A DNA stretch of 64,000 nucleotides, taken from NCBI GenBank assembly GCA_947259765.1, contig CAMYNG010000001.1, forward strand, positions 158,219 through 222,218. Direction: 5' to 3'. The translations under genes were made by a program, and so were the position numbers. The DNA comes from an uncultured Ectothiorhodospiraceae bacterium. Lineage in GTDB: Bacteria; Pseudomonadota; Gammaproteobacteria; CAMYNG01. Position 1 is the stretch's first letter. Every line of letters begins with the position of its first letter. The notes beneath the pieces are model-generated. The model searched no databases. It was not told where the DNA came from and worked only from the letters and a program-made list of their open reading frames with translations. This document shows positions 1 to 64,000 of this stretch, one piece after another.

Positions 1-75
1 ATCCTGTACCCGAGAACAAAGTGGAAAACGTTGTTGTGCGAATGCTATCGGCTTAGCAGTTGAACAATTCTACTC

Positions 76-849
76 TCATCGAATTATGCTACGACTGCTC
101 TGTTCAAGAAAGCGGAGTGTCTCACCAATTTCCTGATTACCCTCGGCCTCGGCGGAAAGACTTTTTTTTGCCTCTTCCAGAGTCATGCCAGATCGATAGA
201 TAGTTTTGTAGATATCACGTACCGCCTGTAACTGGGTTTTTGAAAACCCATGTCGTTTTAAACCCTCGGTATTGACACCGAACGGGTGCGCCGGATTTCC
301 GGAGACCATCACAAAGGGTGGAACGTCCTTGCTAACAGCGCTACCCATTCCACAGAACGCAAACTTGCCGATTGCACAAAACTGGTGCACAAGTGTAAAC
401 CCGCCAAGCACAGCATAATCCTCAACGCGTGCGTGCCCGGCAAGTGATGCACCATTAGAAAAAATTGTGTTATTTCCCACAGTACAATCATGGGCGATAT
501 GAATATAAGCCATCAACCAGTTATCGTTGCCTATAACTGTTGAACCACCGCCCTGAACAGTACCGCGATTAATGGTTACACATTCTCGGATCGTATTGCG
601 GTCCCCGATTTCGAGCAACGTGTCTTCTGTTGAAAATTTTTTATCCTGCGGGATTTCACCAACTGACGCAAACTGAAAAATTCGATTTTCTACACCGATG
701 CGGGTCGGCCCATTGATAACCACATGCGGACCAACCCAGGAACCGGCACCAATTTCCACATTTTCCCCGATTACGGTATAGGGACCGATATCAACATCAT
801 CCGCAATTTTACTTGCGGAATTTACAATCGCGGTGGGATGGATGCTCAC
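76..849 (-). CDS. lpxA: Acyl-ACP--UDP-N-acetylglucosamine O-acyltransferase
   Basis: The 257-aa ORF has hexapeptide-repeat beta-helix sequence (IGPYTVIGENVEIGAGSWVGPHVVINGPTRIG) and an LpxA-type helical C-terminus. It sits in the conserved lpxD-fabZ-lpxA order. Confidence 0.95.
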   Translation of the reverse strand: MSIHPTAIVNSASKIADDVDIGPYTVIGENVEIGAGSWVGPHVVINGPTRIGVENRIFQFASVGEIPQDKKFSTEDTLLEIGDRNTIRECVTINRGTVQGGGSTVIGNDNWLMAYIHIAHDCTVGNNTIFSNGASLAGHARVEDYAVLGGFTLVHQFCAIGKFAFCGMGSAVSKDVPPFVMVSGNPAHPFGVNTEGLKRHGFSKTQLQAVRDIYKTIYRSGMTLEEAKKSLSAEAEGNQEIGETLRFLEQSSRSIIR

Positions 850-1286
850 TAAGCCGCTCTTTTAGCACACATGAGCTCTGCGCTCGCTACCGTCTTGCCG
901 TCGACAGTTGCGGTACCGTTAAATTTCCAAACGTCGCGTAGCGATTTGATAAATTCAACTTCGAGCAGTAGCTTGTCTCCAGGTACAACCGGCTGCTTAA
1001 AACGGGCTTTGTCAACACCTACCAGATAGTAAAGCGTGTCCTCGCTAGGCGTCTCCTCGACAGTTCGAAATGCAAGAATACCCGTTGCTTGCGCCAACGC
1101 CTCTATTATTAACACCCCGGGCATAATAGGCTGATTTGGAAAGTGACCGGTGAAATACGGTTCGTTGTAGGTGACGTTTTTATAGCCCACAAGACGCTTC
1201 CCAGGTTCACATTCCGTTACACGGTCAATCAAAAGAAATGGATACCGATGGGGTAAATGGGCAAAAATTTCCTGGATGTTTAGCAT
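849..1286 (-). CDS. fabZ: 3-hydroxyacyl-ACP dehydratase
   Basis: The 145-aa hot-dog protein carries the FabZ signature [23 protein letters not shown]. It has a 1-nt stop/start overlap with lpxA. Confidence 0.95.
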
Positions 1287-1303
1287 GCTATAAAGGCAAC
1301 CTC

Positions 1304-2329
1304 TTACTCTGACTGTTCCTTGATCATTTTTTCCAGATATTTAATTCGACGTGCAAACTCGTCGAGCTGCTTCGCTCTTACGAAATTTCGGTGCCACTTG
1401 CGGTTTTCCTCCAGCGGCGTTCCCGACGAGTATACTCCGGGAGTAGCAATCGATCCGGTAACCAAGGACATTGCTGTGACCGTTGTATTGTCAGCGATTT
1501 CTAGATGTCCGAGAATCCCGACGCCACCGCCGATTGCGCAGTGTCTGCCTATTTTGGCGCTTCCCGATATTCCTGCACAAGCGGCAATTGCTGTGTGCGC
1601 ACCAATGCGAACATTGTGCGCAACCTGGACCAGGTTATCCAGCTTTACACCGTCTTCAAGAATCGTATCCTCAATTGCGCCACGATCAATTGTCGTGTTG
1701 GCCCCAATTTCAACATCATCTCCAAGCACGACCTTTCCGACCTGCTTTACTTTAATCCAGCGCCCGTTGTCGTTCGCCAGGCCAAAACCGTCACTACCAA
1801 TGACAACGCCAGGGTGCAGTATCGCACGATCGCCAATAACACAATCCGCACAAATCGTAACGTTGGGATATAACCGGCTATCCTGACCAATCAAAACGTT
1901 TTTACCGATATAGCAACCTGCACCTATTTCCACACCGGCGCCTATTTGAGCGCCGGACTCGACAACCGTATTGGCCCCTATCCGGCAAGTCGCGTCAACC
2001 TCAGCGTCTGCATGGACAAGTACACCCTGCTCCCGCCCTGGAACCGTCTGCTCATTGCCATAGAGGAACAGAACAATCTTGGCGTAAGCAACATAAGGCT
2101 CCGAAACGATAATGGCGTTGCCGGAATATTTTTCTACGTCCTGAAGCGAAATTATTACTGCAGATGCCGCGGTGCATTCCAATTGCTTTCGGTAGCGTCT
2201 ATTTGAAAGAAACGCAATCTGGCCGGGCCCGCCATTCGCCAAAGTGCCAATAGAAGAAATCTGACAATCCGGATCGCCGAATACTTTACCGCCAACATGC
2301 TCGGCAAGTTCCGCCAGCGTCTTGGTCAT
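1304..2329 (-). CDS. lpxD: UDP-3-O-(3-hydroxyacyl)glucosamine N-acyltransferase
   Basis: The 341-aa ORF has an N-terminal uridine-binding region followed by a long hexapeptide-repeat helix. It lies between skp and fabZ. Confidence 0.95.
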
Positions 2330-2346
2330 AGAGCCGCGTTCCTTTT

Positions 2347-2892
2347 CTATTCGCCGGAGTTACCTGAACCCGTCTTTTGGCGGAACTCTTTTCGCAGTCT
2401 ACCCAACACCTGATCTGTCACATCGACTCGTTCACTGGCATAGATACTTTCGCCGAGTATAGCGTCGTAGTCTTTTTCCTGGGCAAGCGATACGATGGTC
2501 TCGAAAACAAGTTTCTGCAGTTTGTTAAGTTCCTCGTTTCTACGCAGGTTAAGATCTTCATTAAACTCTTCCTTGGCGCGCTTAATTTCCCGCTCCTGCG
2601 TCTTGAATTTTCGTTGCGCCTGCTTTCGTTGCAGGTCACTCATAATGGCCGAGTCCTTTGCCAGTTTGTCTTCGAGTTTTTGCAGACCCTTTTGCATTTT
2701 AATAATTTTTTGTTCGCGTGGGGCAAACGCGCTTTCCAAGCGCTTGCGAGCTGCCTCCGCCTGAGGTGCTTCCTTGAGCACTCTTGCCGTATTGACAAAA
2801 CCAACCTTGTAATCCGCTGCCAGCGCACTACCTGCGCCCGAACAAAAAACGCTTGCAGACACAACTACGGACAAAAGAAAACGACGTATCAC
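2347..2892 (-). CDS. skp: Periplasmic chaperone Skp/OmpH
   Basis: The protein is Lys/Glu/Gln-rich and coiled-coil with a signal peptide (VVVSASVFCSGAGSALA/ADYK). The track ORF extends to 2964 and would overlap bamA. I trimmed it to the in-frame GTG at 2892, 13 nt after the bamA stop. Confidence 0.8.
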   Translation of the reverse strand: MIRRFLLSVVVSASVFCSGAGSALAADYKVGFVNTARVLKEAPQAEAARKRLESAFAPREQKIIKMQKGLQKLEDKLAKDSAIMSDLQRKQAQRKFKTQEREIKRAKEEFNEDLNLRRNEELNKLQKLVFETIVSLAQEKDYDAILGESIYASERVDVTDQVLGRLRKEFRQKTGSGNSGE

Positions 2893-2905
2893 ATGACGCT
2901 CCTGA

Positions 2906-5182
2906 TTAAAATGGCGTGCCCAGAGTAAACTGGAACGCCTGTGTTTTATCACCCGGTTCATCATTGAGCGGTGTGGCCAAACTAAACCTCATCGCCCCTA
3001 TCGGTGCAAGCCAGGTAGCGGCTAGACCCGCCGCATACCGAAGCTCGCCGAGGTCAATCCGATCCCGTTCAGCGTACACCCAACCTCCATCGACAAACAA
3101 GCCGAATCGGACTGAATCACTGTCTTCCGAGAACGGGTTTGGAAACATTAACTCCAGATTTCCAACGATTTTAGTGTTACCACCAATCGGGTTATCAAAT
3201 GCGTCCCGGGTATTGGGCCCACCCAATGTCAACGCCTCATAACCACGGACAGACCGGCTACCACCGGCAAAGAAATTTTCAAACGGTGGCAAAATAACAG
3301 TATCGCCGTAGCCATCACCGTATCCAAGGTCCACTCGCGCCATTAAGGGAATTCCCTTAACCACTGGTATGTACTGGGTATGGTTAAAGTTTAACTTATA
3401 AAACTGCAGATCGCCGCCGGGTACGGTCAGGTCAATACCGCCCGTTGTGGTTGCACCACGGTCCGGAAAGATGGCTCGATTACGTGAATCCCGACGCCAG
3501 TTGGTTGTCAGGGTGAAGATATCGTATTTGTTGCCATAGAGGTCAACAAATTCCTGTATTTGTTCGGCAACATTTTCGCCAAGTAGTAACTCAAGATTTT
3601 CATATTCAAAACCGTAGGTCACACGTTGAAGCTCATTGAGCGGCATGCCCCAATCGACAGAAGCGCCATAACTATCGGTGGTATAATTGGTTACGTTGGC
3701 CTCCGCAGCATCCACCTCACGTAGGAACACTCTGAAACCTGCGCTTACGCCTGAATCAGTAAAGTACGGGTTTCGATAGCTGAAGCTAAATAACTGGGTG
3801 ACCTGACTACGGTTAACTTCAAATGCAATCCGTTTTCCGGTTCCGGCAAAGTTAGCCTGGGTAATCGAAGCATTTAACAAAATGCCCTGCGTATCGGAAA
3901 ACCCCAAACCTGCCGAAAGTGAACCTGTTGATCGTTCCGTAACCGCATAATTAACATCCACCTGATCGCCCGAACCAGGTACAGTAGGTGTCTCAACTGT
4001 AACCTCCTGAAAATATCCCAAGCGATTCAGACGGTCACGTGATGTGGAAATCAGCTTGGTCGACATCCATGATCCTTCAAGCTGGCGTATCTCTCTACGA
4101 ATAACTTCATCACGTGTTTTGTTGTTTCCGGAAATATTAACCCGGTTCACATAAACCCGCTTGCCCGGATCCACGAACAGGGTCAAGGCCACCGTTCGGG
4201 AATCTTTATCCAATTCCGGAATTAAATTAACATTAGCAAAGGCGTACCCTGACTCGGCAAGGCGATCACTAATATTTTTCGTGCTGGCCGCGGTTTTTGA
4301 CCTGGAGAAAAGATCACCTTTCTCGATAACCAACAATTCTCTTATTTCATCCTCTTCAACGACCAAGTCACCCGCCAGCTTGACGGAGCTTACGGTATAC
4401 TCTTCACCTTCCGTGAGATTAATGGTGATATAAACATCTTGTTTGTCCGGAGTCAGAGACACCTGGGTCGAGTCAACAACAAAGTTGATGTACCCACGAT
4501 CTAGATAGAACGACTTTAGTTTTTCAAGATCGGCCGCCAGAATTTGCTTTGAATAGTTGCTTTTTCCGCTAAAAAAAGAAATAGATGCCAGATCGAGACG
4601 ATTAAGAAGTCGCTTATCCGGAAATGCGTTGTTACCGACCAAAATGACTTGTTCTATCTTCGCCGTTTCACCCTCGGCGATTTCGATATTTACCTCAACC
4701 CGATTTCGTTCGAGTTCGATTAGCTTTGACTCCAGCTTAACTCCATATTTTCCAAGACTGAAGTATTGACGTTCGAGTTCTTGCTCAACCTTATCAAGCA
4801 ACGAGCGGTCAAGAATGCGGCCCTGTGACAAGCCAATCTGGCCCAATGCTTCCTTCAATTGGTCGTCAGGAATCTCGCTGTTACCACTAAAACTGACTTC
4901 GGCAATAGCCGGACGCTCTTTGACAGATATAACCAGAACTTTTCCATCACGACTGAGCCCGATATCCTTGAAAAAGCCTGTCTTATACAGGGCTCTGATT
5001 GCCTGTCCGCTCAGGGTGTTGGTAATTTCATCGCCAACTTTAATTGGCAAATAATTAAACACCGTACCGATCTCTATTCGTTGCAACCCCTCAAGGCGAA
5101 TATCCTCGACAACAAATGCCTCAAAGGCATAGCTGGTCCGCACAAATGCGCTTACCAGAATAAAAAGAAACAATCGTTTCAT
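2906..5182 (-). CDS. bamA: Outer membrane protein assembly factor BamA
   Basis: The 758-aa ORF has a signal peptide, POTRA-type N-terminal repeats and a C-terminal beta-barrel ending ...FQFTLGTPF. Its position between rseP and skp is conserved. Confidence 0.95.
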   Translation of the reverse strand: MKRLFLFILVSAFVRTSYAFEAFVVEDIRLEGLQRIEIGTVFNYLPIKVGDEITNTLSGQAIRALYKTGFFKDIGLSRDGKVLVISVKERPAIAEVSFSGNSEIPDDQLKEALGQIGLSQGRILDRSLLDKVEQELERQYFSLGKYGVKLESKLIELERNRVEVNIEIAEGETAKIEQVILVGNNAFPDKRLLNRLDLASISFFSGKSNYSKQILAADLEKLKSFYLDRGYINFVVDSTQVSLTPDKQDVYITINLTEGEEYTVSSVKLAGDLVVEEDEIRELLVIEKGDLFSRSKTAASTKNISDRLAESGYAFANVNLIPELDKDSRTVALTLFVDPGKRVYVNRVNISGNNKTRDEVIRREIRQLEGSWMSTKLISTSRDRLNRLGYFQEVTVETPTVPGSGDQVDVNYAVTERSTGSLSAGLGFSDTQGILLNASITQANFAGTGKRIAFEVNRSQVTQLFSFSYRNPYFTDSGVSAGFRVFLREVDAAEANVTNYTTDSYGASVDWGMPLNELQRVTYGFEYENLELLLGENVAEQIQEFVDLYGNKYDIFTLTTNWRRDSRNRAIFPDRGATTTGGIDLTVPGGDLQFYKLNFNHTQYIPVVKGIPLMARVDLGYGDGYGDTVILPPFENFFAGGSRSVRGYEALTLGGPNTRDAFDNPIGGNTKIVGNLELMFPNPFSEDSDSVRFGLFVDGGWVYAERDRIDLGELRYAAGLAATWLAPIGAMRFSLATPLNDEPGDKTQAFQFTLGTPF

Positions 5183-5203
5183 ATAAAATTTTTATTATTT
5201 TTT

Positions 5204-6571
5204 TTATCCGAACAATCGCACCAGATCGTTATAAAAAGCCAGCCCCATCAATAGCGCAATCATGACTATTCCAACGCGTTGGGCGACGGCTTCGAATTCT
5301 TCAGAAACCGGTTTTCCCCTAAAAAACTCAATCATGTAATAAAACAAATGCCCTCCATCAAGAATAGGTATTGGAAGAAGATTTATTATTGCCAGACTGA
5401 TGCTGACAATAGCCAAAAAGTTCAGGTACCAGGGCAATCCTGCACTTGCTGACTGCCCCGCGTATTTGGCAATGTTAATGGGGCCACTAAGATTACGTAC
5501 GGATACTTCACCGGTAACTATTTTGGCCAACATCTTTAGAGTAAGAATGCTGTTTTTCCAGGTTTGTTTGACGGCCTGTGTCGCTGCAGAAAACACCGAA
5601 TATTTGTAGGGCACACGCATTTCTTCTGAAATTCCGCTACCCTCTCCCGGCATCAATCCGATTCGACCTATATCCTTCCCGTCCAAGTGCTTACGCTCTG
5701 GCACAACGTAGAGGTGAACACGCTCAGTTTCATTTCGTTCCACCAGAACGTCGAGTTGCTGATCGGGACGAGCACTAACATAATCTACAAGCTCGCCAGG
5801 GCTTGTGATCTGAATACCATCGATGGCGATAATTCGATCGCCCGTCTTAAAGCCTGCCCTTTCTGCCGGATTACCGCTTAAAACTTCCATCACGCGTGGT
5901 GGTGCGGGCTCTCGCCAGGGCAGAAAACCGAGTGACTGGAACGGGCGTTCCGGAGCGACATTGGGATCCAGGTTAGAAAGATCGAGTGTACGCTCCGATA
6001 TCGTTCCATTTTGATCTCGAACCTGGATACTCACTGAGCCACGTTCGAGCATGGCCGGCAACATGGCCTGGATAGCGACCGACCAGATCGGAGTAGGTTC
6101 ATTGTTAACGGATATTATTTCCTGGTTTCGTTGCAACTGCGCATAGGCCGCAGGCGAATCGGGCGCGACCTCACCTATTAAGGGCTTAATCCCGGTAACA
6201 CCCAGGACGAACATGAGCCAATAGGCAAAAACAGCAAACAGAAAATTGAACATCGGTCCGGCTAACACAATGGCGAATCGAGTCGACAGCGGTTTATTGT
6301 TAAAAGCACGTTGTCGTTCTGCGGGGGGTACCGCTGCTTCCCGTTCGTCGAGCATCTTAACGTAGCCACCCAGCGGAATAGCCGCGACAACATACTCTGT
6401 TTGGTCCGGCCCGTAAGTTCGACGCCACAACGGTTTACCAAAACCGATAGAATAACGCAGAACTTTTACACCAAGCCGTTTTGCAACCCAGAAATGACCA
6501 AATTCGTGAACGGCAATTAGTATGGTAATCGCAACAATAAATGCGAGCAGCATAAACAAAGTTTCTTGCAT
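5204..6571 (-). CDS. rseP: Sigma-E regulatory site-2 zinc metalloprotease RseP
   Basis: The ORF has the HExxH motif (HEFGHFWVAKRLG), central PDZ-like regions and a C-terminal NLLPIPILDGGH motif. Confidence 0.93.
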   Translation of the reverse strand: MQETLFMLLAFIVAITILIAVHEFGHFWVAKRLGVKVLRYSIGFGKPLWRRTYGPDQTEYVVAAIPLGGYVKMLDEREAAVPPAERQRAFNNKPLSTRFAIVLAGPMFNFLFAVFAYWLMFVLGVTGIKPLIGEVAPDSPAAYAQLQRNQEIISVNNEPTPIWSVAIQAMLPAMLERGSVSIQVRDQNGTISERTLDLSNLDPNVAPERPFQSLGFLPWREPAPPRVMEVLSGNPAERAGFKTGDRIIAIDGIQITSPGELVDYVSARPDQQLDVLVERNETERVHLYVVPERKHLDGKDIGRIGLMPGEGSGISEEMRVPYKYSVFSAATQAVKQTWKNSILTLKMLAKIVTGEVSVRNLSGPINIAKYAGQSASAGLPWYLNFLAIVSISLAIINLLPIPILDGGHLFYYMIEFFRGKPVSEEFEAVAQRVGIVMIALLMGLAFYNDLVRLFG

Positions 6572-7764
6572 TAACTCACCTTTTTAGCTGTAAGCGAAAC
6601 CATCCGCTCTGCAGCTGTACGTGATTCTGCGTCGACCGCCAGGATCGTCTCGATGGAACTCGCCGGAGGCATCGGTACAGAATCCATTACACTGGAAATG
6701 ACGCCAGCAATATCCGTGAATCGAATTCGGCGCTCAAGAAATGCCCCAACGGCAATTTCATTGGCGGCATTCAGAACTGTCGGCGCGGTTTCACCTGCAG
6801 CGGCAGCTTCGATTGCCAAACGCAGACAGGGAAACCTTTCAAAGTCTGGTGGCTCAAAGTCCAGTTGTTTGACCGCAAACATGTCAAGTGGTTCGACGCC
6901 TGATTTGATTCTGTCAGGCCAAGCCATTGCATGCGCGATAGGAGTGCGCATATCAGGATTACCTAATTGGGCAAGAACGGAACCGTCCGTATATTGAACC
7001 ATGGAGTGGATCACACTTTGCGGATGAAGGACTACCTGTATCCTATCGGGCAAGGTGTTAAACAACCAGCAGGCTTCGATAACCTCCAGCCCTTTATTCA
7101 TCATGGTTGCTGAGTCCACAGATATTTTTCTACCCATATCCCAATTGGGATGTGCGCAGGCCTGCTCAGGTGTCACATCAACCAATTCTGACGTGGGCCG
7201 GCTTCGAAACGGTCCCCCCGAGGCCGTCAGTAAGATTTTTTCTACGCCAACGTTTTCCAGTCCTGCATGAAAACCCGCGGGCATACATTGGAAAATCGCG
7301 TTGTGTTCACTGTCGATTGGAAGCAATTCTGCGCCACTGGACTGGACTTCATCCATAAACAACTTGCCCGACATCACCAGCGATTCCTTATTTGCCAATA
7401 ACACACGCTTTCCCGCGCGAGCTGCTGCAAGAGTGGGCTGGAGACCCGCTGCACCTACTATTGCAGCCATAACAAAATCTACGTTTTCATTGCTGGCGAC
7501 TTCAACCAGTCCACCTTCCCCGGAAAGCACCCGAGTTTTGAGTCTCTCTTGAGTGATAAGAGTGGATAATTTTTCTGCCGCAACTTCATCACGCATTACG
7601 GCAATGTCAGGAAGAAACTCCTTACATTGATTAAACATCCGCTCAACTTGCATGTTCGCAGTGAGCGCAACAACATGATAACGATCAGGATGCCTGCGAG
7701 CGACGTCTAGCGTGCTGAGCCCGATTGAACCTGTTGAACCCAGTATGGTTAATCTTTTTACCAT
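6571..7764 (-). CDS. dxr: 1-deoxy-D-xylulose 5-phosphate reductoisomerase
   Basis: The 397-aa ORF has the N-terminal GSTGSIG NADPH motif and a Dxr-typical core ([18 protein letters not shown]). Confidence 0.95.
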
Positions 7765-8594
7765 AGATTTCCTGTAACCCAGACGCTTAGCAGAAATACT
7801 GGCGCTGCCGCTGTCAAACTATCAATACGATCCATGACACCGCCGTGCCCCGGAAGAATGTTCCCACTGTCTTTTACACCGCCACTTCTTTTCACAAGGC
7901 TCTCAAATAGATCGCCAACGATAGAAAACATTACTGTAATTAGGCACACGATGATAAACGGAAGCAGCTGACTCTTGGCAACATCAAAATAAACTCCTCC
8001 TGCCCACCCGATGAGTAGTGTACATCCCAACGCGCCCACTACGCCTTCCCAGGATTTTCCAGGACTAACGACGGGTGCGAGTTTGTGTCGCCCCCATTGA
8101 CGACCGGAAAAATAGGCGCCTGTATCCGCGACCCAGATAAGGATGAACACAAACATGACGTAGTTCGGACCAAATTCGGTGTTTTCTCGCAGTACCAATA
8201 GTGCATAGTAAGATCCGCAAAGTACAAATATTCCTGCCAGTAGAAACAACAAAAGACGAACAGTTGGCGCAGAGGCCAAACTTCCTTTGAATCGAACTAT
8301 CGATATAATCGCTAACAACCAGAAAGCGAATACGATCATCAGAATTGCGGGCACGACGCTAAACTGCATATCGTTTGCGATATACCAGAGTGACCCCAGC
8401 ATGAGTGCCAGTAGTACCACGTAGAAAACGTGCGCCATGGGTTTGCCGATACGGGAAATATAACCCCATTCCCACGCACCAACGAGGAAGACGCATGCAA
8501 ATGCCAAAGCGAAGATTTGTGTCGATGCGCCGTAGATTGACCAAACGACCAATGGCACCAGCGCCAACGCGGTCAAAACCCTTAGTTTAAGCAT
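7758..8594 (-). CDS. cdsA: Phosphatidate cytidylyltransferase
   Basis: This is a polytopic membrane protein with a CdsA C-terminal signature (SxxKRxxxxKDxGxxxPGHGGxxDRxDS seen as [28 protein letters not shown]). The track ORF to 8807 overlaps uppS. I trimmed it to the ATG at 8594 ([10 protein letters not shown]), an 8-nt overlap with the uppS stop. Confidence 0.88.
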
Positions 8595-9360
8595 TCTGCA
8601 ATTGCTCGACTTGCTCTGCTGTATAACCAAATCGCCGTTGCCTGCTCGTATAGGCTTCGATGGCTTCTTCGAGGTGAGACACTGTAAAGTCCGGCCACAA
8701 AACCGGCGTAAAATAGAGTTCAGTATAGGCCAGTTGCCACAACAGAAAATTACTGATTCGTTGCTCACCGCCGGTGCGAATAAACAAATCCGGCTCCGGT
8801 AAATCACTTAGGCAACAAGCGTTGTTAAAATGTTGCTCGGTTATTTCGGATGCACGTAATTCACCCGCTTCAACTTGTTCCGCCAGAGTGCGACATGCCT
8901 GTGAGATATCCCAGCGGCCTCCATAATTAGCCGCAATGACTAATCGTAAGCCCGTATTATCTACCGTCAGCGATTCAACTTCTTCTATTTGTTTTATCAG
9001 ATTTTGATCAAACGCAGTCCTATCGCCGATAACCTGTAAACGCACGTCATTCTCATGTAGCTTGTTGGCCTCGTCGCCAAGCGCGGTCAAGAAAAGGTTC
9101 ATCAATGTTCCGACTTCTTTCTTGGGACGGCGCCAGTTTTCGCTTGAAAATGCGAAAAGTGTCAAGGCCCCAACTCCACGTTCACGGCAGTCTTCGACAA
9201 TTTTTCGTACAGCGTTGACGCCGGCGCGATGGCCGGCATAGCGAGGCATAAGCCGCTTTCTAGCCCATCTGCCATTGCCATCCATAATTATGGCAAGGTG
9301 ACGAAGTTCGGCCGTTCCCGATTCGTCATTACGGAGGTTCTCGGGTGATTTACCGCTCAT
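8587..9360 (-). CDS. uppS: Ditrans,polycis-undecaprenyl-diphosphate synthase
   Basis: The ORF has the cis-prenyltransferase motifs HLAIIMDGNGRWA and ...RTGGEQRISNFLLWQ. Confidence 0.95.
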   Translation of the reverse strand: MSGKSPENLRNDESGTAELRHLAIIMDGNGRWARKRLMPRYAGHRAGVNAVRKIVEDCRERGVGALTLFAFSSENWRRPKKEVGTLMNLFLTALGDEANKLHENDVRLQVIGDRTAFDQNLIKQIEEVESLTVDNTGLRLVIAANYGGRWDISQACRTLAEQVEAGELRASEITEQHFNNACCLSDLPEPDLFIRTGGEQRISNFLLWQLAYTELYFTPVLWPDFTVSHLEEAIEAYTSRQRRFGYTAEQVEQLQNA

Positions 9361-9444
9361 GGTTCGGTTAATTTACAGGTCTCGGCTTATGGCGGTGATC
9401 TTTCAACGTAGATAGAAGCAAGAGAAAAACACAGATCTTGCAGA

Positions 9445-10002
9445 TCAAATCTCCATCAAATCTTTTTCCTTTGCTTCCAGAAGCTTATCCACTTGCGTGA
9501 CATACTTGTCGGTAATTTTTTGAACGTCATCCTCCGCACGCCGTTCTTCGTCTTCGGTGATTTCCTTTTCCTTCAGCAACGTTTTGCAATCGCTGTTCAC
9601 GTCACGTCGAATATTTCGAATCGCAACACGTGCGTTTTCGCCCTCTTGCCGAACCACCCGGATCATATCTTTACGACGTTCTTCCGTAAGGGGTGGAAGG
9701 GGAACCCGAATAATCTCGCCCGCTGTAATAGGATTTAGCCCCAAGCCCGAGCTCATTATGGCCTTTTCAATTACTGGCACCATGGGCTTCTCCCACGGTG
9801 TTACCGAGAGAGTTCGAGAGTCTGCGACATTTACGTTAGCAACCTGAGTTAAAGGCACCTGAGATCCGTAGTATTCAACAGTAATGTGGTCGAGAAGACT
9901 CGTATGTGCGCGTCCGGTACGGAGCTTACTCAGCTCGTGGCGCAATGAGTCGATACTTTTCCCCATTCTGGTTTCCGCATCCTTTTTTAGGTCGTCAATC
10001 AT
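9445..10002 (-). CDS. frr: Ribosome recycling factor
   Basis: This is a typical Frr sequence. I chose the ATG at 10002 ([13 protein letters not shown], 185 aa) over the GTG at 10011, because GAGAGG lies about 10 nt upstream of the ATG. Confidence 0.94.
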
Positions 10003-10007
10003 AGTCG

Positions 10008-10721
10008 TCACGCCTCTCTAACCAATGTTCCATGCTGGACACCATTTATAATATCCAGCAAGGCACCGGGATTATTCATATTAAATACCCGAATGGGCAT
10101 CTTATTGTCCCGACACAACACTATCGCTGCGGTATCCATGACCCCCAGATTCTGTTCGATAACCTGATCGTAACTTAGCGAATCAAACCTGACTGCATCC
10201 GGGACCTTAACAGGATCAGCGGAGTAGACGCCGTCAACCTTGGTTGCCTTGAGAACAATATCGGCCCCGATCTCGATGCCGCGAAGGCAGGCCGCCGTGT
10301 CAGTCGTAAAGAACGGGTTACCGGTTCCTGCGGCAAAAATAATCAAACGACCGTTCTCAAGATGTCTCAAAGCATTTCGACGCACATAATCTTCACAGAT
10401 TTGATGGATGGGTAGTGCGGACATCACACGCACATCAAGTCCAAGCTGCGCAATTACATCCTGCATGGCGAGCGCATTAATTACCGTCGCCAACATACCC
10501 ATTTGATCGGCGTTTGCCCTGTCCATGCCGCCAGCAGATAAACTTACGCCGCGAAAAATATTTCCACCACCTATTACCAGTGCAACTTGTACACCGAGGT
10601 CAACAACTTCCTTTATTTCTGCGGAAACACGTTTGACAACCGCGGGGTCTATTCCGAATGACTGACTGCCCATAAGGGCTTCACCACTAAGCTTCAGCAA
10701 AATACGTCGACATTCAGGCAC
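10008..10721 (-). CDS. pyrH: UMP kinase
   Basis: The 237-aa ORF has the [12 protein letters not shown]-terminus and an amino-acid-kinase fold. It sits in the tsf-pyrH-frr order. Confidence 0.95.
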
Positions 10722-10753
10722 AGAAACTCAACTCCTCGTCGGAACCACTCAGT

Positions 10754-11635
10754 CTATCCGCCTTTCACCTGAGCCATTACTTCATCAGCAAAGTTATCCT
10801 GCTTTTTCTCGATACCTTCACCCACTTCAATTCTAATCATTTTCTCAATGGACGCACTCGCGGCTTTCAGCAATTGTTCAACCGTTTGGTCCGGATCTTT
10901 TACGAAAGGTTGACCCAGCAGGGTTACTTCCTTGAGAAATTTTTTAACCCGACCATCGACCATTTTAGAAATAATCTCGTCGGGTTTACCGCTTTCCTTT
11001 GCCTGGGCAGTAAAAATTTCACGTTCTTTTTCAATTACACCCGCCGGCACATCCGCTTCCGATACACAGATTGGACGGCTTGCCGCAACATGCATAGCGA
11101 TGTCTTTCGCAAGATCCGAATTACCGCCTTTCATCGCGACGGCAACACCGATGCGAACACCGTGTAGGTACAAACCCAGATTGTCGCTAGCTTCAACTAT
11201 TTCAAATCGCCGGACGGAAATGTTTTCACCGATTTTTGCAATAAGCGCCTTGCGGGCGTCTTCTATAGTCGTGCTTCCGTCATCCGTTTTCATGCCGTGC
11301 AGAACTTCGATATCGGCGGGACGGTCAGACAAAACCCGCTTCACAACCGAATCTGCAAATTGGGCAAAATTCTCATCTTTGGCAACAAAGTCGGTTTCGC
11401 AGTTAATCTCAACCAATGCAGCAGTTTTGCCGTCATCGCTGGTCTTGATTACGATAGAGCCTTCGGCCGCGGTTCGGCCAGCCTTTTTATCTGCTTTCGC
11501 TTGTCCGGACTTACGTAAATTTTCGATCGCGGATTCAATATTACCGTCGGTCTCTACCAACGCTTTCTTACATTCCATCATGCCTGCGCCTGTTCTCTCG
11601 CGCAGTTCCTTAACCATGGTTGCAGAAATTGCCAT
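10754..11635 (-). CDS. tsf: Translation elongation factor Ts
   Basis: The UBA-like N-terminus reads [27 protein letters not shown] trimmed the start to the ATG at 11635, which is preceded by GAGGAA. Confidence 0.93.
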
Positions 11636-11700
11636 GTCGTGTTCCTCGCTTACCAAATTGACGCCTTGGTTATTTTTAACTCCAAGGCACCATGTTTTTT

Positions 11701-11724
11701 CGAAAAAGGGGGCGAAGCCCCCTT
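11701..11724 (-). terminator. Rho-independent terminator/attenuator between rpsB and tsf
   Basis: On the minus-strand RNA there is a GGGGGC-UUC-GCCCCC hairpin (11708-11722) followed by UUUUU. It starts about 40 nt after the rpsB stop. Confidence 0.55.
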
Positions 11725-11760
11725 ATCTTTACAACCTTAAACGAATTAAAAAGAAACCGC

Positions 11761-12717
11761 TTACTCTACAACCGTCTCATCATCCGGTTTGGCCGCTTCC
11801 TTTTCGTCAGCAGAATCTTCCTTAGCAACCGCTTTCGCGTCCCCGGAATCATTACTTGCTTCCACCTTGGGCTCAGACTCGTCGGACGTCGCTTTGGCTT
11901 TTTTGGTCGTCGTTTTCTCGGCCGCTTTTTTCGCGGATTTCTTCTTTACCGCCGTCTTTTTCTTTTTCACGGATTCAGGCGAGCCCGCTTCATCAACAGC
12001 AACAAAGTCATCCCCGGCACCGCCGATTTGCGGCATGGACTCACGACCCTCGATCACCGCCTGTGACATTCCCTGGGTATACAACTGGATGGCGCGAATA
12101 GCGTCATCATTACCTGGGACAACATAATCAACACCCGCCGGACTGTTATTCGTATCGACAACCCCGACAACCGGGATACCCAGCTTCACCGCCTCATTAA
12201 TGGCAATTTTTTCATGCCCTACATCAATAATGAACAGCGCGTCAGGAAGACCATCCATATCCTTGATCCCACCGAGGCTGCGTTCGAGTTTGGCCTTCTC
12301 TCGTGTCAGGTTCAGCACCTCTTTCTTGGACAACCTGTCAAAGGTACCGTCTTCCGCCATGGCCTCAAGTTCCTTGAGTCGCTTGATGGACTGGCGAACA
12401 GTCTTGAAATTGGTCAGCATGCCTCCCAACCAACGATGATTGACATAGGGCATGCCGCAACGCCGGGCTTCATCGGTAATTACGTCCTGAGCAGCGCGTT
12501 TGGTACCGACAAACAATACCGTGCCGCGTTTGGCCGCCAGGCTGCCAAGGAAATTCATCGCGTCCTGAAACAAGGGCAGCGTCTTTTCCAGATTAATAAT
12601 GTGGATTTTATTTCGATCGCCGAAAATGAAGGGGGCCATTTTCGGGTTCCAGAAACGAGTCTGGTGACCAAAATGCACGCCAGCCTCAAGCATCTGGCGC
12701 ATGGATACGTCAGTCAT
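11761..12717 (-). CDS. rpsB: 30S ribosomal protein S2 with a ~74-aa Lys/Ala/Glu-rich C-terminal extension
   Basis: The S2 core begins [27 protein letters not shown]. The start is the ATG at 12717, preceded by AGGAGA. The C-terminal tail reads [20 protein letters not shown]... Confidence 0.93.
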
Positions 12718-13030
12718 TAGCAATTCTCCTATTGGGTTTTGCCTCCACACGCCCCATGCACCAACCCCTTACGGAGCACCCTAGTACACGTGACGGCGTG
12801 TGTGTGTGATTACCGGAATTTTCTAGCGTTTCCGGATAGTTAAATTTGCGAATCTCGCGCGCGCTTTATACCATAATCGGCCGTAGACAACAATCTGCCT
12901 GCGCGACCGAGGGGGCCGTTTGGCCCCGGTTTATGTTTTGCCTATACTGTCGCGGATTTTCAGCCGCTAAACGGCGAATACGTCGCCACTCACCACAATT
13001 AGGCCACAATCAGGTTCCCGGAAATTCCGA

Positions 13031-13798
13031 ATGACAATTCATATCAAAACCGCCGATGAAGTCGAAAAAATGCGCGTTGCCGGCAAGCTGGCCGCTGAAG
13101 TGCTGGAAATGATCGGCGAATACGTCGTGCCCGGTGCCACCACCGACGAACTGGATCGGATATGCCACGACTACATCATCAACGAACAACAGGCTATTCC
13201 GGCACCACTCAACTATCATGGCTTTCCGAAATCAATTTGTACTTCTGTCAATCACGTCGTTTGCCACGGTATCCCCGGCGACAAAAAGCTCAAAAAAGGC
13301 GACATCATTAACATTGACGTCACCGTTATCAAGGATGGTTTTCACGGTGATACGAGCAAGATGTTTTTTGTTGGCGAGCCGTCAATCCTGGCCCAGAGAC
13401 TCACGCGCGTGACCTATGACTGTTTACACATGGGAATCGACATGGTCCGCCCCGGAATTCAATTGGGTGACATTGGTCACGCGATTCAACAATACGCGGA
13501 GAAGCACAAGTACACCGTCGTGCGGGAGTACTGCGGACACGGCATTGGCCGCGAATTTCATGAAGAGCCCCAGGTGCTTCACTACGGTTCGCCCGGGACG
13601 GGTTTATTCCTTGAGGAAGGAATGACATTTACCATCGAACCCATGATTAACGCGGGCAAACGGCAGGTTAAATTGCTAAACGACAACTGGACCGTAATCA
13701 CCCGCGACCGTACATTGTCTGCACAGTGGGAGCATACGTTACTGGTTACTGCGAACGGACACGATGTACTCACACAACGTAGCGATGAAAGTTTCTAA
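13031..13798 (+). CDS. map: Type I methionine aminopeptidase
   Basis: The 255-aa ORF has MetAP metal-ligand context (DIINIDVTVIKDGFHGDTS, GHGIGREFHEEP, TIEPM). It is divergent from rpsB, as in many gammaproteobacteria. Confidence 0.95.
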   Translation: MTIHIKTADEVEKMRVAGKLAAEVLEMIGEYVVPGATTDELDRICHDYIINEQQAIPAPLNYHGFPKSICTSVNHVVCHGIPGDKKLKKGDIINIDVTVIKDGFHGDTSKMFFVGEPSILAQRLTRVTYDCLHMGIDMVRPGIQLGDIGHAIQQYAEKHKYTVVREYCGHGIGREFHEEPQVLHYGSPGTGLFLEEGMTFTIEPMINAGKRQVKLLNDNWTVITRDRTLSAQWEHTLLVTANGHDVLTQRSDESF

Positions 13799-16482
13799 TG
13801 GCTGTTGAGATTGATTCAGAGCTGCTGAACACGATTGCGCTCGACACCGCACTCGCGGAGCAAACCACGCCTCTGCCGGTTTTTCGCGAAACCTTACGTC
13901 GCTCTCAGGAAGCTCTAAAATCCCGTTGGCTCGCTGGCAGAAGTGCATCTGAATTGGTGCCGCTTCGCGCCCGGGTTGTTGACGAAATTTTACGCCGAGC
14001 CTGGACACTTTTTTTCGATATCTGTGACGAAAACATCGCGCTGGTCGCAGTCGGAGGTTATGGCCGGGGTGAACTCCACCCGTGCTCGGATATCGACCTA
14101 ATGATTCTGGTACGCGCAACGGCGGAACAGTATCGCAAACCCATTGAGCAATTTCTGACGTTTCTTTGGGATATTGGTCTTGAAACGGGACACAGCGTGC
14201 GAACCCTTGATGACTGCGTCAAGGAGGCCCGAGACGATGTCACGGTTGCCACCAATCTGCAGGAAGCCCGCCTGCTATTGGGCGCGGAAGATTTATTCAC
14301 AGAACAACAGAATCAATGTGGGCCAACCCATCTGTGGCCAGGACGCGACTACTTTTCAGCAAAATGGCAAGAGCAGCAAAAGCGGCACGAAAAATTCAAC
14401 GATACGGCTTATAACCTTGAGCCTAATCTGAAAGAAGGCCCAGGCGGCCTGCGTGACATTCAGATGGTGGGTTGGACGGCCAAACGCCACTTTGGCGCAC
14501 AAAGCCTGCGCGACCTGATTGCACATGGTTTTTTAACCCAAGCCGAATACCAAACATTGGCTGAAGGACAGGCCTTACTGTGGCAGATTCGTTTTGGGCT
14601 GCACATATTTACCGGCAGGCGGGAGGATCGATTGCTCTTCGACTACCAGCGCCAACTCGCACAGCACTTTGGCTATCGAGACAATCCACGCCACCGCGCT
14701 GTAGAGCAGTTCATGCAACAGTATTACCGGACGGTGATGGAACTCAGCCGGCTTAATGAAATGCTGTTACAACTTTTTCAGGAGGAAATTCTTTATGCCG
14801 ACCAATCTGGCCAACCGATTGAAATAAACAACCGCTTTCAATCACGTAAGGGCTTTCTGGAAGCCAAAAATGACAGCGTCTTTAATCGAACCCCATTTGC
14901 GCTACTGGAAGTGTTTCTTTTGATGGCGCAGCATCCGACGTTAAAAGGTGTCCGTGCCAACACAATTCGGATGCTGCGTGATCATCGCCACCTAATCGAC
15001 GACGACTTTCGCGACGACTTGGCCTGCCGCTCACTGTTTATGGAAATCCTGCGTCACGGAGAAGGTGTCACTCACGAACTTCGGCGTATGAGTCGCTACG
15101 GCATACTGGCTGCGTACCTTCCTGCGTTTGGTGACATCGTTGGCCAAATGCAACATGACCTGTTTCACGTCTACACGGTAGATGAGCACACGCTGTTCGT
15201 GGTGCGCAACGTTCGTCGCTTCACCGTCCCGGCGTTTAAACCCGAGTTTCCGCTCTGCAGCCATGTAATGGCGCATATTCCAAAGCAGGAACTCCTACTG
15301 ATTTCTGCACTTTTTCACGATATTGCGAAAGGTCGCGGCGGCGATCACTCCGTTCTCGGAGCTCACGACGCGTTGGAGTTCTGCTGCAAACATGGTTTGA
15401 GTGATCACGATAGCCGTTTTGTGGCCTGGCTGGTGAAAAACCATCTACTTATGTCAACCACCGCCCAACGCAAGGATATTGGTGACCCTGACGTCGTACA
15501 TGCGTTTGCCGAACAGGTCGGCGACAGCCGGCATCTTGATTATCTTTACTTGCTTACTGTCGCCGACATACGTGCAACAAATCCGAGCCTGTGGAATGCC
15601 TGGAAAGACGCATTACTGAAGCAACTTTATGTCGAGACTAAAAAGGCATTTCGGCGCGGGTTGGATAACCCCGTAATTCGTTCTGAAAATATCGATGAAA
15701 CGAAAACTCTGGCACTGGCGCAGCTCTCTAGCCGCGGACTGGACAGAAATGCTGTCAAGTCACTGTGGCAGGAAATGGGAGAGGACTATTTTCTTCGCTG
15801 CACTGCCGCTGAGATTACCTGGCATACGGAAGAAATACTGAAACGTGAAAAGCCTTCCGACTCGTTGGTTTTAATTGACGAGAAAAGTAGTCGGGGCGGC
15901 AGTGAAATCGTTGTTTTCACACCCAATAGTCGAAACCTGTTCGCCAAACTCACACAGGTTTTGGACCAATTAAGTCTAAATGTTGTTGAAGCCCGTATCA
16001 TCCAGACAAATAACGAGTTTGTAATGGATACCTTTGTTGTGCTCGACGCCGGCGGTAACCCGGTTTCCGGCTCTGCAGAACTCGCCGATTTACGCGACAG
16101 GATTACAGTTGCGATCACGGCCGAGTCCTTCAAGTCCGTCTCTTTACAACAACGTATTCCGCGGCAGGCAAAGCACTTTCAATTCAAAACCCAGACAAAT
16201 TTTTTTACGGATAAAACCAAGAATCACACCATTCTCGAAATTATTGCCTATGATCGGCCCGGACTGCTTTCTCGCATCGGCTACGCGTTGATAGACTGTG
16301 GCATTCGTGTCATAAACGCGAAAATTGCCACGTTCGGTGAACGTGCGGAGGATATTTTCTTCGTCAGAAACGCCGCCAATAACCCCTTAAACAATCAAGA
16401 ACAAACCTGTGTGTCTCGAGCTGTTGAAGAAGCACTGGATGAAACAACGGATCACAACGGGCAGGCACAAAATGACGGCTAA
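13798..16482 (+). CDS. glnD: Bifunctional [protein-PII] uridylyltransferase/uridylyl-removing enzyme
   Basis: The 894-aa ORF has a nucleotidyltransferase N-terminus (GGYGRGELHPCSDIDL), an HD domain (LFHDIAKG) and two C-terminal ACT-like domains. It has a 1-nt overlap with map. Confidence 0.93.
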   Translation: MAVEIDSELLNTIALDTALAEQTTPLPVFRETLRRSQEALKSRWLAGRSASELVPLRARVVDEILRRAWTLFFDICDENIALVAVGGYGRGELHPCSDIDLMILVRATAEQYRKPIEQFLTFLWDIGLETGHSVRTLDDCVKEARDDVTVATNLQEARLLLGAEDLFTEQQNQCGPTHLWPGRDYFSAKWQEQQKRHEKFNDTAYNLEPNLKEGPGGLRDIQMVGWTAKRHFGAQSLRDLIAHGFLTQAEYQTLAEGQALLWQIRFGLHIFTGRREDRLLFDYQRQLAQHFGYRDNPRHRAVEQFMQQYYRTVMELSRLNEMLLQLFQEEILYADQSGQPIEINNRFQSRKGFLEAKNDSVFNRTPFALLEVFLLMAQHPTLKGVRANTIRMLRDHRHLIDDDFRDDLACRSLFMEILRHGEGVTHELRRMSRYGILAAYLPAFGDIVGQMQHDLFHVYTVDEHTLFVVRNVRRFTVPAFKPEFPLCSHVMAHIPKQELLLISALFHDIAKGRGGDHSVLGAHDALEFCCKHGLSDHDSRFVAWLVKNHLLMSTTAQRKDIGDPDVVHAFAEQVGDSRHLDYLYLLTVADIRATNPSLWNAWKDALLKQLYVETKKAFRRGLDNPVIRSENIDETKTLALAQLSSRGLDRNAVKSLWQEMGEDYFLRCTAAEITWHTEEILKREKPSDSLVLIDEKSSRGGSEIVVFTPNSRNLFAKLTQVLDQLSLNVVEARIIQTNNEFVMDTFVVLDAGGNPVSGSAELADLRDRITVAITAESFKSVSLQQRIPRQAKHFQFKTQTNFFTDKTKNHTILEIIAYDRPGLLSRIGYALIDCGIRVINAKIATFGERAEDIFFVRNAANNPLNNQEQTCVSRAVEEALDETTDHNGQAQNDG

Positions 16483-16568
16483 CCCGTTTTTTTAACTTCG
16501 TCTATTACGTGGCGAGAATACGCCATATGTCCGAAGTTACGTTATACAGCAGCAAGCCGAAATGTTGG

Positions 16569-16955
16569 TTATTCCTCTATAAATTCCAGGGCATTTCCAT
16601 CAGGATCGCGGCAAAATATCGCCCGACGACCTGATTTACTTTGCGTATAGGGAATATCATTTGATGTAAGCTTCACCGTCAGTTCATCAACGGCATCAAC
16701 AGCAAACGCCGTATGTCGATCGCGCCCACCGTGTTCGGGACGCCCGTCGATCGGATCAGGATTTGGAAGTTCCAATAAATGAAGTTGTTGTTCACCCACA
16801 ACCAACCAGGCTCCGGGAAATTGGAGATCAGGTCGATCCGGATCCGTCCGCATACCCAAAACATCGCGATAGAACGTCAGGGATCGTTGAGTATCCGACA
16901 CCAACAGGCTGGCATGTAAAAGCCGCTGAATTCTCATAAAATCAAAATATCCCAA
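16569..16955 (-). CDS. VOC (glyoxalase/bleomycin-resistance/dioxygenase) family protein
   Basis: The 128-aa ORF has a beta-alpha-beta-beta-beta pattern with HASLLVSD...FYRDVLGM and HTAFAV...DPDGNALEF. Confidence 0.75.
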   Translation of the reverse strand: MGYFDFMRIQRLLHASLLVSDTQRSLTFYRDVLGMRTDPDRPDLQFPGAWLVVGEQQLHLLELPNPDPIDGRPEHGGRDRHTAFAVDAVDELTVKLTSNDIPYTQSKSGRRAIFCRDPDGNALEFIEE

Positions 16956-17206
16956 GCTGAAAAATTTGTGGCAAATCTGTTAAACTGCGCGGCTTCTGCA
17001 GAGTCGGGGAAGGTTCAGACTCCAGGCGAGCGGTAAAGCTTTGACGTAAATGCCGCGCTGATTTCCGCATATTCTGCAGACGGTGTGCGCTAGCACGAAA
17101 CCGAGACGAAGCATTAACGGAAACATAACTATATACAAATTTATAAGTACGTAATTTACAGAAGCCTAGTCAAAAAATAAGCAGTAACCAAAAAACAACT
17201 CTCAGA

Positions 17207-18400
17207 ATGAACCCGGAACTCCAACTACTTCACCCCTACCCGTTTGAGAAATTACGTATCCTCACCTCGGGAAGCCTACCACCGGATGTCCCGCCCATAC
17301 GGCTCTCAATCGGCGAACCACAACATCCTGCTCCCGCTTTCGTGGTGGAAGCCCTGCAACAAAACCTGCAAGGATTGTCGCACTACCCGTTGACACGGGG
17401 TAGTGACGAGCTGCGGGAAGCCATTTCCCACTGGTTGGTGAAACGATTTAACCTGCCGGAATCCAGCATCGATCCGCAGCGACATGTTCTGCCGGTCAAC
17501 GGCACGCGTGAAGGCTTGTTCGCTTTCGCGCAGGCAGTTATCGATCGCTCAGCTGAGCCCACTGTGCTCATGCCAAATCCGTTTTATCAGATCTATGAAG
17601 GTGCTGCACTCCTGGCAGGAGCACAGCCCGTATATTTAAATACTGCCGCGGAAAACGGTTTCACGCCCGATTTCAACTCGGTAAGTGAGGAAATGTGGCG
17701 ACGGTGTCAGCTCCTTTATATATGCACACCCGGTAACCCCAGTGGCACGGTACTCGAAACAGAGCAGTTACAGCAACTCATCGAGCTTGCACATAAGCAT
17801 GACTTTATCATTGCCTCTGACGAATGCTACTCGGAAATCTACGATGACGAAGCCCAACCTCCCCCCGGCTTGCTCGGGGCGGCAAAAAAACTTGGGCTGG
17901 ACAACTTCAAGCGCTGCGTGGTTTTCCACAGTCTGTCAAAACGTTCAAACCTGCCAGGATTGCGTTCAGGTTTCGTCGCGGGTGACGCCGACGTACTGGC
18001 AGCATTTCTGCAGTACCGCACCTACCACGGCTGCGCCATGGCGCCACCCTGCCAAGTTGCCAGCACACGAGCTTGGCAGGATGAGGCTCATGTGCAGCAA
18101 AATCGCCGGCTATACCGCGAAAAATTTACCGCGTTTTTGCAGATTCTGGACGGTGCGCTCAAGGTAGAGCGTCCGCCGGCCGGCTTTTATCTATGGGCAC
18201 CGACACCTGTTGACGATGAAAAGTTTGCACAGCAACTGTTTGCAACATCCAATGTCAGTGTGTTGCCCGGAAAATACCTTTCCAGAAATTCCGGCAGCGT
18301 GAATCCGGGAAAAAATTATGTTCGTATGGCACTTGTCGCACCACTAGAGCAATGCGTCGAGGCGGCGGATCGGATAAAATCCTTCGTCGCTTCGTTGTAA
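17207..18400 (+). CDS. dapC: Succinyldiaminopimelate transaminase (class I aminotransferase)
   Basis: The 397-aa ORF has a PLP-lysine context (SLSKRSNLPGLRSGF). It lies immediately upstream of dapD. Confidence 0.78.
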   Translation: MNPELQLLHPYPFEKLRILTSGSLPPDVPPIRLSIGEPQHPAPAFVVEALQQNLQGLSHYPLTRGSDELREAISHWLVKRFNLPESSIDPQRHVLPVNGTREGLFAFAQAVIDRSAEPTVLMPNPFYQIYEGAALLAGAQPVYLNTAAENGFTPDFNSVSEEMWRRCQLLYICTPGNPSGTVLETEQLQQLIELAHKHDFIIASDECYSEIYDDEAQPPPGLLGAAKKLGLDNFKRCVVFHSLSKRSNLPGLRSGFVAGDADVLAAFLQYRTYHGCAMAPPCQVASTRAWQDEAHVQQNRRLYREKFTAFLQILDGALKVERPPAGFYLWAPTPVDDEKFAQQLFATSNVSVLPGKYLSRNSGSVNPGKNYVRMALVAPLEQCVEAADRIKSFVASL

Positions 18401-18416
18401 CCGGGAGAAATTTTAA

Positions 18417-19238
18417 ATGAGTGAAATCAAGAATATTATCGAACAGGCCTTTGAAAACCGGGCCGAAATCACCCCGCGCAGTGTAGACACCATTGTCAAG
18501 GAAGCGGTGAGCGAAGCGATTCAGATGCTGGATTCGGGAGATGCCCGAGTCGCCGAACCAACCCAGGACGGCTGGCAAGTCAACGACTGGTTAAAAAAAG
18601 CGGTATTGTTGTCATTTCGCATTGAAGACAACAACTTTATGAAAGGTGGGTTCACCAACTACTTCGACAAGGTTCCACCAAAATACGCGGATATGAATTC
18701 GCGGGAATTCCGCCAAAGTGGCGTGCGAGTTGTTCCTCCAGCGACGGTTCGGCGGGGTGCTTATATCGCGTCGGGAGTGGTTCTCATGCCGTGCTACGTC
18801 AACATCGGCGCCTATGTCGATTCCGGCACCATGGTTGATACCTGGGCTACGGTGGGTTCCTGCGCCCAGATTGGAAAGAACGTTCACTTGTCTGGCGGCG
18901 TTGGCATAGGTGGTGTACTTGAACCCTTGCAGGCCGCGCCAACCATTATAGAAGATAACTGCTTCATTGGCGCACGTTCAGAAGTTGTTGAAGGCGTCAT
19001 TGTCGAGGCGGGATCGGTGATCTCCATGGGTGTTTACATTGGCCAAAGCACACGGATCTATGACCGCGAGAAAGACGAAATTTTATACGGCCGTGTGCCC
19101 GCCGGCTCTGTTGTCGTTTCCGGCAATCTTCCGTCAAAAGACGGAAAATATAGCTTGTACTGTGCAGTCATTGTCAAACGCGTTGATGAGAAAACCCGTA
19201 GTAAAGTTGGAATTAATGAATTACTGCGAAATATCTAG
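18417..19238 (+). CDS. dapD: 2,3,4,5-tetrahydropyridine-2,6-dicarboxylate N-succinyltransferase
   Basis: The 273-aa ORF has a hexapeptide-repeat core and a DapD-type N-terminal domain. Confidence 0.93.
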
Positions 19239-19273
19239 ACAAACTTTCAAAAAATTCGGTTTTCAAACCTCAT

Positions 19274-19621
19274 ATGATCACAGTCTATGGCATTAAGAAT
19301 TGCGATACTGTCAAGAGAGCACGCAAATGGTTCGAGCAACACGGTATTGACTATCATTTCCACGATTTTCGCATTGATGGACTGGAATCGGCGCAGATTA
19401 CGAAATGGGTCGAACAAATCGGTTGGCAGGATCTTCTTAACCGCCGCAGTACTACATGGCGAAATCTTACGAATAAACCGGAAGGCAACATCGACAATAA
19501 GACCGCGACGCAATTGATGGCGGCAAACCCAACGTTAATTAAACGCCCTGTAGTCTGCCGGGGAACAAAAATTTATGTTGGCTTCAGTCCTGAGGAGTTT
19601 ACCGCCCGGTTTAAAAACTGA
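19274..19621 (+). CDS. ArsC/Spx-family (YffB-like) protein
   Basis: The 115-aa ORF has the N-terminal MITVYGIKNCDTVKRARKW motif of the ArsC/Spx thioredoxin-like family. Confidence 0.8.
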   Translation: MITVYGIKNCDTVKRARKWFEQHGIDYHFHDFRIDGLESAQITKWVEQIGWQDLLNRRSTTWRNLTNKPEGNIDNKTATQLMAANPTLIKRPVVCRGTKIYVGFSPEEFTARFKN

Positions 19622-19678
19622 GCGAAACGAGCATAAGCCACTTAAAAATAATTTTTTAATCCAAGCTGAGCATTAACT

Positions 19679-20806
19679 ATGAGCGCCACACTCGACCTGA
19701 CTGAAACGCTTATCCAACGCGAGTCTGTTACACCGGAAGATGCTGGCTGTCAGAGCCTGCTCGCCGATCGACTGGATACCGTCGGTTTCAAGAACGAATC
19801 ATTACCATTTGGGCCCGTTAAAAATTTATGGGCACGATTCGGAACCCAAGAGCCTTTGTTTGTGTTCGCAGGCCATACCGATGTGGTGCCGGCGGGTCCA
19901 GAAGAACAATGGGACTCACCACCGTTTGAGCCTACTGTGCGTGACGGAATACTTTACGGCCGCGGCACCTGCGATATGAAAGGATCTATTGCCGCCATGG
20001 TGACTGCGTGCGAGCGCTTCCTGAAGAATAAGCACTCGATTCCGGGGAGTATCGCATTTCTAATTACCAGTGATGAAGAAGGTATCGCGACCGACGGCAC
20101 GGTAAAGGTTGTTGAGGTTCTACAGGCACGCAACGAACAAATTAATTGGTGTCTCGTCGGCGAACCATCAAGTACGGACACGGTGGGCGACATCATCAAA
20201 AATGGTCGGCGTGGATCGCTGACTGGAAAATTAACTGTCAACGGTATTCAGGGACATGTCGCCTACCCCAAGCTGGCCCGAAATCCGGTACATGAGGTTG
20301 CACCGGTGCTTGCTGAACTTTCCAATACCCATTGGGATTCCGGCAACGAATTTTTTCCTCCTACTACATTCCAAATCAGCAACATCAGCTCAGGTACCGG
20401 AGCAGAAAACGTCATCCCTGGCACAGCAGAAATTCTGTTTAATTTTCGCTTTTCAACCGAAACCACCGATGTTGAGCTTCGTACCGCTGTCGCAAGCATC
20501 CTCGACAAGCACCAACTGGACTATGAGCTTAGCTGGCGTCTGTCCGGACAACCGTTTTTGACGTCGGAGGGTGAGTTGATCGACGCTGTAAAACGGGCAA
20601 TACAGGAACAAACCGGGATTAGCACGACGTTATCAACTGCAGGAGGAACCTCTGACGGCCGTTTTATCGCGCCAACCGGGGCGCAGGTTGTTGAATTAGG
20701 CCCCGTCAACGCATCAATCCACAAGGTTAACGAATATGTAGATGTTAAAGAGCTTGATATGCTCTCCGCAATCTACGAGTCGGTTTTGGAAAACCTGTTT
20801 GCTTGA
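19679..20806 (+). CDS. dapE: Succinyl-diaminopimelate desuccinylase
   Basis: This 375-aa M20 peptidase has the motifs [16 protein letters not shown] and SDEEG. Confidence 0.93.
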
Positions 20807-20890
20807 TTGCTTAATCGGACCCGCTATTTAGCTTGCTTGTTTCTGCAACTGGTGTTCCCGCCAGGTGTATGGTTTCGTAGAAATTGAATT

Positions 20891-21421
20891 CTACTTTAAG
20901 CCCTTCGGCAGGCCTTCTTCAATACTGCGAATTACGTCCTGCTCCAATTCAAGTGCCACCTCTTCGGCTGCGCTACCGACTGCCACTCTACCCGGCCGCA
21001 CAAACAACACCCGCGTTACACCCGCCTTGTGGGTTAAAGTAATATGCAAAGGACACAAGGCCAGCATTTCCGGATCCGAATTGCTGACCTGGTTGGCATA
21101 CCAGCCGTTACAAAAAACCATGCTGCGGATGGCTTCCAGTTTGTTTTTATTGTAATCCTTCCCCCAACGTTGGGCGAAACGCGCAAGATTCTTACCGATA
21201 TTTGGTTCAACAATGACAAAATAGCCGTTATTTTCCAACGACGAATAAACTCGATTATACACCTTGTCCATGGGTGCTTTGATCTGCCGTACGTAGATCA
21301 TAGGTTCGACGGGTTTTGTCGCAGTAAGCTCAGTCGCATCCTCGGCGCTCACAGAAAAGGTGTTGACCGATAAAACGAAGACAACTGCCACTCGAGTCGC
21401 GGAAAGCAAACGTCTGTACAT
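20891..21421 (-). CDS. Exported DUF302-domain protein
   Basis: The protein has a signal peptide (MYRRLLSATRVAVVFVLSVNTFSVSA/ED) and a DUF302-like core (...SMVFCNGWYANQV...LCPLHITL...). The track ORF to 21685 overlaps tsaB, so I trimmed it to the ATG at 21421. Confidence 0.7.
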   Translation of the reverse strand: MYRRLLSATRVAVVFVLSVNTFSVSAEDATELTATKPVEPMIYVRQIKAPMDKVYNRVYSSLENNGYFVIVEPNIGKNLARFAQRWGKDYNKNKLEAIRSMVFCNGWYANQVSNSDPEMLALCPLHITLTHKAGVTRVLFVRPGRVAVGSAAEEVALELEQDVIRSIEEGLPKGLK

Positions 21422-21527
21422 AATGGTTCTCCTGATTTCGTGGCAAGTGTATTTTATCGACAATCCACTGTCACGCACTGTGACTATTTTGACCGAATCG
21501 ACACTTTGAAGTTCATTGCTTTGGATG

Positions 21528-22205
21528 TCACTTGCGTTTGGAAGCAACCTTATTACGCAGATAGACCGGCTGTGCCTGGTCTGCAGTGAGAAAATCACCT
21601 GACGTAAAGGCGCGCGCGCCGATTTTAAGTGCGTCACGTGCCTCAGGTCGGACAGACACGTCTTGTTGTTCAATCGCGGAACCACAATTCTTCATTAATC
21701 GTTCGGCGTAGCTTGTCCAACCCGAGCCAGCGGCGAACCACATCCTATCCGTTGAAAATGCAACATCATCAGGTGAACATACTCGTTCGGGTAACATTGC
21801 CGTCATAAGCCCTTGTTCAAGATGCATAACACCCCAATAGACTTCACCCATACGTGCGTCCAACGCTGCCAGTACCCGAGGATATTCATAGACTCGATGT
21901 ACGCCTTGAGCTAGTGCGGCCAAACTTGAAACCGGAACGACGGGCAGATCAACGGCAAAACCAAGACCCTGCGCAACACCGATAGCCACGCGCAAACCGG
22001 TAAACGCGCCAGGGCCCTGGCCAACAATAATTGCATCCAATTGACTGAGCGCGAGCCCGGCTTCGCCCAACAATTCGTCTACCATCGGCAAGATGTGACG
22101 CGTCTGCTCCCGCACATCAGAAATTGATTTTTGCTCTATCGTGTTGCCCACCTGTAGTGCGACAGAGCACGTTGCAGTAGATGCTTCAAGCGCGAGAAAC
22201 TTCAT
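21528..22205 (-). CDS. tsaB: tRNA threonylcarbamoyladenosine biosynthesis protein TsaB
   Basis: The 225-aa ORF has a YeaZ-type N-terminus (MKFLALEASTATCSVAL, GPGAFTGLRVAIGVAQG). Confidence 0.88.
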   Translation of the reverse strand: MKFLALEASTATCSVALQVGNTIEQKSISDVREQTRHILPMVDELLGEAGLALSQLDAIIVGQGPGAFTGLRVAIGVAQGLGFAVDLPVVPVSSLAALAQGVHRVYEYPRVLAALDARMGEVYWGVMHLEQGLMTAMLPERVCSPDDVAFSTDRMWFAAGSGWTSYAERLMKNCGSAIEQQDVSVRPEARDALKIGARAFTSGDFLTADQAQPVYLRNKVASKRK

Positions 22206-22241
22206 ACCTAACTAAACGACACGGCTAATCTTTTAGGTACG

Positions 22242-24200
22242 TTAACGCGAGGCAACGGTACCAGCCTCAAGTGTATCGTGTGTTGAAAAAAAACGTTCAA
22301 CATCTTCAATAGTTTCAGTTTGAGGCATTGACGGCAAACTTTTAAGAAATACCTTACCGTAGGCCTTACCACGCAAACGAGGGTCACAGATGACAAGCAC
22401 GCCGCGGTCGGACACATCACGTATCAATCTGCCCGCACCCTGCTTAAGCGCAATAACCGCAGCAGGAAGTTGGAAATCGAAAAATGGATTGAGTCCCCGA
22501 CGGCGCATGGCGTCGATGCGAGCCTGCAATACCGGATCACCGGGCGACGCAAACGGCAAACGATCGATGATTACACACGACAACGCATCGCCGCGAACGT
22601 CCACACCCTCGCGAAAGCTGCTGGTCCCCAGCAAAACCGCGTTCCCTGCGCTGCGGAATTTTTCCAGCAACACGTCCCGCGGTGCGTCACCCTGTACCAG
22701 GACCGGATAAGCCAGTTCATCACGCAGAACGTGGGCCGCCCTGTCCAAGGCACGGTAACTGGTGAACAATAAAAATGCTCGACCCTCACTTTGTTTGACG
22801 ACCTGCCGTGCAACATCGATCACGGCGTCGGTGTAGTCGGGAGAATTGGGTTCCGGCATACCGGGTGGCAGGTACAACAAGGCCTGATTTGAAAAATCGA
22901 ACGGACTCTCCCATTGCACACATTCAGGCTCAACGATTCCGAGGCGCTCGGTAAAGTGTCCGAAATTATCGTCTACCGTCAAGGTCGCGGAAGTAAAGAT
23001 CCAAGCCCCGGGCAGGGTCTGCATATTTTCGCGAAACTGCTTGGACACATCGATGGGTGTAAGATGAAAAGCAATCGAGCGATGATGCACCTCGAACCAC
23101 TGAATGTTTTCTTCCGCCGCATCGCCCGTGATTTTTTCAAACCGCTCGCGCAGGGAAACGCAACGCTGCAGACACTTCTCAAGCCCCTTGCTACGCTCTG
23201 CTAACGGATGCAGCAGGTCTTCCAGCTGCGCCAGGCCATCGCGCACATCCTCGATTGCGTCTGGCAGGCCTGGCTTCTGTGAAACAGCACGCCAGGATTC
23301 GCGACGCAGTTTGCTACCAAACAACAATCGCAGATCTTGAACACTCTTTTGCAGACCATCAACACATGAAGCCAGCACATTGGTTTCATTAATGTCGCGT
23401 AGATACTCGTTTCGGCTATCGCGGCCCAGTTCAAGAATTTGGTTGGTGCTTAAGCTATGACCAAAAAATGCCGAGGCGGTATCCGGCAATTGGTGGGCCT
23501 CGTCGACGATAAAGGCATCCGCGTATGGCAGCAGTTCACCGACTCCCTGGTCGCGCAAAGCCATGTCGGCAAACAACAAATGATGATTTACGACCACCAC
23601 GTCGGCGGCCTGCGCATTGCGGCGCGCCTGGACAAGAAAACAGCGATCGTAGTCACTGCATTCCTGCCCGAGACAATTTTCCGCGGTGGAGGTCACAACC
23701 GGCCAAACTGTATCTGCCTCGTCGATGTCGGCACACTCGGCGATATCACCACTTTGCGTGCGTCCGCCCCATTCACCTATGCGAACGATTTTGTCTGCCA
23801 CGGCGCGACTCTGAAAGCGTCCCTCTCCCTGTGCAAGCGCCAAGCGATAGTGGCATAGATAGTTTCCCCGCCCCTTGAGCAAGGCGATTTCCACCGGCAT
23901 ACCGAGTGCATGACGCACAACCGGGATATCCCGATGAAACAGTTGATCCTGCAAATTACGTGTGCCGGTCGAAATTATGATCTTGCGTGCCGAATTTAGC
24001 GCCGGAACCAGATACGCAAAAGTTTTTCCCGTACCTGTCCCCGCTTCGGCGACCAGACTGCCACCGTCTTCCAAGGTGCGTGCCACCGCCTCCGCCATGG
24101 CCTGCTGTTGCTTACGCGGCGCAAACCCGTCAACACTCGCGGCAAGCGGACCGTCCGGTCCCAATAACTCAGTAAGTGACTGCATTCCGGAAAATTTCAA
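22242..24200 (-). CDS. DinG/YoaA-family ATP-dependent DNA helicase (XPD-like, Fe-S)
   Basis: The ORF has Walker A AGTGTGKTFAYL, DEAH (FIVDEAHQL), a Cys cluster (YLCHY...ENCLGQECSDYDRC) and C-terminal helicase motifs. Confidence 0.85.
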   Translation of the reverse strand: MKFSGMQSLTELLGPDGPLAASVDGFAPRKQQQAMAEAVARTLEDGGSLVAEAGTGTGKTFAYLVPALNSARKIIISTGTRNLQDQLFHRDIPVVRHALGMPVEIALLKGRGNYLCHYRLALAQGEGRFQSRAVADKIVRIGEWGGRTQSGDIAECADIDEADTVWPVVTSTAENCLGQECSDYDRCFLVQARRNAQAADVVVVNHHLLFADMALRDQGVGELLPYADAFIVDEAHQLPDTASAFFGHSLSTNQILELGRDSRNEYLRDINETNVLASCVDGLQKSVQDLRLLFGSKLRRESWRAVSQKPGLPDAIEDVRDGLAQLEDLLHPLAERSKGLEKCLQRCVSLRERFEKITGDAAEENIQWFEVHHRSIAFHLTPIDVSKQFRENMQTLPGAWIFTSATLTVDDNFGHFTERLGIVEPECVQWESPFDFSNQALLYLPPGMPEPNSPDYTDAVIDVARQVVKQSEGRAFLLFTSYRALDRAAHVLRDELAYPVLVQGDAPRDVLLEKFRSAGNAVLLGTSSFREGVDVRGDALSCVIIDRLPFASPGDPVLQARIDAMRRRGLNPFFDFQLPAAVIALKQGAGRLIRDVSDRGVLVICDPRLRGKAYGKVFLKSLPSMPQTETIEDVERFFSTHDTLEAGTVASR

Positions 24201-24226
24201 TCAGTCACGCCGTGGACGCATTGCGC

Positions 24227-24730
24227 TCACGAACCGGCATGGGTATCCAACGTGGAATCATCCGCATTTTGTGCGCGATCCCATACCAGCCGCGATATTT
24301 TTTTGAAACGTGCCACCGACATTGCACCACGTCGCTTACGACTACTGGAACCGGCGTCATCAAGCGCGTCTTCAACGTCCTCACGATCAACCTCGTAGAT
24401 CTCGTAAGGCTCAAAATTCTTATCCATCAGCACCAACACCACCCGGTCCCAGTCCTGATTCGTTTTGAACTGACCAATGCGTTGACCACTCTTGCCTTCT
24501 TCGAAGATTGCACGGCCTTTGATCTGCACACGCACACCGTCTCGCTCACCGCGACCCACAGCATCGTAGCCTCCCGGCGGAGATTCACAAGGCTCAAGGT
24601 CTAATAACCGGCAGGCATCGTGTTTGGCGATTTCGCTGCTGAGTCCAAGCGATTTGCCAGTGGTACGCCGATACTCCGCGGCGATCCGCCGCGCCTCGGA
24701 AATCAGCTTATCGACTGCAAATACGCTCAA
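24227..24730 (-). CDS. Hypothetical protein, possible PD-(D/E)XK nuclease-like fold
   Basis: The ORF has the spacing E...GYDAV...VQIKGR, with an acidic C-terminus. There is no internal ATG near the N-terminus. A TTG at 24730 with GGAG 9 nt upstream avoids overlapping the upstream lipoprotein gene. Confidence 0.4.
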   Translation of the reverse strand: MSVFAVDKLISEARRIAAEYRRTTGKSLGLSSEIAKHDACRLLDLEPCESPPGGYDAVGRGERDGVRVQIKGRAIFEEGKSGQRIGQFKTNQDWDRVVLVLMDKNFEPYEIYEVDREDVEDALDDAGSSSRKRRGAMSVARFKKISRLVWDRAQNADDSTLDTHAGS

Positions 24731-24806
24731 GGTTCCGCGCTCCGTGTAACAATCCGGGCCGACCTGTCCGGCTCGGCATAGTCGCTTATTGTGGCATTTT
24801 TCCGAT

Positions 24807-25310
24807 TCACTGTCCGCCCATGCTGGCAGCCAGGGCATTCGCCTTGTCCTGCGCGGCGCGCGCACCGTTCTTATCGCCCAGTCCCTGTTTTGCGTGGGCA
24901 ATAATACGCCAGTTATCCGACCTCAAGCGAACATTCTTACCCGCCAGGCTGTTGGACTTTGCTGCCAATCCCTGTGCTTTTTGCAGCCGGCCACCATACA
25001 GGTGAACCTTAGCCATGTAGTGCCAAAGCGCTGGATTGCGTGGTTCTATCCTGATAGCCCGCTCCAGGTACGCCTCAGCTTTTTGGTTTTCTCCAGCCCT
25101 TGAAGCAACACGCGCCCGCTCCAGCAGATCCAGAACTGCCGGACTAGTGTTCTTACCTGGTGAAATAACCGCCTTTGGGTCCGCTTCCGGATCGGGTGAG
25201 TAACCTTCCGGTGGCGCTTGAGTCGCGCACGCGGCCAACAGCAAAGCACTGCTAAGCGATACTGTGCGCAACAAACCGCAGCGTGAGAACTCGCAAAATT
25301 TAACACGCAT
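24807..25310 (-). CDS. TPR lipoprotein, LpoP-like candidate activator of PBP1B
   Basis: The protein has a lipobox (SSALLLAAC), a Pro-rich linker and TPR repeats. It lies directly downstream of mrcB. I trimmed the start to the ATG at 25310 (MRVKF). Confidence 0.62.
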   Translation of the reverse strand: MRVKFCEFSRCGLLRTVSLSSALLLAACATQAPPEGYSPDPEADPKAVISPGKNTSPAVLDLLERARVASRAGENQKAEAYLERAIRIEPRNPALWHYMAKVHLYGGRLQKAQGLAAKSNSLAGKNVRLRSDNWRIIAHAKQGLGDKNGARAAQDKANALAASMGGQ

Positions 25311-25330
25311 TCGAATTTTTTTACCTTTAA

Positions 25331-27679
25331 TCAATGCAACCATTTTCTGAACCATCGGCCAGTACGCTCCGGCAAGCTCTCCTCCTGATCACTGGCACAG
25401 CCGCCCTTTTCACGCGGTAGCGTCCCTTTTGAAAACGCCAGCTCGGCCGCACTGACACAACCGGCGGGCGCACGCAGGCCCGTCTCAGGATCAATCTTGG
25501 TCACCTCGACCTCCAGCTCCGCCGTCAACTCCAGCGGTTGCGCGTTAACACGTTGCATAGTATCACTCCAGATAGCGAGCGCACCGCTCGCACCGGTCAG
25601 CCCTACCGGCCGGTTGTCATCACTACCCAGCCAGACGACCGCCAGGCGATCACTGCCAAAGCCGGCGAACCAGCTGTCCCGCAAGTCGTTGGTGGTTCCG
25701 GTTTTGCCGGCAAAGTCCCCTGCCGCGGGTAACAGCCTGACCGCACTGGTACCGGTTCCGTGGCGCAAAACCTCGCGCAGGGCACTATTCAAGACCTGTG
25801 CCGTTACCGGATCAACCGCCTGCGCCACGTCCAGCGAATAACGCTGTAAAGGCTCACCGTTGGCCGCCAGAACCTCCCGGATCGCACTCAGCGGACTACG
25901 GAATCCTCCTGCAGCGAAGGTTTGGTAAATCTGTGCGATTTCGTATGGCGTCATGCTCGTCGCACCCAGAAGTAGTGACGGATACGGCGCCACCTGTCGG
26001 TCCAACCCAAGTGCGCGCAAATTTTCAACCACCTTGTCGACCCCAAGCTCCATGCCGAGACGTACCGTCGCTTGATTATAAGAGCGGGTCAGCGCGACAA
26101 ACAACGGCACGGTTCCGTGGGACTCCTTGTCATAATTGGCCGGCGTCCATTCCTCACCGCTATCCGACTGAATCGTAATCGGGCTATCGTCGAGCATCGT
26201 CACCAGGTTAAATTGGTCGGCACGCTGCAAGGCCGTTAAATAAATTGCAGGTTTTATAAGTGAACCTACAGGCCGCCTGGCATCCAGCACGCGGTTGAAT
26301 CCGGCGAACTGCGGACGCCGACCCGCAACCAGGGCCAACACTTCACCTCCCGTGGTCGCGGTGACAATAGCTCCTCCCTCCAGATGCCCGGCGAGTTTAC
26401 GGGCACGATCAAGGCGATTAATGTGTTTCTTCAACGCCTGTTCGGCATGATGTTGCACCACCGGATCAAAGGTGGTGAAAATGCGCAAGCCTTCACTGGT
26501 CAGGTCTTGCTTGCGGTAATCACGCCGTAATTGCCGGCGCACCAAATCCATAAAGCCGGGGTACGGCGTTATGCCCAACGGCGGGTTGGGGATAACGCGC
26601 AAATTGGCCTGCTTCGCCTTGTTCGCCTGCGCCGTGCTGATAACACCTTGCTCTAGCATAATGTCCAGTACGAGTTCCCGACGTTCGCGTAAACGGGTTG
26701 GATGACGCCGCGGGTCATAGAACGTGGGGCCACGCACCAGCGCGACCAGGGTTACGGTTTGCGGTAAATCAAGTTGCGCTAAAGATTTATCAAAATAGAA
26801 CCGGCTGGCAAGACCGAAACCATGGACCGCACGTTTACCCTGCTGGCCTAAATAAACTTCGTTTATGTAGGCCTCAAGGATCTCGTTTTTGTCGTAGTGC
26901 AGTTCGAGCAGCACGGCCATGACGGCTTCATTGGCTTTGCGCCACAAGCTTCGCGTGTTACTCAGGAAGAAATTCTTCACCAGCTGTTGAGTTAAGGTAC
27001 TGCCACCTTGAACCGTGGCGCCCGCCCTGACATTCGCCCACAAGGCGCGCGCAATGGCTTTGAGGTCAACGCCGTGATGCTGGTAAAAGTTACGATCTTC
27101 CACCGCCACCAGGGCCTTCGGTAACCATTCAGGCGTCTCGTCAAGTTTTACGAGTAGTCTGTCCTCATGCTTATCCGGATAAATACCGCCGATGAACATT
27201 GGATCGAGGCGTAGCAAATGAATTTCATTTCCGGTGTCTTTCGTGTGAACCTGCGCAACTTCTCCGTCCTTAAACCAGATGGACACTGTTTTTGCGGGTT
27301 CATTGCCATCCCAGAAACCGAAGCCACGGGTACGCAAGTCGAATCGCGCACCGGAACGCGCATAGCTGCCTGATTCTTTGACTTGATAGGCGAGCCTATA
27401 ACCCAGTTTGTCCAGTTCCAATTGAAACTCGGTGCGCGACACCGGAGCCCCGCGATAGAGTTCCAGTGGTCGGGCGTAGACGTGAGCCGGGAGCGCCCAA
27501 CGCTTGCCTTCAAACTTAATGCGGATTAGGACGTCAAGATAAATTACGTAGGCCAACAACAAAACGAGGCAAATCGCCAGGCCACGTTTCCAGTGATGCC
27601 ACCAACGCCGATTGTGTGTCCGTTTCTTTGCTACCCGCCGCGAACCACGGCGGCGTTTACGCGTTACTCTGCGGGCCAT
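25331..27679 (-). CDS. mrcB: Penicillin-binding protein 1B (bifunctional glycosyltransferase/transpeptidase)
   Basis: The 782-aa ORF has a basic N-terminus plus TM segment, a UB2H-like insert (RWALPAHVYARPLELYRG), GT51 motifs (EDRNFYQHHG, GGSTLTQQ) and transpeptidase motifs SLIK and KTGTT. Confidence 0.9.
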   Translation of the reverse strand: MARRVTRKRRRGSRRVAKKRTHNRRWWHHWKRGLAICLVLLLAYVIYLDVLIRIKFEGKRWALPAHVYARPLELYRGAPVSRTEFQLELDKLGYRLAYQVKESGSYARSGARFDLRTRGFGFWDGNEPAKTVSIWFKDGEVAQVHTKDTGNEIHLLRLDPMFIGGIYPDKHEDRLLVKLDETPEWLPKALVAVEDRNFYQHHGVDLKAIARALWANVRAGATVQGGSTLTQQLVKNFFLSNTRSLWRKANEAVMAVLLELHYDKNEILEAYINEVYLGQQGKRAVHGFGLASRFYFDKSLAQLDLPQTVTLVALVRGPTFYDPRRHPTRLRERRELVLDIMLEQGVISTAQANKAKQANLRVIPNPPLGITPYPGFMDLVRRQLRRDYRKQDLTSEGLRIFTTFDPVVQHHAEQALKKHINRLDRARKLAGHLEGGAIVTATTGGEVLALVAGRRPQFAGFNRVLDARRPVGSLIKPAIYLTALQRADQFNLVTMLDDSPITIQSDSGEEWTPANYDKESHGTVPLFVALTRSYNQATVRLGMELGVDKVVENLRALGLDRQVAPYPSLLLGATSMTPYEIAQIYQTFAAGGFRSPLSAIREVLAANGEPLQRYSLDVAQAVDPVTAQVLNSALREVLRHGTGTSAVRLLPAAGDFAGKTGTTNDLRDSWFAGFGSDRLAVVWLGSDDNRPVGLTGASGALAIWSDTMQRVNAQPLELTAELEVEVTKIDPETGLRAPAGCVSAAELAFSKGTLPREKGGCASDQEESLPERTGRWFRKWLH

Positions 27680-28231
27680 AAATCTTCACTTATCAAACCA
27701 GATACTTCCTGCTTCGCTTGCCAACAAGAAAAAAACCTAATTACCCTTATCTCCGTATTTCGAAGCCAGGTAGTTGCCGTTCTCATTTATCTACCCATTC
27801 GGGTCATGCAAATGGATCTTAACCGCCATTGTCCAGTATGTCTTGCCGAGGACTCACAATCCGGTACAACGCTTCGCCACAGCAAAGCTAAACAACGTTT
27901 TACGGTTGTCGAAACAACAATATGTCGGTGGATAGTTGTTTTTGCCCGCACTACGATCCGCCACCTGACTTAATGTGTCTCGCGTCGATGCCGATGATCT
28001 CAAGAGCATGACGTACAAGACACTCCGGTTTGCCAGGCTTGATTTTGTGGCGCTCGATACAAACAAGCCGCAGGCAAAAACAGGTTCTTTTGATAGCGGT
28101 TTTCTCACAACGCGTGGGGCGCGGCTCGCGGCACGACACGGGATCACGGCAATTCATGTATACAATGAGATTACAGGCCCACAAAGTTGGACTATACTTA
28201 ATATATTACCTTACAAAAATTTTGTAACCAT

Positions 28232-28717
28232 ATGTTTTTTAATATTTTTATTTTAAAATCTGTCGGCCTGACGTGTGCAGGTGCCCTACTTTTGGCAACC
28301 ACGCTCAGCGGCTGTTCGAGCCGAGCACCGATTCAGACAAGCAGCACGCCCGCACGCACAGCGTTCGTTGATGTCGCCAAGCGTCAGTTGGGAATTCAGT
28401 ACCGCTACGGCGGACGTTCCCCACGTACCGGATTCGATTGCAGTGGACTCGTGTACTACAGCCTGCAACGCACCGGCGTATCCGCACCGCGCACTACACG
28501 GGAACAATATCGGCAAGCCCGACCCGTATCGCGTAGTGCACTACGCCCGGGCGATCTGGTGTTTTTCCGTGTCTACGGCAACAATGTTTCACATGTTGGT
28601 ATCTACCTCGGAAACGGGCGCTTTATTCACGCCCCATCAACCGGGAAAAAGGTCTCCATCGCTCGCTTGAGTGATGCCTACTGGAAACGTCGATTTGCGG
28701 GTGGCGGGCGAATCTAG
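28232..28717 (+). CDS. NlpC/P60 (C40) peptidoglycan endopeptidase lipoprotein
   Basis: The protein has a lipobox (TTLSGCSS), catalytic Cys context (GFDCSGLVYY) and a His context (SHVGIYLGNGRFIHAP). Confidence 0.85.
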   Translation: MFFNIFILKSVGLTCAGALLLATTLSGCSSRAPIQTSSTPARTAFVDVAKRQLGIQYRYGGRSPRTGFDCSGLVYYSLQRTGVSAPRTTREQYRQARPVSRSALRPGDLVFFRVYGNNVSHVGIYLGNGRFIHAPSTGKKVSIARLSDAYWKRRFAGGGRI

Positions 28718-28767
28718 ACCGGATCTGATATTCCCTGTTGCCTGAATCAGGCAGTACAAGCTCCCGC

Positions 28768-30774
28768 TTAGCCGTTAATTATATAGGAATTAGACTCCAC
28801 GAAGACTGCCAGCAAGTTTGCATCTATCTTGCCGTTGCCGGCCTCGGTATGCAGGATATCCAACGCATTTTCGGTAGACAGTCCCTGTTTGTACGGTCGA
28901 TCACCTGAAGTCAACGCATCAAAAATATCGGCAACGGTCATGATCTTCGACGGCAAGGGAATTTGCTCGCCAGTGAGTTGCCGCGGGTAACCACTGCCAT
29001 CCAATTTTTCATGGTGCGCATATGCAATATCCGGCACGCCCGCCAGATTTCCTGTCCAGGGTATGAGGTTCAAAAACGCGTAGGTGTGGGCGACATGTGA
29101 CTCGATTTCGATGCGCTCATCCGGATTCAAGCTACCCTTTGCCAAACTGAGCGTCGAGAATTCAAACGGTGTAAGCAACGGCATATGTAATTCTTCGCCA
29201 TCTCGAAATAAATATTGCGCCACTTTTTCCAAACCACTGATCTTGTCTGGAGTAATAGCAGGTTCATTGGCGCGTACCACATCCTGGAGAAAACTGTCCA
29301 AAACGCCAATCTCGCGCTTTAACTCTGAGTCAAAAATCTCGCGTCTAAGCTGAAATTCCTCAGGTGTAAGTTCCTGCTCCTGCTGCAATTGAATCAATTT
29401 GAAATAGGCATCTTTTTCTAAGCAGGCTTTGGCGTACTTAAAGCGTTGTTGTAAATGTGCAAGTTCATATTCGTGCAGTTTCTTCGCTTTGGTTAACACA
29501 TTTTCACGAACCCCGATTTTTCCGAAATCGTGCAGGAGCGCTGCGTAGCGAATTTCCCGCATTTGTTCGGCGCTGAATTGTGCGCCTTTAAATTCACCAT
29601 TATCAATACGATCAACGCAGCGCGCCAGATTTTGAGTATACTCCGCGACACGAAAGGAGTGACCCGCGGTGACCGGGTCACGCGCTTCAATTACCTGTAC
29701 CGACGCAGTAACAAATCCCTCAAACAGCGTTTCGATTTCCTCAAACAGCTGGCTGTTTTTCAGTGCGATCGCCATTTGTGAGGCAATGGCCGTGAGAATT
29801 TCCAGATCTTCCTTATTAAACTGGTTCGGACCGCGGCGGCTATCAACCTGGATCAGACCCAGCACTTCGTCTTCGTAAAGCAACGGCGCGCACATTACGC
29901 TGCGTAAAACCAGATCGATCACGGACTCCTGTTGTTTAAAGCGCTCATCACCCATTGCGTCCAGTAATAATAACGAGCGGCGATTCTGAACCACTTCATT
30001 CACGATGGTACGCGATATATTCGCCTTGCCGTTGCTTTCTGATTCCTTACCACGGGATTTAGAAAGTATTTCCCGCAGTGAGCCCCGCTTGTTCCGGCAG
30101 AGAAGAAGACTGATGTGGTCGCCCTGCTCAAAAATTTCAAAAATGCACTGGGTGATTTTCTCGCACAGTGCTGCGCGGTTTTTCGTGGCACCCAACGAAA
30201 TGCTTACCTGCGTCATGAGTGACAGGCGGCGAAGCAATTCATCGCGCTCCGCGCTCACCTGACGCCCTGCGCCTTTGAGCTCCGCCATCAGGCGTGACGC
30301 ATCAATCACCATACTCACAGATGCGCCCGCCGCAAACTCGGCGGAAGCCTCTTCGGCAACGGAGGCCGCGGGACCGCCACCCTGGCTTTCAAATTCGCGT
30401 GTTTCAACGCTTGATTCACTCGGCACCACGCCGACCGGATCCAGGCCCAGAGAAATGGCATCCTCCTCCAGCTCCACTGTGAGTTCGGTACTGCCGACCT
30501 GGATGTGGTTGCCGCTGCTGAGAGGATATAGAGTGCCCGGAACGATGGATTCACCGTCGAGCTCAGTGCCGTTGGTGGAATTCAAGTCCTGGATGAGATA
30601 TCGGTCATTCTGTTTAAGTATGCGTGCGTGGCGGCGACTGACCTCTTTGTCCGGCAGGCCGACGAAATTGCCCAATAATTCAACTTCGTCGGTAGACCGA
30701 CCAAGGTACAAATCGTTGCCCGGAATAGCCACGGGTATCGCCGAACCTGATCCAGAAATGATTATTTTTGCCAT
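28768..30774 (-). CDS. FHA-GAF-HD-GYP multidomain protein (predicted c-di-GMP phosphodiesterase)
   Basis: There is an N-terminal FHA domain (LGRSTDEVE...VSRRHARILKQNDRYLIQDLNSTNGTELDG). A central GAF-like region follows (SLLLLDAMGDERF...LGLIQVDSR). The C-terminus is HD-GYP (LLHDFGKIGV ... HHEKLDGSGYP). Confidence 0.85.
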   Translation of the reverse strand: MAKIIISGSGSAIPVAIPGNDLYLGRSTDEVELLGNFVGLPDKEVSRRHARILKQNDRYLIQDLNSTNGTELDGESIVPGTLYPLSSGNHIQVGSTELTVELEEDAISLGLDPVGVVPSESSVETREFESQGGGPAASVAEEASAEFAAGASVSMVIDASRLMAELKGAGRQVSAERDELLRRLSLMTQVSISLGATKNRAALCEKITQCIFEIFEQGDHISLLLCRNKRGSLREILSKSRGKESESNGKANISRTIVNEVVQNRRSLLLLDAMGDERFKQQESVIDLVLRSVMCAPLLYEDEVLGLIQVDSRRGPNQFNKEDLEILTAIASQMAIALKNSQLFEEIETLFEGFVTASVQVIEARDPVTAGHSFRVAEYTQNLARCVDRIDNGEFKGAQFSAEQMREIRYAALLHDFGKIGVRENVLTKAKKLHEYELAHLQQRFKYAKACLEKDAYFKLIQLQQEQELTPEEFQLRREIFDSELKREIGVLDSFLQDVVRANEPAITPDKISGLEKVAQYLFRDGEELHMPLLTPFEFSTLSLAKGSLNPDERIEIESHVAHTYAFLNLIPWTGNLAGVPDIAYAHHEKLDGSGYPRQLTGEQIPLPSKIMTVADIFDALTSGDRPYKQGLSTENALDILHTEAGNGKIDANLLAVFVESNSYIING

Positions 30775-31116
30775 TAAATCAACATGTTAAAAATTGTTAA
30801 AACCCTTTTGCCACGCGCTATGTGTAACCCTATGTGCAGAAGAAGCGTGTTACCATTAAATTTATGTTTTGATTCCGATTTTTACCAGTGCATCGCGCCG
30901 GTTTTTAAGCCTTGACCAAAATAGCAATAAATTTTCTTTTTGATTCAATAGCTTAAACTTGACTGCCAAGTCAGACACGGACACGATTGCGAATTGTTCC
31001 CCTTAACCTGAGAGCAACAATTTAAAATCCAGTATTTTCAGCTAGTTGGCTACAATTTAGACTCGTGGCCCTGCGTCAGTATGGATATAATACTTATAGT
31101 AAATCTGTAGCAAGGA

Positions 31117-31611
31117 ATGTTAGTGTCTAGCAAATTACTTAAGATACCCAAGGTTCTGATGCCGGTCAGGTTGTGGGTTCATCCTGAAGGCCAGGTCGTT
31201 GGAGCCTTGTTCGTTAAGGAGCAAGCCGAGCAGGACAACACGGCAGAACAGCCACTGGATATACTCAATCGCGCCAGTCCATTCGTCGTGGTGAGACGGC
31301 AAGAACCGGACGAACTCCGCTTCTACAATCGGGCGTCGATCATTCGTGTGGAGTATGAGGACGTGACGGAGTCCATGCCCGCCGAGGATGTCACGCTACT
31401 GCGTTGTGAGCTACAAATGATGGACGGCTCGGTTTTAGATGGCGAAATCCGAGAACCATTACCCGTTAATTTTTCCCGATTGTTTGACTACCTTAATTTA
31501 CAGGACAACAATTTTATCAAGCTGCATGTCGATTCCGTGACGGTGATTCTTGTTAACAAGTCCTATATTAATTACGCCCGAACTGCTGACCGTACCGCTG
31601 AGCAGGCTTAG
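31117..31611 (+). CDS. Hypothetical protein with internal ~65-aa duplication
   Basis: This is the first ORF of the rightward operon, and its two halves share a motif pattern (see findings). The start is uncertain: ATG 31117, GTG 31123 and ATG 31159 are all possible. Confidence 0.5.
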   Translation: MLVSSKLLKIPKVLMPVRLWVHPEGQVVGALFVKEQAEQDNTAEQPLDILNRASPFVVVRRQEPDELRFYNRASIIRVEYEDVTESMPAEDVTLLRCELQMMDGSVLDGEIREPLPVNFSRLFDYLNLQDNNFIKLHVDSVTVILVNKSYINYARTADRTAEQA

Positions 31612-31655
31612 TCAAGAATGCACCCTCGCCACATGGAGACGCCAGGTTACCCCCT

Positions 31656-34052
31656 ATGGCATTGCTGAAAGGGTTTAAGGCCAATAAGGCCATCGCCGTT
31701 CTTCTCGATGAAGCCGATAGTTCGCCCAGCGAAGTAAAGGAAGCGGTTTCAAATCTGAAACAGGCGGGCACCAAGGCCGTGCCCAAATTGATCGACGCGT
31801 TGGAAGAAAACCCTGGTAATACCACTATACTGAACCTGCTCGGCAGCATGTTGGACAACGACTCGCTGCACTACTATGCAGACGGGCTAGCACATCACAA
31901 TAAACGTATTGTCACCACCATTATGCAGATGCTGGCACAGTCACCATTGTATGATGTAAATCGTCTCTATGAGCTGTTCGATGATCCGGATATTCCGAAA
32001 AACGCTCTGCTGCAAATACTCATTGCCCGCCGCAACCAGCTTGATATTCGGAGACTTCTTGCGTTACTCGCCGACGGAAGCAAGACCGTAAAACAAATGG
32101 TTTTTCGTGTCCTGGAACACACCGCAAGTGAAAACATTGTCCCTGAACTGTTGCCGTTTGTTGATAACCCGGATCCGAAAACCCGTGCGCAACTTATTAG
32201 AGTACTGGGTCAGATTAAAGGTAATACAACCGTCAGAGATGTTTTGCTGAAAATGCTGGCGGATAAGGAAAAGTCCGTGCGCCAGGCCGCTGTTGCCGCG
32301 CTAGGAAACATGACGGTTACCGTTCCGGCTAAACCATTGGTGCAATTGCTGAAAGATCCGGATATCACCACCCAAAATAAAGCTATCGAAGCACTAACCC
32401 GAATCCGTGATCCGGAAACAATCAAGTACTTGATTGACATATTACAGGATGATTCCGAATACGTTCGCCGCGCTGCGGTTGAAGTGCTGAACGAAATCGG
32501 CGATCACCGAGCGATTAAAAATTTATTGAACGCTTTACGTGACAAGGACTGGTGGATTCGCGTTCGTGCTGCAGATGCCATGGGTACGATCGGTGGTCCC
32601 AAAGTCATTGATGCCGTCCTGATGTTAATCAAGGACGAAGACGAATTTCTTCGCCGAACAGCCGTTGAAATTCTTAATAACATCAAGGATGAGCGCGCCT
32701 CGGAGCACCTAATCGCGGCCTTGGCTGATTCAGACTGGTGGGTGCGTGAGCGTGCAGCAGACGCATTATCAAGTTTGGGAGATCAACGCGCCATCCCTGC
32801 TCTGTTAAAAATGCTTATCAACTTTCCGGACTCTGAAAAAGTCGGTGTCGGTTGCTTGCAGCAACTGACCGATCCGGAATCACTGCGTTCGACCATAGAA
32901 CATGCGGATTTTCTCGACCCGCAGGCAAAAAACTCGCTGATTCTAAAGCTGTCACAAACCGAATCGATCCCGCCCGGTCGGGATACTTCGTTCGAAAACG
33001 AACCGACCCGGGTAATGTCCTCCAACCCGACCTCTGCCAACGCTACCGTAAAAGAGAGCAAGCGAAGACGCGCCACCGACGCCACCCAGATCAGAAACAG
33101 CGCCGCCTCAGAACCCGAAATAGTCAGAAGCAATGCGCAGGATGACGCCCGAGCGCAAGAGAGCTTGAACACGCCAGCCGCGGTTTCAGCAACTGGTGTG
33201 ATCGATCCCGCCGAACTGAAACCCAATGATGTCATTGCTGATCGCTATACCGTAATCAGAAAAGTGGGAGAAGGCGCATTTGGCATAGTGTTGCTGGTAC
33301 GTGATGAAGTAGTAAACGAGGAAATAATCCTGAAATTCCTCAACGCGCATGTTGCCTCTGACAAACACATTATCCAGCGTTTTATTCACGAGCTACGCTA
33401 TTCACGAAAAATTACCCACGAAAACGTCATTCGAATTTTTGACTTCTTGACCTTTGGTAAGTCAAGCGCGATCTCCATGGAGTATTTTGAAAGTCACTCA
33501 CTGGCCTACGAAATAAAAAGTAAAAAAACAGGCGACCATAGCCGCATGCTTAAAATTCTTGTAGAGGTCTGTAACGGCCTGAGTTTTGCACACCGGGCCG
33601 GTGTAGTTCACCGCGATATCAAGCCGGCGAATATACTTATTAACGAGAACGGTGTCGTAAAACTTGTAGATTTTGGTCTGGCCGCCGCAGCCAAACATAC
33701 CGATTCGCGGTTGACGCGCAGCGGCGTCCTTGTTGGTACCCCGACCTACATGGCACCAGAGCAGGTCCGCGACAAGAAAATTGATGCGCGTACAGATATT
33801 TACAGCCTTGGCGTTCTCATGTACGAACTATTCACCGGCAAACCACCGTATCGTGGCAAAGACTCGATGGCGATTCTATTTCAGCATGTTGAAGGTAAAG
33901 CAAAACCACCGAAAACCGTTGATAAAAGTATCAATGATGAGATAAATGACATCATCATGAAGGCCATGGCCGTAAATCCAAACAAGCGTTATCAGAGTGT
34001 TGATGAGATGCGCAACAACCTGGTAAAGGCCGTCATTAAGGAGAGAGGATAA
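31656..34052 (+). CDS. HEAT-repeat protein with C-terminal Hanks-type Ser/Thr kinase domain
   Basis: About 420 aa are PBS-lyase/HEAT-like repeats (...DWWIRVRAADAMGTIG..., ...DWWVRERAADALSSLG...), followed by a low-complexity linker. The kinase motifs are GEGAFG, ILKF (Lys), HRDIKPANIL, DFGLA and GTPTYMAPE. Confidence 0.85.
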   Translation: MALLKGFKANKAIAVLLDEADSSPSEVKEAVSNLKQAGTKAVPKLIDALEENPGNTTILNLLGSMLDNDSLHYYADGLAHHNKRIVTTIMQMLAQSPLYDVNRLYELFDDPDIPKNALLQILIARRNQLDIRRLLALLADGSKTVKQMVFRVLEHTASENIVPELLPFVDNPDPKTRAQLIRVLGQIKGNTTVRDVLLKMLADKEKSVRQAAVAALGNMTVTVPAKPLVQLLKDPDITTQNKAIEALTRIRDPETIKYLIDILQDDSEYVRRAAVEVLNEIGDHRAIKNLLNALRDKDWWIRVRAADAMGTIGGPKVIDAVLMLIKDEDEFLRRTAVEILNNIKDERASEHLIAALADSDWWVRERAADALSSLGDQRAIPALLKMLINFPDSEKVGVGCLQQLTDPESLRSTIEHADFLDPQAKNSLILKLSQTESIPPGRDTSFENEPTRVMSSNPTSANATVKESKRRRATDATQIRNSAASEPEIVRSNAQDDARAQESLNTPAAVSATGVIDPAELKPNDVIADRYTVIRKVGEGAFGIVLLVRDEVVNEEIILKFLNAHVASDKHIIQRFIHELRYSRKITHENVIRIFDFLTFGKSSAISMEYFESHSLAYEIKSKKTGDHSRMLKILVEVCNGLSFAHRAGVVHRDIKPANILINENGVVKLVDFGLAAAAKHTDSRLTRSGVLVGTPTYMAPEQVRDKKIDARTDIYSLGVLMYELFTGKPPYRGKDSMAILFQHVEGKAKPPKTVDKSINDEINDIIMKAMAVNPNKRYQSVDEMRNNLVKAVIKERG

Positions 34053-35146
34053 TGCCGCGCATCAATGCCTTTCTTCAACTGGGCCGTGAGCAGGGTTGTT
34101 CTGACATTCACCTCGCAGTAGGCTCCCCACCCTTGATCCGCCTGCATGGTGAGCTTGTTGAAATTAAATATCGGGAATTCAGCGCAGATGAGCTGGAGAG
34201 CCTGGTGCTGGAAATCCTTAACGACGAACAGAAATCCATCTTTTCTGCTGGCAACGATCTCGATTTTTCCTACGATGATCCTGAAGTCGGCCGGTTTCGT
34301 GTCAATCTTTTTCGCAAGGTAACCGGTATCGGTGTAACCCTTCGGGTTATCGCGCCTGAGATCCCCAAGCTGGCGGATCTAAACTTGCCTTCCGTGGTGG
34401 AAAGCTTTCTGCATGACAACCAGGGCATCATACTTGTTACGGGTGCAACCGGAACCGGCAAAACGACGACTCTGGCCGCAATGATCGACTGGCTCAATCG
34501 GAACCGTAAATTCAACATCATCACTTTGGAAGACCCGATTGAGTTTGTACACAAGAGCAAGGAATCGCTGGTTGTTCAGCGTGAAGTCGGCACCCATCTA
34601 CGCGACTTTGCCGAAGGCCTGCGATCCGCCCTGCGCGAAGATCCGGACGTAATTCTCGTTGGTGAATTACGCGACCCCGAGACCATCTCCATGGCCATGA
34701 CTGCCGCGGAAACCGGACATCTGGTATTGGGAACCCTGCATACGACATCCGCCGTTAAGACCCTGGATCGCATTATTGATGCCATGCCCTCAGAGCAAAA
34801 ACTCCAGGCCGCCACTTTCCTCGGACAGCACTTGCGCGGCGTTATTAGCCAAAAACTCGTCCGGACCGCAGACGGACGCGGCCGAAGAGCGATCCTGGAA
34901 GTCATGGTCAATACTTCCGCAATCGCACATTTAATTCTGGGACAGAAAATTTTTCAGATACCCTCTATACTTCAAACGGGGCGTGAGCAAGGTATGCAGC
35001 TCATGGATCAAGCGCTGCTCGAAGCAATCAAAGCTAAGGAAGTCGATCCTGATGACGCATATGTCCACGCAACCGACAAAAAGCAGTTTCAAAGATTTGT
35101 CACCAACCCCGACCTCCTGCCGCAGGTAAATCTGGCGATATCCTGA
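34052..35146 (+). CDS. PilT-like hexameric ATPase, paralog 1
   Basis: The N-terminus is PilT-type (GCSDIHLAVGSPPLIRLHGEL). It has Walker A GATGTGKTTT, Walker B DVILVGELRD and His box TGHLVLGTLHT. Its ATG shares 1 nt with the kinase stop codon. Confidence 0.85.
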   Translation: MPRINAFLQLGREQGCSDIHLAVGSPPLIRLHGELVEIKYREFSADELESLVLEILNDEQKSIFSAGNDLDFSYDDPEVGRFRVNLFRKVTGIGVTLRVIAPEIPKLADLNLPSVVESFLHDNQGIILVTGATGTGKTTTLAAMIDWLNRNRKFNIITLEDPIEFVHKSKESLVVQREVGTHLRDFAEGLRSALREDPDVILVGELRDPETISMAMTAAETGHLVLGTLHTTSAVKTLDRIIDAMPSEQKLQAATFLGQHLRGVISQKLVRTADGRGRRAILEVMVNTSAIAHLILGQKIFQIPSILQTGREQGMQLMDQALLEAIKAKEVDPDDAYVHATDKKQFQRFVTNPDLLPQVNLAIS

Positions 35147-35165
35147 CTAATGCCAAGATCCACGT

Positions 35166-36293
35166 ATGAATCGCATTGATACATTTCTTGAGCTTGTTGT
35201 AAAACAGAAGGGCTCAGATCTACATTTGGTCGCAGGCAATCCGCCACGCATCCGCCTGTTCGGCGAAATGTTTCCCGTGAAATATCGTGAATTGACGGCA
35301 GACGAAAGCCAACAATTTCTCTATGAAATAATGAACGACCGGCAAATCCAGGACTTTGAGCAAAACGGCGACATTGATTTCGCCTATAACGTTCCCGGCT
35401 TATCCCGGTTTCGGGTAAATGTTTTTCATCATATTGCCGGCATGGGCGCCGTATTTCGCGCCGTTCCCAGTGAAATTCAGTCAATGAACGACCTGGGCCT
35501 GCCACCAGTACTTAAAAATCTTGCCCGGCAAAAAAAAGGCCTGATTCTGGTTACCGGTCCAACGGGTTCCGGCAAAACCACCACACTCGCCGCAATGATT
35601 GACTTCATTAATACCGAGCGCAAAGGACATATCATCACCATCGAAGACCCGGTGGAATTTCTTCACAAAAACAAGGGCTGCCTTGTCAGCCAGAGAGAAA
35701 TTGGCGCCCACACCAAAAGTTTCGCTGACGCACTACGTTCTGCATTACGTGAAGATCCGGACGTAATTCTTGTCGGCGAAATGCGCGATTTGGAGACAAT
35801 TGGTCTGGCGGTGACCGCCGCAGAGATGGGTATCCTGGTCATGGCCACATTGCACACCAGTGGTGCACCCGCGTCGGTTGACCGCATTATCAATGTGTTT
35901 CCACCGGGCGAAGAACCCTATATCAGAACAATGCTTTCAACCTCATTGTGCGGGGTTGTATCACAGGAGTTATTACGGCGAGCAGATAATCAAGGCCGTA
36001 TCGCGGCAATTGAGATTTTAGTAAACAATGCCGCCACTTCCAATATTATCCGTGAGGGTAAAACCGAACAACTTGAAAACGCCATCCAGAGTGGTGGTAT
36101 GCAGGGCATGCAAAGCATGGATAATGCCTTGCGCCGATTATTGGATGCAAAGTTGATCACCGGTGACGACGCCTTTATGAAAGCCCGGCATAAGAGTGAT
36201 TTCGAAAAATTTATTGATGTCCCGGATTCGCCCGACGTAGAGGAAATCGTAATTGACTCGGCAAGTGATCAACCTAGTTGGACTAACCAATAA
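35166..36293 (+). CDS. PilT-like hexameric ATPase, paralog 2
   Basis: The ORF has GSDLHLVAGNPPRIRLFGEM, Walker A GPTGSGKTTT and Walker B DVILVGEMRD. Its His box is altered to MGILVMATLHT. It has an acidic C-terminal tail. Confidence 0.85.
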   Translation: MNRIDTFLELVVKQKGSDLHLVAGNPPRIRLFGEMFPVKYRELTADESQQFLYEIMNDRQIQDFEQNGDIDFAYNVPGLSRFRVNVFHHIAGMGAVFRAVPSEIQSMNDLGLPPVLKNLARQKKGLILVTGPTGSGKTTTLAAMIDFINTERKGHIITIEDPVEFLHKNKGCLVSQREIGAHTKSFADALRSALREDPDVILVGEMRDLETIGLAVTAAEMGILVMATLHTSGAPASVDRIINVFPPGEEPYIRTMLSTSLCGVVSQELLRRADNQGRIAAIEILVNNAATSNIIREGKTEQLENAIQSGGMQGMQSMDNALRRLLDAKLITGDDAFMKARHKSDFEKFIDVPDSPDVEEIVIDSASDQPSWTNQ

Positions 36294-36335
36294 CTATCTT
36301 CAACACCCTGTTCAAGTTGTAAAGGCGGGAAATTA

Positions 36336-37004
36336 ATGGCAAAAATAATACTAACACTCGATGGTGCCGTAGTGCGTGAATATCCACTTGATAAAGACAG
36401 TATCAGTGTTGGACGTCGGCATGGAAATGATATTCAACTTAACGACTTAACGGTAAGTGGGCGGCACGCCTTGATTACCTCATTGGGAGACAATGTCTAT
36501 GTTGACGACTTAGGCAGCACCAATGGAACCCTGTTGAATGGCTCACGAGTTACAAAATCAGTTCTTAAACACAGTGATGTCATTCAGACAGGGAATTTTC
36601 AATTCACTTTTTATGCTGAAGACGTGGAAGAGTACGAGCCCACGATGTTCATCAAAGCGGAGATCGACGACACAAAAGAAATCACTACGGGTACAGCCAA
36701 TCATACGGAAACGAAGGGCAGCCCGCTCGCCGCGGTGCGTGTCATCAACGGACCGTTGGCTAAAAAGGTGTTGGAGCTGCGCAAGCCGTTTAATACGTTG
36801 GGTTTCAACGGAGTAAAAATGGCGGTAATAGCGCGTGAGCCGACCGGTTATACGATCTCCGGCTTAAAAAGCAACAAACTGCGCAGAGCATCGGATCTTC
36901 CTATGGTTAACGGCAACTCCATCGGGATGGAGCAAACTCCTTTACAGGAACATGACGTCATTGAACTAGCAGGAACGCAAATGGAACTTTTTTACGTTCA
37001 CTAA
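36336..37004 (+). CDS. FHA-domain protein (N-terminal FHA plus second FHA-like half)
   Basis: The FHA signature reads SVGRRHGNDIQLNDLTVSGRHALI...VDDLGSTNGTLLNG. The C-terminal half (LGFNGVKMAVIA...MVNGNSI...) has a similar beta-rich layout. Confidence 0.8.
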   Translation: MAKIILTLDGAVVREYPLDKDSISVGRRHGNDIQLNDLTVSGRHALITSLGDNVYVDDLGSTNGTLLNGSRVTKSVLKHSDVIQTGNFQFTFYAEDVEEYEPTMFIKAEIDDTKEITTGTANHTETKGSPLAAVRVINGPLAKKVLELRKPFNTLGFNGVKMAVIAREPTGYTISGLKSNKLRRASDLPMVNGNSIGMEQTPLQEHDVIELAGTQMELFYVH

Positions 37005-37069
37005 TCACCGAGACGGCACAGAGGCTTTTTAACGTCAGGAATCTGTGTACTCCGTGGCGGTCATGAATT

Positions 37070-37657
37070 CTAGAATTCGCCTGCGGCGCCGCGATCCATA
37101 ATATCCCGAATGATTTTCTTCACCTTCAGCGCTTCGTTTTTCAGCTCAGGTGGCAAGGGCTCGCCGCCGTAAATCATCATGTCCATATTAAGGGAATACA
37201 ACCAAAGCTGGCCGCTTTTATCTTCAACTAGTGAGACCCGGCAGGGTAAATAGGCGGAAAACGCGTCGTCGTATTCAAGCATTTTTGCTGCCGTGAGCGC
37301 GTTACAAAACATGTAAATCTTTACGAATCGGTACGGATTTCCGGACATGGCTTCGACTTGCTTGTAAAGCGGTAGCTCACCAACATTTTTAATATTATGT
37401 TCGTTGGCAACCGAATGCATGGCTTCTTCGACATCATCGGCCGACAATCCCTCGTTTACCTTTATCTTCCAGACTGTTGCATCTGCAGCATTACCACTCT
37501 CCAGCAACCGTTGCCCCAATGCGCTGTAAACTGCCGCCGCGTTTTCGTCAAACAGACTCAGTCGGTTCAAAACTGACTCGTATCTCACAACCCCGACCAC
37601 CACCACGATCACGAATAACAAGCCAATTAGTGCAAAAAAATTTCTAACAAACGCCAT
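37070..37657 (-). CDS. Membrane-anchored DUF302-domain protein
   Basis: The protein has an N-terminal TM segment (FFALIGLLFVIVVVVGVV) and a DUF302-like core (KIYMFCNALTAAKMLEYD...YLPCRVSLVEDKSGQLWLY). Confidence 0.7.
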   Translation of the reverse strand: MAFVRNFFALIGLLFVIVVVVGVVRYESVLNRLSLFDENAAAVYSALGQRLLESGNAADATVWKIKVNEGLSADDVEEAMHSVANEHNIKNVGELPLYKQVEAMSGNPYRFVKIYMFCNALTAAKMLEYDDAFSAYLPCRVSLVEDKSGQLWLYSLNMDMMIYGGEPLPPELKNEALKVKKIIRDIMDRGAAGEF

Positions 37658-37774
37658 CTAAAGGTTCCTCCGTAAATCCCACGTTTCAACTTAGCCCGAA
37701 ACACACAACGTTGCGTATAAACACCAAAAAACCTGTCGAATTTACCACCTTTTGCCTACTTAGGTACACCCGAT

Positions 37775-38512
37775 TTAGCGTGATGGATCACCGAACGGCA
37801 CGCTAGAATCCCGAGCCGTGGGTGACTGAGGTACCGAATACCGGGGCGGCGGTGGCGGGTAGTAGTAACCGTGCGGATAGGCCCCGAATCCCGGTGCGGG
37901 ACGCGCTGAATACGGTGGGGGATAGGGTGTGTAGCGATTATACGGTACCACATTTCGGGGGTACTGATAAAAATATGGGATCTGACCCGGGCTTGGCGGC
38001 GCACTGTATCTCCCCCGGTCCTTCGGCATGGCCCGATTGGGCACTACCCCTGAACCGGACATGGCGGGCGGCCTCACCTGAGGTGAAACCGGTCGCCAGT
38101 TGGGCGCCGGTGGCGTAGAGGGGCCTACGCGAGGTACACCCTGACCGGCAGGTATTCCTGGACGTGCCCCGGTCGACACACCCGGCGGAACACCATACGC
38201 GTAGCCTGTAGGCCTCGGGCTATTCGCCGCGAGTTCTTGAGGTCCGTTTTCCACAGTGTCCGGTGAGTCGGCAAACCAGAGCAATGTACCAAGAGCGACA
38301 AAAATCAATGTCGGTACAAGCACAAACCGTGATTTCCATTTGGGTACGCTCGCCGGGTTCACATCGTATCGAGACCGAGCCGACCCGGCCACGCCCAATT
38401 CTTCAAGTTTCGCCATGAGTTCCGGCTTTCGTGAAGCCGTGTTGCCCGGTTCGGGCGTGTCCTTACTGACGTCTGAGTCCTTGCCTGATTCTGCCATGAT
38501 TGAGTCACCCAT
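37775..38512 (-). CDS. Single-pass membrane protein with Pro/Tyr/Gly-rich C-terminal domain
   Basis: The protein has a charged N-terminus, one TM segment (FVLVPTLIFVALGTLLWF) and then a ~160-aa low-complexity region (PYFYQYPRNVVPYNRYTPYPPPY...YYYPPPPPRY). It starts 28 nt downstream of the dynamin-like gene. Confidence 0.55.
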   Translation of the reverse strand: MGDSIMAESGKDSDVSKDTPEPGNTASRKPELMAKLEELGVAGSARSRYDVNPASVPKWKSRFVLVPTLIFVALGTLLWFADSPDTVENGPQELAANSPRPTGYAYGVPPGVSTGARPGIPAGQGVPRVGPSTPPAPNWRPVSPQVRPPAMSGSGVVPNRAMPKDRGRYSAPPSPGQIPYFYQYPRNVVPYNRYTPYPPPYSARPAPGFGAYPHGYYYPPPPPRYSVPQSPTARDSSVPFGDPSR

Positions 38513-38540
38513 GTTTTAAGTGAACTTTCTTCATTTAAAC

Positions 38541-40079
38541 CTAGACGAACGAACCTTGCTCTTCCTGATCACTCGCGGCCAAATGCGGTGAACTCTGTGC
38601 CGAGCGCTCGGCGGCGAAACCGCTTGTAATGCCATCCCCCGAAGGCTTTGTGTATTTATCGTTCAAGACCTGCACGTAGTTGTCTGCAGAATCAATGATT
38701 TTCTGAATACGCCGACGCGTACGCCGCCCCCACCCCACGGGTTCTGGGCGAAACAAACTGTGGCGTGGACGGGTATTTTTCAGAAATGCCTGGATTAAGG
38801 AGCGCCGGACCATGTCTGAGTCTGTCTCGCGTTCTATGCGTTGGACCACACCTTTCGCAGCATGTTTTCGCATGCCGAAGTGTGTCACGGCAAATAGGCC
38901 GAATAAAACCGAAACCGTGGCGATTCTTCCCCACAATCCCAGGCCGGAAGTCCACCATTCGGATACGTTCGCGAGTAGCTGTGCTGTGGGTCCTGCGTTT
39001 TGCCCAAATAAATAAATTGCCGCAACAATGATAGCTAAAAACGTTACGACCAGTGTATCTCGCCAACCCACTCCGCGTCGCCAGATCCCCAAAAATCGGA
39101 CTAATTCGGGAATTCGTGATTCTTCAATACTCTTGGCAGTCTTCTCCAATGCGCCAATGACCCGGTACACGCGTTCCACATGAACTTGCTGGATCCGTTG
39201 GTGTATGGCGTCGAGATCGGTGTCTCGTTTTGATTCATACCGAGTGCGTAGTGCCTCATCTTCGATAGGCACGGCTGCATCCGGATTGTAAATACAAAAG
39301 AACTCACCTGCCGTGAGCCCGCTTTTTGCCAACGCCCGTTGCCAGGCCGCAACGACGTCTTCAGGATTATCCTCGCGCGCCGTAGTATCAATCTGATTAA
39401 GGACGTAAATAAATTTATTCGAGTCATTTCGCTCTACCCGATTCGCAACCAGATGCTCCAACGTATCTTGCATCGCACCCGGCTCCGGATGACGCGCATC
39501 GAAGAACACCAAAACAAGATCAGACAGATCAATAATGTAATCCGTAATACGTAGCGTGGAGTTGCGTTGCTCATCCGCGTCAAAGCCGGGAGAGTCGATA
39601 ATAATACTGCCTTTAAGCTTTTCGCTCGGACATGTTTTCATTTGTAAGTATGAGTCGACTCTTCCGCCCTCTCCTGGAGAAACTTTTTCCAATTCGTCTG
39701 CCATTTGGTAAAACGGAAACCTGGGATCCGCATCCAAGGAAATCCCCGGTAACACCCGGTGCGTATCGTCGGAGGAAAAACAGACAACGGTAAATTTATC
39801 GTCGACCGCCTGGGTACCCGTTTCCTGCAATGGAAACTGCAGGTAGTGATTTATAAAAGTCGACTTGCCGGCGGAAAACGTGCCCAGAAACGATATCAAA
39901 GGCCACCAGGGGATTTGTGTTGCGTAAGACTGATTACGCTGTAACAGGCCGGTACGGTAAGCGACTTTGTCCAGCTCTCGAAAACTACGCACGGCGTCGA
40001 CCAATAACTCATTTTCTTCCTGTAGGTGTTGTTCGAGCTTTTTTAGACGCTCTTGAATCGGGTTTCTGTTTGCAAACAT
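38541..40079 (-). CDS. Dynamin-superfamily (EHD/BDLP-like) GTPase with C-terminal membrane hairpin
   Basis: The nucleotide-binding motifs are G1 GTFSAGKSTFINHYL, G3 DSPGF and a G4-like NQID. The middle region is helical. Two hydrophobic segments lie near residues 345-405. Confidence 0.72.
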   Translation of the reverse strand: MFANRNPIQERLKKLEQHLQEENELLVDAVRSFRELDKVAYRTGLLQRNQSYATQIPWWPLISFLGTFSAGKSTFINHYLQFPLQETGTQAVDDKFTVVCFSSDDTHRVLPGISLDADPRFPFYQMADELEKVSPGEGGRVDSYLQMKTCPSEKLKGSIIIDSPGFDADEQRNSTLRITDYIIDLSDLVLVFFDARHPEPGAMQDTLEHLVANRVERNDSNKFIYVLNQIDTTAREDNPEDVVAAWQRALAKSGLTAGEFFCIYNPDAAVPIEDEALRTRYESKRDTDLDAIHQRIQQVHVERVYRVIGALEKTAKSIEESRIPELVRFLGIWRRGVGWRDTLVVTFLAIIVAAIYLFGQNAGPTAQLLANVSEWWTSGLGLWGRIATVSVLFGLFAVTHFGMRKHAAKGVVQRIERETDSDMVRRSLIQAFLKNTRPRHSLFRPEPVGWGRRTRRRIQKIIDSADNYVQVLNDKYTKPSGDGITSGFAAERSAQSSPHLAASDQEEQGSFV

Positions 40080-40201
40080 GACTCTAATCCCACCTTGCTA
40101 ATGAGGTTACAATTTTTCCGGCACTCGCATGCGTCTATGTAAATATCATCGAATTTATTCTTTTTCCCGCTTACGATTACGCATAGTAAAAACTTTATGT
40201 G

Positions 40202-40729
40202 CTACCAGGGCATAAACGAGTTCATAAATGACATTGGACGGGACACACTATTGTTCATTATCGATATGTCGTAGCGCATTTGTGCCATGGAAACATTCAT
40301 TCCGCGCATATTCATCGCCATTTCATGCATGGTGGAGGACTGGTTATCCACCGTCTGGGTCATAATGACCATATTCTTTGCTACCGAATTCATATTCACG
40401 GCAACACTGTTCATGTCCTGGTTGATTGCATCCATCGTGTCCGCAACTCGACCAATATCTTGCGTGAGACTGTAAATGAGGAAAAAGCCATACGCAGCGA
40501 GTAAGACGAATGCAAACAAAGAGGGATACACAATAAGTTCCCAACGTCGTGCGCTCGCCGTAAACGCTCTTGAAAGCTGATCCAGACTCCGGCCCAGACT
40601 ATCGTCCGCCAGAACTGCGGCACGGCCTTTGTTTGCATCAAGCTCACTGCTGTCTGCGTCTTCCGAACCTGCGGGCGTATCATCCTTAACCGGTGTTTCT
40701 GCATCGGGCTGCTTTGAATTTTCTGTCAT
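40202..40729 (-). CDS. Single-pass membrane protein with Met/Asn-rich heptad-periodic C-terminal domain
   Basis: The protein has an acidic N-terminus, a TM segment (LIVYPSLFAFVLLAAYGFFLIYSL) and then DTMDAINQDMNSVAVNMNSVAKNMVIM...MHEMAMNMRGMNVSMAQM...FMNSFMPW. Confidence 0.6.
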   Translation of the reverse strand: MTENSKQPDAETPVKDDTPAGSEDADSSELDANKGRAAVLADDSLGRSLDQLSRAFTASARRWELIVYPSLFAFVLLAAYGFFLIYSLTQDIGRVADTMDAINQDMNSVAVNMNSVAKNMVIMTQTVDNQSSTMHEMAMNMRGMNVSMAQMRYDISIMNNSVSRPMSFMNSFMPW

Positions 40730-40813
40730 TACCGACTCCTGCTGATTTCAAAATTCAGTCTGAACAGCCATCGCTGAACAGACTGATACTGCTAAAAGCA
40801 ACCCAAGCACGAC

Positions 40814-41599
40814 TCACAGCAGTCCCGCCTGTGCCATTTTTCCGTTTAACTGTGATGCCTTCTCAGGATCAAGCCCTTGAATCACCATCAGTAGATAATT
40901 AAGCTGTGCCGTCTGTTTTTGCTCCAAAAGGCGGATCGCCGCTTCAAAAAAGGCGCCGCCAGCTTCTCGCCACTTGCCTTGTGTGTAGTAAACATTACCC
41001 AGTTCACCGAACGCGTCCGCGCTTTCGGGTTCCTGACGTGTGAGAGCCAGATAATGTCGCTCTGCCGATGAGAGATCACCCACGCCGTATGCCGTACGCG
41101 CCTTTTTCAACAACTGGTAGGCTTCGCTTTGTACGCGGTCACTGCTCGCTGTTTCAACACCTTGAGCGGTGTGGTCGGCCTGTGTAACGTCAGGATATTC
41201 GGCTTGAACCAGTGGCGTTTGCGCAACGTCTTGCTGAATCGGGCTTGGCTCTTGTAAAGATGGTGGTGTCGGCTCCGATGCAAGCTCCGACGCTGGAGCC
41301 TGCGTTACTGTGGATTCAACAATCTCACTTTGCAAAACCCTGTCGTCTTCGGGAATCACGGCTACAGATTCGCCCTGCTTTACGGGCTTTGATGCCGCGA
41401 TTGGCGAGGTCGTCGTCTCATCGCTTGAACTTTCAAAACTAAACTTGAGTAACTGTGGAAGCACATGCTCAATGCGTTCGTTTAGCTTGGCATTCCAGAC
41501 CTCGGGCAGCAAAAGTGTCCTATAGTAAAACCCGGCCAACAGTGCCACGAGCACTATAATAAGCACGCTATGACTCAAGATGTGTCTAATGATCTTCAT
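40814..41599 (-). CDS. Membrane-anchored TPR-repeat protein
   Basis: The protein has an N-terminal TM segment (VLIIVLVALLAGFYY), an acidic Ser/Pro/Glu linker and C-terminal TPR-like repeats (AERHYLALTRQEPESADAFGELGNVYYTQGKWREA). Confidence 0.65.
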   Translation of the reverse strand: MKIIRHILSHSVLIIVLVALLAGFYYRTLLLPEVWNAKLNERIEHVLPQLLKFSFESSSDETTTSPIAASKPVKQGESVAVIPEDDRVLQSEIVESTVTQAPASELASEPTPPSLQEPSPIQQDVAQTPLVQAEYPDVTQADHTAQGVETASSDRVQSEAYQLLKKARTAYGVGDLSSAERHYLALTRQEPESADAFGELGNVYYTQGKWREAGGAFFEAAIRLLEQKQTAQLNYLLMVIQGLDPEKASQLNGKMAQAGLL

Positions 41600-41662
41600 C
41601 CGTCAGCACCCCTGTTTGCAAAATAATCGTCGCCTGAAATCTTGTCGTCGCATGTCATCAGC

Positions 41663-42445
41663 TCATCTATTGAACTGCGAATTTTCTCTTGAGCCCGGAG
41701 GATTCGATGCACGCGTAAAATCATCGGGCACCACAAACAAGGTTGGTGATTGTTTACCGACCTTAATATTTCGGAGTTCGCGCACAAACCCGCCTTCAAA
41801 TTCCTCGCGAATCGCTATGCGAAGTTCCGGGTCGTACCATTGCACTGACTGGAGTTGCTTGCCTCCGGGTTGGGTTGCACGCATCTCCCATCTTTCGACG
41901 TCACGACCGTCTATTTTGCCTTTACCCGCCATGCTCATTTCAGCCACTGTTCCGTCCGGAAATAATTCACGTATGGGAAATTTTCGTTCCACTTCAATCC
42001 AATGCAGGCTGCGCAGATTTTGGCTGTCGACCGTGCGAACCATTTCCCATTTTTCCGCTTTTAGGCCCGCAATGATTTCAACATCCAACTTTCGACAACG
42101 GGAATTAACTCGATCTGCGCATGGACTGAAATTTTTTCTAGCCTCGCCGGTTGGTATTGTCTGCTGTGAAATTTTCTGCTCGACAAATTGCTTTACGTCC
42201 GGCCAATATAAAATGCGTTTTTGTTGTTGCGGATAAAAAATTTCCACAACAGTTCGACCGTTGATCACTGACTCAGTGCGCACGGCGTGTTTACTCACGT
42301 TCATCTGCGCATTCATTACCAGTCCTCCAGGTGAAATTTGCAGTGCATCTGCGGAAAACTCAGCAGCCACTCCTGTCGCGTTAACAACAGGAGCGCAAGC
42401 CAATAACACGCACGTAAATAAACTCGATTTCAATTTGGAGAACAT
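41663..42445 (-). CDS. Exported/lipo-protein of unknown function
   Basis: The 260-aa protein has a signal sequence (MFSKLKSSLFTCVLLACAPVVNA) and a beta-rich body. The track ORF runs on to 42964 only because an alternative frame of the neighbouring Gly-Tyr repeat gene is open. I trimmed it to the ATG at 42445. Confidence 0.6.
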   Translation of the reverse strand: MFSKLKSSLFTCVLLACAPVVNATGVAAEFSADALQISPGGLVMNAQMNVSKHAVRTESVINGRTVVEIFYPQQQKRILYWPDVKQFVEQKISQQTIPTGEARKNFSPCADRVNSRCRKLDVEIIAGLKAEKWEMVRTVDSQNLRSLHWIEVERKFPIRELFPDGTVAEMSMAGKGKIDGRDVERWEMRATQPGGKQLQSVQWYDPELRIAIREEFEGGFVRELRNIKVGKQSPTLFVVPDDFTRASNPPGSRENSQFNR

Positions 42446-42530
42446 TGATTTTATCTCCACAGAATCGTTGCGCCTGCTGATCGCGTAGCTTATCGGGGAT
42501 CGCGCACGTCCTTGTGCAAGTCCCCCCGGG

Positions 42531-43055
42531 TTATTTGTTGGCGCCAGCCGGAGGTTGCGCCGGCGGTTGCGCGGGCGGCGCCCAACCCTGACCGCCCCAG
42601 CCTGGACCATAACCTGGGCCATAACCCGGACCATAGCCACCGCCACCGTAACCAGGTCCATAACCGCCACCGCCGTAGCCGTAACCGCCATAGCCTGGGC
42701 CACGGCCGCCGTAGCCTGGGCCGTAGCCACCGTAGCCTGGACCATAGCCACCGTAGCCTGGACCATAGCCACCGTAACCTGGACCATAGCCACCGTAACC
42801 TGGACCATAGCCACCGTAACCTGGACCATAGCCGCCGTAGCCTGGGTGGCCGTAACCCCGTCCGTAGCCACTACCCCGACCGTAGCCGGAACCGGAGCCA
42901 CGCATACTGAAGTCCATGTCGCCCCAGCCGTCGCCCCAACCATTGCCGTAACCGTTATTGCCAAACGGTCCCCACCAGGCCTGGGCCGAAGTTAACGGCA
43001 TGGCGGTTGCGCCGACCAGCGCCGCGGCTGCCATTAGATGTTTTACACGTTTCAT
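42531..43055 (-). CDS. Secreted Gly/Tyr/Pro/Trp-rich repeat protein (sulfur-globule-protein-like composition)
   Basis: The signal peptide ends ...PLTSAQA/WW. The mature part is almost only G, Y, P, W and R, with six PGYGGYG heptads plus variants, and it ends in an (AQPP)n tail. Confidence 0.7.
   Translation of the reverse strand: MKRVKHLMAAAALVGATAMPLTSAQAWWGPFGNNGYGNGWGDGWGDMDFSMRGSGSGYGRGSGYGRGYGHPGYGGYGPGYGGYGPGYGGYGPGYGGYGPGYGGYGPGYGGYGPGYGGRGPGYGGYGYGGGGYGPGYGGGGYGPGYGPGYGPGWGGQGWAPPAQPPAQPPAGANK
42699..42845 (-). repeat. Tandem 21-nt coding repeat (PGYGGYG x6 plus PGYGGRG)
   Basis: The plus-strand unit ccaccgta(a/g)cctggaccatag is repeated head-to-tail. It is in frame within the 42531-43055 CDS. 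Confidence 0.85.
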
Positions 43056-43290
43056 GATAATTGCTCCTGAAATGATGTTAACAACGTTCCACTGCGGCAG
43101 ATGTAATACCTACCGCGCCACTCTCTCTTGGTTAAAACCTACAGTGTGCAAATGTAGAGAGTCCCATCTGCCCACCACCGGCAAAGTTCTAACGGGATAA
43201 CACGAACAACACCCGCAAAGCTTTACCCTCCCTTTAAGACGACACGCGTTAACTTGCAGCAAAATTTTTCTGTCAACTCGCGCCATCTTG

Positions 43291-43980
43291 TTACCAGGCT
43301 CCAAATGGCCAGTTCATCCCCGTCAGCCCCGACGGATAACCACCATAAGGTGCCCCATAAATCGGATAGCCTGGATACATACCCAATCCGGGTGTCACTC
43401 CCGGATAGCCCCATGCCGGCCCCGGCAACCCACCCCCGGCATACGGATTGCCCCATCCACCCAGCCCATATCCACCCGCTCCATACACATTGCCAGCGTA
43501 GGGATAGGCGGGATAGGAATAGGGATGTAAATAGCCTCCCGCCGCATAGCCGGGAGGAGTTGATGGAGAATAAGAAGCCGTGCCACGTTGTTCATAACAC
43601 GGCCGATAGTGCCGGTCATATGAGCGATAAGATCGCCGCGTCGAACGCGGCAGTTCACCCCACGGGCGCGACTCGCTCGGAATTTCAAACAGATGATCAC
43701 GCACAGGTGCGCTTCGTTCACGCTCGTATCGTGGTGGAATCTGACCGAACGAATCAACGTAATACGAACCGTCGACACGTGACGCACTTCGGCGTCGGCC
43801 GGCGGGAGTTGGTTCAGTTTCCACAACCGAAGACCAACGAGACGGCCAACGATCCGGTGAATAGGTCACGCCGTTCTGTTGGCCAAAGCTTTCCGCGTTA
43901 GCAGACAGCGCAGGACACAGCAGGCTCAGGAGAATCAGACCACGTGCCGGGGGTGCGTATACTGTTGAAAGTTTCATCAT
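43291..43980 (-). CDS. Secreted protein with Arg/Ser/Tyr-rich middle and Gly/Tyr/Pro-rich C-terminus
   Basis: The signal peptide reads MMKLSTVYAPPARGLILLSLLCPALSANA/E. The C-terminus reads YPYAGNVYGAGGYGLGGWGNPYAGGGLPGPAWGYPG...YPIYGAPYGGYPSG. I chose the start ATG at 43980, preceded by GGTGAGG. Confidence 0.6.
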   Translation of the reverse strand: MMKLSTVYAPPARGLILLSLLCPALSANAESFGQQNGVTYSPDRWPSRWSSVVETEPTPAGRRRSASRVDGSYYVDSFGQIPPRYERERSAPVRDHLFEIPSESRPWGELPRSTRRSYRSYDRHYRPCYEQRGTASYSPSTPPGYAAGGYLHPYSYPAYPYAGNVYGAGGYGLGGWGNPYAGGGLPGPAWGYPGVTPGLGMYPGYPIYGAPYGGYPSGLTGMNWPFGAW

Positions 43981-44031
43981 GACCTCACCCTTAAAACCTT
44001 TGTGCATGATTCGCGTGACAAAATCTCGATC

Positions 44032-45498
44032 CTATCGCTGGGGCACGTTCGCCGGAGGACGACCTGTGTTCCAACCAGGAGGTGGTGCCCACTGTCCGTA
44101 GGGATATCCATAACCATACTGTGGCGGATATGGCCGCTGGGCCGGCGCAGGACCTGTCCCGGTTTGGTCAGGCATCTGCGGTTGCATCGGTGCGTTGAAT
44201 CGCGGTGGTCCCGACTTTTGCGTCCAATTGGGCTGCACGGGAGGTGCAGATCGATGCGCGGGAGCTTGTGACCACTCCGGCTGCGCCGGTGGTTGATATT
44301 GAGGTGGCGGTCGCTGTGCCCAATCCGGTCTTACCGGAGGCGCGGTTCGTTGGCCCGGTGCTTGTGATCTATCCGGGCGCGCCGGTGGTTGATATTGAGG
44401 CGGCGGTCGCTGTGCCCAGTCCGGTCTTACCGGAGGAGCAGTTCGCTGGCCCGGTGCTTGTGACCACTCAGGACGCGCCGGCGGTTGATATTGAGGCGGC
44501 GGTCGCTGTGCCCAGTCCGGTCTTCCCGGAGGCGCGGTTCGTTGGCCCGGTGCTTGCGACCACTCAGAACGCGCCGGTGGTTGGTACTGAGGCATCGGCC
44601 GCTGCGTCCACTCCGGTCGTGTCGGCGGTGCGTTTTGTTGCACGGGAGTTTGTGATCCGTCTGGCCGAGTCGATGGTTGAGTGTGTGGCGTCGGCCGCTG
44701 TGCCCACTCCGGTCGTGCGGGAGGTGCAGCTCGTTGTGTCGCTGCTTGCGATCCGTCGGAACGTTTTGGCGGTTGAGTATTTGGCAGTGGCCTTTGCGCC
44801 CAGTCCGGTCGAGTTGGCGGCGCGCCTCGATGCATGGGTGCTTGTGTATCGCCGGAACGAGCCGGTGGTCGATAATGCGGCCGCGGTTGTTGCGCCGGTT
44901 GCTGCCATTCGGGACGTGTGGGTACCTGATAACGCGGCATCGGTCGCTGTGCCCAGTCAGATCGTGGCGGCGGCGTGGTTCGTTGTGTCGGTGCTTGTGA
45001 TCCGCCGGGATGCGTCGGAGGTTGACTGTACGGCATCGGCGGTACCGGCCTCTGCGCCCAGTCCGGTCGAGCGGCAGGCGCGGTTCGCTGTGCTGGAACC
45101 CGTGATCTGTCGGAGCGAGCTGGCGGCTGAGTGTGCGGCATCGGCTGTGATGTCCATCCGGGTCGAACAGCTGGTTCGGCAGTTTGTGCCCTTGGCGTAC
45201 CGGTTTGAGCGGGCGCCCGCTGTGGCCAAACTGGAGCTTGTTGTGCGGAACGTTGCTGTTGTGACCAAGCAGGCATATTGGAGTAACGACCCGTCTGCGG
45301 CACGGCTCGCGGTTGACTCGGATAACCATCTTTCGACTGTGACCGATAAGGTCCGGTGGGCGGAGGCGGCATAACTTCGGAAGCGCCGTCTTGCGCAGTT
45401 TCCGCCGCAAAAGCAGTAAACGTAAAAGTGCAGGACATCAGCAGCAAGTACGCCGTAGCCAATTTGAAGTTCGAACTCTTTCTGCGCGATACTTTCAT
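44032..45498 (-). CDS. Secreted Pro/Gln/Arg/Trp-rich protein built from ~10 tandem 32-aa repeats
   Basis: The signal peptide reads MKVSRRKSSNFKLATAYLLLMSCTFTFTAFA/AE. The repeat unit is RPDWAQRPPPQYQPPARPEWSQAPGQRTAPPV. The C-terminus is Tyr/Gly-rich (PQYGYGYPYGQW). Confidence 0.65.
   Translation of the reverse strand: MKVSRRKSSNFKLATAYLLLMSCTFTFTAFAAETAQDGASEVMPPPPTGPYRSQSKDGYPSQPRAVPQTGRYSNMPAWSQQQRSAQQAPVWPQRAPAQTGTPRAQTAEPAVRPGWTSQPMPHTQPPARSDRSRVPAQRTAPAARPDWAQRPVPPMPYSQPPTHPGGSQAPTQRTTPPPRSDWAQRPMPRYQVPTRPEWQQPAQQPRPHYRPPARSGDTQAPMHRGAPPTRPDWAQRPLPNTQPPKRSDGSQAATQRAAPPARPEWAQRPTPHTQPSTRPDGSQTPVQQNAPPTRPEWTQRPMPQYQPPARSEWSQAPGQRTAPPGRPDWAQRPPPQYQPPARPEWSQAPGQRTAPPVRPDWAQRPPPQYQPPARPDRSQAPGQRTAPPVRPDWAQRPPPQYQPPAQPEWSQAPAHRSAPPVQPNWTQKSGPPRFNAPMQPQMPDQTGTGPAPAQRPYPPQYGYGYPYGQWAPPPGWNTGRPPANVPQR
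44197..45165 (-). repeat. Tandem 96-nt coding repeat array (about 10 units, the three at 44236-44523 nearly identical)
   Basis: RP(D/E)W(A/T)QRP recurs at protein residues 155, 190, 241, 273, 305, 337, 369 and 401, with a 32-residue period over the last seven. Each unit is itself two 16-aa half-units. Confidence 0.8.
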
Positions 45499-45555
45499 TT
45501 GCTTTGTCCTCATCATTAATTCCGTCACCAATTTTTCAGCTCGACAATCACATCA

Positions 45556-48500
45556 TCAACCTGGTTCATCCTTTGGAGAAGTGACACGTCGCTTAGCACG
45601 ACTCGGTACTCGCTTTCCTTTCACAGTTTTTTTCACCGTTGCTTTCTTCGCTGTCTTTTTTATATTAGTTGTTTTGCTGGTCGTACTGCCGGCAGGTTTT
45701 TTTGCTTTCCGCGTAGTCTTCCGGGTGCGGGAGGAAGAAGTCGCGGCTGCAGATTTTTTACCTACCGATTTTTTCTTTGCAGTCGATCGGGACCGAGCTT
45801 GTGTTTTGGCAGTTGATGGTTTTGAAGCTGTCTCAGCAACAGGCTTGACCGCGGCGGGCGCGGAAGATGGCGCCGAGGGTGACCCTCCGCCGCCGGGCGT
45901 ACCACCGTCTGGCGTTCCATCAGGAGTTGAGCCAGAGTCATTCCCGGATCGGCGAAAACGCTGCAGGAGGCTTGCGATCGCCATGCGCAACATCATGTAA
46001 ATCGCACGCAGGATATAAAACGCCCACGTCACCACACCGACGACTTTACCCCACAACACCAATGCCAATGGCATCTTGTTCGCCGCCGTAATCGGCTCAT
46101 CCGCAGCGGTTGCAATCGCTGCGTCACCCGGAACATCGGAAAAATAGAATTGCTTGCGCGCGCTAATGCAACCCAAGGGAATAACTACAAGCGTTAGGAT
46201 TGTCGCAACACCCGTACCAAATAGCAGACTTACCGCCATCCCCTGAAAAATAGGATCGGTAATGATCGCTGCAGCACCGGCCATCAGTGTGAGCGCAGTT
46301 ATAAAGATAGGTCGCATGCGAATTTGTCCAGCAGCAATCACGGCCTCGACAATATCGTTGTTTTGCTCCGCCTCCTTTTTGACGAATTCCACCAGCAGAA
46401 TCGAGTTGCGCACAATGATGCCCGCCAGCGCGATAAACCCAATCATTGACGTTGCAGTGAACTCCGCGCCGACCAGCCAGTGACCGGGAATTATGCCAAT
46501 TAGGGTAAGCGGAATCGGCGCCATAATCAGGCCGCCCAGCGTAAAGTTCTTGAACTCCCAAACAATGAGTCCGTAAATCAGAACCAACGCTGCCATAAAC
46601 GCGAGACCCATATCACGAAACGTTTCATAGGTAACCGTCCATTCGCCCGTCCATTCAATACCGGAACGAATATCGCTTTTCGGCGGACCAATTAAGCCAA
46701 GTGGCATCCCGCTAATGGTTACACCGTCCGGCGTGGTATATTTTGCAAGCAGGTCTTCGACATTGAACATGCCGTAAATTGGCGCACCGAGTTCGCCTTC
46801 CATTTCGCCCGTGACATACTCAATTGGGCGCAGGTCCTTATGAAATATCACCGAATCTTCCGGGCGGGGCACAAACCGGCCTAACTCGGCCAGCGGGATG
46901 GTGCCACCACTTTTCGACATAATGGGTAGATTCTTAAGGCGTTGGATCTGGGCGCGGACGGGTAACGGAACCTGAATAACGATATAGGTAGGCTCGCGTA
47001 CCACCCGCCGTTTAATGTCACCAAGCTTAAAGCCGCCCATGGACATCGCAAGATTTTGATTTATCGTATCTACCGAAACGCCATAACGAACTGCCTTTTC
47101 GATGTCTACCTCAAACTGCCAAAATTCAAACTGAGCAGAGAGATAATTATCAACATCGACAACGCCGTCCGCTTCTTCAAACATGGCAGTCATATCACGG
47201 GCGACTTGACGACGCGTATCGGCATCCGGCCCATAAACCTCCGCAACAACGGTTTGTAAAACCGGTGGACCAGGGGGCATCTCTACTACCTGTATGCGTA
47301 CGCCTGTGGCCTTTACGTCTGGACGCGCATCAATGAACTCGTTAAGTAAGTGGCGTGCCGCGACGGCAATCTCATGACTGCCTCGCTCACGCTCGTTTTT
47401 GTCCAGCAACATGACCTGAATATCAGATTGCCAGGGTTGAGATCGAAGATAGTAATGGCGAACCATTCCGTTAAAGTTAAAGGGTGACGACGTACCCACG
47501 TAGGATTGTAATGCCGTAACCTCCGGGATCCCCCGCAATTTCTCGGCAAGTGAATGCGTCACGTTTGCAGTGACGGGAAGCGCCGTTCCTTCCGGCATGT
47601 TTATTACAACATTGAATTCCGGTTTGTTATCAAAAGGCAACATTTTGACCGTGACGATGTTGAAATAAAACATCGCACAGGCCAGGAACGTCGCGCCAAT
47701 AAGACCAAACATGAAAGTCAAACCTAGTACACGATTATTGCATAGCGGATTCATGCAAGGACGATAGACTCGACCGATCCATGCCCTGATTCTCTCCTCG
47801 CGAACCTCTGCTTTTTTCAACGCCTCTAGTTGCGGTCGAACCCGCATCGCGAACCATGGTGCAAACACAAAAGCGGCAATAAGTGAGAAAAACATCGCCG
47901 CCGAGCCCAGCACCGGTATGGGACGCATATAAGGCCCCATCAGGCCGCTGACGAACCCCATAGGCAGCAAGGCTGCAATGATCGTTAGCGTAGCGAGTAT
48001 GGTTGGATTACCTACTTCACGAACCGCATCGATAGCGATCGCCAGTGTCGTTTTTCCAGCTGCCAACCAGCGTCTGAAAATGTTTTCCACGACGACGGTT
48101 GCATCGTCAACGAGTATTCCTATTGAGAAAACAAGCGCAAAGAGACTGACCCGATCGATGGTGTAGTCAATTATCCAGGCCGACCAAATAGTGACCAGGA
48201 TTACGATTGGAATAATTGTAATTACGACGGAAGCGGCACGTAGCCCCAGGCCGATAAGGCAAAGAATACTTACGGCAATCGCTGCTTCAAACAGTGCAGT
48301 CAGGAGCTCATTGACTTTATCATTCGCTGTCTTGCCGTAATCACGCGTAATTGCGATCTCTACATTCCCGGGAATTAGGTTTCCCTTTAAGGACTCAAGT
48401 TTTTCAATTACAGCATTAGCGACGGTAACTCCGTTAGTTCCAATTTTTTTTGCGATGGCGACTGTAACCGCCGGGGCGCCGTTAACGTCCTGTGCATCCG

Positions 48501-49407
48501 CTGCTTGTGCCGAGCCACTGTAGAATCCCGCTACCTGGCCGGTTTCTTCCGGCGCCTGAAATACCTGCGCGACATCTCGCACATACACCGGTGCGCCGTT
48601 ATAGACACCCACTACAAGACGCGAGATTTCCTGTGCACTACGTAGAAACGCCCCTGTGTATACCGTAAACGCCTTGTCACTTCCCTCTACAAATCCCGCC
48701 GATTGTTCCGCGTTGGCCGTTTGAATAGTTTGTGCAACCTGCGCCACGCTAAGACCAAACCCACTCAGGCGTTCAGGATAGACCTCGACGCGTATTTGTT
48801 CGGCCCGGCCACCTACAACAAAACCGTTACCCGTATTCGGCACCTGTTCCAGGCGCTGCAAAACATCAAACGCGAGTGTGCGAAGATTTCCATCATCAAC
48901 ATCCTTTGACCAGAGTGTCACAGTGACAATGGGGACATCATCTATTCCCACCGGCTTGACCAATGGCATGGAGACACCGGGTGGAATCATGTCAAGATTG
49001 GACTGCAACTTGTCATGTACCTTGACAATGGATTCGCCCAGGTTTTCGCCGACCAGGAAGCGGACGGTAACGATGTTTGCTCCCCGCTTCGTAGCCGAGT
49101 AGACATGCCGCACACCCGGAATCTCGCTCATGATCCTTTCAAGTGGATCCGTAACCAGGCTGGTTACCTGCTCTGCTGACGCCCCTGGGTATTGCACGTA
49201 GATATCCACCATGGGAACAGAGATTTTGGGATCTTCCTGCCGCGGCGTAAAAAACAGCCCCAGTAAACCGATGGCCAGGAATGCCATCATCAGTAGAGGA
49301 GTTACCGGTGAATTTATAAACTGACGTGCCGTACTACCGGCGATACCCAGCTCTGGATTTAGTTCCGGCTCTGGTTGTTTATCAGTTTGTTGTACTTTTT
49401 CCGTCAC
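45556..49407 (-). CDS. RND (AcrB/AcrD/AcrF-type) efflux permease with ~190-aa C-terminal extension ending in a Lys/Ala/Ser/Thr-rich basic tail
   Basis: The 1283-aa ORF has a 12-TM RND layout with two large periplasmic loops. After the last canonical TM segment it adds an extra hydrophobic segment (MPLALVLWGKVVGVVTWAFYIL) and then a 130-aa low-complexity tail. Confidence 0.9.
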   Translation of the reverse strand: MTEKVQQTDKQPEPELNPELGIAGSTARQFINSPVTPLLMMAFLAIGLLGLFFTPRQEDPKISVPMVDIYVQYPGASAEQVTSLVTDPLERIMSEIPGVRHVYSATKRGANIVTVRFLVGENLGESIVKVHDKLQSNLDMIPPGVSMPLVKPVGIDDVPIVTVTLWSKDVDDGNLRTLAFDVLQRLEQVPNTGNGFVVGGRAEQIRVEVYPERLSGFGLSVAQVAQTIQTANAEQSAGFVEGSDKAFTVYTGAFLRSAQEISRLVVGVYNGAPVYVRDVAQVFQAPEETGQVAGFYSGSAQAADAQDVNGAPAVTVAIAKKIGTNGVTVANAVIEKLESLKGNLIPGNVEIAITRDYGKTANDKVNELLTALFEAAIAVSILCLIGLGLRAASVVITIIPIVILVTIWSAWIIDYTIDRVSLFALVFSIGILVDDATVVVENIFRRWLAAGKTTLAIAIDAVREVGNPTILATLTIIAALLPMGFVSGLMGPYMRPIPVLGSAAMFFSLIAAFVFAPWFAMRVRPQLEALKKAEVREERIRAWIGRVYRPCMNPLCNNRVLGLTFMFGLIGATFLACAMFYFNIVTVKMLPFDNKPEFNVVINMPEGTALPVTANVTHSLAEKLRGIPEVTALQSYVGTSSPFNFNGMVRHYYLRSQPWQSDIQVMLLDKNERERGSHEIAVAARHLLNEFIDARPDVKATGVRIQVVEMPPGPPVLQTVVAEVYGPDADTRRQVARDMTAMFEEADGVVDVDNYLSAQFEFWQFEVDIEKAVRYGVSVDTINQNLAMSMGGFKLGDIKRRVVREPTYIVIQVPLPVRAQIQRLKNLPIMSKSGGTIPLAELGRFVPRPEDSVIFHKDLRPIEYVTGEMEGELGAPIYGMFNVEDLLAKYTTPDGVTISGMPLGLIGPPKSDIRSGIEWTGEWTVTYETFRDMGLAFMAALVLIYGLIVWEFKNFTLGGLIMAPIPLTLIGIIPGHWLVGAEFTATSMIGFIALAGIIVRNSILLVEFVKKEAEQNNDIVEAVIAAGQIRMRPIFITALTLMAGAAAIITDPIFQGMAVSLLFGTGVATILTLVVIPLGCISARKQFYFSDVPGDAAIATAADEPITAANKMPLALVLWGKVVGVVTWAFYILRAIYMMLRMAIASLLQRFRRSGNDSGSTPDGTPDGGTPGGGGSPSAPSSAPAAVKPVAETASKPSTAKTQARSRSTAKKKSVGKKSAAATSSSRTRKTTRKAKKPAGSTTSKTTNIKKTAKKATVKKTVKGKRVPSRAKRRVTSPKDEPG

Positions 49408-49458
49408 GGAAGAATTCTCAGTACGATTCTCTTTTCCAACTGCCGAGGTATCAGTAAA

Positions 49459-50676
49459 TTATTGTGCTGTGTCGTTAGAATCAGATTTCCACGACGACGA
49501 CATTCCCGCCGGTGGCGCTGCAACAACTTGCTCACCTGACCGTATACCGGAAAGTACCGTGACATGGTTGTCACCCACAGACTCACCAAGTCGAATTAAA
49601 CGAAGCTCGGTTTTGTTGTTCTGTCCAAGAACAAAAACCGCCGGCAGACTTCCGCGCCAGAGAATGGCCGAGGCAGGGATCATCGGTAGCGACTGAATCG
49701 GTGCGTCAGCATCGGGCACCATAACTTCAGCATACATACCTGGCGCGGCTGGTACGCCAATGGGTAAATCGAATTTAACAGTCACGGTATGGCGTGCGGT
49801 ATCCGCGACCGGAAAGATCTGTGCGACACGGGCGTTTACGTGCCGGTCGCCAACGTCCAGAACTGCAGGTACCACCATGTCTCGACGTAGTGAGCGCATA
49901 AGTCGTGCAGGAACTTCGATTCGAAGTTGCAGATCGCGCGTATCCGCGAAATGCAAAAGTGGTTGACCGGGTTGAACAATGTCACCCTGCTCCACCAACT
50001 TGCTGACAATTACTCCTGTGAATGGTGCGACTGACCTGCTGTCGCGTAATTTCGCTTCAACTTCCTGCAAACGCGAATAGGCACCCCAGTGCTGCCCTTG
50101 TGCCTTGCCTAATCGGGAACGATAGGAGTAAAGATCCGCCTGTCTTTCAAGCCAGGGGTTACCGTAACCCATGCCGCTGCCCACGTTTCGTGTAAAAAAT
50201 TGATCAAACAACGACGGCAAGCCCATGCCCGGCATTTTTCCTATATCGCGCGACTGCGGTGCCATAAACTCTTTTCCGTATTGCACCTGAGCATTACTCA
50301 TGTCATAGGCGGAATTTCCAATTTCCGCCAAGGCCTGCTGTCGGCGCGCACGCAACTCGTCATCATCTACCGCAACTAGAAGCTCTCCGGCTTCGAACCA
50401 ATCACCCTCTATCCCGGCCAAATAGCGAATCTGTCCGGGTAACTGCGCAGACAGAGTGACCGTACGGTACGGCACAACCGAACCGCCGAGAATCACCGCA
50501 GCGCCGGTATTGGTGTTTGTTACGGTAAATAAACCAGGCTGATTCGCGGCCTGTGCTGTGCTCGTTGCTAGCGGATAGGAACTTTCTCCAAAACCGCTCG
50601 CACCAACTTCCGCAGAAATTACCAAACACAGCAAACAAGCAGCATATCGAAAAACTTCTGGAGTAAATTTTTTCAT
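49459..50676 (-). CDS. RND efflux periplasmic adaptor (membrane fusion protein, HlyD family)
   Basis: The protein has a signal peptide, a lipoyl/hairpin/beta-barrel layout (VAVDDDELRARRQQA..., VIVSKLVEQGDIVQPGQPLL...) and lies directly upstream of the RND gene. Confidence 0.85.
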   Translation of the reverse strand: MKKFTPEVFRYAACLLCLVISAEVGASGFGESSYPLATSTAQAANQPGLFTVTNTNTGAAVILGGSVVPYRTVTLSAQLPGQIRYLAGIEGDWFEAGELLVAVDDDELRARRQQALAEIGNSAYDMSNAQVQYGKEFMAPQSRDIGKMPGMGLPSLFDQFFTRNVGSGMGYGNPWLERQADLYSYRSRLGKAQGQHWGAYSRLQEVEAKLRDSRSVAPFTGVIVSKLVEQGDIVQPGQPLLHFADTRDLQLRIEVPARLMRSLRRDMVVPAVLDVGDRHVNARVAQIFPVADTARHTVTVKFDLPIGVPAAPGMYAEVMVPDADAPIQSLPMIPASAILWRGSLPAVFVLGQNNKTELRLIRLGESVGDNHVTVLSGIRSGEQVVAAPPAGMSSSWKSDSNDTAQ

Positions 50677-50775
50677 GATTCAACTCAATGCTTTCTTTGA
50701 GAGAACCCGCAATGGGATTTTGTTTTTAATTTGATAAAACCGGTAAAAGCTGTCGATGCCAGTCGGATCACATGC

Positions 50776-51171
50776 TTACGCACGCCCCATCACGGCGAAA
50801 CTTTTTATAAACGGTGCAGCCATACGCGGATCCTTGATCATGGCCGCGTAATCACCCTTGTTGAATTTGAGTTTTCGAGAGGTATAGGCCATACCCAGGC
50901 CCATCATGCCAGGTGGTTTGTCTATCCATTTCACCCAGTTATTCGTTGATGCACGCAAATCCCAGTTCAGTTCCTGCCCACTAAACGCTTCAGCAGAAAC
51001 GGCCTTGCCATTCTCAACCGTTAGCACCACTTTGGGGTCGGCGTCATCTTCAAGCCCGTAGCCGATTGCCGACGAGAAACCGATTTTTGCTAGTTCATCC
51101 GCCAATCCCGGCTCATTGTTCCAGGCGTCGACATAATTCTGCATCCACTCTTTGGAAAATAGTTCTGACAT
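50776..51171 (-). CDS. SCP2 (sterol-carrier-protein-2)-like small lipid-binding protein
   Basis: The 131-aa protein has an SCP2-like pattern (...WDLRASTNNWVKWI...MAYTSRKLKFNGDYAAMIK... approx.). I trimmed the start to the ATG at 51171 (MSELFSKEW). Confidence 0.65.
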   Translation of the reverse strand: MSELFSKEWMQNYVDAWNNEPGLADELAKIGFSSAIGYGLEDDADPKVVLTVENGKAVSAEAFSGQELNWDLRASTNNWVKWIDKPPGMMGLGMAYTSRKLKFNKGDYAAMIKDPRMAAPFIKSFAVMGRA

Positions 51172-51217
51172 ACTGCACCCCCGTGTCGCATTTTCATTGT
51201 TGTCGTTCAGTTGAAGT

Positions 51218-51233
51218 AGCAAATGACATGCCA
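51218..51233 (-). promoter_or_regulatory. Sigma-54 (-24/-12) type promoter for the SCP2-adaptor-RND transcription unit
   Basis: The minus strand reads TGGCAT-GTCAT-TTGCT, which has the exact GG-N10-GC spacing of TGGCAC-N5-TTGCW. It lies 47-62 nt upstream of the SCP2 start. A GAFTGA enhancer-binding protein gene is divergent. Confidence 0.6.
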
Positions 51234-51355
51234 TTTTTTAACCACTTGTTTTACAAAGAAATATTTCTATTGCCAAGTGTGATGTTGCATCTGGGAAATA
51301 TCATCTCCTGCCATCAACCCACTGATTTAATTAGAGATAAACACAAATTTAAGAG

Positions 51356-51390
51356 TGCAACGTGTTGCGCAACCTGAGCGGAACTGCAAC
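51356..51390. promoter_or_regulatory. Candidate upstream activator sites (TGCAAC half-sites and GTTGCGCAAC palindrome)
   Basis: TGCAAC occurs at 51356-51361 and 51385-51390, and the perfect 10-bp palindrome GTTGCGCAAC at 51364-51373. These lie about 125-155 bp upstream of the -24 element. Confidence 0.35.
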
Positions 51391-51432
51391 ACTTGTATAA
51401 ATTGCATGAACGAAGTACGGGAAGGTGGAGTA

Positions 51433-52779
51433 ATGGTTAGAATTTCAAGTCTGTTCCCGATGCTGGAGGCGGTGGTTTCCAATATCGCCGAGGGTGTGCT
51501 CATTGTTGATAAAAAGGGCAACGTTCAATACCAGAACCCCTCCGCCGCAGAGCTTCTTGGATTACGTCCCGGTCAGCCGCTATCCAAGTTGCACGATGTC
51601 AGCCAATTCAATTTACAACGCGCGATACTGAAGGCGGCCATCGACGCCGGTGAGGTTGATGCCGCGGGTCAGCCCAGTGGTGCGTTTGTTCAGTTTGAAC
51701 AAAAAATTCATCGAGAAAACGGTGATCTGTATCTGGAATTTTACACTGGGTTTGTCAATTGTCAGGAAACCCACAGCCAGGCCCGTCTCATTCTGATTCG
51801 GGACCGAACCCAGCAACGACGACTGGAGGCGGTTTATCAAAACAAGTACCCGGATCTTGAGAGTAGCGATCCCCACATGTTGGAAGTGGTCGACCGGATA
51901 CGACAAATTGCACCCACCAACGCGTTCGTACTTTTGCAGGGGGAATCCGGTACGGGTAAAACATTATTGGGAAGAATGATTCACCGCTTGAGTTCAAGAG
52001 GCAGCCACGCGTTCGTTGAGCTTAACTGCGCGGCAATTCCGGAAACCCTAATCGAGTCTGAATTATTTGGCCACGTTAAAGGTGCTTTTACCGGCGCCAC
52101 ACAAGATCGTCTAGGACGATTTCAGGCGGCCCATCAGGGCACTTTGTTCCTCGACGAAATTAGTGAGATCCCTTTACACCTGCAAGCCAAACTTTTGCGC
52201 GCAATTCAAGAGCAGGAGTTTGAGATGGTGGGTTCGAATAAAACTGAAAAAGTTGATGTACGCATCATCGCGGCTTCAAATCGCAACTTGCGCGATTTGG
52301 TCGACGCCGGTGAGTTCAGGGCTGATCTCTTTTACAGGTTGGCTGTTATTCCCATAACAATTCCGGCTTTGCGGGAACGCCCCGGTGATATCCCATTGCT
52401 CACAAATTACTTCATTGCTCGGCTCGCCGCACGCGGTTATCCCGACGATATCGAATGTACCCACGAGGCGATGCGAATGATGATGAATTACCCGTGGCCC
52501 GGAAACGTACGTGAGCTTGAAAATGCCATTGAGCACGGAATTATTTGTGCTGAACAGAACCGAATTTTGCCGGACTCTCTGCCGCAGGATATTTTCGCCT
52601 TTAGTCATAAAAGTGAGACGCCTACGCTGGATGTGAATTTTGATGTGCATCAGGAACGTGAGCACGAGATCTTACTGGCACTGCAACGCGCCAATGGCAG
52701 CAAGGCGATGGCAGCGCGTATTCTGGGGATAGATCGTTCTACGTTGTGGCGACGTATGCAGCGGCTTGGAATCCAATGA
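51433..52779 (+). CDS. Sigma-54-dependent transcriptional activator (PAS - AAA+ - Fis-type HTH)
   Basis: The ORF has a PAS-like N-terminus, Walker [17 protein letters not shown] (KGAFTGATQ), ESELFGH and a C-terminal HTH ([24 protein letters not shown]). I chose the start ATG at 51433, preceded by GGTGGAG. Confidence 0.88.
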
Positions 52780-53216
52780 GGATTTGAGTCCCGGATTATT
52801 TCAAACCGGGCGAGTCAAGCTAGCAGAGCGGGCGGTTACATCCCCTGCGCTTGCAAAGGTAGAACAGAACACCCACGACCAATGCCACGGAAACTGCACC
52901 CACCAGTGTTAATGTGTCCAGACTGAGCATGCGTTAATTACCTTTAATTTTGTATATAAATAGTGCGACTGACGCTTTAATATTAGTTTTTTCTAATATT
53001 GATTTCAAGCTGCCTTAATCGTTTTTTTCGGATTGATTGATTACCTATTGTTTTTCAAACATTTTTTTGGATTAATCCAACCAAATAAACGAGTGTGCGT
53101 GGGCACCATTTCTACAGGAAGAAACTGATCTATCCTTATTAATAGATTACTGTCCAGTCATGGCAGTCGGATTTTGAGATTATTAACGTACAGCAAACAA
53201 CAGCTAAGGGTGTTTT

Positions 53217-54716
53217 ATGTCTCGTCTTCTCAGCGTCTCGCGCGCAGCGCGACTTGTGGGTACCACGCGGGGTGCCCTGCAAAAACGGATCCGAAACGGA
53301 GAAATTGCCAGTTTCGAGGGACAGGTCAAACTGACCGACCTTGGGGAGCTCTACCCTGATGTCGCGATGGAAGACACCACCATGCTGGAGCGTGTCGAAC
53401 AGATAATCGAACGCGCATTTCACCAGGTTCGTAGCGGGCAATCCGCGGCACCTGATATGCAAACGCTGGCGTCACGTGTTACCGAGCTCAGTAACGAACT
53501 GGCAAACGCCAAGTTCGAAGTAAGCAACTACAGCATTCTAATTGATAAGTTAAAATCCAAACTCAGAGCCTTACAGCAGGACAGTTCCGTCGAGGTTGCG
53601 ACTGCGGCAACGCAACTTACGGAATGGTTAGCCTATGAACTTTCTAATCAACCCACCCTGGAGCCCGTACAGGAAGAACTGATTGCAAGCGATAATCTGC
53701 TGCGCATTGTAGCCGCCCAGGTCCACGTGGTTCCCAGTGGTCATGAGTTTCTTGTCCAGGGGTCCGATTCTGTTTTGGACGCAGCCCTGAGCGCAGGACT
53801 TGCCATGGACTACGGATGTAGTAACGGCAACTGCGGAAAATGCAAAGCGCGTCTTGTGTCTGGTGAACTAAGGAAAACACGGAATCATGACTACGTGCTC
53901 ACCGAAGCCGAAAAGTTGCATGGATATTTTCTTTGCTGCTCAAATTCTGCTGTTACCGATGTTGTCGTTGAGGCAAATGAAGCACATAACGAAAATGAGA
54001 TACCGTTACAACGCATCACTGCACAAGTCAGGAAAGTCGATTTTCCACACGACGACGTTGCTGTACTAAGTCTGAAGACGCCAAGAACGCAACGGCTTCG
54101 ATTTATGGCGGGTCAGTCCGTGGACTTAACCATTAACGGCTTACCTGCTCATAGCTTGCCGATCGCGAGTTGTCCTTGTGACGACAGGAACCTGCAGTTT
54201 CACATCCCACGGAAAAATGGTGATGAGTTTTCGGATTATATATTTGAGTTAAAAAATGCCTCCTCAGGTGCAGTAACAATCGAGGGGCCCAGTGGTCATT
54301 TTGTTCTGCATGAAGAAGATCTTCAGCGACCGTTGATTTTTGTCGCCTACGATACCGGATTTGCGCCTATAAAAAGTCTTATCGAACACGCATTGAATCT
54401 AGAAACCTCAGAGCTCGTGCATCTATATTGGGTAGCACCAAAGAGTCGTGGTCACTATCTCGGTAACATGTGCCGTGCCTGGGCCGATGCGTTTGACTCG
54501 TTCCGCTATTCGGCAATTCTTGCAAACGATAGCAAGGAGATGGAATTCGGCCACGAAACAGTCGATACGCTTTACGATACTCTTATAGCCGAACACAATG
54601 ATTTGAGCGTCTGCGATGTATTCGTATCTGGCCCTGATCGCCCTGTTACGCAATTCGAAAGTATCCTTCAGCAAAGCGGTCTAAATGCATCACAGATATT
54701 CCGTCAAATTGCGTAA
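53217..54716 (+). CDS. HTH - coiled coil - [2Fe-2S] ferredoxin - FNR-like fusion protein (putative redox-sensing regulator)
   Basis: There is an N-terminal MerR/excisionase-type HTH (LSVSRAARLVGTTRGALQKRIRNGEI). A plant-type ferredoxin Cys pattern follows (CSNGNCGKC...LCC). The FNR-like barrel/Rossmann module has altered cofactor motifs. Confidence 0.72.
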   Translation: MSRLLSVSRAARLVGTTRGALQKRIRNGEIASFEGQVKLTDLGELYPDVAMEDTTMLERVEQIIERAFHQVRSGQSAAPDMQTLASRVTELSNELANAKFEVSNYSILIDKLKSKLRALQQDSSVEVATAATQLTEWLAYELSNQPTLEPVQEELIASDNLLRIVAAQVHVVPSGHEFLVQGSDSVLDAALSAGLAMDYGCSNGNCGKCKARLVSGELRKTRNHDYVLTEAEKLHGYFLCCSNSAVTDVVVEANEAHNENEIPLQRITAQVRKVDFPHDDVAVLSLKTPRTQRLRFMAGQSVDLTINGLPAHSLPIASCPCDDRNLQFHIPRKNGDEFSDYIFELKNASSGAVTIEGPSGHFVLHEEDLQRPLIFVAYDTGFAPIKSLIEHALNLETSELVHLYWVAPKSRGHYLGNMCRAWADAFDSFRYSAILANDSKEMEFGHETVDTLYDTLIAEHNDLSVCDVFVSGPDRPVTQFESILQQSGLNASQIFRQIA

Positions 54717-54794
54717 TGCTTGTCAAAATGCGCCTTGGATTAATACGGTATTTTAAGTATCCTTAGATACGGTTCAAGTCAAAATAAAAATATT

Positions 54795-56588
54795 GTGTCT
54801 TTAGATAAGATCACACTAAACATTTGTCTTCAGACTGTTCGCGGTCAGCGCTTTAGCCTGATCGTTATTTTGGTATTCCTAACTCTCTTTTGGACATCCA
54901 GTGTAGGCGCCGTCGTACGCAATGTACCTGGCGATTTCGGTAGCATACAGGACGCCATTAATGGCTCCGACGTGAATGACACCATTATCGTCGAACGCGG
55001 CACCTACAACGAAGTTCTAATTGTCAACAAAAACGGACTCACCATTCGCGGCAGAGAAACCGCGCAAACGTTTATTGATCCGGGCTCTGCAAACACTGCG
55101 ATCAGCATCGACGGCCTGAGTAATGTCACAATTGCCAACTTTACGTTTATTAACGCAAAAACAGGAGTTTCTGTTTCTGGAATAAACAACACTATATCAA
55201 TAGAGAACAACGTTTTTGATGTTGGCACGGCAAATACTGGAGTTGAGATTGTCAACACGTTTCTGGGTGGAATCATAGATAACAACACCTTTCACAGAAA
55301 CAATACTGCAGTTCTAAGCAGCTTGACGGACGCAAACATCAGAAACAACATTTTCTTTGGCAACTCCACCGCAATTCAAACCATTGATAATCCCCAGAAT
55401 GTTACATTTAACTGTTTTTTCGGCAATGCCGACAATGGTAGCGTTGGAGCGAATGAAGTCACGGGAAATCCACTGCTTGTCAATCCCGGTGCGCGGGATT
55501 TTCACCTGCAAACGAACTCGCCGTGTATCGATGAAGGTACAGGTACGGACATTATCGACGGAACAGTCGCCGATATTGGCGCCTACGGCGGAAACCTAGC
55601 CGATAAATTTCCCTTTCCGACACCACAACCTTCTGCCACCGATACCAGCCCGTCGCCTTCCGGACCTTTCAGCATCAACATGAGTTGGGCGGCAAATACT
55701 GCCTATTTGGTAGCCGGTTACGATGTCTATTACGGTACGGCGCCCGGCGTATACAACGGTGCTGACGCCGCCGAAGGTACCTCACCAATACCCGCCGGCA
55801 ATGTAACCGGCTTCTCGCTAACAAACTTGAGCCCGTCTCCCGGGACGCCCTCGACACCGACGCTGATTTCTGTTGCGCCCAGTAACCAAACACTTTCGCT
55901 CGAATGGTCCGCGGCGGCTCAGGCTTCTAGCTATCGTGTACTCTACGGTGTGGCTTCGGTCAATGAAAACACCATCAATGTTGGTAACGTGACCAAATAC
56001 GATTTGGGTGGATTGGAAAACGGCACAACCTATCTCGTATCAATTCAGGCGATCGCCCAGCAAACCTATTACCTTGCGACTAAGGTTTACGACAACACAG
56101 GCAATCGCAACACCAGCACGTTTTCAGCTGAACAGTCCATTGCCATCGGTCCCACGAATGAAAGTGCGCTGTCCAACACCATGAGCGGACTGCCCGAGGC
56201 CGTGCTGGCGTTCCCGAATTTACCTAACGAGGGGTGTTTTATTGCTACTGCCGCGTACGGTGCAGATCACGCGCCGGAGCTAACAATTCTACGTGAGTTC
56301 CGTGACGAGGTGCTGCTCACCAATCGCGCCGGACACCTGCTTGTCGCAATGTATTACCGCTACAGTCCACCTGTGGCCGCTGTGATCGCAGACTATCCCT
56401 GGTTAAAAGCACTGGTACGAGCACTCCTGCTGCCGATTGTGATTGTCGCCGTGTTTATTCTACAGGCCTCCACAATTCCTAAACTGCTCGTAACGACATT
56501 ATTCTTAATCCTGGTCTGGCGTTTTACGAGCCGGTTAATCGCCCGAATTCGTAATTTACGCAGAGGACATCTGCTCAAGGCGACGTAA
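54795..56588 (+). CDS. Secreted parallel-beta-helix / fibronectin-III protein with Cys-containing C-terminal membrane module
   Basis: The ORF has a GTG start and a signal-anchor. It has PbH1-type repeats (NVTIANFTFINAKTGVSV..IENNVFD..IIDNNTFH..IRNNIFFGN) and two FN3-like domains. The C-terminus reads CFIATAAYG...LREFRDEVL... followed by two TM segments. Confidence 0.7.
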   Translation: MSLDKITLNICLQTVRGQRFSLIVILVFLTLFWTSSVGAVVRNVPGDFGSIQDAINGSDVNDTIIVERGTYNEVLIVNKNGLTIRGRETAQTFIDPGSANTAISIDGLSNVTIANFTFINAKTGVSVSGINNTISIENNVFDVGTANTGVEIVNTFLGGIIDNNTFHRNNTAVLSSLTDANIRNNIFFGNSTAIQTIDNPQNVTFNCFFGNADNGSVGANEVTGNPLLVNPGARDFHLQTNSPCIDEGTGTDIIDGTVADIGAYGGNLADKFPFPTPQPSATDTSPSPSGPFSINMSWAANTAYLVAGYDVYYGTAPGVYNGADAAEGTSPIPAGNVTGFSLTNLSPSPGTPSTPTLISVAPSNQTLSLEWSAAAQASSYRVLYGVASVNENTINVGNVTKYDLGGLENGTTYLVSIQAIAQQTYYLATKVYDNTGNRNTSTFSAEQSIAIGPTNESALSNTMSGLPEAVLAFPNLPNEGCFIATAAYGADHAPELTILREFRDEVLLTNRAGHLLVAMYYRYSPPVAAVIADYPWLKALVRALLLPIVIVAVFILQASTIPKLLVTTLFLILVWRFTSRLIARIRNLRRGHLLKAT

Positions 56589-57250
56589 TGAGATTCAGCT
56601 CAAAAAATACCGCCGCCCGCCTTATTTCCGCAGGTGCCCTTTTGACTTTGCTGGTTACCGGATTCGGTTCGGCACTGGCAGCTAAACCCGTTCGTCCGCA
56701 TTGGTCTCTCGAGGTCAAGGGTGGTCAGTTTACTCCCGACATCGATAACTATGAAACCTTTTACGGCAAGGATCATACCTCCGAGTTTGGGCTTGGGTTC
56801 GGCTACAAGTTTCTACGCCAGCTTGAAGTAGGTGCGCAGGCATCATACATCGAAGACGAAGGCGTCGGTCTGTTGCCAATCAATCAGATTCTAGGCGGTG
56901 AAGTTACCTATACATTGGTGCCTGTGGACGTTTTCGTACTTTTCCGAGCCATTTTCAAGGAAAACCAGTGGGTCGTACCCTACATTGGTGGCGGCTGGAC
57001 CCGCGCATACTACCAGCAGGAAATTACCAATCAGGAAACCGTCAAAGGCAAGGCCGACGGCTACAATGCTCGAGCCGGGATCCAGATTTCGCTCAACAAC
57101 ATGGCACCAAAGCGCGCACATAACTCGGACAAGCAGATAGGCCTGAAACAAAGCTACCTGATCCTTGAAGCGAAAAAATTCAGCGCGAAAACAAACGGTG
57201 TCGACCTGGGTGGGACCAGCTATCTGTTTGGATTGCTGTTTGAATTCTAA
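56588..57250 (+). CDS. Small outer-membrane beta-barrel protein
   Basis: The protein has a signal peptide (ALLTLLVTGFGSALA/AKP), alternating amphipathic strands and a C-terminal aromatic residue (...FGLLFEF). Its ATG overlaps the upstream stop (TAATG). Confidence 0.6.
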   Translation: MRFSSKNTAARLISAGALLTLLVTGFGSALAAKPVRPHWSLEVKGGQFTPDIDNYETFYGKDHTSEFGLGFGYKFLRQLEVGAQASYIEDEGVGLLPINQILGGEVTYTLVPVDVFVLFRAIFKENQWVVPYIGGGWTRAYYQQEITNQETVKGKADGYNARAGIQISLNNMAPKRAHNSDKQIGLKQSYLILEAKKFSAKTNGVDLGGTSYLFGLLFEF

Positions 57251-57342
57251 AGGATCCGTAAACTACTCAATACTGACAACGCGCCTGACACTTTGCAATT
57301 TTTTAGGAAACGCCCATAGATTTAAGTGCTTCGAGTCATCGA

Positions 57343-60240
57343 TTACGAAAGATCAGGTTCACCACAGTAACGCAGAATATGCCGGCGCGCCGCACCTTTA
57401 AGTTCAATAGCCGCTTGCCAGATTTCTTCGTTATTCCCATTCAACGCTTTGGGGACTATTGCCTCCCCGATGTTAATGGAAATATTGCCTCGGTGTGGAA
57501 ACCAGGAACCTGCACGCAACATCGAGCGCGTTCCACGTATGGCGATGGGTATGACAGGAATTTTCGCCCGTGTAGCGGTCATAAAAGCCCCCATATGAAA
57601 CTTTGACAAGCCCGGTGTCCGGGAAAATGTTCCCTCAGGAAAGAAAAACAACGATTGCTGACGCTGAGCAGCCGCTACAATTCGTTGTGAATCGAGCAGG
57701 CCTTTTTGTCTGTCAAACCGCTCCACAAATTCGACGCCAGTTCGTTCTAGCGCAACGCGTATCAATAAACGTTCCCGCAACTCTGCTTTTGCCACAAAAC
57801 TAAATGCACGTGGTACAGCTGCGACCAACGCGTAACTGTCAAGGTAACTCGAATGGTTGGCTACGTACACACAGGCCTCGTTCGCTGCCGGCAGATTTTG
57901 CGACCCGTTAACTGTAATTCGTGTCCCCGTGGTGAAGGCCAGTGTACGACCAAAAAGTCGCATTGCGATCCAACGCCAGCTCAGGCGTGGTAAACCCATT
58001 ATCGACAACCACGTAAGACCAGCAAGAAAACTGAACGATAGCCAGGCATAGGCTGCAAATAGACTATTAAGAAGCTGTGCTTTCAGGCGCCGCCAAACTG
58101 GCGACAGCGAACGCAGGGCCACTCTTGCAAACTGCAGCCATATAGCTTTGCTGCCCCGGCCGATTGCGCCCTGCTCGTAGATTTCGCGACATGCAGAGCG
58201 CCGTATTTTTCCGCTCGACGTCTTGAGCACCGTATGCGAAGGTACCAAAACTACTTCGTCCGGTGGCGAACCAATCAAGTCACTAGTGAGAGTAAGAATC
58301 TTTTTTTGAAGTGTTTCCCTTACACCAACGTCAGTTTCTCTTGTCTCCGCCATAATCACCAGTCTTTCCGAGCCCGTATGTGAATCAAGCGTACCGAATG
58401 CAACTACACAGCCTTTTCGTATGCCATCTATATTTCCCACAGCCTCCTCTACTTCATGCGGATATATATTACGTCCGGCGCGGATTACGACATCCTTGCT
58501 ACGTCCTGTGATGAAAATCTCACCTTCAGCAATATAGGCCAGGTCACCCGAATCCAACCACCCCTGCTTAAACAGGTTTTTTGTTGCCTGTGGATTACGA
58601 TAATAGCCGGATGTTGCTGACGGACCACGAAACTGTAAATAACCCTGTTCACGCTCCGGCAACTCCCTATTGTTGTCGTCCACGATTCGGACTTGGTGCC
58701 CTTGAAGCGGATAACCGCTGGTGGCAAAACATAGGGCGTTTCTGTCGCTGGGCCCGGTGGCGACAGCCTTACCTGTTGAGGTAAATTTTTCACGCTGCAC
58801 GCAGTCGATACGCGGCATTCTGTTCAGTGGTGGAAATGCCAAACCCACGGCAGACTCGGCCAGTCCATAAACCGGCATCATGCTTTCCGCTCGAAAACCT
58901 GCGGCCTTAAGGCGACGGGAAAATCCCTCAATCGTTTCCGGGCTAACAGATTCCGCACCATTAAATGCACTACGCCAACAACTCAGGTCCAATCCTTTCA
59001 AATCTTCGTCTGTTAACCGCTTCAAACATAATTCATAACCAAAATTGGGTGAGGCAGAAAGAGTCGCCCGATATTGATGAATGGCCCAAAGCCAGCGCTG
59101 CGGTCGCGTCAGGAAAGAAAGCGGCGACATCACTACCAGTAACACACTAAAATACAGACTTCCCAGCCAGGCACCGATCAGCCCCATGTCATGATAGAGC
59201 GGTAGCCAACTAACAAAGACGTCGTTGGCATCCGCCTCCACCGCCTCTCCCATAGCGCGGATATTGGCCAGCAGATTCGCATGGGTAAGCACGACACCTT
59301 TCGGGTTACCGGTACTGCCCGAGGTATATTGAAGAAAGGCGATGTCAAAGGGACCCATTACCGGCCGGTTATAGCCTTCTGAGCGGGAAGCAAGATCGGC
59401 TACCGTCACCACGTTACGTAGTGTCTCAACCTGCGATTTAAGTAACTGAGCGACCACTTTTGCTTCCGGCATGGTGATCAAGGTTGAGGCCTGACAGTTG
59501 TTCAATATTCCGCTGTGGCGGCGCAGATGATCCTCTAGTTGACTGCGTCGCAACGGTGGATAGATTGGTACCGGAATCGCGCCACCAAGTAAAATGGCAT
59601 AAAAGCTGAAAAAATAGTCGCGGCCGGTCGGCAGCATAATCGCAACGGTGTCTCCGACCTGAACGCCTCGCTGCTGGAGTCCCGCGGCCAGCTGCTCCGC
59701 ACCGTGCCAAAGTTGAGCATAGGTCAACGCGTCCTGCTCGCCTTCGTCACCCAATATGCGTACATGCAAGCGCTCTGGGTGCTGCTTTACGTGCCACTCC
59801 AAAACCTCGATCAAAGTGGAGGCTTGACGGGGCAAATTTTTTACACCGGCCGTCGCCAGTTCAACGACCTCAAGCGGCGTACGGGATTCCTCGCGACCAC
59901 GGGCTGACATGACTGCCCGCAACAGGTCCCGCGGTGTTTCCGTGTCGGTAAACACCCGTTGCCGCAAGACAACGTTAAAACGTCGCTCAAGACGGGAAAT
60001 CAGTTCAACTCGCGCCAGGCTATCCAGTCCCAAATCAGTATCCAGTGAGCTGTCAAGATTCAGCACAAGCATTTTTGATTTCGACGGATACAAATCATCA
60101 AGCACAGCCTGCACTGTTTCAAGCAAGCCCTGCATGACCTCTTCCTGATCGTTTTGTGCTGCTGCATGATTCATATCTGATAACCGATCATTAGCTCCGC
60201 TTTGCAAAACCGTTATCGCCGCTAACGTTGTCACCATCAT
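57343..60240 (-). CDS. Triple fusion: acyl carrier domain - acyl-AMP ligase (AMP-binding) - TM - PlsC-type lysophospholipid acyltransferase
   Basis: The phosphopantetheine attachment site is LGLDSLARVEL. The AMP-binding motif is YTSGSTGNPKGVVLTH. Hydrophobic segments follow. The acyltransferase motifs are NHSSYLD (HX4D) and FFPEGTFSR. Confidence 0.8.
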   Translation of the reverse strand: MMVTTLAAITVLQSGANDRLSDMNHAAAQNDQEEVMQGLLETVQAVLDDLYPSKSKMLVLNLDSSLDTDLGLDSLARVELISRLERRFNVVLRQRVFTDTETPRDLLRAVMSARGREESRTPLEVVELATAGVKNLPRQASTLIEVLEWHVKQHPERLHVRILGDEGEQDALTYAQLWHGAEQLAAGLQQRGVQVGDTVAIMLPTGRDYFFSFYAILLGGAIPVPIYPPLRRSQLEDHLRRHSGILNNCQASTLITMPEAKVVAQLLKSQVETLRNVVTVADLASRSEGYNRPVMGPFDIAFLQYTSGSTGNPKGVVLTHANLLANIRAMGEAVEADANDVFVSWLPLYHDMGLIGAWLGSLYFSVLLVVMSPLSFLTRPQRWLWAIHQYRATLSASPNFGYELCLKRLTDEDLKGLDLSCWRSAFNGAESVSPETIEGFSRRLKAAGFRAESMMPVYGLAESAVGLAFPPLNRMPRIDCVQREKFTSTGKAVATGPSDRNALCFATSGYPLQGHQVRIVDDNNRELPEREQGYLQFRGPSATSGYYRNPQATKNLFKQGWLDSGDLAYIAEGEIFITGRSKDVVIRAGRNIYPHEVEEAVGNIDGIRKGCVVAFGTLDSHTGSERLVIMAETRETDVGVRETLQKKILTLTSDLIGSPPDEVVLVPSHTVLKTSSGKIRRSACREIYEQGAIGRGSKAIWLQFARVALRSLSPVWRRLKAQLLNSLFAAYAWLSFSFLAGLTWLSIMGLPRLSWRWIAMRLFGRTLAFTTGTRITVNGSQNLPAANEACVYVANHSSYLDSYALVAAVPRAFSFVAKAELRERLLIRVALERTGVEFVERFDRQKGLLDSQRIVAAAQRQQSLFFFPEGTFSRTPGLSKFHMGAFMTATRAKIPVIPIAIRGTRSMLRAGSWFPHRGNISINIGEAIVPKALNGNNEEIWQAAIELKGAARRHILRYCGEPDLS

Positions 60241-60274
60241 GTTGCGTTAGCTGTATCCTTCACATCTTTACTGT

Positions 60275-62113
60275 TTACTCTGCCATTAAGTGGCCGTGAT
60301 AGAGTTCCTTAATCTCCTGCTCGAAGCGGTCCTCAAGGACGTTGCGTTTTATCTTTAACGTCGGCGTCAGCAGACCGTTGTCGATCGTCCAGGCCTCACG
60401 TGTCAAATGCACTGCATGGATCTGCGCATAACCGGGGAAGGTACCCAGCATTCCGGCCAGCTTGTCCAGCACCGCGTCGACCGCCAGTGGACTACGCAGT
60501 GACTGTTCTCTTTCCGGGTCCAGACCCAGCGCGGCGGCAAAACTCGGCCAGGCCTCATGGTTAAGAACCACTAGTGCCGACAGGAAGGGTTTACCCTCGC
60601 CCACTACCATAGCTTGTTCGAACAATGGCTCCAGGGTGATGACCATTTCCATATCGGCTGGTGGCACCTTTTCGCCGGTTGAGGTCACCAGGATCTCCTT
60701 GAGCCGTCCGCGAATATAGATGCGCCCCTCTCTGATCTCCGCCAGGTCCCCCGTATGCAACCAACCTTCTTTATCAATAACCTTTTGTGTGTCTTCTTCC
60801 CTGCCCCAGTAGCCTTGCATAACACCGGGGGAACGAACCAGCAGCTCATCGTTTTCGGCAAGTGACACTTCGACATCCGGTAAGGGCTTGCCTACCGAGC
60901 CGGGAACGTTATCGGACGGACGGTTGCTGCTGACCACGGGGCCCGCTTCAGTCAAACCGTATCCTTCCAGCAGGGGCAGGCCCAGTCCGAGAAAAAAGCG
61001 TGCCACCTGTTCGGACATGGGTGCCGCGCCGGTCACCGCAACCCGAATACACCCACCTAGACGGGAAAGTACTTTGTCGGCGACAATTTTATGCAACACC
61101 TTTTGCGCCAGACCGCTCACCATACCGAGGGGAGGTTGGCGTCCTTGTGATGCCTTGAACTTTCGCCAACCCAAACGAATTGTCCAGGCGAAGAGCTTTT
61201 TCTTCAGCCAGTGTGGAGCAATTTTTACGTTAACCGCGGTGTAAATCTTTTCATACAATCGCGGCGCCGACAAAAACACCGTTGGTTGTATCTCGAGTAA
61301 GTCCTCCGCCAATAATTGAATCGACCGTGCATAAGCAACACAACAGCCTGCCATCATGGGCAGACAATACTCCACTGTGCGTTCAAAACCATGCGCCAAA
61401 GGCAGAAACGACAGAAACACATCATCGGTAACCGCCGGTATAATTTTTTGTACCGCCTCCGCATTTGCGAGTAAATTGTGGTGTGTAAGCATGACCCCCT
61501 TGGGTTTACCGGTCGTTCCCGAAGTATAGATAATAGTTGCCAACGCCCCGGGATCGGACACCGAATTTACATAGGAACTGCCATCGACAGGCAATACCTC
61601 GTCAACACTGCGACAGATATCATCCCGGTTCGTATTGTTGTCTTTATTTCCCTGTAGATAAAAGACACGCCGCAAGGCCGGCAAGCTTGGTTGCTGAGGG
61701 GCAAGGTCGCGCCACTGACGATATTCGTCGAGTAACACCACACTGGCGCCCGCATCTGCCAGAATATAGACGATGTTTTCCGGTGTATCCGTTGGGTACA
61801 GCACAACCACTACCAGGCCAAGAGACTGGGCCGCCTGCTCGAAACAGACCCAGTCGATACCGTTTTTCAGAATTATGGCAACGCGATCCCCTGCCCTGAG
61901 ATCCTCATGCCGCAGTGCCTGCCGCCAGCGACTGACGACACTCTGAATTTCTCGCCAGGTATAACTGCGCCACGCCTGCATCCTGGTATCGTATTGCCGA
62001 TAAGCGATGCTGTCGGGGCTATGTTTAACACGTGCTTGAAAAAGGTCAGGTAGTGTGTTGGCTTCGACTTCACCGATAAAATCGGTTTTATGCATCCCGG
62101 AGAATTGGGCCAT
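60275..62113 (-). CDS. Long-chain fatty acid--CoA ligase (AMP-dependent synthetase)
   Basis: The 612-aa ORF has YTSGTTGKPKGVMLTHHNLL, GYGLTEAGP and a C-terminal ...LTPTLKIKR motif. Confidence 0.85.
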   Translation of the reverse strand: MAQFSGMHKTDFIGEVEANTLPDLFQARVKHSPDSIAYRQYDTRMQAWRSYTWREIQSVVSRWRQALRHEDLRAGDRVAIILKNGIDWVCFEQAAQSLGLVVVVLYPTDTPENIVYILADAGASVVLLDEYRQWRDLAPQQPSLPALRRVFYLQGNKDNNTNRDDICRSVDEVLPVDGSSYVNSVSDPGALATIIYTSGTTGKPKGVMLTHHNLLANAEAVQKIIPAVTDDVFLSFLPLAHGFERTVEYCLPMMAGCCVAYARSIQLLAEDLLEIQPTVFLSAPRLYEKIYTAVNVKIAPHWLKKKLFAWTIRLGWRKFKASQGRQPPLGMVSGLAQKVLHKIVADKVLSRLGGCIRVAVTGAAPMSEQVARFFLGLGLPLLEGYGLTEAGPVVSSNRPSDNVPGSVGKPLPDVEVSLAENDELLVRSPGVMQGYWGREEDTQKVIDKEGWLHTGDLAEIREGRIYIRGRLKEILVTSTGEKVPPADMEMVITLEPLFEQAMVVGEGKPFLSALVVLNHEAWPSFAAALGLDPEREQSLRSPLAVDAVLDKLAGMLGTFPGYAQIHAVHLTREAWTIDNGLLTPTLKIKRNVLEDRFEQEIKELYHGHLMAE

Positions 62114-62969
62114 ATTCTAGGCTCCTGTTTTGACAACGACTACATTCACCTGCCACCGACTTCAAGGATATCCAACATCAACGACTCTGTGTACCGCCTC
62201 GCCGTGAAAAACAAACAGTGCAACTCCTGACTATGGTTTGTCCCAATCGTCTTGAGAATAAGCTGCACGAACCTCACACCGAAGCCCGGTAGCTCCTGAA
62301 AATACCTTCGACGGGCAGCGCTTTCTAAGCGTTTGAACGCTTTACGTTAAGGTTCTGATACAGGCTCCAGACGCGCATGTGGTCCCCTCCATCCGGTTAT
62401 ATGCCTTGCCTCACGGCTGGGCGGGGGCTTCGTGATGGGATCTATTCAAGGCCGGACACGGCCGTTGGAGGTGATCTCCTTGACCTTGGTGGCATCATCA
62501 TTGATGTACCGAGCTCACCTCGTGTCCTCTGCCCATCTCTATTAATAATAGAAGTAAACAGCGACAGCGGAAAACTTTTTTGGCATAAAGATAGTAGATG
62601 TTCCAGACAACGGTAACGCCCCACAATCGCTGCCCCAACTCGCCGGTCTAATACTCATCGGCCGTATAGCGCGACCGGACCACCGGTGGCTCACAGATCC
62701 GTCAATTTTTCTGGTGAGCGTCAAGGCGGGCTACAACCAGTGACATTTTAAGAAGGGAACGAGCGTTGGATTACGATGGAACGCTCAGCAGGACTTTGTG
62801 GGTACTGCCTCAGCAGAGGAGACAATATCAAAATACCGGGGCCAAGAAAGGTTTTATGCGTCACCAGAAACAATTTGACGAACTACCGATCAGCCCGCAA
62901 AAAAACCTGACTTTTGTTGCCTATCACGACAACCTAACGGTTCTGTTCCCAAAACCCACGATTTACGTA

Positions 62970-64000
62970 CTACTGTCCGACCCCGCACTTCCCCTGGAAA
63001 CAGCGCTGTGAACACTGTAGTTTCCTCCGGTCTATAGCGCACACATGGTTACGCCCCATCTCTTTGGCTCGATACAGGGCTTCATCTGCCTGTGAAAGCA
63101 TTTGCTGTAATGCATCTTCGCCGGAGTTGGCCGGCGGTGCACAGGTCACACCGCTGCTGACCGTCATCTGAATCAGGACGTCATTATCCCTGGCTGGATT
63201 TTTCTCGATAGCAGCACGAATTTTTTCTGCCAGTGCCACAGCGCCACGTAAACTTTGCGTAAGGTTCAGGATGAGAAATTCCTCGCCACCCAGGCGTAAC
63301 AGGTAATCGCTCGCCCGACACTCTCTCCTAAGAGTGTCAGTAAAGTGTTTGAGACATCTGTCTCCAATCAAGTGTCCATGGGTGTCGTTAATCAGCTTAA
63401 AATGATCGAGATCCATCAGAATTGCCGCGACACACTTGTCCTCGCGTGAGGCTTGTGCCTGCAGTTTTGGAAGGACATCCTGCAAATATCTGCGATTGTA
63501 AAGACCAGTTAACGTATCGGTTATTGCGGATTCCTCAAGCTCCGCATGGATCAGATCGATCTCCGTCTGCTTGTTGCGCAAAGCCTGAAGCATGTCGGCA
63601 AAGTGATTTGCAAGTTCCTCAACCTCATTTCCGGGTAATGATTTTTTTAGCGTTGGAAATTCACCTTCAGCTACTTTGCGTGTAATTCGCGTCAGTTCCT
63701 GCATAGGTCGACTGAAGTTACACATCATGAAATAGACCGAAATCACGATTGCCGCGATTCCCAACACCGCAAGTGCCAGAGTAATCTGTTTATGTCGCTG
63801 GATGCGCTGCGTCAGCGTTGTTTCCGACAAACCATACCAAAGCGATGGCATGCCCGCATCCGCGCCAGCTAACTCTATTTTTTCAACCTGGTAGCGTTCA
63901 CCGCTAACAACCACGGGTAGATGGCTAGGTTCGAACCTTGCTTGTTTCGCGGTAGCAATTGTAGAAGAAAGAATTTGGCCTTTATACTCAACAAAAATTT
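62970..64000 (-). CDS. Membrane sensor diguanylate cyclase (HAMP-like linker + GGDEF), 5' end outside window
   Basis: The active site is GGEEF (RLGGEEFLIL), with an RxxD I-site (RASD) five residues upstream. A TM segment and HAMP-like segment are present. The frame stays open upstream of the GTG at 63914 to the window edge, so the N-terminal sensor domain is cut off. Confidence 0.85.
   Translation of the reverse strand, partial: IFVEYKGQILSSTIATAKQARFEPSHLPVVVSGERYQVEKIELAGADAGMPSLWYGLSETTLTQRIQRHKQITLALAVLGIAAIVISVYFMMCNFSRPMQELTRITRKVAEGEFPTLKKSLPGNEVEELANHFADMLQALRNKQTEIDLIHAELEESAITDTLTGLYNRRYLQDVLPKLQAQASREDKCVAAILMDLDHFKLINDTHGHLIGDRCLKHFTDTLRRECRASDYLLRLGGEEFLILNLTQSLRGAVALAEKIRAAIEKNPARDNDVLIQMTVSSGVTCAPPANSGEDALQQMLSQADEALYRAKEMGRNHVCAIDRRKLQCSQRCFQGKCGVGQ

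Follow-up and report, generated by a model that had tools for sequence, protein, structure and literature searches.

A conserved cassette joining a HEAT-repeat Hanks kinase, FHA proteins and a predicted c-di-GMP phosphodiesterase to two PilT-like ATPases

Introduction

PilT and PilU of type IVa pili, as in P. aeruginosa and V. cholerae, are PilT-family hexameric ATPases encoded by two adjacent genes. PilT is predicted to contact PilC through its AIRNLIRE motif; PilU lacks this motif, needs PilT as a bridge and grips it via a C-terminal extension (bioRxiv 10.1101/2025.10.30.685630). The H222A variant of P. aeruginosa PilT (PaPilT) is not dead, but retraction is slower and the protein detaches from the machine (PMC10187167). 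Extra PilT-family paralogues with auxiliary or uncharacterised roles are found in M. xanthus (the tandem MXAN_6705/6706) and in Geobacter (PilT1-4), and deletion of MXAN_6706 causes a partial S-motility defect (PMC13584747). A kinase/FHA/HD-GYP context has not been reported for these paralogues, unlike for the cassette described here.

Several described pathways share part of the signalling side of this cassette. Threonine phosphorylation in type VI secretion systems (T6SS) involves the PpkA kinase, the PppA PP2C phosphatase and Fha1/TagH, with an Fha-pThr-TssL pathway in Agrobacterium (PMC3953482). Similarly, the cassette places a Hanks kinase, an FHA adaptor and, in relatives, a PP2C beside the ATPase of a nanomachine, presumably for post-translational gating. 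It differs in that it contains no T6SS genes, its target would be a PilT-like pair, its soluble kinase carries a HEAT array whereas that of T6SS is membrane-bound, and a second FHA protein with a predicted c-di-GMP phosphodiesterase is added. In Xanthomonas, the HD-GYP protein RpfG has a two-component receiver input and reaches PilT/PilU via GGDEF and PilZ proteins encoded elsewhere, which is a precedent for HD-GYP contact with these motors (PMC3749722). An HD-GYP protein also appears functionally tied to PilT-family motors in the cassette, but the input is FHA/phospho-Thr, there is no PilZ protein, and the genes lie together. Bdellovibrio DgcB (FHA-GGDEF) sets a precedent for controlling a c-di-GMP enzyme through phospho-Thr, although the enzyme predicted in the cassette is a phosphodiesterase (HD-GYP or EAL) and not a cyclase. 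Finally, the Sulfolobus archaellum network comprises the FHA protein ArnA, ArnB and the kinases ArnC/D (PMC12852372), so that here too a motility machine related to type IV filaments is under the control of Hanks-type kinases and an FHA protein. This network is archaeal, acts mainly on the expression of archaellum components and includes neither PilT-like ATPases nor c-di-GMP; its sequence relation to the cassette is limited to domains.

Results

The window is a 64,000-nucleotide stretch from an uncultured Ectothiorhodospiraceae bacterium (contig CAMYNG010000001.1). The original prediction had named six ORFs in it, and we found their coordinates to match exactly:

28768..30774, minus strand: FHA-GAF-HD-GYP protein, 668 aa (Pfam FHA, GAF, HD_5)
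30775..31116, no strand: divergent intergenic (promoter) region, AT-rich, 342 bp, 37.4% GC
31117..31611, plus strand: D164, first gene of the operon, 164 aa (DUF6812 family)
31656..34052, plus strand: HK, HEAT array and Hanks kinase, 798 aa (Pfam HEAT_2, Pkinase)
34052..35146, plus strand: T1, PilT-family ATPase of clade 1, 364 aa (TIGR01420)
35166..36293, plus strand: T2, PilT-family ATPase of clade 2, 375 aa (TIGR01420)
36336..37004, plus strand: F222, FHA protein, 222 aa (Pfam FHA)

The spacer is indeed AT-rich compared with the window (~50% GC). It matched no Rfam family, and promoter-like matches within it were not above chance frequency. The HK stop and T1 start codons overlap (TAATG), with GGAGAGAGGA preceding the T1 start codon. 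All cassette proteins are predicted to be soluble. Window ORFs of at least 90 aa were picked greedily without overlap and all but two were scanned with Pfam; as had been claimed, pilus, secretin and PP2C genes were absent from the scanned ORFs, and no prepilin leader motif was detected in any frame of the window.

The neighbourhood search suggested with the original prediction revealed that the order D164, HK, T1, T2, F222 is retained in 64 loci. These belong to uncultured Gammaproteobacteria, NC10, Entotheonellaceae, Acidobacteriota and Betaproteobacteria, all cassette-bearing genomes being MAGs, and the order occurs in at least three distinct chromosomal contexts. A divergent FHA-GAF-HD-GYP gene and/or a PP2C gene joins it. 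The gap between HK and T1 is zero or negative in 57 of 66 loci. PP2C ORFs in the related loci (n=36) are mostly divergent from the operon, either beside the HD-GYP gene or in its place. The lack of PP2C in the window is a local variant. Description of the locus as self-contained was thus only partly right, since the window is missing a phosphatase that many relatives carry. Flank-gene clustering and a prepilin-motif scan detected no pilin, PilB/C, PilMNOPQ or secretin in the related loci. The order kept across phyla and contexts, the HK/T1 overlap, and the gene displacement and domain shuffling described below indicate a coherent unit and not chance neighbours, as originally proposed. The cassette is real and widely conserved; no published description of it was found in the literature, and it is apparently undescribed.

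Both ATPases score above the cutoff (319 bits) of the curated PilT/PilU model TIGR01420, T1 with 427 and T2 with 464 bits, and among PDB structures both match P. aeruginosa PilT best. T1 is 46% identical to PaPilT and 36% to PaPilU, T2 50% and 39%, respectively; these identities to PaPilT are no higher than that of Aquifex PilT. The phylogeny called for earlier resolved two separate clades grouping with neither PilT nor PilU (T1 monophyly, bootstrap 97/100, with 69% self-identity within the clade; T2, 98/100). T2 was the exclusive sister of T1 in only 1/100 bootstraps, and a search for natural T1-T2 fusions found none. By identity and phylogeny, T1 and T2 are not orthologues of canonical PilT/PilU. 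The deviations from PilT signatures listed in the original prediction are present and hold clade-wide. In T1, all catalytic motifs are intact and Walker A reads GATGTGK as in PilU, but the three charged residues of AIRNLIRE are lost and the PilU-type C-terminal extension is missing. In contrast, T2 is PilT-like in this PilC-facing motif, which is largely retained as A-x-x-N-I-I-R-E; its Walker A/B and Asp box are intact, while in 62 of 65 orthologues Ile/Val takes the place of the first histidine of the His box (EMGILV..TLHT). The gene order also differs from the canonical one, where pilU follows pilT: here the motif-poor T1 comes first. Moreover, canonical pilT-pilU do not lie in a kinase/FHA/HD-GYP operon, as T1 and T2 do.

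HK is, as predicted, a HEAT-repeat protein with a complete kinase domain (Pfam HEAT_2/HEAT_PBS repeats; Pkinase, 3.3e-57). The HEAT array spans aa 1 to ~415, followed by a variable S/T-rich linker (~415-525) and a Hanks Ser/Thr kinase (531-780). Across 69 HK orthologues all Hanks motifs are conserved, and the linker measures 91-156 aa with 18% Ser+Thr. HEAT arrays were also found fused to PilT-like modules, in 12 of 95 long PilT-like representatives. They align with the HK array over 340-410 aa at 26-28% identity (E 2e-34 to 3e-36) and are of the same subtype, with a common DWW(V/I)RERA signature. Adjoining genes at three HEAT-PilT loci encode a PilT-like protein and a Ser/Thr kinase (L083), a REC-PAS-GGDEF protein (L084) or two further PilT-like proteins (L082). 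Fusions of PilT-like modules to MshEN, cNMP-binding, GGDEF, ankyrin and WD40 domains occur as well. Because HK and T1 are translationally coupled and HEAT-PilT fusions exist in nature, we infer that the HEAT array docks on the ATPases.

The 668-aa protein is the FHA-GAF-HD-GYP fusion that had been described (FHA 1.6e-13, GAF 1.4e-14, HD_5/HD-GYP 7.9e-36), and is predicted to act as a c-di-GMP phosphodiesterase and to read phospho-Thr through its input domain. Conservation across 40 orthologues covers the FHA residues GR/S..H/N, the HD motif and HHE..DG.GYP. Its gene lies upstream of the cassette in ~40 loci, the common form, and is replaced by FHA-EAL in an NC10 locus (L041) and by a class III cyclase-FHA in locus L069. 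Hence, the cyclic-nucleotide enzyme is displaced by non-homologous types in other phyla, always fused to FHA.

F222, whose gene is single in 40 loci and a tandem pair in 15, is conserved over its full length. Its N-terminal FHA domain was confirmed (Pfam, 1.9e-20; aa 1-95) and is GarA/OdhI-like, the best Foldseek matches being GarA, OdhI and the FHA domain of Bdellovibrio DgcB. A disordered linker with the invariant Y-E-P-T103-M-F-[IVL]-x-A-E...T113 follows; pThr-binding residues of the FHA domain, T113 and the hydrophobic +3 position are conserved in 70/70 sequences and T103 in 69/70. GarA and OdhI are likewise small FHA proteins, and a flexible segment of theirs carries a phospho-acceptor Thr motif. 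In F222, however, the Thr motif comes after the FHA domain, not before it, and there is an extra C-terminal domain (aa 130-222), all-β in the AF2 model. The claim that this part is a second FHA-like half is unproven, since its profile matches that of the N-terminal FHA domain only at E=0.0055 and a probability of 6.6%.

For D164, the proposed internal duplication was seen both in the family alignment and in the AF2 model (pLDDT 85.7, pTM 0.80), which consists of two tandem small β-barrels. D164 weakly matches DUF6812 (29.8 bits, cutoff 27.1), and its ~592 homologue clusters are all unannotated. The whole chain gave no significant Foldseek match; one half resembles Hfq/LSm (Foldseek probability 0.99, TM 0.58-0.64), with weaker WYL-domain matches. 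D164 may serve as an adaptor or as a sensor of a ligand.

Discussion

We give about an even chance to the cassette being a phospho-Thr/c-di-GMP-gated accessory motor pair of the PilT/PilU type, with a type IV pilus or filament as candidate substrate. It would be a chromosomal, wholly cytoplasmic signalling-plus-motor module, of which the window carries one copy. The hexameric ATPases T1 and T2 would be co-expressed with the soluble kinase HK and held by its N-terminal HEAT array. HK would write phospho-threonine, opposed in many relatives by the neighbouring PP2C phosphatase, with its own S/T-rich linker and the T103/T113 linker of F222 as likely sites. The readers would be F222, acting as an adaptor, and the FHA-GAF-HD-GYP enzyme, which would lower c-di-GMP; the tandem β-barrel protein D164 would be an obligatory partner. 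T2, with its weakened His box, would dock on a type IV pilus/filament platform, and T1, catalytically intact without the charged AIRNLIRE residues, would add power. Since all cassette proteins are soluble, the membrane platform must be encoded elsewhere. The pair is most likely PilT/PilU-like, and the outcome would be a conditional, signal-gated retraction motor with local c-di-GMP turnover. Because T1 lacks the extension by which PilU grips PilT, the analogy may fail in detail. The data show the gene content, the intact domains, the conservation, the identity of the clades, the gene displacement and the domain shuffling; the phosphorylation partners, the cooperation of T1 with T2, a pilus substrate and the direction in which information flows are all inferred here.

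No pil genes were detected in the scanned window ORFs or, by flank-gene clustering and the prepilin-motif scan, in the related loci, and therefore the pilus link consists only of family membership and the partly kept AIRNLIRE. Canonical pilT-pilU are themselves normally unlinked to pil operons. For this reason, the absence of nearby pil genes is uninformative, and the original argument drawn from it, that the motors may act on something other than a classical type IV pilus, carries no weight. The original interpretation is supported in part: the reading as a coherent, apparently undescribed module with non-canonical ATPases is supported, this argument is not, and self-containment is only partly right.

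A non-pilus machine is a rather doubtful alternative, though one to be kept in mind. In it, T1/T2, the HEAT scaffold and D164 would form a cytoplasmic PilT-derived ATPase complex with no pilus as its target. This complex might remodel another substrate or serve as a signalling hub that depends on nucleotide state, and phospho-Thr and c-di-GMP would be its inputs or outputs. Consistent with this, filament/platform genes adjoin the ATPases in none of the window, 76 D164 loci and 4 HEAT-PilT loci, even if canonical pilT/pilU are likewise unlinked. T1 and T2 form distinct clades that lie apart from canonical PilT and PilU, PilT-like proteins make up a very large radiation (12,401 representatives at E<=1e-30), their modules are fused to many signalling and scaffold domains, and the conserved partner D164 has no counterpart in pilus systems. 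To our knowledge, however, all characterised TIGR01420 members operate on the platform of a type IV filament. In addition, T2 keeps its A-x-x-N-I-I-R-E, and the cassette encodes no alternative substrate or membrane component.

It is unlikely that information flows in reverse, the PilT-like pair reporting the mechanical state of a pilus machine, or its occupancy, to the HEAT-kinase, so that the cassette would be a surface-sensing pathway and not a regulated motor. The kinase would then recruit the FHA-HD-GYP protein via phospho-Thr, leading to lower c-di-GMP. Since HK has no sensor domain besides HEAT, it must receive its input from a partner protein, for which the operon-encoded ATPases and D164 are obvious candidates; the only FHA-fused enzymatic outputs are cyclic-nucleotide enzymes, and P. 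aeruginosa PilT participates in surface sensing (PMC10187167). Nevertheless, the same putative pilus link is required, and F222, without an output domain, is better explained as an ATPase-directed adaptor. Signalling from kinase to motor and from motor to kinase can coexist.

That T1 and T2 are simply the divergent pilT-pilU of this lineage, with unrelated signalling genes nearby, is very improbable. Two adjacent PilT-family genes above the TIGR01420 cutoff, perhaps the only ones in the genome, and the public annotation of T1 as 'twitching motility protein PilT', would fit this reading, but the conserved neighbourhood largely refutes it: the order with kinase, D164 and FHA genes is kept in 64 loci of several phyla with different flanks, HK and T1 are translationally coupled, and shuffled HEAT-PilT/kinase/GGDEF variants occur. 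The identities (46-50% to PaPilT, 36-39% to PaPilU), the tree and the missing PilU extension of T1 argue in the same direction. Anti-phage defence or mobile-element cargo using the kinase and the ATPases is scarcely credible, since the PADLOC kinase models matching HK (PD-T4-6, MADS, BREX PglW) recognise only a generic kinase domain, the other cassette proteins have no meaningful PADLOC match, D164 homologues number 0 on 72,556 plasmids and 0 in 50,697 phage records, and the genes surrounding the locus are housekeeping ones (PBP1b, NlpC/P60, sbcB, dapDE, bamA-lpx) in vertical-looking synteny.

Gene content of the locus

An ORF check of the window found the six genes of the locus at exactly the positions given in the original prediction:

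28768-30774 (-), 668-aa FHA-GAF-HD-GYP protein, divergent from the other five genes
31117-31611 (+), D164, a 164-aa protein and the first gene of the operon
31656-34052 (+), HK, a 798-aa HEAT-Hanks kinase
34052-35146 (+), T1, a 364-aa PilT-like ATPase
35166-36293 (+), T2, a 375-aa PilT-like ATPase
36336-37004 (+), F222, a 222-aa FHA protein

Pfam and NCBIfam confirmed the domains that had been read from the sequence, namely FHA, GAF and HD-GYP in the 668-aa protein, an array of several HEAT repeats preceding a complete Hanks kinase domain in HK, and an FHA domain at the N-terminus of F222. No transmembrane segment was found in any of the proteins. The stop codon of HK overlaps the start of T1 (TAATG), and a strong Shine-Dalgarno sequence precedes. 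The spacer between the divergent units (30775-31116) is AT-rich, as had been noticed, with a GC content of 37.4% versus about 50% in the window. No riboswitch or RNA element was detected at E<=1 in these 342 bp or elsewhere in the 28-38 kb region, and no σ54 or σ28 promoter matched upstream of the operon in the window.

The remainder of the window is ordinary chromosome, carrying lpxA-fabZ-lpxD-skp-bamA-rseP-dxr-cdsA-frr-pyrH-tsf-rpsB, map-glnD, dapD/dapE and genes for a DinG-like helicase, PBP1b, an NlpC/P60 protein, a dynamin-like GTPase, an RND pump and a σ54 activator. No pilin, PilB/C, PilMNOPQ, secretin or PP2C gene was found in it, in agreement with the original prediction, and no prepilin leader motif was found in the window.

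Conservation of the cassette across genomes

Homologues of D164 form about 592 clusters, all without annotation. When a genome collection was scanned with the D164 alignment, 76 loci were recovered, nearly all from MAGs of Chromatiales, Ectothiorhodospiraceae, Thiohalophilus and unclassified Gammaproteobacteria. A few were assigned to NC10/Methylomirabilis, Entotheonellaceae/Tectomicrobia, Betaproteobacteria and Acidobacteriota; all the carriers are MAGs, and this phylum range may be inflated by binning errors. Using the window proteins in tblastn, we observed the order D164, HEAT-kinase, T1, T2 and F222 in nearly every locus with a sufficiently long contig. Full-length T1 and T2 were both present in 64 loci; a single F222 gene was found in 40 loci, and two in tandem in 15. 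Large contigs of cassette-bearing assemblies include CALNYZ010000018.1 (2.1 Mb), CAWJSJ010000002.1 (2.7 Mb), CAWHLH010000003.1 and JALVOC010000089.1, and the window itself lies on a 229-kb contig. The divergent upstream position is held by the FHA-GAF-HD-GYP gene with no PP2C gene, the arrangement seen in the window, by a PP2C phosphatase gene alone, or by both. The lack of a phosphatase that had been pointed out is therefore true of the window, but it is a local variant of the cassette.

The flanks vary by lineage (PBP1b/NlpC-P60, exonuclease I/PP2C, motAB-fliA, RND pumps). They contain no pilus genes in the related loci, and no platform or pilin gene was found either in the window or in these loci. 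A decayed cassette was detected in a complete 2.5-Mb chromosome (CP070733; L001/L007, 10001-12048), where a remnant of D164 stands with a HEAT protein devoid of kinase. This HEAT-only protein has 508 aa and lies in the same PBP1b/NlpC-P60 context, and CP070733.1 has lost the kinase domain along with the FHA protein and both ATPases. In one gammaproteobacterial locus (L074), a retropepsin-like aspartyl protease (15086-15754 (+); gag-asp_proteas, 8e-26) replaces the FHA protein after T2.

A loose σ28/FliA-like pattern, TAAA-N15-GCCGA[T/A], was seen upstream of D164 on the opposite strand, aimed at the divergent HD-GYP or PP2C gene. It occurs in nine mostly related loci, including L024, L026, L035, L053, L059 and L062, or in eight once duplicate upstream regions are removed, versus 0.6 expected. 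In one locus (L004), the cassette adjoins motAB-fliA-flhG. A motility regulon is hinted at, but the pattern does not match in the window and is shared by loci that are not independent, so we considered this promoter too weak to be used as evidence.

T1 and T2 as two old subfamilies of the PilT family

Both ATPases are PilT-like as predicted, scoring 427.3 bits (T1) and 463.9 bits (T2) against the TIGR01420 model, whose curated cutoff is 319.1. Mean identity within each clade is 69% for T1 and 67% for T2, versus 46% between T1 and T2. Identity to P. aeruginosa PilT (PaPilT) is 46% for T1 and 50% for T2, similar to the 52% between PaPilT and Aquifex PilT, and identity of T1 and T2 to P. aeruginosa PilU and to a second PilU-like structure falls to 36-39%. 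The PilT radiation comprises 12,401 representatives at E<=1e-30, and a neighbour-joining tree with bootstraps was built on a sample including 150 diverse representatives of it. T1 was monophyletic in 97 of 100 bootstraps and T2 in 98, and with the tree rooted on PilU, PaPilT fell outside the clade spanned by the two.

The identities and the separate clades of the tree therefore indicate that T1 and T2 are two old, distinct subfamilies of the PilT family and not the pilT-pilU pair of this lineage. As orthologues of canonical PilT they would be expected to group with bona fide PilT at high identity, which they did not. As PilU, they would be expected to group with PilU in sequence and to carry its extended C-terminal segment that wraps PilT; neither was found, T1 having no C-terminal extension and T2 only a short variable tail. 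A recent tandem duplication is rejected, as the two were exclusive sisters in a single bootstrap of 100.

The deviations from PilT motifs that had been noticed in the two ATPases hold throughout both clades and are complementary. In T1, the Walker A Lys, the Asp box, the Walker B Glu and the two histidines of the His box are present in 65/65 orthologues, and Walker A has the PilU form (GATGTGK); its version of the PilT motif AIRNLIRE reads A-I-a-N-L-I-l-n, with all three charged residues gone. T2 keeps Walker A and B, the Asp box and the second His-box histidine, the first being replaced by Ile or Val in 62 of 65 orthologues. Its version of the motif is A-v-a-N-i-I-R-E, in which R290 is gone and the other residues are kept or conservatively changed. 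The canonical motif is thus missing from T1 and only partly retained in T2. AIRNLIRE lies at the predicted interface between PilT and PilC and is missing from PilU, and PilU gets to the machine through PilT only (10.1101/2025.10.30.685630). In PaPilT, the H222A substitution, equivalent to the change at the first His-box position of T2, slows retraction and leads to detachment from the machine without abolishing function (PMC10187167).

Signalling proteins of the cassette

HK has the features of a Hanks-type Ser/Thr kinase. Its Pkinase match has an E-value of 3.3e-57, and the GxGxxG, catalytic Lys, αC Glu, HRDxKxxN, DFG and (S/T)xxYxAPE motifs are at least 95% conserved across 69 orthologues. 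The linker between the HEAT array and the kinase is variable (91-156 aa) and contains 18% Ser plus Thr. Phospho-threonine-binding residues are retained in both FHA proteins: in F222, G26, R27, S41, H44 and N63 are present in 70/70 sequences, and in the HD-GYP protein the GR, S..H and N residues of the pocket are conserved in 40 orthologues. The latter also has a HD_5 match (7.9e-36) with conserved LHDFGK and HHE..DG.GYP, and by these motifs is a predicted c-di-GMP phosphodiesterase.

The FHA domain of F222 is GarA/OdhI-like, and that of DgcB, a diguanylate cyclase from Bdellovibrio, is also among its closest folds. Next comes a disordered linker with an invariant Y-E-P-T103-M-F-[IVL]-x-A-E...T113 motif, a plausible candidate for phospho-acceptor and FHA ligand because the +3 position is hydrophobic. 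As for the second FHA-like half proposed for F222, an all-β C-terminal domain does exist, but its likeness to FHA is only weak.

The internal duplication of D164 was borne out, the AlphaFold2 model consisting of two tandem small β-barrels (pLDDT 85.7, pTM 0.80). D164 scored 29.8 bits against DUF6812 (PF20660; gathering threshold 27.1), the match covering only the C-terminal repeat, and precomputed PF20660 hits exist on many of its homologues. We rejected D164 as a PilZ-type c-di-GMP receptor: there was no Pfam PilZ match, and the Foldseek matches included Sm/Hfq-like barrels only and no PilZ structure.

Related combinations in other lineages

Three kinds of evidence speak for the cassette being a single functional module, namely non-homologous displacement, Rosetta-stone fusions and domain shuffling. 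In an NC10 locus (L041), the gene adjoining D164 encodes an FHA-EAL phosphodiesterase, and in a betaproteobacterial locus (L069), T2 is followed by a PP2C gene and then by a class III cyclase-FHA gene. A cyclic-nucleotide enzyme fused to FHA therefore recurs as a component, irrespective of the fold of its catalytic domain.

HEAT arrays were also found fused directly to PilT-like ATPases. They are the commonest recognisable addition among the 95 long PilT-like representatives scanned (12 cases, compared with six for the c-di-GMP-binding MshEN domain). These arrays align with the HEAT region of HK over 340-410 residues and share a DWW(V/I)RERA repeat signature; the BLAST significance of such comparisons is inflated by the repeats, but the common signature is nonetheless specific. 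Downstream of the HEAT-PilT fusion gene there is one more PilT-like gene in both L083 and L084, together with a Ser/Thr kinase gene in L083 and a REC-PAS-GGDEF gene in L084. In L082 the fusion gene is followed by two more PilT-like genes, and in L085 it lies near a kinase gene only. The small clusters look like a kinase-permuted sibling of the cassette of the window. The same set of parts recurs in unrelated lineages: at least two PilT-like ATPases with a HEAT array, accompanied by a Hanks kinase, a c-di-GMP enzyme or both. The fusion proteins of L082-L085 have about 920-950 aa, and at least some come from Myxococcota MAGs. The two additional PilT-like genes of L082 could not be assigned as T1 and T2 orthologues, being about 50% identical to T1, T2 and PaPilT alike.

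Natural single-chain double-PilT proteins of 716-1024 aa (P0247-P0253 and P0256) were also encountered. They contain two complete PilT modules, one of which has degenerate His-box residues in several of them, and they appear to be unstudied. Their modules are 32-48% identical to T1 and T2 and belong to other, separate lineages, so we did not retain them as Rosetta stones for a T1-T2 pair.

Comparison with known systems

Among known systems, those closest to the cassette are the PilT-PilU pair, the T6SS threonine-phosphorylation pathway, the Xanthomonas RpfG-PilZ-PilT/PilU complex, the FHA-regulated DgcB and the GarA/OdhI switches. The cassette mixes features of all of them and belongs to none. 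Membership in the T6SS pathway would place the kinase, PP2C and FHA genes within a TssA-M, Hcp and VgrG cluster; no T6SS genes are present in the window, and with the TagH model F222 reaches 37 bits, below the cutoff of 120. A role in anti-phage defence is rejected, as PADLOC matched the generic kinase domain only, PADLOC-DB gave no match for D164, F222 or the HD-GYP protein and P-loop-level matches only for the ATPases, the locus lies among housekeeping genes, and plasmids and phages carry no D164 homologue.

In a search of 8 million full texts, we found nothing on DUF6812 and no report with a comparable tie between PilT and FHA, HEAT, Hanks kinase or PP2C, and a kinome atlas makes no mention of the cassette. 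Public annotation calls its proteins 'PilT', 'FHA domain-containing protein' or 'hypothetical'.

Motors of the PilT family rank among the most powerful molecular machines known. To our knowledge, their regulation is understood only via c-di-GMP effectors acting on PilB and via the PilT-PilU partnership. With the cassette, phospho-threonine control (Hanks kinase, PP2C and FHA) would for the first time be seen hard-wired to PilT-like ATPases and coupled to c-di-GMP degradation. The cassette is common in sulfur-cycle Gammaproteobacteria from the environment and in several other phyla. It also leads to a broader group of unstudied HEAT-PilT fusions and multi-PilT clusters, which bear on the role of the many 'extra' PilT paralogues of bacterial genomes and on the evolution of the PilT/PilU type of division of labour.

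Possible mechanism and substrate

Starting from the composition, conservation and motif states observed, we infer all interactions, the direction of signalling and the substrate in the following model, which has the best support. The HEAT array would tether the kinase to the T1/T2 pair, and the kinase and PP2C would set phospho-threonine marks on the HK linker and on F222. F222 and the HD-GYP enzyme would read these marks through their FHA domains, linking the state of the motor with local c-di-GMP. By analogy with PilT/PilU, T2 may dock on a platform and T1 may supply full catalytic power. The HEAT-ATPase interface, the T103/T113 motif of F222, the complementary motif losses of T1 and T2, and the DUF6812 protein as a partner all offer testable handles.

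A non-pilus substrate, a less likely alternative, had been proposed on the grounds that no pilus genes lie nearby. This argument does not hold: canonical pilT and pilU are likewise unlinked to pilus genes, and the absence of pilus genes from the neighbourhood is therefore uninformative. Being soluble, the cassette needs a platform encoded elsewhere. A bolder reading, which we regard as unlikely, is that HEAT-array proteins with at least two PilT-clade ATPases form a new and widespread class of cytoplasmic, pilus-independent machines derived from PilT, with connections to cyclic-nucleotide enzymes, Hanks kinases and FHA readers. The hexamers would then be signal-processing or remodelling engines, and DUF6812 a dedicated ligand- or substrate-binding subunit.

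Other features of the window

DUF302-domain proteins with N-terminal hydrophobic segments flank the region on both sides (20891-21685 (-) and 37070-37657 (-)), one of them directly adjoining the 3' end of the cassette. Just downstream, on the opposite strand, lies a bacterial dynamin-like GTPase (38541-40079 (-); Dynamin_N 1.5e-12) with hydrophobic segments at its C-terminus, followed at 40202-42964 (-) by three further proteins, one DUF948-like, one with TPR and an unknown one of 433 aa; the adjacency of the GTPase to the cassette is not conserved in other loci. The sole other c-di-GMP enzyme found in the window is a HAMP-GGDEF diguanylate cyclase (62970-63914 (-)), 26 kb from the HD-GYP gene. 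A Pro-rich protein without Pfam matches is encoded at 37775-38512 (-). Another ORF of this kind, 499 aa long (44032-45531 (-)), accounts for a GC spike (63.8%) and a strong AT skew at 44-45 kb; after a signal-peptide-like N-terminus it has about 12 degenerate repeats, each of about 24 aa and rich in Pro, Gln and Arg (…RPDWAQRPxPxYQPPARxxxSQAPxQRTAPP…).

Follow-up and report, generated by a model that had tools for sequence, protein, structure and literature searches.

A widespread and apparently undescribed gene cluster of sulfur-oxidising Proteobacteria that may build sulfur storage globules

SgpA and SgpB of Allochromatium vinosum and other globule formers (Pfam SGP, PF17228) are Sec-exported, Gly/Tyr-rich proteins. 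SGP-type genes have been reported in almost all globule-forming Proteobacteria, and those of A. vinosum are scattered, single transcription units (PMC10386293). Tripartite RND pumps of the HAE type (AcrAB-TolC, TriABC, MexJK and MdtABC) have a full-length, 12-TM RND protein with an Asp-Asp relay and an adjacent membrane fusion protein (MFP). Dynamin-like proteins (Nostoc BDLP, Campylobacter DLP1/2, IniA and DynA) and EHD ATPases share Dynamin_N, the G1/G3/G4 motifs and a long helical stalk. Cargo can also be positioned by ParA/MinD-type ATPases, such as McdAB for carboxysomes, and histone-H1-like tails occur on the granule proteins PhaM/PhaF and on AlgP. In the 64-kb stretch of DNA analysed here (the window), counterparts of SgpA/SgpB, an RND pump with its adaptor and a dynamin-like protein lie together in what is apparently a widespread, previously undescribed gene cluster of sulfur-oxidising Proteobacteria.

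All twelve ORFs that the initial annotation had placed on the minus strand between 37070 and 51171 were present (g1 to g12), with gaps of ~24-235 nt by ORF inspection. Reading the sequence directly, we located a sigma-54 (-24/-12) promoter, TGGCATGTCATTTGCT (51218..51233, minus strand), 47 nt upstream of the g1 ATG at 51171. The window has no second exact match to TGGCAY-N5-TTGCW (0.26 matches expected), and the site agrees with the promoter proposed earlier. Counterpart sites precede the g1 orthologue in 13 loci; a divergent sigma-54 activator was also detected in at least 11 of them. In the window, this activator gene (51355..52779, plus strand) probably starts at an internal ATG, and Pfam matches to PAS, Sigma54_activat (2e-68), AAA_lid_14 and HTH_8 confirmed the suggested PAS-AAA+-Fis architecture. 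Its orthologues are divergent from the cluster in 21 loci. As had been noted, the cluster encodes no TolC-like outer-membrane factor, and neither do the scanned flanking ORFs; dsr, sox and sqr genes were likewise absent from the scanned ORFs of the window.

g4, g5 and g6 encode Sec-exported low-complexity proteins, with compositions matching the earlier description of P/Q/G/Y/W/R-type repeat proteins with signal peptides (called here by eye and hydropathy only). g4 (44032..45531, minus strand; probable start ATG 45498) was assigned by composition, repeats and position. It is a Pro/Gln-rich repeat protein (P 23%, Q 13%; DNA tandem repeats of 96 nt x4.9), and the same slot in relatives holds an exported P/Q-rich protein. 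g5 (43291..44007, minus strand) is rich in Pro, Gly, Tyr and Trp (G 15%, P 13%, Y 11%) and is recognised by YSPDRWPSRW and RPWG motifs and a C-terminal Trp. This terminal Trp is present in 20 of 21 aligned family members; the remaining one ends in Trp-Arg. g6 (42531..43055, minus strand) is Gly/Tyr-rich (G 40%, Y 14%; DNA tandem repeats of 21 nt x7.4). The low-complexity DNA of the cluster gives overlapping ORFs in several frames.

g6 itself has no direct Pfam match, SGP included. However, 23 of the 32 aligned members of its family (the window protein, 24 cluster orthologues and 7 database homologues) match PF17228, the best at 6e-16; for several of them the score lies above the gathering cut-off and the match spans positions 1-88 of a model with 93 positions. 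Against the family profile, g6 scored 88 bits, compared with at most 38 bits for composition-matched shuffles. A GDxxGDxDFSM...GRGYG core is common to g6, its orthologues and SgpA/SgpB. On these sequence grounds we assign g6 to the SgpA/B sulfur-globule-protein family, and what had been drawn as an analogy to sulfur-globule proteins turns out to be true homology. Since SGP is a low-complexity family, this homology does not prove function.

The first gene, g1 (50776..51171, minus strand), encodes a 131-aa cytoplasmic protein. The earlier SCP2-like call was borne out by structure but not by Pfam, which gave no match: the AlphaFold (AF2) model (pLDDT 93.5) matched Thermus SCP2 (2cx7; Foldseek TM 0.77, E 2e-6) and also UbiJ-SCP2. 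g1 has 2138 homologues (mean column identity 67-68%) and, judged by its modelled fold, is a putative carrier of a hydrophobic ligand. g2 (49459..50676, minus strand) is an RND periplasmic adaptor (MFP), with matches to HlyD_3, HlyD_D23 and TIGR01730 (140 bits; cut-off 94.9). g3 (45556..49407, minus strand) is a 1283-aa RND permease matching ACR_tran over its full length (5e-146; residues 29-1078). Its TM4 VDDA motif is invariant, its nearest solved structures are TriC, MexK and MdtB, and multidrug-type models score 433 bits vs 282 bits for CusA/CzcA (PDB E 1e-64 vs 1e-42). These features place g3 among the Asp-Asp RND proteins of the HAE class and not among the metal exporters.

g7 (41663..42403, minus strand) had been described as an exported unknown. 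It is exported, with two invariant Cys, but no longer unknown: 28 of 34 orthologues match DUF4412 (best 1.4e-12) and there are also weak matches to LolA_like and MucB_RseB, making g7 itself DUF4412-like by transitive evidence and weakly LolA/RseB-like. It has no sequence relative in the PDB. g8 (40814..41599, minus strand) is a TPR protein (TPR_16 38.6 bits; cut-off 32.7) anchored N-terminally through residues 7-25 and keeps its place in 21 of the 45 loci that have sufficient flanking sequence. g9 (40202..40729, minus strand) is a single-pass protein with a Met/Asn-rich C-terminal domain, a sub-threshold DUF948 hit as its sole domain match and orthologues in 29 loci. g11 (37775..38512, minus strand) is a single-pass Pro/Tyr-rich protein (P 19%) by composition and hydropathy; its slot in locus L088 holds a gene of ~200 aa. 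g12 (37070..37657, minus strand) is an N-terminally anchored DUF302 protein (1e-10), syntenic in Sedimenticola, Thiodiazotropha, the Lamellibrachia symbiont and many MAGs. Hydropathy agreed with the membrane anchors initially proposed for these proteins and with the hairpin of g10.

g9, with 10% Met in its exported part, and g12, whose DUF302 family includes the copper protein CopG, raise the question of whether the locus serves periplasmic homeostasis of copper or another metal. g9 would then be a Met-rich metal binder, g12 a CopG-like protein and g2-g3 a Cus-like RND/MFP pair, and the MFP does have secondary matches to CzcB/CusB-type models. We consider this very improbable, given the VDDA motif of g3, the higher scores of multidrug-type models and a g12 sequence without a Cys cluster motif. 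Moreover, the SCP2, DUF4412 and SGP components suggest a hydrophobic, not an ionic, cargo.

g10 (38541..40079, minus strand) is a dynamin/EHD-like GTPase (Dynamin_N 1.5e-12) with a transmembrane hairpin at residues 337-398, as the initial annotation had proposed. The P-loop (G66-S73), DSPG (162-165) and NQID (228-231) motifs are invariant. Foldseek matched the AF2 model (pLDDT 79.9) to EHD4, EHD2, Campylobacter DLP, IniA and mitofusin (E 3e-11 to 1e-8). More than 5000 homologues exist, and in a reciprocal test all six that were sampled lay inside the cluster.

The basic tail noted earlier on the RND pump belongs to a 193-residue C-terminal extension of g3 (45559..46137, minus strand; net charge +29). 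An extra hydrophobic segment (residues ~1112-1148), conserved among relatives, precedes the Lys/Ala/Thr/Ser/Pro-rich tail and renders its topology ambiguous. Most relatives of the cluster also contain a gene for a ParA-like ATPase with the deviant Walker A sequence KGGSGKST. Occurrence of this gene is coupled to a tail motif, RRGIRLK (28/2/1/24, Fisher p = 3e-12), with at least three independent joint losses on the RND tree. The window contains neither a ParA gene nor an intact motif; the g3 tail ends in ...SRAKRRVTSPKDEPG, so that RRGIRLK is degenerate. The window locus is a ParA-less member of the cluster that has lost both.

The gene order SCP2-MFP-RND, three exported low-complexity proteins, DUF4412, (ParA), TPR, Met/Asn, (DUF302), dynamin was found in ~35 loci from different species (dozens of species). 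Together with the six dynamin homologues, these loci show that the genes form one conserved unit. This bears on the possibility that an ordinary RND efflux operon merely sits beside unrelated hypothetical genes, with non-functional or mis-called low-complexity ORFs. Low-complexity DNA does give rise to overlapping ORFs in several frames, and the RND subfamily occurs alone in 18 of 45 loci. However, order, strand and spacing are kept across classes, from Gammaproteobacteria to Magnetococcales; the exported low-complexity families retain conserved signal peptides, motifs and termini; all sampled dynamin homologues belong to the cluster; and the ParA gene co-varies with the RND tail motif. Synteny has already largely refuted such an operon, which we regard as scarcely credible. 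The FHA/kinase/PilT island has no counterparts adjoining the cluster in other loci, so the 22-kb functional block proposed for the two is not supported. A search of the accessible literature returned no description of the cluster, in line with the initial statement that no described system matches.

Carriers comprise Thioalkalispiraceae, Woeseiaceae, Sedimenticola, lucinid and tubeworm symbionts, Thiotrichaceae and Magnetococcales. Those that are named are sulfur oxidisers (Sedimenticola, Ca. Thiodiazotropha, the Lamellibrachia symbiont, Thioalkalispiraceae, Thiogranum, Thiomargarita, Parabeggiatoa and Magnetococcus), and many are known sulfur storers. An SGP-family gene occupies the same slot in nearly all gammaproteobacterial copies. 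To our knowledge, Woeseiaceae, Granulosicoccaceae and one Competibacteraceae MAG are carriers not known as sulfur storers. The Chromatiaceae loci recovered (including Thiocystis, Thiorhodococcus, Lamprobacter, Thiocapsa and Halochromatium) have the RND gene alone or with the MFP gene, without the cluster. As Chromatiaceae are textbook globule formers, the cluster is not universally required for globules.

This distribution, with carriers outside the known globule formers and the cluster absent from the recovered Chromatiaceae loci, would suit a general envelope module for trafficking lipids or other hydrophobic molecules and remodelling membranes, without sulfur specificity. In such a module, a lipid, quinone or isoprenoid-like molecule would travel along the SCP2-RND/MFP-DUF4412 line to reach the periplasm or outer membrane; remodelling or repair of the inner membrane would fall to the dynamin and the anchored proteins, and the Gly/Pro-rich proteins would supply a matrix in the periplasm. 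Lipids and isoprenoids are ligands of SCP2 and UbiJ-like folds, LolA-like proteins transport cargo that is lipidated or hydrophobic, and bacterial dynamins such as IniA and DynA function in the repair or fission of membranes. Nevertheless, we think such a module possible but unlikely, considering the constant slot of the SGP-family gene and the sulfur-oxidising metabolism of all named carriers; lipid trafficking alone also poorly explains three dedicated exported low-complexity proteins.

The conserved gene unit and the real SGP homology make a kit for an extracytoplasmic proteinaceous layer or inclusion, as first proposed, the best-supported reading. More specifically, we give an even chance to the cluster serving to assemble, load and anchor the envelope of periplasmic sulfur globules. 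The PAS-containing activator would turn on the operon at the -24/-12 promoter, both of which are present in the window. g4 (P/Q-rich), g5 (P/G/Y/W-rich) and g6, placed in SgpA/B by homology, would make up an extracytoplasmic coat or matrix. From the folds and families of the proteins, a hydrophobic cargo may pass from g1 to the RND g3 and adaptor g2 and, without an outer-membrane channel, to periplasmic g7. Candidate cargoes are zero-valent sulfur, organic polysulfanes or an amphiphile coating these. The inner-membrane-anchored g8, g9, g11 and g12 could tether the inclusion to the membrane through periplasmic domains, while membrane-inserted g10 might shape or pinch the cytoplasmic membrane around the growing globule. 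In most relatives, the ParA-like ATPase would act on the motif with which it co-varies, RRGIRLK, where the histone-like tail of the pump ends, and would probably space complexes along the nucleoid. Because RND pumps export, the sulfur-globule reading does not account for a function in bringing stored sulfur into the cytoplasm. The cluster brings together a coat protein of the sulfur-globule family, a greasy-cargo pump and a membrane shaper of the dynamin type, and may therefore represent the hitherto missing apparatus for making sulfur storage globules.

Compared with the known systems, the sgp-type gene here is not a scattered unit as in A. vinosum, but lies within a 10-12-gene cluster with pump, dynamin and usually ParA. 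Its product, g6, is longer and more repetitive than SgpA/SgpB and itself escapes the Pfam model. In contrast to tripartite RND pumps, the cluster has no OMF gene, and its RND is set among structural, GTPase and ATPase genes. The cluster RND, with a similarity of g3 to any solved pump of only ~1e-64, carries an additional, conserved hydrophobic stretch and then a basic tail of ~130-200 residues or more, ending in RRGIRLK in relatives. g10 differs from other bacterial dynamins and EHD proteins in its length of only 512 aa, in being held in the membrane by a true TM hairpin, with a helical region C-terminal to it, instead of by a paddle, and in forming a distinct subfamily (~60% identity) restricted to the cluster among the homologues sampled. 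As in ParA/MinD systems, a small ParA-like ATPase of the relatives co-varies with a basic motif on a Lys/Ala/Pro-tailed cargo protein. However, the putative partner of this ATPase is an inner-membrane RND pump serving a periplasmic structure, not a cytoplasmic body, and the window has neither ATPase nor motif. With magnetosome, gas-vesicle and carboxysome islands the cluster shares no homology, and its presumed compartment is periplasmic; the likeness is one of analogy, in that structural, transport, membrane-shaping and positioning genes are conserved as a block.

Twelve minus-strand ORFs follow one another from position 51171 down to 37070, spaced by about 24-235 nt (ORF table). In order they encode a 131-aa protein (g1), a membrane fusion protein (MFP) adaptor (g2), an RND pump (g3), three exported low-complexity proteins (g4, g5 and g6), a DUF4412-like protein (g7), a TPR protein (g8), a Met/Asn-rich protein (g9), a dynamin-like GTPase (g10), a Pro/Tyr-rich protein (g11) and a DUF302 protein (g12). 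The initial annotation had recognized this twelve-gene set. Its description was confirmed, since the ORFs, promoter, activator, domains (Pfam and NCBIfam), hydropathy and composition, tandem repeats and the absence of an outer-membrane factor (OMF) gene were all checked. The extreme compositions of g4, g5, g6 and g11 were borne out by composition analysis, and Tandem Repeats Finder (TRF) detected repeats of 96 nt in g4 and 21 nt in g6. The g4/g6 repeat DNA (42500-45400) can also be read as long overlapping ORFs in alternative frames and antisense to the genes (e.g. 44205-45374 and 42555-42995, both plus strand), which are almost certainly low-complexity artefacts.

An ORF version of g1 starting at 51234 was rejected as an artefact, because every homologue begins with MSELF or MAELF and is 131 aa long; the real start is at 51171. 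The sigma-54 element TGGCATGTCATTTGCT (51233-51218, minus strand), an exact match to TGGCAY-N5-TTGCW, lies 47 nt upstream of this ATG. It is the one exact site in the window, compared to 0.26 expected by chance. The element has -24 GG and -12 GC at the correct spacing and adjoins the gene of a bacterial enhancer-binding protein, a divergent activator at 51355-52779 with PAS, sigma-54 AAA+ (2e-68) and HTH_8 domains. Between the promoter and the probable true activator start, GTTGC(A/G) is repeated (51355-51400), and these repeats could be candidate activator binding sites. A search for inverted-repeat activator sites detected none, and scans for terminators, sigma-70 promoters and further sigma-54 sites inside the cluster were not above shuffled controls.

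We analyzed the occurrence of the cluster in other genomes in two ways. Six homologues of the dynamin-like protein g10 were sampled (from Sedimenticola hydrogenitrophicus, Ca. T. endolucinida, a Lamellibrachia endosymbiont, SG8_47 and two MAGs), and all six were in or beside the same gene set, comprising the 131-aa protein, MFP, a long RND, small exported unannotated proteins, DUF4412, a ParA-like ATPase, TPR and DUF302. In addition, one genome per species was scanned with an alignment of three RNDs as query. Relatives were present in at least 583 stretches, of which 80 loci were returned; ORFs were called in these and searched with the window proteins. The recurring order begins with a divergent sigma-54 activator (in some loci), followed by the 131-aa protein, MFP, RND and three exported low-complexity proteins, and continues with DUF4412, ParA, TPR, the Met/Asn protein, sometimes DUF302, and the dynamin. 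Carriers included Thioalkalispiraceae, Woeseiaceae, Granulosicoccaceae, a Competibacteraceae MAG, Thiogranum, Thiotrichaceae and many unclassified Gammaproteobacteria, with a shortened form in Magnetococcales. Conservation of gene order, which the initial annotation had named as a check on its reading, was thus found both across species and around every sampled dynamin homologue. That the twelve genes are neighbours by chance is, with this recurrence, highly improbable.

Among the 45 loci with at least 8 kb of sequence downstream of the RND gene, the downstream genes were present in 27 and absent from 18, so that the RND subfamily extends beyond the cluster. All Chromatiaceae loci among the 45 fall within the 18, and the Chromatiaceae loci recovered had the RND alone or RND and MFP. 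In five of these, from MAGs (L040, L042, L046, L048 and L052), a member of this RND subfamily that bears the tail stands alone, with no MFP and no other cluster gene. In these loci the RND gene adjoins a small divergent membrane-protein gene (about 64-118 aa; M..D.LTIAG...), with a K+/H+-antiporter-like gene and nif-like genes nearby.

Of the 38 loci examined, 13 have a -24/-12 element ahead of the gene for the 131-aa protein, and the divergent activator was detected in nearly all 13. Sedimenticola-type clusters are without both. Sigma-54 control thus appears, from these loci, to be a clade-specific layer. The window also contains an island at 28768-37004 encoding an FHA-GAF-HD (HD-GYP-like) protein, DUF6812, a HEAT-repeat Ser/Thr kinase, two PilT-like ATPases and an FHA protein, which had been suggested to form one 22-kb functional block with the cluster. 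This suggestion did not hold: except for one kinase match (L071), no island homologues adjoined the cluster in other loci, and the block was therefore rejected. Further features of the window are a second DUF302 ORF of 264 aa (20891-21685, minus strand), 15 kb from the cluster and overlapping the 3' end of a TsaB-like gene; a t44 RNA (Rfam RF00127, 76.5 bits) at 12736-12824 (minus strand), overlapping the 5' end of the ORF 11761-12750; and two adjacent AMP-binding enzymes at 57343-62113 (minus strand), one of them fused to PP-binding and acyltransferase domains in an Aas-like lipid-recycling architecture. A gene similar to the latter is located downstream of the cluster in one related locus (L087).

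The exported protein g6 provides the link to sulfur globules. Although g6 itself did not match the Pfam sulfur globule protein (SGP) model (PF17228) even at E≤10, probably because its long GYGPGYG repeats trigger filtering or bias the composition, its homologues in a large protein collection often carry PF17228 ("Sulphur globule protein"), and one was so named by JGI. We aligned 32 family members (g6, 24 cluster orthologues and 7 database homologues). The SGP model was matched by 23 of the 32 (best E 6.4e-16), several above the gathering threshold (31-40 bits versus a cut-off of 26.7, over model positions 1-88 of 93). Against a profile of the other family members g6 scored 88.4 bits, compared to at most 38 bits for 200 shuffles in which composition and signal peptide were kept. 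With its family g6 has in common a signal peptide (by inspection, the Sec signal peptide MKRVKHLMAAAALVGATAMPLTSAQA/WWGP), the mature start AWWGP and a GDxxGDxDFSM...GRGYG core. Its composition is 40% Gly and 14% Tyr, with a regularly spaced 7-aa repeat (7.4 copies). Based on the SGP-matching relatives, the common sequence features and the score relative to shuffles, g6 is assigned by homology to the SgpA/B family. The g4 and g5 positions are also occupied by conserved families in related clusters. Exported Pro/Gly/Tyr-rich proteins make up the family of g5 (43291-44007; orthologues e.g. L005:4673-5266 and L013:12811-13413). Trp is the C-terminal residue in 20 of its 21 aligned members, the exception ending in Trp-Arg, and an RPWG motif is common to members. 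One clade of this family carries a YSPDxWPxRW motif; a C-terminal Trp recurs in g9, which ends in ...MPW.

Two further proteins are candidate carriers. No Pfam or NCBIfam family matched g1, SCP2 models included, and PDB searches using profiles of the g1 family and of the g7 family gave no match. However, the AlphaFold model of g1 (40 homologues, pLDDT 93.5) matched Thermus SCP2 (2cx7; TM 0.77, E 2e-6) as well as 1wfr, UbiJ-SCP2 and human, yeast and insect SCP2. The earlier designation of g1 as SCP2-like was thus right at the level of fold. As modelled, g1 has the alpha/beta SCP2 fold, with a putative role as hydrophobic-ligand carrier. For g7, the protein itself did not match PF14371 or LolA-like models; 28 of its 34 orthologues matched DUF4412 (best 1.4e-12), and a few weakly matched LolA_like or MucB_RseB. 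Two cysteines are invariant in the family. Transitively, through its orthologues, g7 is provisionally assigned to DUF4412.

The pump gene g3 encodes a full-length RND permease (ACR_tran 5e-146, residues 29-1078) with an invariant Asp-Asp pair in TM4 (D434-D435), the motif of hydrophobe/amphiphile (HAE) pumps. Its closest relatives are TriC, MexK and MdtB, CusA being more distant, and the adjacent MFP g2 was confirmed by Pfam and NCBIfam (TIGR01730). A function in copper or other metal efflux, or more generally metal homeostasis, was prompted by the Met-rich g9 and the DUF302 protein g12. It was rejected because the RND is of the Asp-Asp HAE type, and we regard it as very improbable. Neither the cluster nor the window and flanking ORFs that were scanned include an OEP-type OMF gene, as the initial annotation had noted for the cluster, and none was seen in the related clusters sampled around dynamin homologues.

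The pump carries a C-terminal extension of 193 residues with a net charge of +29 (window 45559-46137). Past TM12, cluster-type RNDs have a conserved extra hydrophobic segment, a tail rich in Lys, Ala, Ser, Thr and Pro and, close to the C-terminal end, RRGIRLK as a nearly invariant motif (RND C-termini of L001-L073). The presence of RRGIRLK was strongly associated with that of a ParA-like gene: both occurred in 28 loci and neither in 24, with 3 discordant (Fisher p = 3e-12; p = 2e-5 when restricted to cluster loci). The g3 tail ends in ...SRAKRRVTSPKDEPG, without RRGIRLK, and no ParA homologue was found anywhere in the window. In a neighbour-joining tree of RND cores, the state lacking both ParA and motif occurred in at least three separate lineages, including that of the window, whose RND is nested among relatives having both. 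Motif and ATPase thus appear to have been lost jointly at least three times independently, and the window genome would be a derived ParA-less variant. From this co-variation we infer that the RND tail is a partner of ParA and hence probably cytoplasmic.

The Dynamin_N domain of g10 was detected with 48 bits (cut-off 27), and the G1, G3 and G4 motifs are invariant (GxxxxGKS 66-73, DSPG 162-165, NQxD 228-231). In the AF2 model (pLDDT 79.9), the GTPase domain is accompanied by a long stalk of helices (275-476). The best structural matches of the model were EHD4, EHD2, Campylobacter DLP1/2, IniA and mitofusins, with E-values of 3e-11 to 1e-8; with dynamin included, the range extends to 1e-6; the TM-scores are low (0.3-0.43), since the domain arrangement differs. 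Hydropathy indicated a membrane hairpin at residues 337-398. GTPase motifs and modelled fold place g10 in the dynamin superfamily, with a putative function in membrane remodelling. It has more than 5000 relatives at ~55-62% identity, the named ones being from Sedimenticola, Ca. Thiodiazotropha and other sulfur-oxidising symbionts. Of the remaining proteins, g8 and g12 have a single N-terminal anchor each, their TPR and DUF302 domains being confirmed by Pfam, and g9 and g11 are single-pass by hydropathy. A PDB sequence search with g12 gave no match.

These results best support the cluster being a module that builds and services a periplasmic protein-coated inclusion, most likely a sulfur globule, a reading we consider about evenly balanced between right and wrong. 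What is carried, where the proteins act, what the GTPase does and how the cluster relates to sulfur storage would then be as follows. The exported proteins, one an Sgp, would form the coat of the inclusion, and a carrier-pump-carrier line would move hydrophobic cargo, ending in the periplasm because there is no OMF. Membrane-anchored periplasmic proteins may act as tethers, the dynamin/EHD-like GTPase would work on the cytoplasmic face, and most lineages would have a ParA-based positioning layer in addition. More specifically, and only tentatively, the cluster may be a dedicated biogenesis and positioning machine for the globule, combining an OMF-less pump, a dynamin pocket and ParA spacing. 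The RND/MFP funnel would dock on the Sgp coat and load or condition hydrophobic sulfur handed over by the SCP2-fold and DUF4412 (possibly LolA-like) carriers. The membrane-inserted dynamin/EHD-like GTPase would sculpt an inner-membrane pocket around the globule, and in most lineages a ParA ATPase would space the complexes from the cytoplasmic side via the pump's histone-like tail and RRGIRLK. Several points argue against a sulfur-globule module. The recovered Chromatiaceae loci are without the cluster, and some of the lineages that carry it are not known for sulfur storage. RND pumps transport outward, and the window ORFs that were scanned include no gene for sulfur oxidation. A lipid-trafficking and membrane-remodelling module independent of sulfur is the alternative here, and one we consider rather unlikely.

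Sulfur globules are the central storage intermediate of many sulfur-oxidising bacteria. Lucinid clams and tubeworms harbour such bacteria as chemosynthetic symbionts, and giant sulfur bacteria and magnetotactic cocci also belong here. To our knowledge, what has been learned about globules is limited to a few coat proteins and does not extend to their nucleation, enclosure, loading, positioning or emptying. The conserved gene block, in which an Sgp-family coat protein stands together with a transporter, carriers of lipid type, a dynamin-like GTPase and a ParA ATPase, offers testable candidates for each of these steps. If the cluster is a globule machine, it would contain the first ParA-positioned transporter, assign a first cellular role to the bacterial dynamin subfamily of g10 and provide a genetic handle on how globules are made. 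Whatever the cargo, the hairpin-anchored dynamin of ~500 aa represents a large uncharacterised bacterial subfamily (>5000 sequences), and the co-variation of ParA with the tail motif points to ParA cargo of a kind not described before.

In the openly searchable literature we found no cluster description linking sulfur globules to dynamin, RND, SCP2, ParA, DUF302 or efflux, in agreement with the initial annotation, which could not match the locus to a described system. Taken one by one, the genes are all members of known families or similar to them; their combination, and an RND pump with a ParA-linked tail, are without described counterpart. Like HAE-type tripartite pumps, the cluster has an RND permease with an Asp-Asp relay and an MFP, but the OMF partner is missing from it. 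Compared to ParA/MinD-type positioning systems, both the ATPase gene and the partner motif are missing from the window, while 28 related loci have both. In A. vinosum, the association of SgpD with sulfur globules was followed by mCherry fusions, and sgpD adjoins the gene of an exporter (Alvin_2516) reported to be unresponsive to sulfide (PMC10386293); correspondence of g3 to this exporter could not be established. The sulfur globule proteins of A. vinosum are encoded by scattered single genes (PMC10386293), whereas g6 lies inside a multi-gene cluster.

Follow-up and report, generated by a model that had tools for sequence, protein, structure and literature searches.

The gene analysed here lies on the minus strand of the window, by which we mean the whole stretch of 64,000 nucleotides that was examined. 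It encodes a pre-protein that we assign, on the evidence given below, to the sulfur globule protein (SGP) family, and it is laid out as follows.

42531-43055, minus strand: SGP-family pre-protein gene, 174 aa, ATG start, stop codon 42531-42533
43064-43068, minus strand: Shine-Dalgarno sequence AGGAG, 8 nt 5' of the ATG; upstream sequence GCAGTGGAACGTTGTTAACATCATTTCAGGAGCAATTATC-ATG
42978-43055, minus strand: signal peptide, aa 1-26, MKRVKHLMAAAALVGATAMPLTSAQA, with basic n-region MKRVKH, hydrophobic core and AQA before WW
42846-42977, minus strand: conserved SGP 'head', aa 27-70, WWGPFGNNGYGNGWGDGWGDMDFSMRGSGSGYGRGSGYGRGYGH, defined by profile score and PF17228 positions 1-64
42678-42845, minus strand: heptad array, aa 71-126, consisting of 6x PGYGGYG, PGYGGRG and PGYGGYG, 21 nt per unit
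42534-42677, minus strand: degenerate G/Y/P segment and Ala/Pro/Gln tail, aa 127-174, ...APPAQPPAQPPAGANK, read from the sequence

The n-, h- and c-regions of the signal peptide, with AQA before W, were recognised by direct reading of the sequence, and the xAxA-WW junction is common to the aligned relatives. A 26-residue signal peptide ending in AQA had been described in an earlier account based on the nucleotide letters (the sequence-only reading), which gave no strand; we found it as described, on the minus strand. The pre-protein thus carries a Sec-type signal peptide, and periplasmic targeting is predicted. The mature protein starts with WWGPFGNNGYGNGWGDGWGDMDF, contains the (GSGYGR)2 element and ends in PPAQPPAQPPAGANK, the tail with AQPP, both of which had been listed correctly in that reading. 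It consists of 148 aa (14.3 kDa, pI 8.6), among them G 69, Y 25, P 19 and W 6 (47% Gly, 17% Tyr, 13% Pro), which agrees with the SGP family type of a small, repetitive, Gly/Tyr-rich mature protein. The near absence of aliphatic and acidic residues was likewise borne out: L, I, V, E and C are all missing from the mature protein, and D does not occur beyond residue 48. AlphaFold2, run with 15 sequences, placed a helix at residues 2-17 only, which is the signal peptide, at a mean pLDDT of 50.8. Such a predicted absence of fold is compatible with phase separation but is not evidence for it.

A promoter/terminator scan yielded nothing credible, its sole promoter-like site overlapping the start codon, and found no terminator between the SGP gene and its neighbours. 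Ordinary chromosomal DNA of a Gram-negative bacterium makes up the window, with rpsB-tsf-pyrH-frr-uppS-cdsA-dxr-rseP-bamA-skp-lpxD-fabZ-lpxA as well as glnD, dapD, PBP1 and two PilT-like ATPases among its genes; an Rfam scan of the window detected the gammaproteobacterial rpsB-leader t44 RNA only. Relatives of the S2 protein encoded in the window were found at 82-86% identity in Gammaproteobacteria MAGs, and a Thioalkalispiraceae protein at 78%.

Membership in the sulfur globule protein family

No Pfam or NCBIfam model matched the full-length protein, even at E<=10. The search with the SGP family profile that had been proposed as a check therefore failed at full length, but when confined to the N-terminal 84 aa it gave 25.1 bits (E=3.1e-5) against PF17228, which is 1.6 bits short of the gathering score of 26.7. 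In this alignment residues 27-81 correspond to profile positions 1-64 of 93, and residue 27 is the predicted mature N-terminus. The closest relative, P0001, scored 24.1 bits against the same model and other relatives 33-59 bits. The curated models probably miss the full-length protein because the repeat triggers the composition correction of HMMER.

A search of 5.8 billion proteins returned 46 matches, 18 of them bearing PF17228, with source names such as 'Sulphur globule protein', 'sulfur globule protein CV1' and 'sulfur globule family protein'. A profile search extended the set to 151 proteins; PF17228 is present on most of them, and the last two of these names, given by NCBI, recur in the set. 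As a composition control we built a profile from 17 relatives, most of which carry PF17228, with the target left out, and also scored 200 shuffles of residues 27-70. The whole protein reached 99.9 bits and residues 27-70 reached 44.6 bits, compared with 5.9 bits for the best of the 200 shuffles. The repeat region, aa 71-174, scored -26 bits and so contributes no position-specific signal. Membership consequently rests on the signal peptide and the head and not on the repeat. We rejected the matches to a plant glycine-rich protein and to a spider cuticle protein, which arise from the repeat and are purely compositional, as well as those to the RNA polymerase II CTD in a PDB sequence search, a heptad-periodicity artefact.

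An alignment of 18 sequences displayed a common architecture consisting of a signal peptide, AW(W)GP, GWGDG..GD.DF.MS, GSGYGRG.GYG, a G/Y/P core and an Ala/Pro tail, the A/P-rich tail of the relatives ending in K or Q. The sequence-only reading had called the product sulfur-globule-protein-like, and this description gains support from the order-specific similarity to PF17228 proteins and from the whole architecture that the product shares with them; NCBI applies the name sulfur globule protein to some of these. Family membership is in this way shown by order-specific sequence similarity, and it is likely that the gene encodes a sulfur globule protein of the SgpA/SgpB type (Pfam PF17228), that is, an exported structural protein rich in Gly and Tyr. 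The link to the experimentally studied Sgp proteins runs via PF17228 and the NCBI names. When species-representative genomes were scanned with a 4-sequence alignment, the matches listed (at least 7 loci) came from Thiohalomonas, Thiogranum, two Sedimenticola MAGs and other Gammaproteobacteria; Allochromatium was not among the matches listed. Searched exhaustively with HMMER, 1.84 billion representatives yielded only 314 at E<=0.001, and the target is a divergent, repeat-expanded addition to this small known family.

The heptad array and the cores of the orthologues

Tandem Repeats Finder detected a repeat of 21 nt at 42691-42845 (7.4 copies, 93% matches, score 240). Read by codon, the array comprises eight heptads: six perfect PGYGGYG units (aa 71-112, 42720-42845), a PGYGGRG unit (42699-42719) and an additional perfect PGYGGYG (42678-42698). 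The sequence-only reading had correctly recognised the six perfect units and their 21-nt repeat but had not listed the further perfect one. It had also called the repeats perfect at the nucleotide level. They are perfect at the level of the peptide; at the level of DNA only three of the eight units, the central ones at 42762-42824, are identical, and the remaining perfect units vary at synonymous third positions only. Synonymous differences between otherwise perfect heptads point to selection or maintenance of the array at the peptide level, and they also indicate that the array is not the product of one very recent slippage event.

The syntenic orthologues, which come from uncultured marine Gammaproteobacteria and were recovered from genomes and metagenomes (L012, L014, L015, L001, L025 and L026), share the neighbourhood, the signal peptide and a WWGPFGNNG...GWGDG head with the target, and their cores are built differently. 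Those of L012, L014 and L015 consist of Asn/Gly/Tyr units (GNGYGNGY...), and L001 has PGYGGWGG and two tandem paralogues. A further relative on a short contig with no conserved neighbours (L019) carries an expansion of its own, (GGYPGYGGYPGGG)x4. From one orthologue to another the central region of SGP proteins is thus replaced completely and the head conserved, and this turnover explains why the curated models miss such members. Measured from signal peptide to stop, the inspected relatives are 105-166 aa long, so that the target with its 174 aa exceeds them all without being an outlier.

Variation in length by slippage is plausible, as the orthologue cores are very different. Three tandem 21-nt units are identical, eight related units are present overall, and since the unit is a multiple of three any change in length would stay in frame. 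The same features could be taken to describe an exposed protein that varies in length between cells through slippage and serves surface variation or phage evasion instead of coating a storage granule. We regard this as very unlikely. Among the relatives that a metagenome scan with the first 72 aa brought up, none exceeded 61% identity and no sequence or variant from the same species was present, and the synonymous differences between units speak for an older, selected array and not for ongoing hypermutation. The protein is also devoid of an outer-membrane anchor and a sorting signal, and the SGP family is periplasmic in the studied case.

The repeat bears in addition on the reality of the reading frame. 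According to the ORF list, long ORFs in other frames and on the opposite strand overlap the gene, opened by the repeat; these are by-products of it. Four related metagenome contigs (L013, L014, L017 and L018) end inside the homologous gene, and because assemblers break there, the copy number in the window could be wrong. That the ORF itself is spurious, derived from a non-coding tandem repeat or from an assembly artefact, is nevertheless scarcely credible, given that the Shine-Dalgarno sequence, the signal peptide and the order-specific homology to the 151 proteins occur in the SGP frame only, and that, read in this frame, the units differ by synonymous substitutions.

A conserved gene block around the SGP gene

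The SGP gene is located within a same-strand block that extends from 37070 to 51234 on the minus strand (roughly 14 kb) and is preceded by a divergent regulator gene. The features of the block and its regulator are given below in the direction of the SGP gene.

51355-52779, plus strand, divergent: PAS / sigma-54-interaction / HTH_8 activator (Pfam); a 56%-identical gene occupies the same place in L026
51218-51233, minus strand: sigma-54-type -24/-12 element TGGCATGTCATTTGCT, from a pattern search, one mismatch to TGGCAC-N5-TTGCW
50776-51234, minus strand: 152-aa protein, 65-69% identity in L025 and L026
49459-50676, minus strand: MFP periplasmic adaptor (Pfam HlyD, NCBIfam)
45556-49407, minus strand: RND permease, 1283 aa, with a basic Lys/Ala/Thr-rich C-terminal tail of ~200 aa (Pfam ACR_tran, NCBIfam)
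44032-45531, minus strand: secreted repeat protein rich in Pro/Gln/Arg/Trp, 499 aa, start codon uncertain, from the sequence
43291-44007, minus strand: 238-aa protein, signal peptide, G/Y/P-rich tail with a terminal Trp, directly upstream of the SGP gene
41663-42445, minus strand: DUF4412-like protein, 260 aa, signal peptide, possible lipobox LLAC, starting 85 nt past the SGP stop
40814-41599, minus strand: membrane-anchored TPR protein, 261 aa (Pfam TPR_16), position kept in L015, L022, L025 and L026
40202-40729, minus strand: DUF948-like membrane protein, its C-terminal part rich in Met/Asn and ending ...MPW; DUF948 at 25.9 bits, weak and below the cut-off
38541-40079, minus strand: dynamin-family GTPase, 512 aa, with C-terminal hydrophobic segments (Pfam Dynamin_N)
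37775-38512, minus strand: 245-aa protein, one membrane segment, Pro/Tyr-rich tail, from the sequence
37070-37657, minus strand: DUF302 protein (Pfam), 54-63% identity in L025 and L026

The count of the sigma-54-type pattern across the window is not above chance, and the argument for this element is its position opposite the divergent sigma-54 activator gene. It lies ~47 nt 5' of where the 152-aa gene probably starts. The similarity of the 152-aa protein to its relatives begins at about residues 19-22, so that its true start is probably M22 at 51171. This protein had no family match, and a PDB sequence search with it gave no meaningful match. The adaptor and the RND permease are 53-73% identical to their SGP-adjacent counterparts in L006, L013, L017, L025 and L026. 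The 499-aa protein contains a 96-nt repeat (x4.9, 44264-44736) and, near its N-terminus, a PPPxGPYxS motif that recurs in its positional counterparts from L022, L025 and L026; in L013 and L017 N-terminal similarity was observed. Weak homologues of the 238-aa protein are encoded directly upstream of the SGP gene in L012, L013, L017 and L018, and a terminal Trp on the protein encoded at this place was found in all nine block loci having the gene, the window counted.

Directly downstream of the SGP gene, homologues of the DUF4412-like protein were present in L001, L012, L015, L025 and L026 at 35-44% identity. Those of L001 and L015 matched PF14371 (DUF4412) above threshold, whereas the window protein did not, and a single-sequence AlphaFold2 model of the latter was unusable (pLDDT 39.5). 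Homologues of the DUF948-like protein occur in L015, L022 and L025. The dynamin-family GTPase has the G domains of EHD4 and EHD2 as its nearest solved structures and is 53-65% identical to its counterparts in L022, L025 and L026. A gene for a ParA/MipZ-like ATPase, which is absent from the window, lies downstream of the SGP gene in six relatives, after the DUF4412-like gene where this is present.

L025 and L026 have the content of the block in an almost unchanged order, between flanking genes that are entirely different. Identity between the window and these two loci amounts to 53-69% for the enzyme-like components and 35-49% for the DUF4412-like, TPR and DUF948 proteins. Parts of the block were found in L001, L006, L012, L013, L015, L017, L018 and L022/L023. 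All block loci were located through the SGP gene. The SGP genes of L004, L024, L027 and L028 lie outside the block, so that the linkage between SGP gene and block is clade-specific.

Conservation of this kind could mean that the protein, an SGP family member by descent, is a structural part of a different envelope assembly formed by the products of the surrounding block (RND pump, DUF4412-like, TPR and DUF948 proteins, dynamin-like GTPase), possibly a matrix in the periplasm or associated with the membrane that has nothing to do with sulfur storage. None of the block genes has a known sulfur function, and the block holds three more secreted proteins of low complexity in which Pro and aromatic residues abound, both of which would fit such an assembly, as would the maintenance of content and order on one strand over ~14 kb while the flanks differ. 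We consider this explanation unlikely. The named relatives of the SGP protein come from sulfur-oxidising genera, the globule envelope is the only studied function of the SGP family, and the SGP genes found outside the block argue that the family is independent of it.

Proposed function and relation to known systems

Studies on Allochromatium vinosum have established SgpA and SgpB as Sec-exported, redundant structural proteins of the periplasmic globule coat; SgpC has an influence on globule expansion, and SgpD co-localises with the globules (PMC10386293, PMC10892978). Expression induced by sulfide or thiosulfate has been reported for the A. vinosum sgp genes. The target resembles A. vinosum SgpA/SgpB (CV1/CV2) in its small size, predicted Sec export, richness in Gly and Tyr, repetitiveness and regular Pro spacing. 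It differs from SgpA/SgpB-type relatives in that it contains the eight-unit heptad array (seven PGYGGYG) and at full length fails the curated thresholds. Its mature length is 148 aa, compared with ~80-140 aa in the relatives inspected once the signal peptide is removed. A further difference is the placing of the target gene within a large conserved block; the sgp genes of A. vinosum have been described as separate transcription units (PMC10386293, PMC10892978). SgpC and SgpD are likewise exported and repetitive with regularly spaced Pro, but they represent different sequence families, and SgpD is reported to be essentially restricted to Chromatiaceae and partly helical (PMC10386293, PMC10892978). 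The neighbourhood of A. vinosum sgpD, which adjoins a gene for a hydrophobe/amphiphile exporter and a regulator, resembles the arrangement of RND pump and sigma-54 activator in the window; the exporter beside sgpD was reported not to be co-regulated (PMC10386293, PMC10892978).

Composition and short aromatic repeats also liken the target to eukaryotic Gly/Tyr low-complexity proteins (keratin-associated, plant glycine-rich, arthropod cuticle, FUS-type and CTD). There is no order-specific similarity to them, and the resemblance is one of analogy only. FUS-type domains phase-separate. For the target, the comparison with phase separation and sticker-spacer sequences would likewise be an analogy only; in the literature we found no report testing phase separation of Sgp proteins.

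By analogy with A. vinosum SgpA/B, the protein may act in the following manner. The pre-protein would be exported by Sec and cleaved after AQA, releasing a mildly basic, disordered 14-kDa polypeptide with a head rich in Trp/Gly/Asp, a core of Tyr/Gly/Pro heptads and an Ala/Pro tail. This polypeptide would self-associate into a thin protein coat around periplasmic globules of zero-valent sulfur. The head may be the family-specific part that serves in assembly or recognition, while the (PGYGGYG)n core would constitute a multivalent region of aromatic 'stickers' adhering to itself and to hydrophobic sulfur, and would evolve fast through gain and loss of 21-nt units. Export, envelope location, sulfur cargo and the adhesive role of the repeats are all steps that we infer. 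Sulfur storage is the best-supported of the functions considered and a probable one, as judged from the studied members of the family. No dsr, sox, sqr or fcc genes are present within the 64-kb window.

A wider proposal, which we put forward tentatively and as a possible though doubtful one, is that the SGP gene forms part of an undescribed 'globule biogenesis' block of ~14 kb in a clade of uncultured marine Gammaproteobacteria. Such a block may comprise the sigma-54 activator and promoter, the 152-aa protein, the MFP-RND exporter with its basic tail and three further low-complexity extracytoplasmic proteins: the one with the PPPxGPYxS motif, the one with the G/Y tail and invariant terminal Trp, and the membrane-anchored one rich in Pro/Tyr. 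The DUF4412-like putative lipoprotein, the ParA/MipZ-like ATPase of the relatives, the TPR protein, the Met-rich DUF948 protein, the dynamin-like GTPase and the DUF302 protein may belong to it as well. If this were true, the block would supply coat proteins together with membrane-remodelling and positioning functions for periplasmic sulfur globules. No literature report was found that links sgp genes to dynamin, DUF4412, membrane-remodelling or positioning proteins.

On its own the gene is of modest interest and unusual mainly in its long run of PGYGGYG and its location in the block; the conserved block is the more novel and more useful lead. To our knowledge, the nucleation, coating, enlargement and positioning of periplasmic sulfur globules are poorly understood, and the block, if functional, would provide concrete candidates.

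The conserved gene block and its surroundings

In several uncultured Gammaproteobacteria, gene content and gene order are conserved across a block of about 14 kb that was recovered through the sulfur globule protein (SGP) gene; its flanks are unrelated. The copies, three of them in loci of SGP relatives, are located as follows.

Conserved block
37070-52779, window
2671-15714, L025
1025-15102, L026
291-5194, L022

The block comprises a sigma-54 activator, a 152-aa protein, a periplasmic adaptor and RND permease (MFP-RND), two secreted low-complexity proteins, the SGP, a DUF4412-like protein, and TPR, DUF948, dynamin-like GTPase and DUF302 proteins; a ParA-like ATPase was found in the relatives only. 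A sigma-54-type -24/-12 element (TGGCATGTCATTTGCT; 51218-51233, minus strand) lies between the divergent activator gene and the 152-aa/MFP/RND genes. For the 152-aa gene, the ATG annotated at 51234 probably lies upstream of the true start; a start at M22 (51171) agrees with the homologues.

Elsewhere in the window, a signalling and pilus cluster (28768-37004) encodes an FHA-GAF-HD-GYP-type protein, a DUF6812 protein, a HEAT-repeat Ser/Thr kinase, two PilT/T2SSE ATPases and an FHA protein, with no evident connection to the SGP. The t44 RNA (rpsB leader, RF00127; 12736-12824, minus strand, 76.5 bits) upstream of rpsB is an ordinary feature.

The RND permease

The RND permease (45556-49407, minus strand) carries a basic C-terminal extension of about 200 aa, rich in Lys, Ala, Thr and Ser (residues about 1080-1283), and a similar basic tail was present in the permease of locus L006. 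The homologues in L025 (1289 aa) and L026 (1393 aa) are similar in length to the window's permease. At L007 (104-6247), from another uncultured gammaproteobacterium, a different MFP-RND pair, with only 25-26% identity to that of the window, lies downstream of the SGP gene. Taken with the published finding that sgpD adjoins an exporter gene in Allochromatium vinosum, the L007 arrangement hints at a recurrent association of sgp and RND genes.

Low-complexity proteins and PGYGGYG heptads

Two further block proteins are encoded on the minus strand of the window.

44032-45531, minus strand, secreted 499-aa Pro/Gln/Arg/Trp-rich protein
40202-40729, minus strand, DUF948-like membrane protein

The 499-aa protein contains a tandem repeat (96-nt, 32-aa unit, 4.9 copies, 44264-44736; RPDWAQRPxPxYQPPAR...) and a Tyr/Gly-rich C-terminus; its N-terminal PPPxGPYxS motif recurs in L022, L025 and L026, where the protein encoded in the corresponding position is far shorter. 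The C-terminal half of the DUF948-like protein is strikingly Met/Asn-rich (NMNSVAKNMVIMTQ...MHEMAMNMRGMNVSMAQM...), as is that of its L022 homologue.

Four metagenome contigs (L013, L014, L017, L018) terminate within the SGP gene, whose low-complexity core is prone to assembly breaks; any SGP repeat copy number, that of the window included, is subject to this caveat. Identical PGYGGYG heptads, in 5-9 copies, occur in a second family of exported proteins from metagenomes (P0002, P0006, P0017), which had no Pfam match and whose head (WF..NPYDEWDPRYWMEEME..DDDD) differs from that of the SGP. Hence the heptad has originated or spread in at least two protein families.

The terminal tryptophan

The secreted protein encoded immediately upstream of the SGP ended in Trp at all nine block loci that have it (9/9), after a G/Y/P/M-rich tail.

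Terminal-Trp protein gene
43291-44007, minus strand, window
93-815, L001
3362-3832, L006
245-754, L012
2508-3059, L013
3142-3651, L017
589-1128, L018
9168-9797, L025
9325-9894, L026

The nine C-termini were ...GAW, ...PGW, ...FIW, ...YMW, ...MLW, ...YRW, ...YSW, ...YGW and ...GMW, and the DUF948-like proteins ended in ...MPW or ...IPW. The terminal Trp common to these two kinds of protein could represent a shared C-terminal signal.

Follow-up and report, generated by a model that had tools for sequence, protein, structure and literature searches.

Beyond one purple sulfur bacterium, the building, coating and supply of periplasmic sulfur globules are poorly understood, and the coat proteins known from that species are few in number and restricted by lineage. 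In A. vinosum the globule protein present in the greatest amount is SgpD, which is Sec-exported and has regularly spaced prolines; a transcriptional regulator and a hydrophobic/amphiphilic (RND-type) exporter are encoded beside its gene (Alvin_2515), and BLAST recovers hardly any relatives of it outside Chromatiaceae (PMC10386293). SgpD is also associated with Gly/Tyr sulfur globule proteins, and in the sulfur-globule literature the Sgp proteins have been likened to keratins and plant cell-wall proteins (PMC10386293). SgpA, SgpB and SgpC (PF17228), structural proteins that sulfur oxidisers export, are of low complexity and built from repeats; they are about 90-130 aa long, Gly/Tyr-rich and "extremely hydrophobic".

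The window analysed here, meaning the whole 64,000-nt stretch of DNA, contains a gene for a long repeat protein within a block ordered SCP2-like, adaptor, RND pump, low-complexity proteins, Gly/Tyr sulfur-globule-like protein, DUF4412 (LolA-like), TPR, DUF948 and dynamin. This gene and its nearest neighbors are as follows.

45556..49407, minus strand: RND (AcrB-family) pump with a basic tail of ~200 aa (PF00873, E=5e-146), upstream of the repeat gene
44032..45498, minus strand: coding sequence of the repeat protein, 488 aa (from the ORF list and a codon-position test)
43291..44007, minus strand: second low-complexity exported protein, with YSPDRWPSRWSS near its N-terminus, a Tyr/Gly-rich C-terminus and a terminal W
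42531..43055, minus strand: Gly/Tyr-rich exported protein (AQA/WWGP..., PGYGGYG heptads; from the ORF list and a genome-wide ORF scan)
41663..42445, minus strand: DUF4412 protein with a predicted LolA-superfamily fold (PF14371 on homologues; AlphaFold2 pLDDT 86)

The stop codon of the pump lies 57 nt 5' of the repeat gene, and the second low-complexity gene begins 24 nt past it. Two genes downstream is the only sulfur-globule-protein-like gene of the assembly (42531..43055); Pfam did not recover PF17228 on its product, and PF17228 used as a query against genomes gave no match anywhere, control genomes included. Compared by description only, the repeat protein resembles SgpD in being Sec-exported, non-enzymatic and "somewhat repetitive", in having regular prolines and in being encoded beside an RND-type exporter, but two confidently predicted helices and a mature form starting with Trp are features of SgpD, for which neither a PPxGPY motif nor a P-x-W-x-Q repeat has been reported. 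Its Tyr/Gly tail recalls SgpA, SgpB and SgpC; in contrast to these, the mature repeat protein is 457 aa long, Pro/Gln/Arg-rich and very polar with 5% Gly, and neither PF17228 nor any other family was found in it by Pfam (up to E=10) or NCBIfam. We propose that it is an exported, disordered, strongly basic member of a positional protein family with a role in the coat or matrix of sulfur globules, an explanation to which, taken whole, we assign a probability of about 0.5. Its most likely function is that of a disordered structural partner of Gly/Tyr coat proteins on periplasmic sulfur globules, in a role like that of SgpD, the globule step being drawn from the gene neighborhood only.

The features of the gene and its product are these.

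45507..45511, minus strand: GAGGA ribosome-binding site, 8 nt 5' of the ATG at 45498 (direct sequence reading)
45406..45498, minus strand: Sec-type signal peptide MKVSRRKSSNFKLATAYLLLMSCTFTFTAFA, with a basic n-region, a hydrophobic core and an A-x-A site (by eye)
45340..45372, minus strand: family hallmark MPPPPTGPYRS, residues 43-53, 12 residues into the mature protein
45166..45279, minus strand: proto-repeat region with isolated P-A-W-S-Q and P-V-W-P-Q motifs (from the translation)
44236..45165, minus strand: repeat array of nine 32-aa units, two early ones lengthened by insertions to 35 and 51 aa
44236..44619, minus strand: four youngest units, aa 294-421, with 73-91% DNA identity (identity matrix, synonymous and nonsynonymous counts)
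44140..44235, minus strand: degenerate tenth unit, QPNWTQKSGPPRF..., with 30-38% DNA identity to the other units
44035..44139, minus strand: aromatic Tyr/Gly/Pro/Trp tail QRPYPPQYGYGYPYGQWAPPPGWNTGRPPANVPQR, of which the Tyr/Gly part is PQYGYGYPYGQW (from the translation)

The reading frame is open across 44032..45531 on the minus strand, with the ATG at 45498 as the likely start; residues are numbered here on the resulting 488-aa form, to which 11 is added to obtain the 499-aa numbering of the initial annotation. Cleavage of the signal peptide is likely after AFA, and an AlphaFold2 helix at residues 9-34 agrees with the export signal previously assigned to this protein. That helix is the sole one in a model with a mean pLDDT of 46.6 and no secondary structure elsewhere, as expected of the exported, non-globular product that had been proposed. 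The mature protein (50.8 kDa, pI 11.4, net charge about +29) is cysteine-free and very hydrophilic (GRAVY -1.5), and its composition includes 25% Pro and 3% Tyr. The only Cys of the precursor sits in the signal peptide, in an L-M-S-C stretch that might suggest a lipoprotein; we rejected this reading because the Cys is not conserved, the signal peptides of the relatives having none.

Conventional searches placed the repeat protein in no known group. Nothing in the PDB matched by sequence, a word-seeded search came up empty over 5.8 billion proteins, and an exhaustive phmmer search of 1.84 billion representatives returned five matches, all of them unrelated eukaryote-like repeat proteins recovered by periodicity alone. 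A six-frame search of 40 related genomes likewise produced no match to the repeat protein. We therefore compared loci by position, using the DUF4412 gene as the synteny anchor. Among 18 positional relatives in an alignment, the P, G, P and Y of the N-terminal motif are invariant. All 38 motif-bearing ORFs fall in the interval between the RND pump and DUF4412 genes, as compared to 3 weak chance matches among 5,353 ORFs, and in its own genome the PPxGPY motif of this gene is 1 among 17,207 ORFs. These relatives define an unnamed family built from a signal peptide, PPxGPY(R/K/Q)S about 10-25 residues beyond it, a low-complexity body and an aromatic Tyr/Gly/Pro/Trp tail, encoded on the same strand as the RND pump, directly 3' of it and upstream of the DUF4412 gene. 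The gene at 44032..45498 has all of these features. Bodies in the family carry P-[DEAQ]-W-[AVT]-Q(-R-P) motifs, with tandem repeats that are lineage-specific (RPDWAQRP, PAWAQRPP or PQWTQRPP in relatives); ten strict P-[DEAQ]-W-[AVT]-Q copies are present here, while elsewhere in the genome every ORF has fewer than three. Pairwise BLASTP to repeat-bearing relatives gave values of 1e-26 (G239), 1e-16 (L066) and 1e-8 (P0084), and comparable aromatic tails occur in relatives, e.g., YGYGYPPVPAYIAPWGYGPG in P0084. We are thus highly confident that the gene is real, that its product is exported and disordered, and that it belongs to this positional family behind the RND pump. With sizes from 92 to 488 aa and quite different bodies among the members, the product of 44032..45498 is the longest, repeat-expanded member known. 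A profile made from 18 members found only four matches, all true members, because low-complexity words saturated the candidate list. The family is conserved yet unannotated and invisible to ordinary homology searches, while PPxGPY after a signal peptide, directly behind a pump, offers a simple genome search for such genes.

The core of the block (SCP2-like, adaptor, RND, low-complexity genes and DUF4412) recurs across many families, its named carriers including Sedimenticola, Thioalkalispiraceae, Thiogranum, Thiohalorhabdus, Thiotrichaceae and Ectothiorhodospiraceae, and pump orthologues within it are 56-72% identical. Five genomes of the same family as the present one lack the conserved block; there the best RND pump is only 43-46% identical and is followed by LysR and unrelated genes. 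Of seven phototrophic Gammaproteobacteria sampled, two have the block (one with a 92-aa PPPPPGPY protein in the slot, the other with no gene there) and five are without a close pump orthologue. The block occurs without a family gene in the first slot in some genomes, and Sedimenticola has a different single small gene at that place. The block is one of sulfur-oxidizing Gammaproteobacteria, and SoxB was found in 22 of 24 block-carrying genomes versus 87 of 275 others. The present genome encodes SoxB (867 bits), and DsrA was not found in this assembly, which is 72.6% complete. The place of the gene behind the pump, beside a sulfur-globule-like coat gene and in sulfur oxidizers, makes its product a candidate sulfur-globule matrix protein. 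The family has this position in many colorless sulfur oxidizers, and the PPxGPY signature supplies a concrete, testable candidate for a missing coat or matrix component.

The repeat structure is largely as the initial annotation had described it. Tandem Repeats Finder reported a period of 96 with 4.9 copies at 44264-44736 (score 540), and a repeat search of the DNA found six copies spaced by exactly 96 nt, in agreement with the roughly ten 32-aa repeats reported. Units start at residues 112, 144, 179, 230, 262, 294, 326, 358 and 390, with the degenerate unit at 422. Each consists of an RP[DE]W-AQRP half followed by an RP[DE]W-SQAP half, so the division into two 16-aa halves also stands, with some half starts decayed from RP[DE]W to RSDG, RPDR or HPGG; Trp residues recur every 16 or 32 residues in the array. 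N-terminal units are indeed more drifted (58-70%) than the C-terminal ones (73-91% mutually identical). However, the three copies at 44236-44523 that had been called almost identical in DNA share 82-91% identity at the DNA level and 81-94% at the protein level, and their differences are mostly synonymous, which indicates that the copies are not very recent. The ongoing expansion that had been suggested is thus unsupported for this gene, whose youngest copies have already diverged at 9-18% of their bases. Repeat number is nevertheless variable, as had been expected: close relatives differ in it, and units of 15 aa and 32 aa occur within one genus. The repeat gene is single-copy in its own genome, and a protein-pattern scan together with an exact 25-nt repeat pattern found no near-identical copy in metagenome contigs.

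These features suggest how the protein might act on globules. After export, the conserved N-terminal motif would dock the protein on a partner from the block (the pump, the adaptor or the LolA-like protein), and the extended body would display Trp and Arg every 16 residues. Together with the Tyr/Gly tail, these residues could offer multivalent aromatic and cation-pi contacts to the Gly/Tyr-rich neighbors, with which the protein may help form a coat or matrix round periplasmic elemental-sulfur globules, its valency and reach being set by repeat number. The C-terminal switch to Tyr/Gly that had been noted as resembling the next two genes is present in the tail PQYGYGYPYGQW and in the Tyr/Gly-rich C-termini of both neighbors, and the positional relatives of the 43291..44007 protein have in common a W-P-x-R-W motif and a C-terminal W. 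Many genomes keep the three genes together, which makes co-assembly with the Gly/Tyr-rich neighbors plausible. Extensin-type and FUS-type proteins assemble via many weak aromatic and cation-pi contacts. Plant extensins and other proline-rich cell-wall proteins, like the Arg/Tyr condensate scaffolds of the FUS type, provide an analogy only, in their short Pro- or aromatic-rich repeats; they have no sequence relationship to the repeat protein, and bacteria would not be expected to carry out the hydroxylation and glycosylation of extensins. Family members do not share a conserved charge (pI 4.4 to 12.0), which rules out electrostatics alone as a general mechanism, and we rejected polysulfide binding of that kind as a general explanation. 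More tentatively, and with considerable doubt, we suggest that PPxGPY/P-x-W-x-Q proteins may be a new class of sulfur-globule scaffold, i.e., disordered multivalent Arg/Trp "sticker" chains that would co-condense with Gly/Tyr globule proteins to coat the elemental sulfur that the RND pump and the LolA-like carrier deliver, with the N-terminal motif as a docking peptide linking assembly of the coat to the export site. Were this so, fast change in repeat number would let lineages differ in how thick the coat or how large the globule is.

A protein of this kind could instead serve RND/LolA-like transport as an accessory rather than as a coat. Docked on the pump by its PPxGPY motif, it would be a sponge, chaperone or tether in the periplasm, keeping or passing on a hydrophobic cargo that may be sulfur or something different. 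The pump has a tighter link to this slot than to the Gly/Tyr gene, and at two loci (L052 and L056) its gene stands alone between the pump and DUF4412 genes. Conservation of the N-terminal motif beside a body free to vary would fit such docking, as would the DUF4412 protein, whose modeled LolA-like fold suggests a carrier for hydrophobic cargo; in Foldseek this model matched LolA/RseB at E=1e-7 with a TM of only about 0.4. A disordered, highly polar chain, however, has no cargo pocket, and of the 18 loci (among 56) with pump and DUF4412 genes less than 1.5 kb apart, 16 have no motif-bearing gene, so the pump does not need a PPxGPY protein. We consider an accessory role unlikely.

The protein might also work on the outer surface or outside the cell, as a matrix or adhesive component that serves biofilms or attachment to minerals, with only an accidental link to sulfur globules. 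It is basic, aromatic, repeat-rich and secreted, and its repeats turn over quickly, as they do in many surface proteins. Neither a secretion system nor a sorting signal or anchor is present nearby, though, and the position of the gene in a block of pump, SGP-like and LolA-like genes is fixed across many families, making this explanation quite improbable.

The initial annotation proposed a periplasmic spacer or matrix protein, with the TonB and TolA linkers as precedents. A rigid rod of the TonB/TolA kind, spanning the periplasm and setting or bridging the distance between inner and outer membranes for the pump, would account for a periodic sequence in which 25% Pro is joined by Gln, Ala and Arg, all favoring polyproline-II, for a gene 57 nt behind the pump, and for a block that has no outer-membrane factor gene. 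TonB and TolA share with the repeat protein Pro-rich periodic and probably extended periplasmic segments, but they possess an uncleaved membrane anchor, a folded C-terminal domain and repeats of Glu-Pro/Lys-Pro or Ala/Lys-rich helices, all of which are absent here. With a cleavable signal peptide the protein lacks a membrane anchor, and no TonB_C, TolA_C or other C-terminal domain was detected by Pfam, by NCBIfam or in the AlphaFold2 model. Family members of 92 to 488 aa with very different bodies are a poor match to a fixed spacing, and the repeat region fully extended would measure about 100 nm, which is several periplasm widths. The spacer analogy therefore fails, and a function of this type is very improbable.

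Three long ORFs overlap at the locus, and the initial annotation allowed that the translated frame might be the plus-strand ORF 44205-45374 or the other minus frame. Differences among repeat units are distributed over codon positions 1:2:3 as 101:58:216, and the position-3 excess indicates that the minus frame 44032-45498 is translated under purifying selection and that the two overlapping ORFs, in both of which the variable sites land on codon position 2, are shadows. GC3 of the gene (0.50) is similar to that of neighboring genes. That the ORF is nonfunctional (a minisatellite subject to drift, a product of misassembly or a gene in another frame), as could be argued from the overlapping ORFs and from the origin of the DNA in a metagenome-assembled genome, is close to refuted by the position-3 bias in three lineages, the conservation of the signal peptide and N-terminal motif, a frame open over 1.47 kb, and units that differ by 9-42% in DNA and that short reads can thus span. 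In the two relatives with the same bias, position 3 accounts for 162 differences versus 32 and 26 at the other positions, and for 26 versus 3 and 9. The family provides a clean example of repeats that turn over fast in DNA while the peptide unit is kept by selection.

The repeat gene occupies an open frame on the minus strand (44032..45531 in the ORF listing of the window), and its start, as read from the sequence, is most likely the ATG at 45498, with GAGGA 8 nt upstream, giving a product of 488 aa. The tandem 32-aa repeats with a 96-nt period described in the initial annotation were borne out by Tandem Repeats Finder (44264-44736; period 96 nt, 4.9 copies, score 540) and by a second, independent repeat finder, which detected exact 96-nt spacing across six copies. 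Units begin at the residues listed below (488-aa numbering; adding 11 gives the numbering of the initial annotation), and two of the early ones carry insertions.

Repeat units of the repeat protein (gene 44032..45498, minus strand)
Residues 112, 144, 179, 230, 262, 294, 326, 358, 390: starts of repeat units
Residue 422: start of a degenerate repeat unit

Each unit consists of two 16-residue halves opening with RP[DE]W, as had been described, or with a decayed form of it; Trp residues are spaced 16 or 32 residues apart, and the tail (QRPYPPQYGYGYPYGQW...) is similar in translation to the C-termini, rich in Tyr and Gly, encoded by the two genes that follow, as had also been noted. The reported gradient of repeat identity is real (73-91% among C-terminal units vs 58-70% among N-terminal units); describing the three copies at 44236-44523 as near-identical was an overstatement, their DNA identity being 82-91% with mostly synonymous differences. 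These copies are the youngest in the array, yet not recent.

Three long ORFs overlap at the repeat locus, and the initial annotation had allowed that the chosen frame might not be the translated one. Codon positions show that the claimed minus frame is the one translated: between-unit differences at its positions 1/2/3 numbered 101/58/216 across the six regular units and 18/12/70 across the four young units. By coordinate arithmetic, the same variable sites correspond to second codon positions in the ORFs at 44205-45374 (plus strand) and 44427-45410 (minus strand), and because a change at position 2 always alters the residue, we rejected both as genes and consider them shadows. The GC3 of the claimed frame (0.50) lies within the range of neighboring genes (0.44-0.55). 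Two relatives also show a third-position excess in their repeats (162 vs 32 and 26; 26 vs 3 and 9). Selection therefore maintains the peptide unit as the underlying DNA drifts.

The N-terminus of the repeat protein is a typical Sec signal peptide (basic start, hydrophobic core, A-F-A cleavage site) containing its sole Cys, and relatives have no conserved Cys there. The mature protein (457 aa, 50.8 kDa, pI 11.4, net charge ∼+29, GRAVY -1.5) is 25% Pro, 14% Gln, 12% Ala, 11% Arg, and 4% Trp. AlphaFold2, run with no alignment, gave a mean pLDDT of 46.6 with secondary structure limited to the signal peptide, and the protein had no match in Pfam, NCBIfam, or PDB. The most fitting description is of a disordered or extended exported chain that has no folded domains.

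Homology searches with the repeat protein found no relatives: a word-seeded protein search returned nothing, a six-frame search of 40 related genomes was likewise negative, and an exhaustive phmmer search of 1.84 billion proteins yielded five matches, all to unrelated periodic proteins. No near-identical copy of the gene turned up when metagenomes were scanned in two ways. The globular protein encoded downstream, identified as a DUF4412 protein from precomputed Pfam annotation of its homologues, is present in about one-tenth of the class sample, and around those homologues the order SCP2-like gene, adaptor, RND pump, variable interval, and DUF4412 gene recurs. Its members in the window, and a neighboring regulator gene, are as follows.

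Features of the block
41663-42445, minus strand: DUF4412 gene
42531-43055: third interval gene, encoding an exported Gly/Tyr-rich protein with WWGP right after the signal peptide
43291-44007, minus strand: member of a second conserved positional family
44032-45498, minus strand: repeat gene
45556-46160, minus strand: end of the RND pump gene
51355-52779, divergent from the block: gene for a σ54-type PAS-AAA+-Fis activator

Pump orthologues in the block share 56-72% identity, and many loci carry on with ParA, TPR, DUF948-like, dynamin, DUF302, and sulfur-transport protein genes. The variable interval spans 0.2-3.1 kb and is longest in the window; in three Sedimenticola-type loci (L103, L106, L114), it is 0.6-0.9 kb, lacks a PPxGPY gene, and instead encodes a single small exported protein of another kind, with GYRFRP-type motifs. 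Because the block is absent from all five remaining genomes of the window's family (G001-G005, loci L002-L016), its distribution is patchy, and it may have been gained or lost; the best RND pump in those genomes reaches 43-46% identity, and LysR, AI-2E-type permease, and PhoH-like genes come after it.

The first gene after the pump (slot 1) encodes a protein with a signal peptide, the motif PPxGPY(R/K/Q)S, a Pro/Gln-rich body, and an aromatic tail. In an alignment of 18 slot-1 proteins, the only invariant columns were four in the motif (P, G, P, Y) and one C-terminal Pro. A relaxed PPxGPY pattern matched 38 ORFs in 38 loci (∼30 distinct loci, as some contigs were counted twice), every one of them in the pump-to-DUF4412 interval, whereas the other 5,353 ORFs on both strands gave three weak matches attributable to chance; the strict pattern matched the repeat gene alone among the 17,207 ORFs of its own genome (GCA_947259765.1). 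The motif is specific to slot 1. The family is undescribed, and the repeat gene adds to it a new member that is strongly expanded; its signature and the pattern of selection are reported here as new findings.

Relatives share the core P-[DEAQ]-W-[AVT]-Q, usually followed by R-P, in units of differing length. Composition-adjusted BLASTP of the repeat protein gave 1e-16 against the slot-1 protein of L066 and 1e-8 against that of P0084; 1e-26 was obtained against that of G239 without low-complexity filtering.

Repeat units of slot-1 relatives (G, genome; L, locus; P, relative)
G239: 15 aa, QPPARPDWAKAPQRM
G023: 32 aa, two halves, as in the repeat protein
L066 and L064: 12 aa, APQRPDWAQRPA
L065: 23 aa, QAPAWVRNPPPPPAWAQRPPMQR
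L057, L061, and P0083: 24 aa, MPAPQWTQRPPQPRMPAPNLNRNR

G239 and G023 belong to the same genus and have 15-aa and 32-aa units, respectively, and the N-terminal regions of L061 and P0085 consist, by eye, mostly of the same residues, with three copies vs one (253 vs 160 aa). Repeat number and unit length therefore do change quickly in the family. This much of the length-tunable idea is backed by comparison; the underlying observation was confirmed, and the earlier interpretation is partly supported. The slot-1 proteins of G239 (L037, 1747-2517) and G023 (L038, 1896-2672), from two species, are near-equal in length (257 and 259 aa), and their units both center on a PPARPDW core.

The named carriers of the block are sulfur oxidizers: Sedimenticola, Candidatus Vondammii, Thiogranum, Thioalkalispiraceae, Thiohalorhabdus, Sulfuriflexus, Ectothiorhodospiraceae, and Thiotrichaceae. 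SoxB was detected in the window's own genome (867 bits, above the curated cut-off), and DsrA was not found in this assembly, which is 72.6% complete. Among class-sample genomes, SoxB occurred in 22 of 24 with a strong DUF4412 match vs 87 of 275 others, a pattern and not a statistical test, as related genomes are not independent. The AlphaFold2 model of the DUF4412 protein (pLDDT 86) is an all-beta half-barrel whose best Foldseek matches are in the LolA superfamily (LolA, LolB, and RseB; E = 1e-7, TM only ∼0.4), which suggests a periplasmic carrier of hydrophobic cargo. The assembly has no second gene like the Gly/Tyr-rich one. Its assignment to the sulfur globule protein family is a lead, and Pfam runs did not report that family (PF17228) for its product.

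The best reading, drawn from the gene neighborhood and one literature analogy, is that the repeat protein would be disordered and would partner the Gly/Tyr proteins structurally in a periplasmic sulfur-globule coat or matrix. Its N-terminal PPxGPY motif would dock it onto a block-encoded partner, and the regularly spaced Trp and Arg, with the Tyr/Gly tail, could supply multivalent contact points for co-assembly. The analogy is to SgpD, the fourth globule protein of Allochromatium vinosum and the most abundant in purified globules, which is Sec-exported, co-localizes with globules, is dispensable for their formation, and is "somewhat repetitive", its prolines being spaced at regular intervals (PMC10386293). 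Its gene neighborhood, with an RND-type exporter and a transcriptional regulator, follows the same logic as the block. However, by published description, SgpD has two confidently predicted helices and begins with Trp in its mature form, and because these features differ, we claim a functional analogy, not homology.

A serious rival to the globule-coat reading is that the repeat protein is an accessory in a pump/LolA-like route; indeed, slot 1 shows a tighter link to the pump than does the Gly/Tyr gene. Placement in a surface matrix is possible. A non-functional gene or an artefact is very improbable, and the TonB-like periplasmic spacer proposed initially fails, as the protein has neither anchor nor terminal domain.

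The Gly/Tyr gene may have its own promoter: directly upstream, within a 235-nt gap, lies a sigma-70-like match (43054-43081, minus strand; TTAACA-16-TATCAT, 10/12, consensus match only). The repeat gene, by contrast, seems to share a transcript with the pump gene. The 43291-44007 family, found in many genomes and with no Pfam match, has a signal peptide, an N-terminal (Y)SP(D/E)xWPxRW, a central RPWGELP, and a Tyr/Gly/Pro-rich C-terminus closing on Trp (GAW, GVW, GFW, GYPW). A TPR gene directly follows the DUF4412 gene in the window (40814-42445), with no ParA there; a ParA/MinD-type ATPase gene (CbiA, AAA_31) separates the two in loci L119 (7819-8825) and L121 (7805-8443). The pump itself is 1283 aa; its Pfam match to the canonical AcrB region stops at residue 1078, and a Gly/Ser/Pro segment of ∼200 residues and a basic Lys/Ala/Thr-rich tail follow. 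Its orthologues in the block are likewise long (1139-1397 aa).
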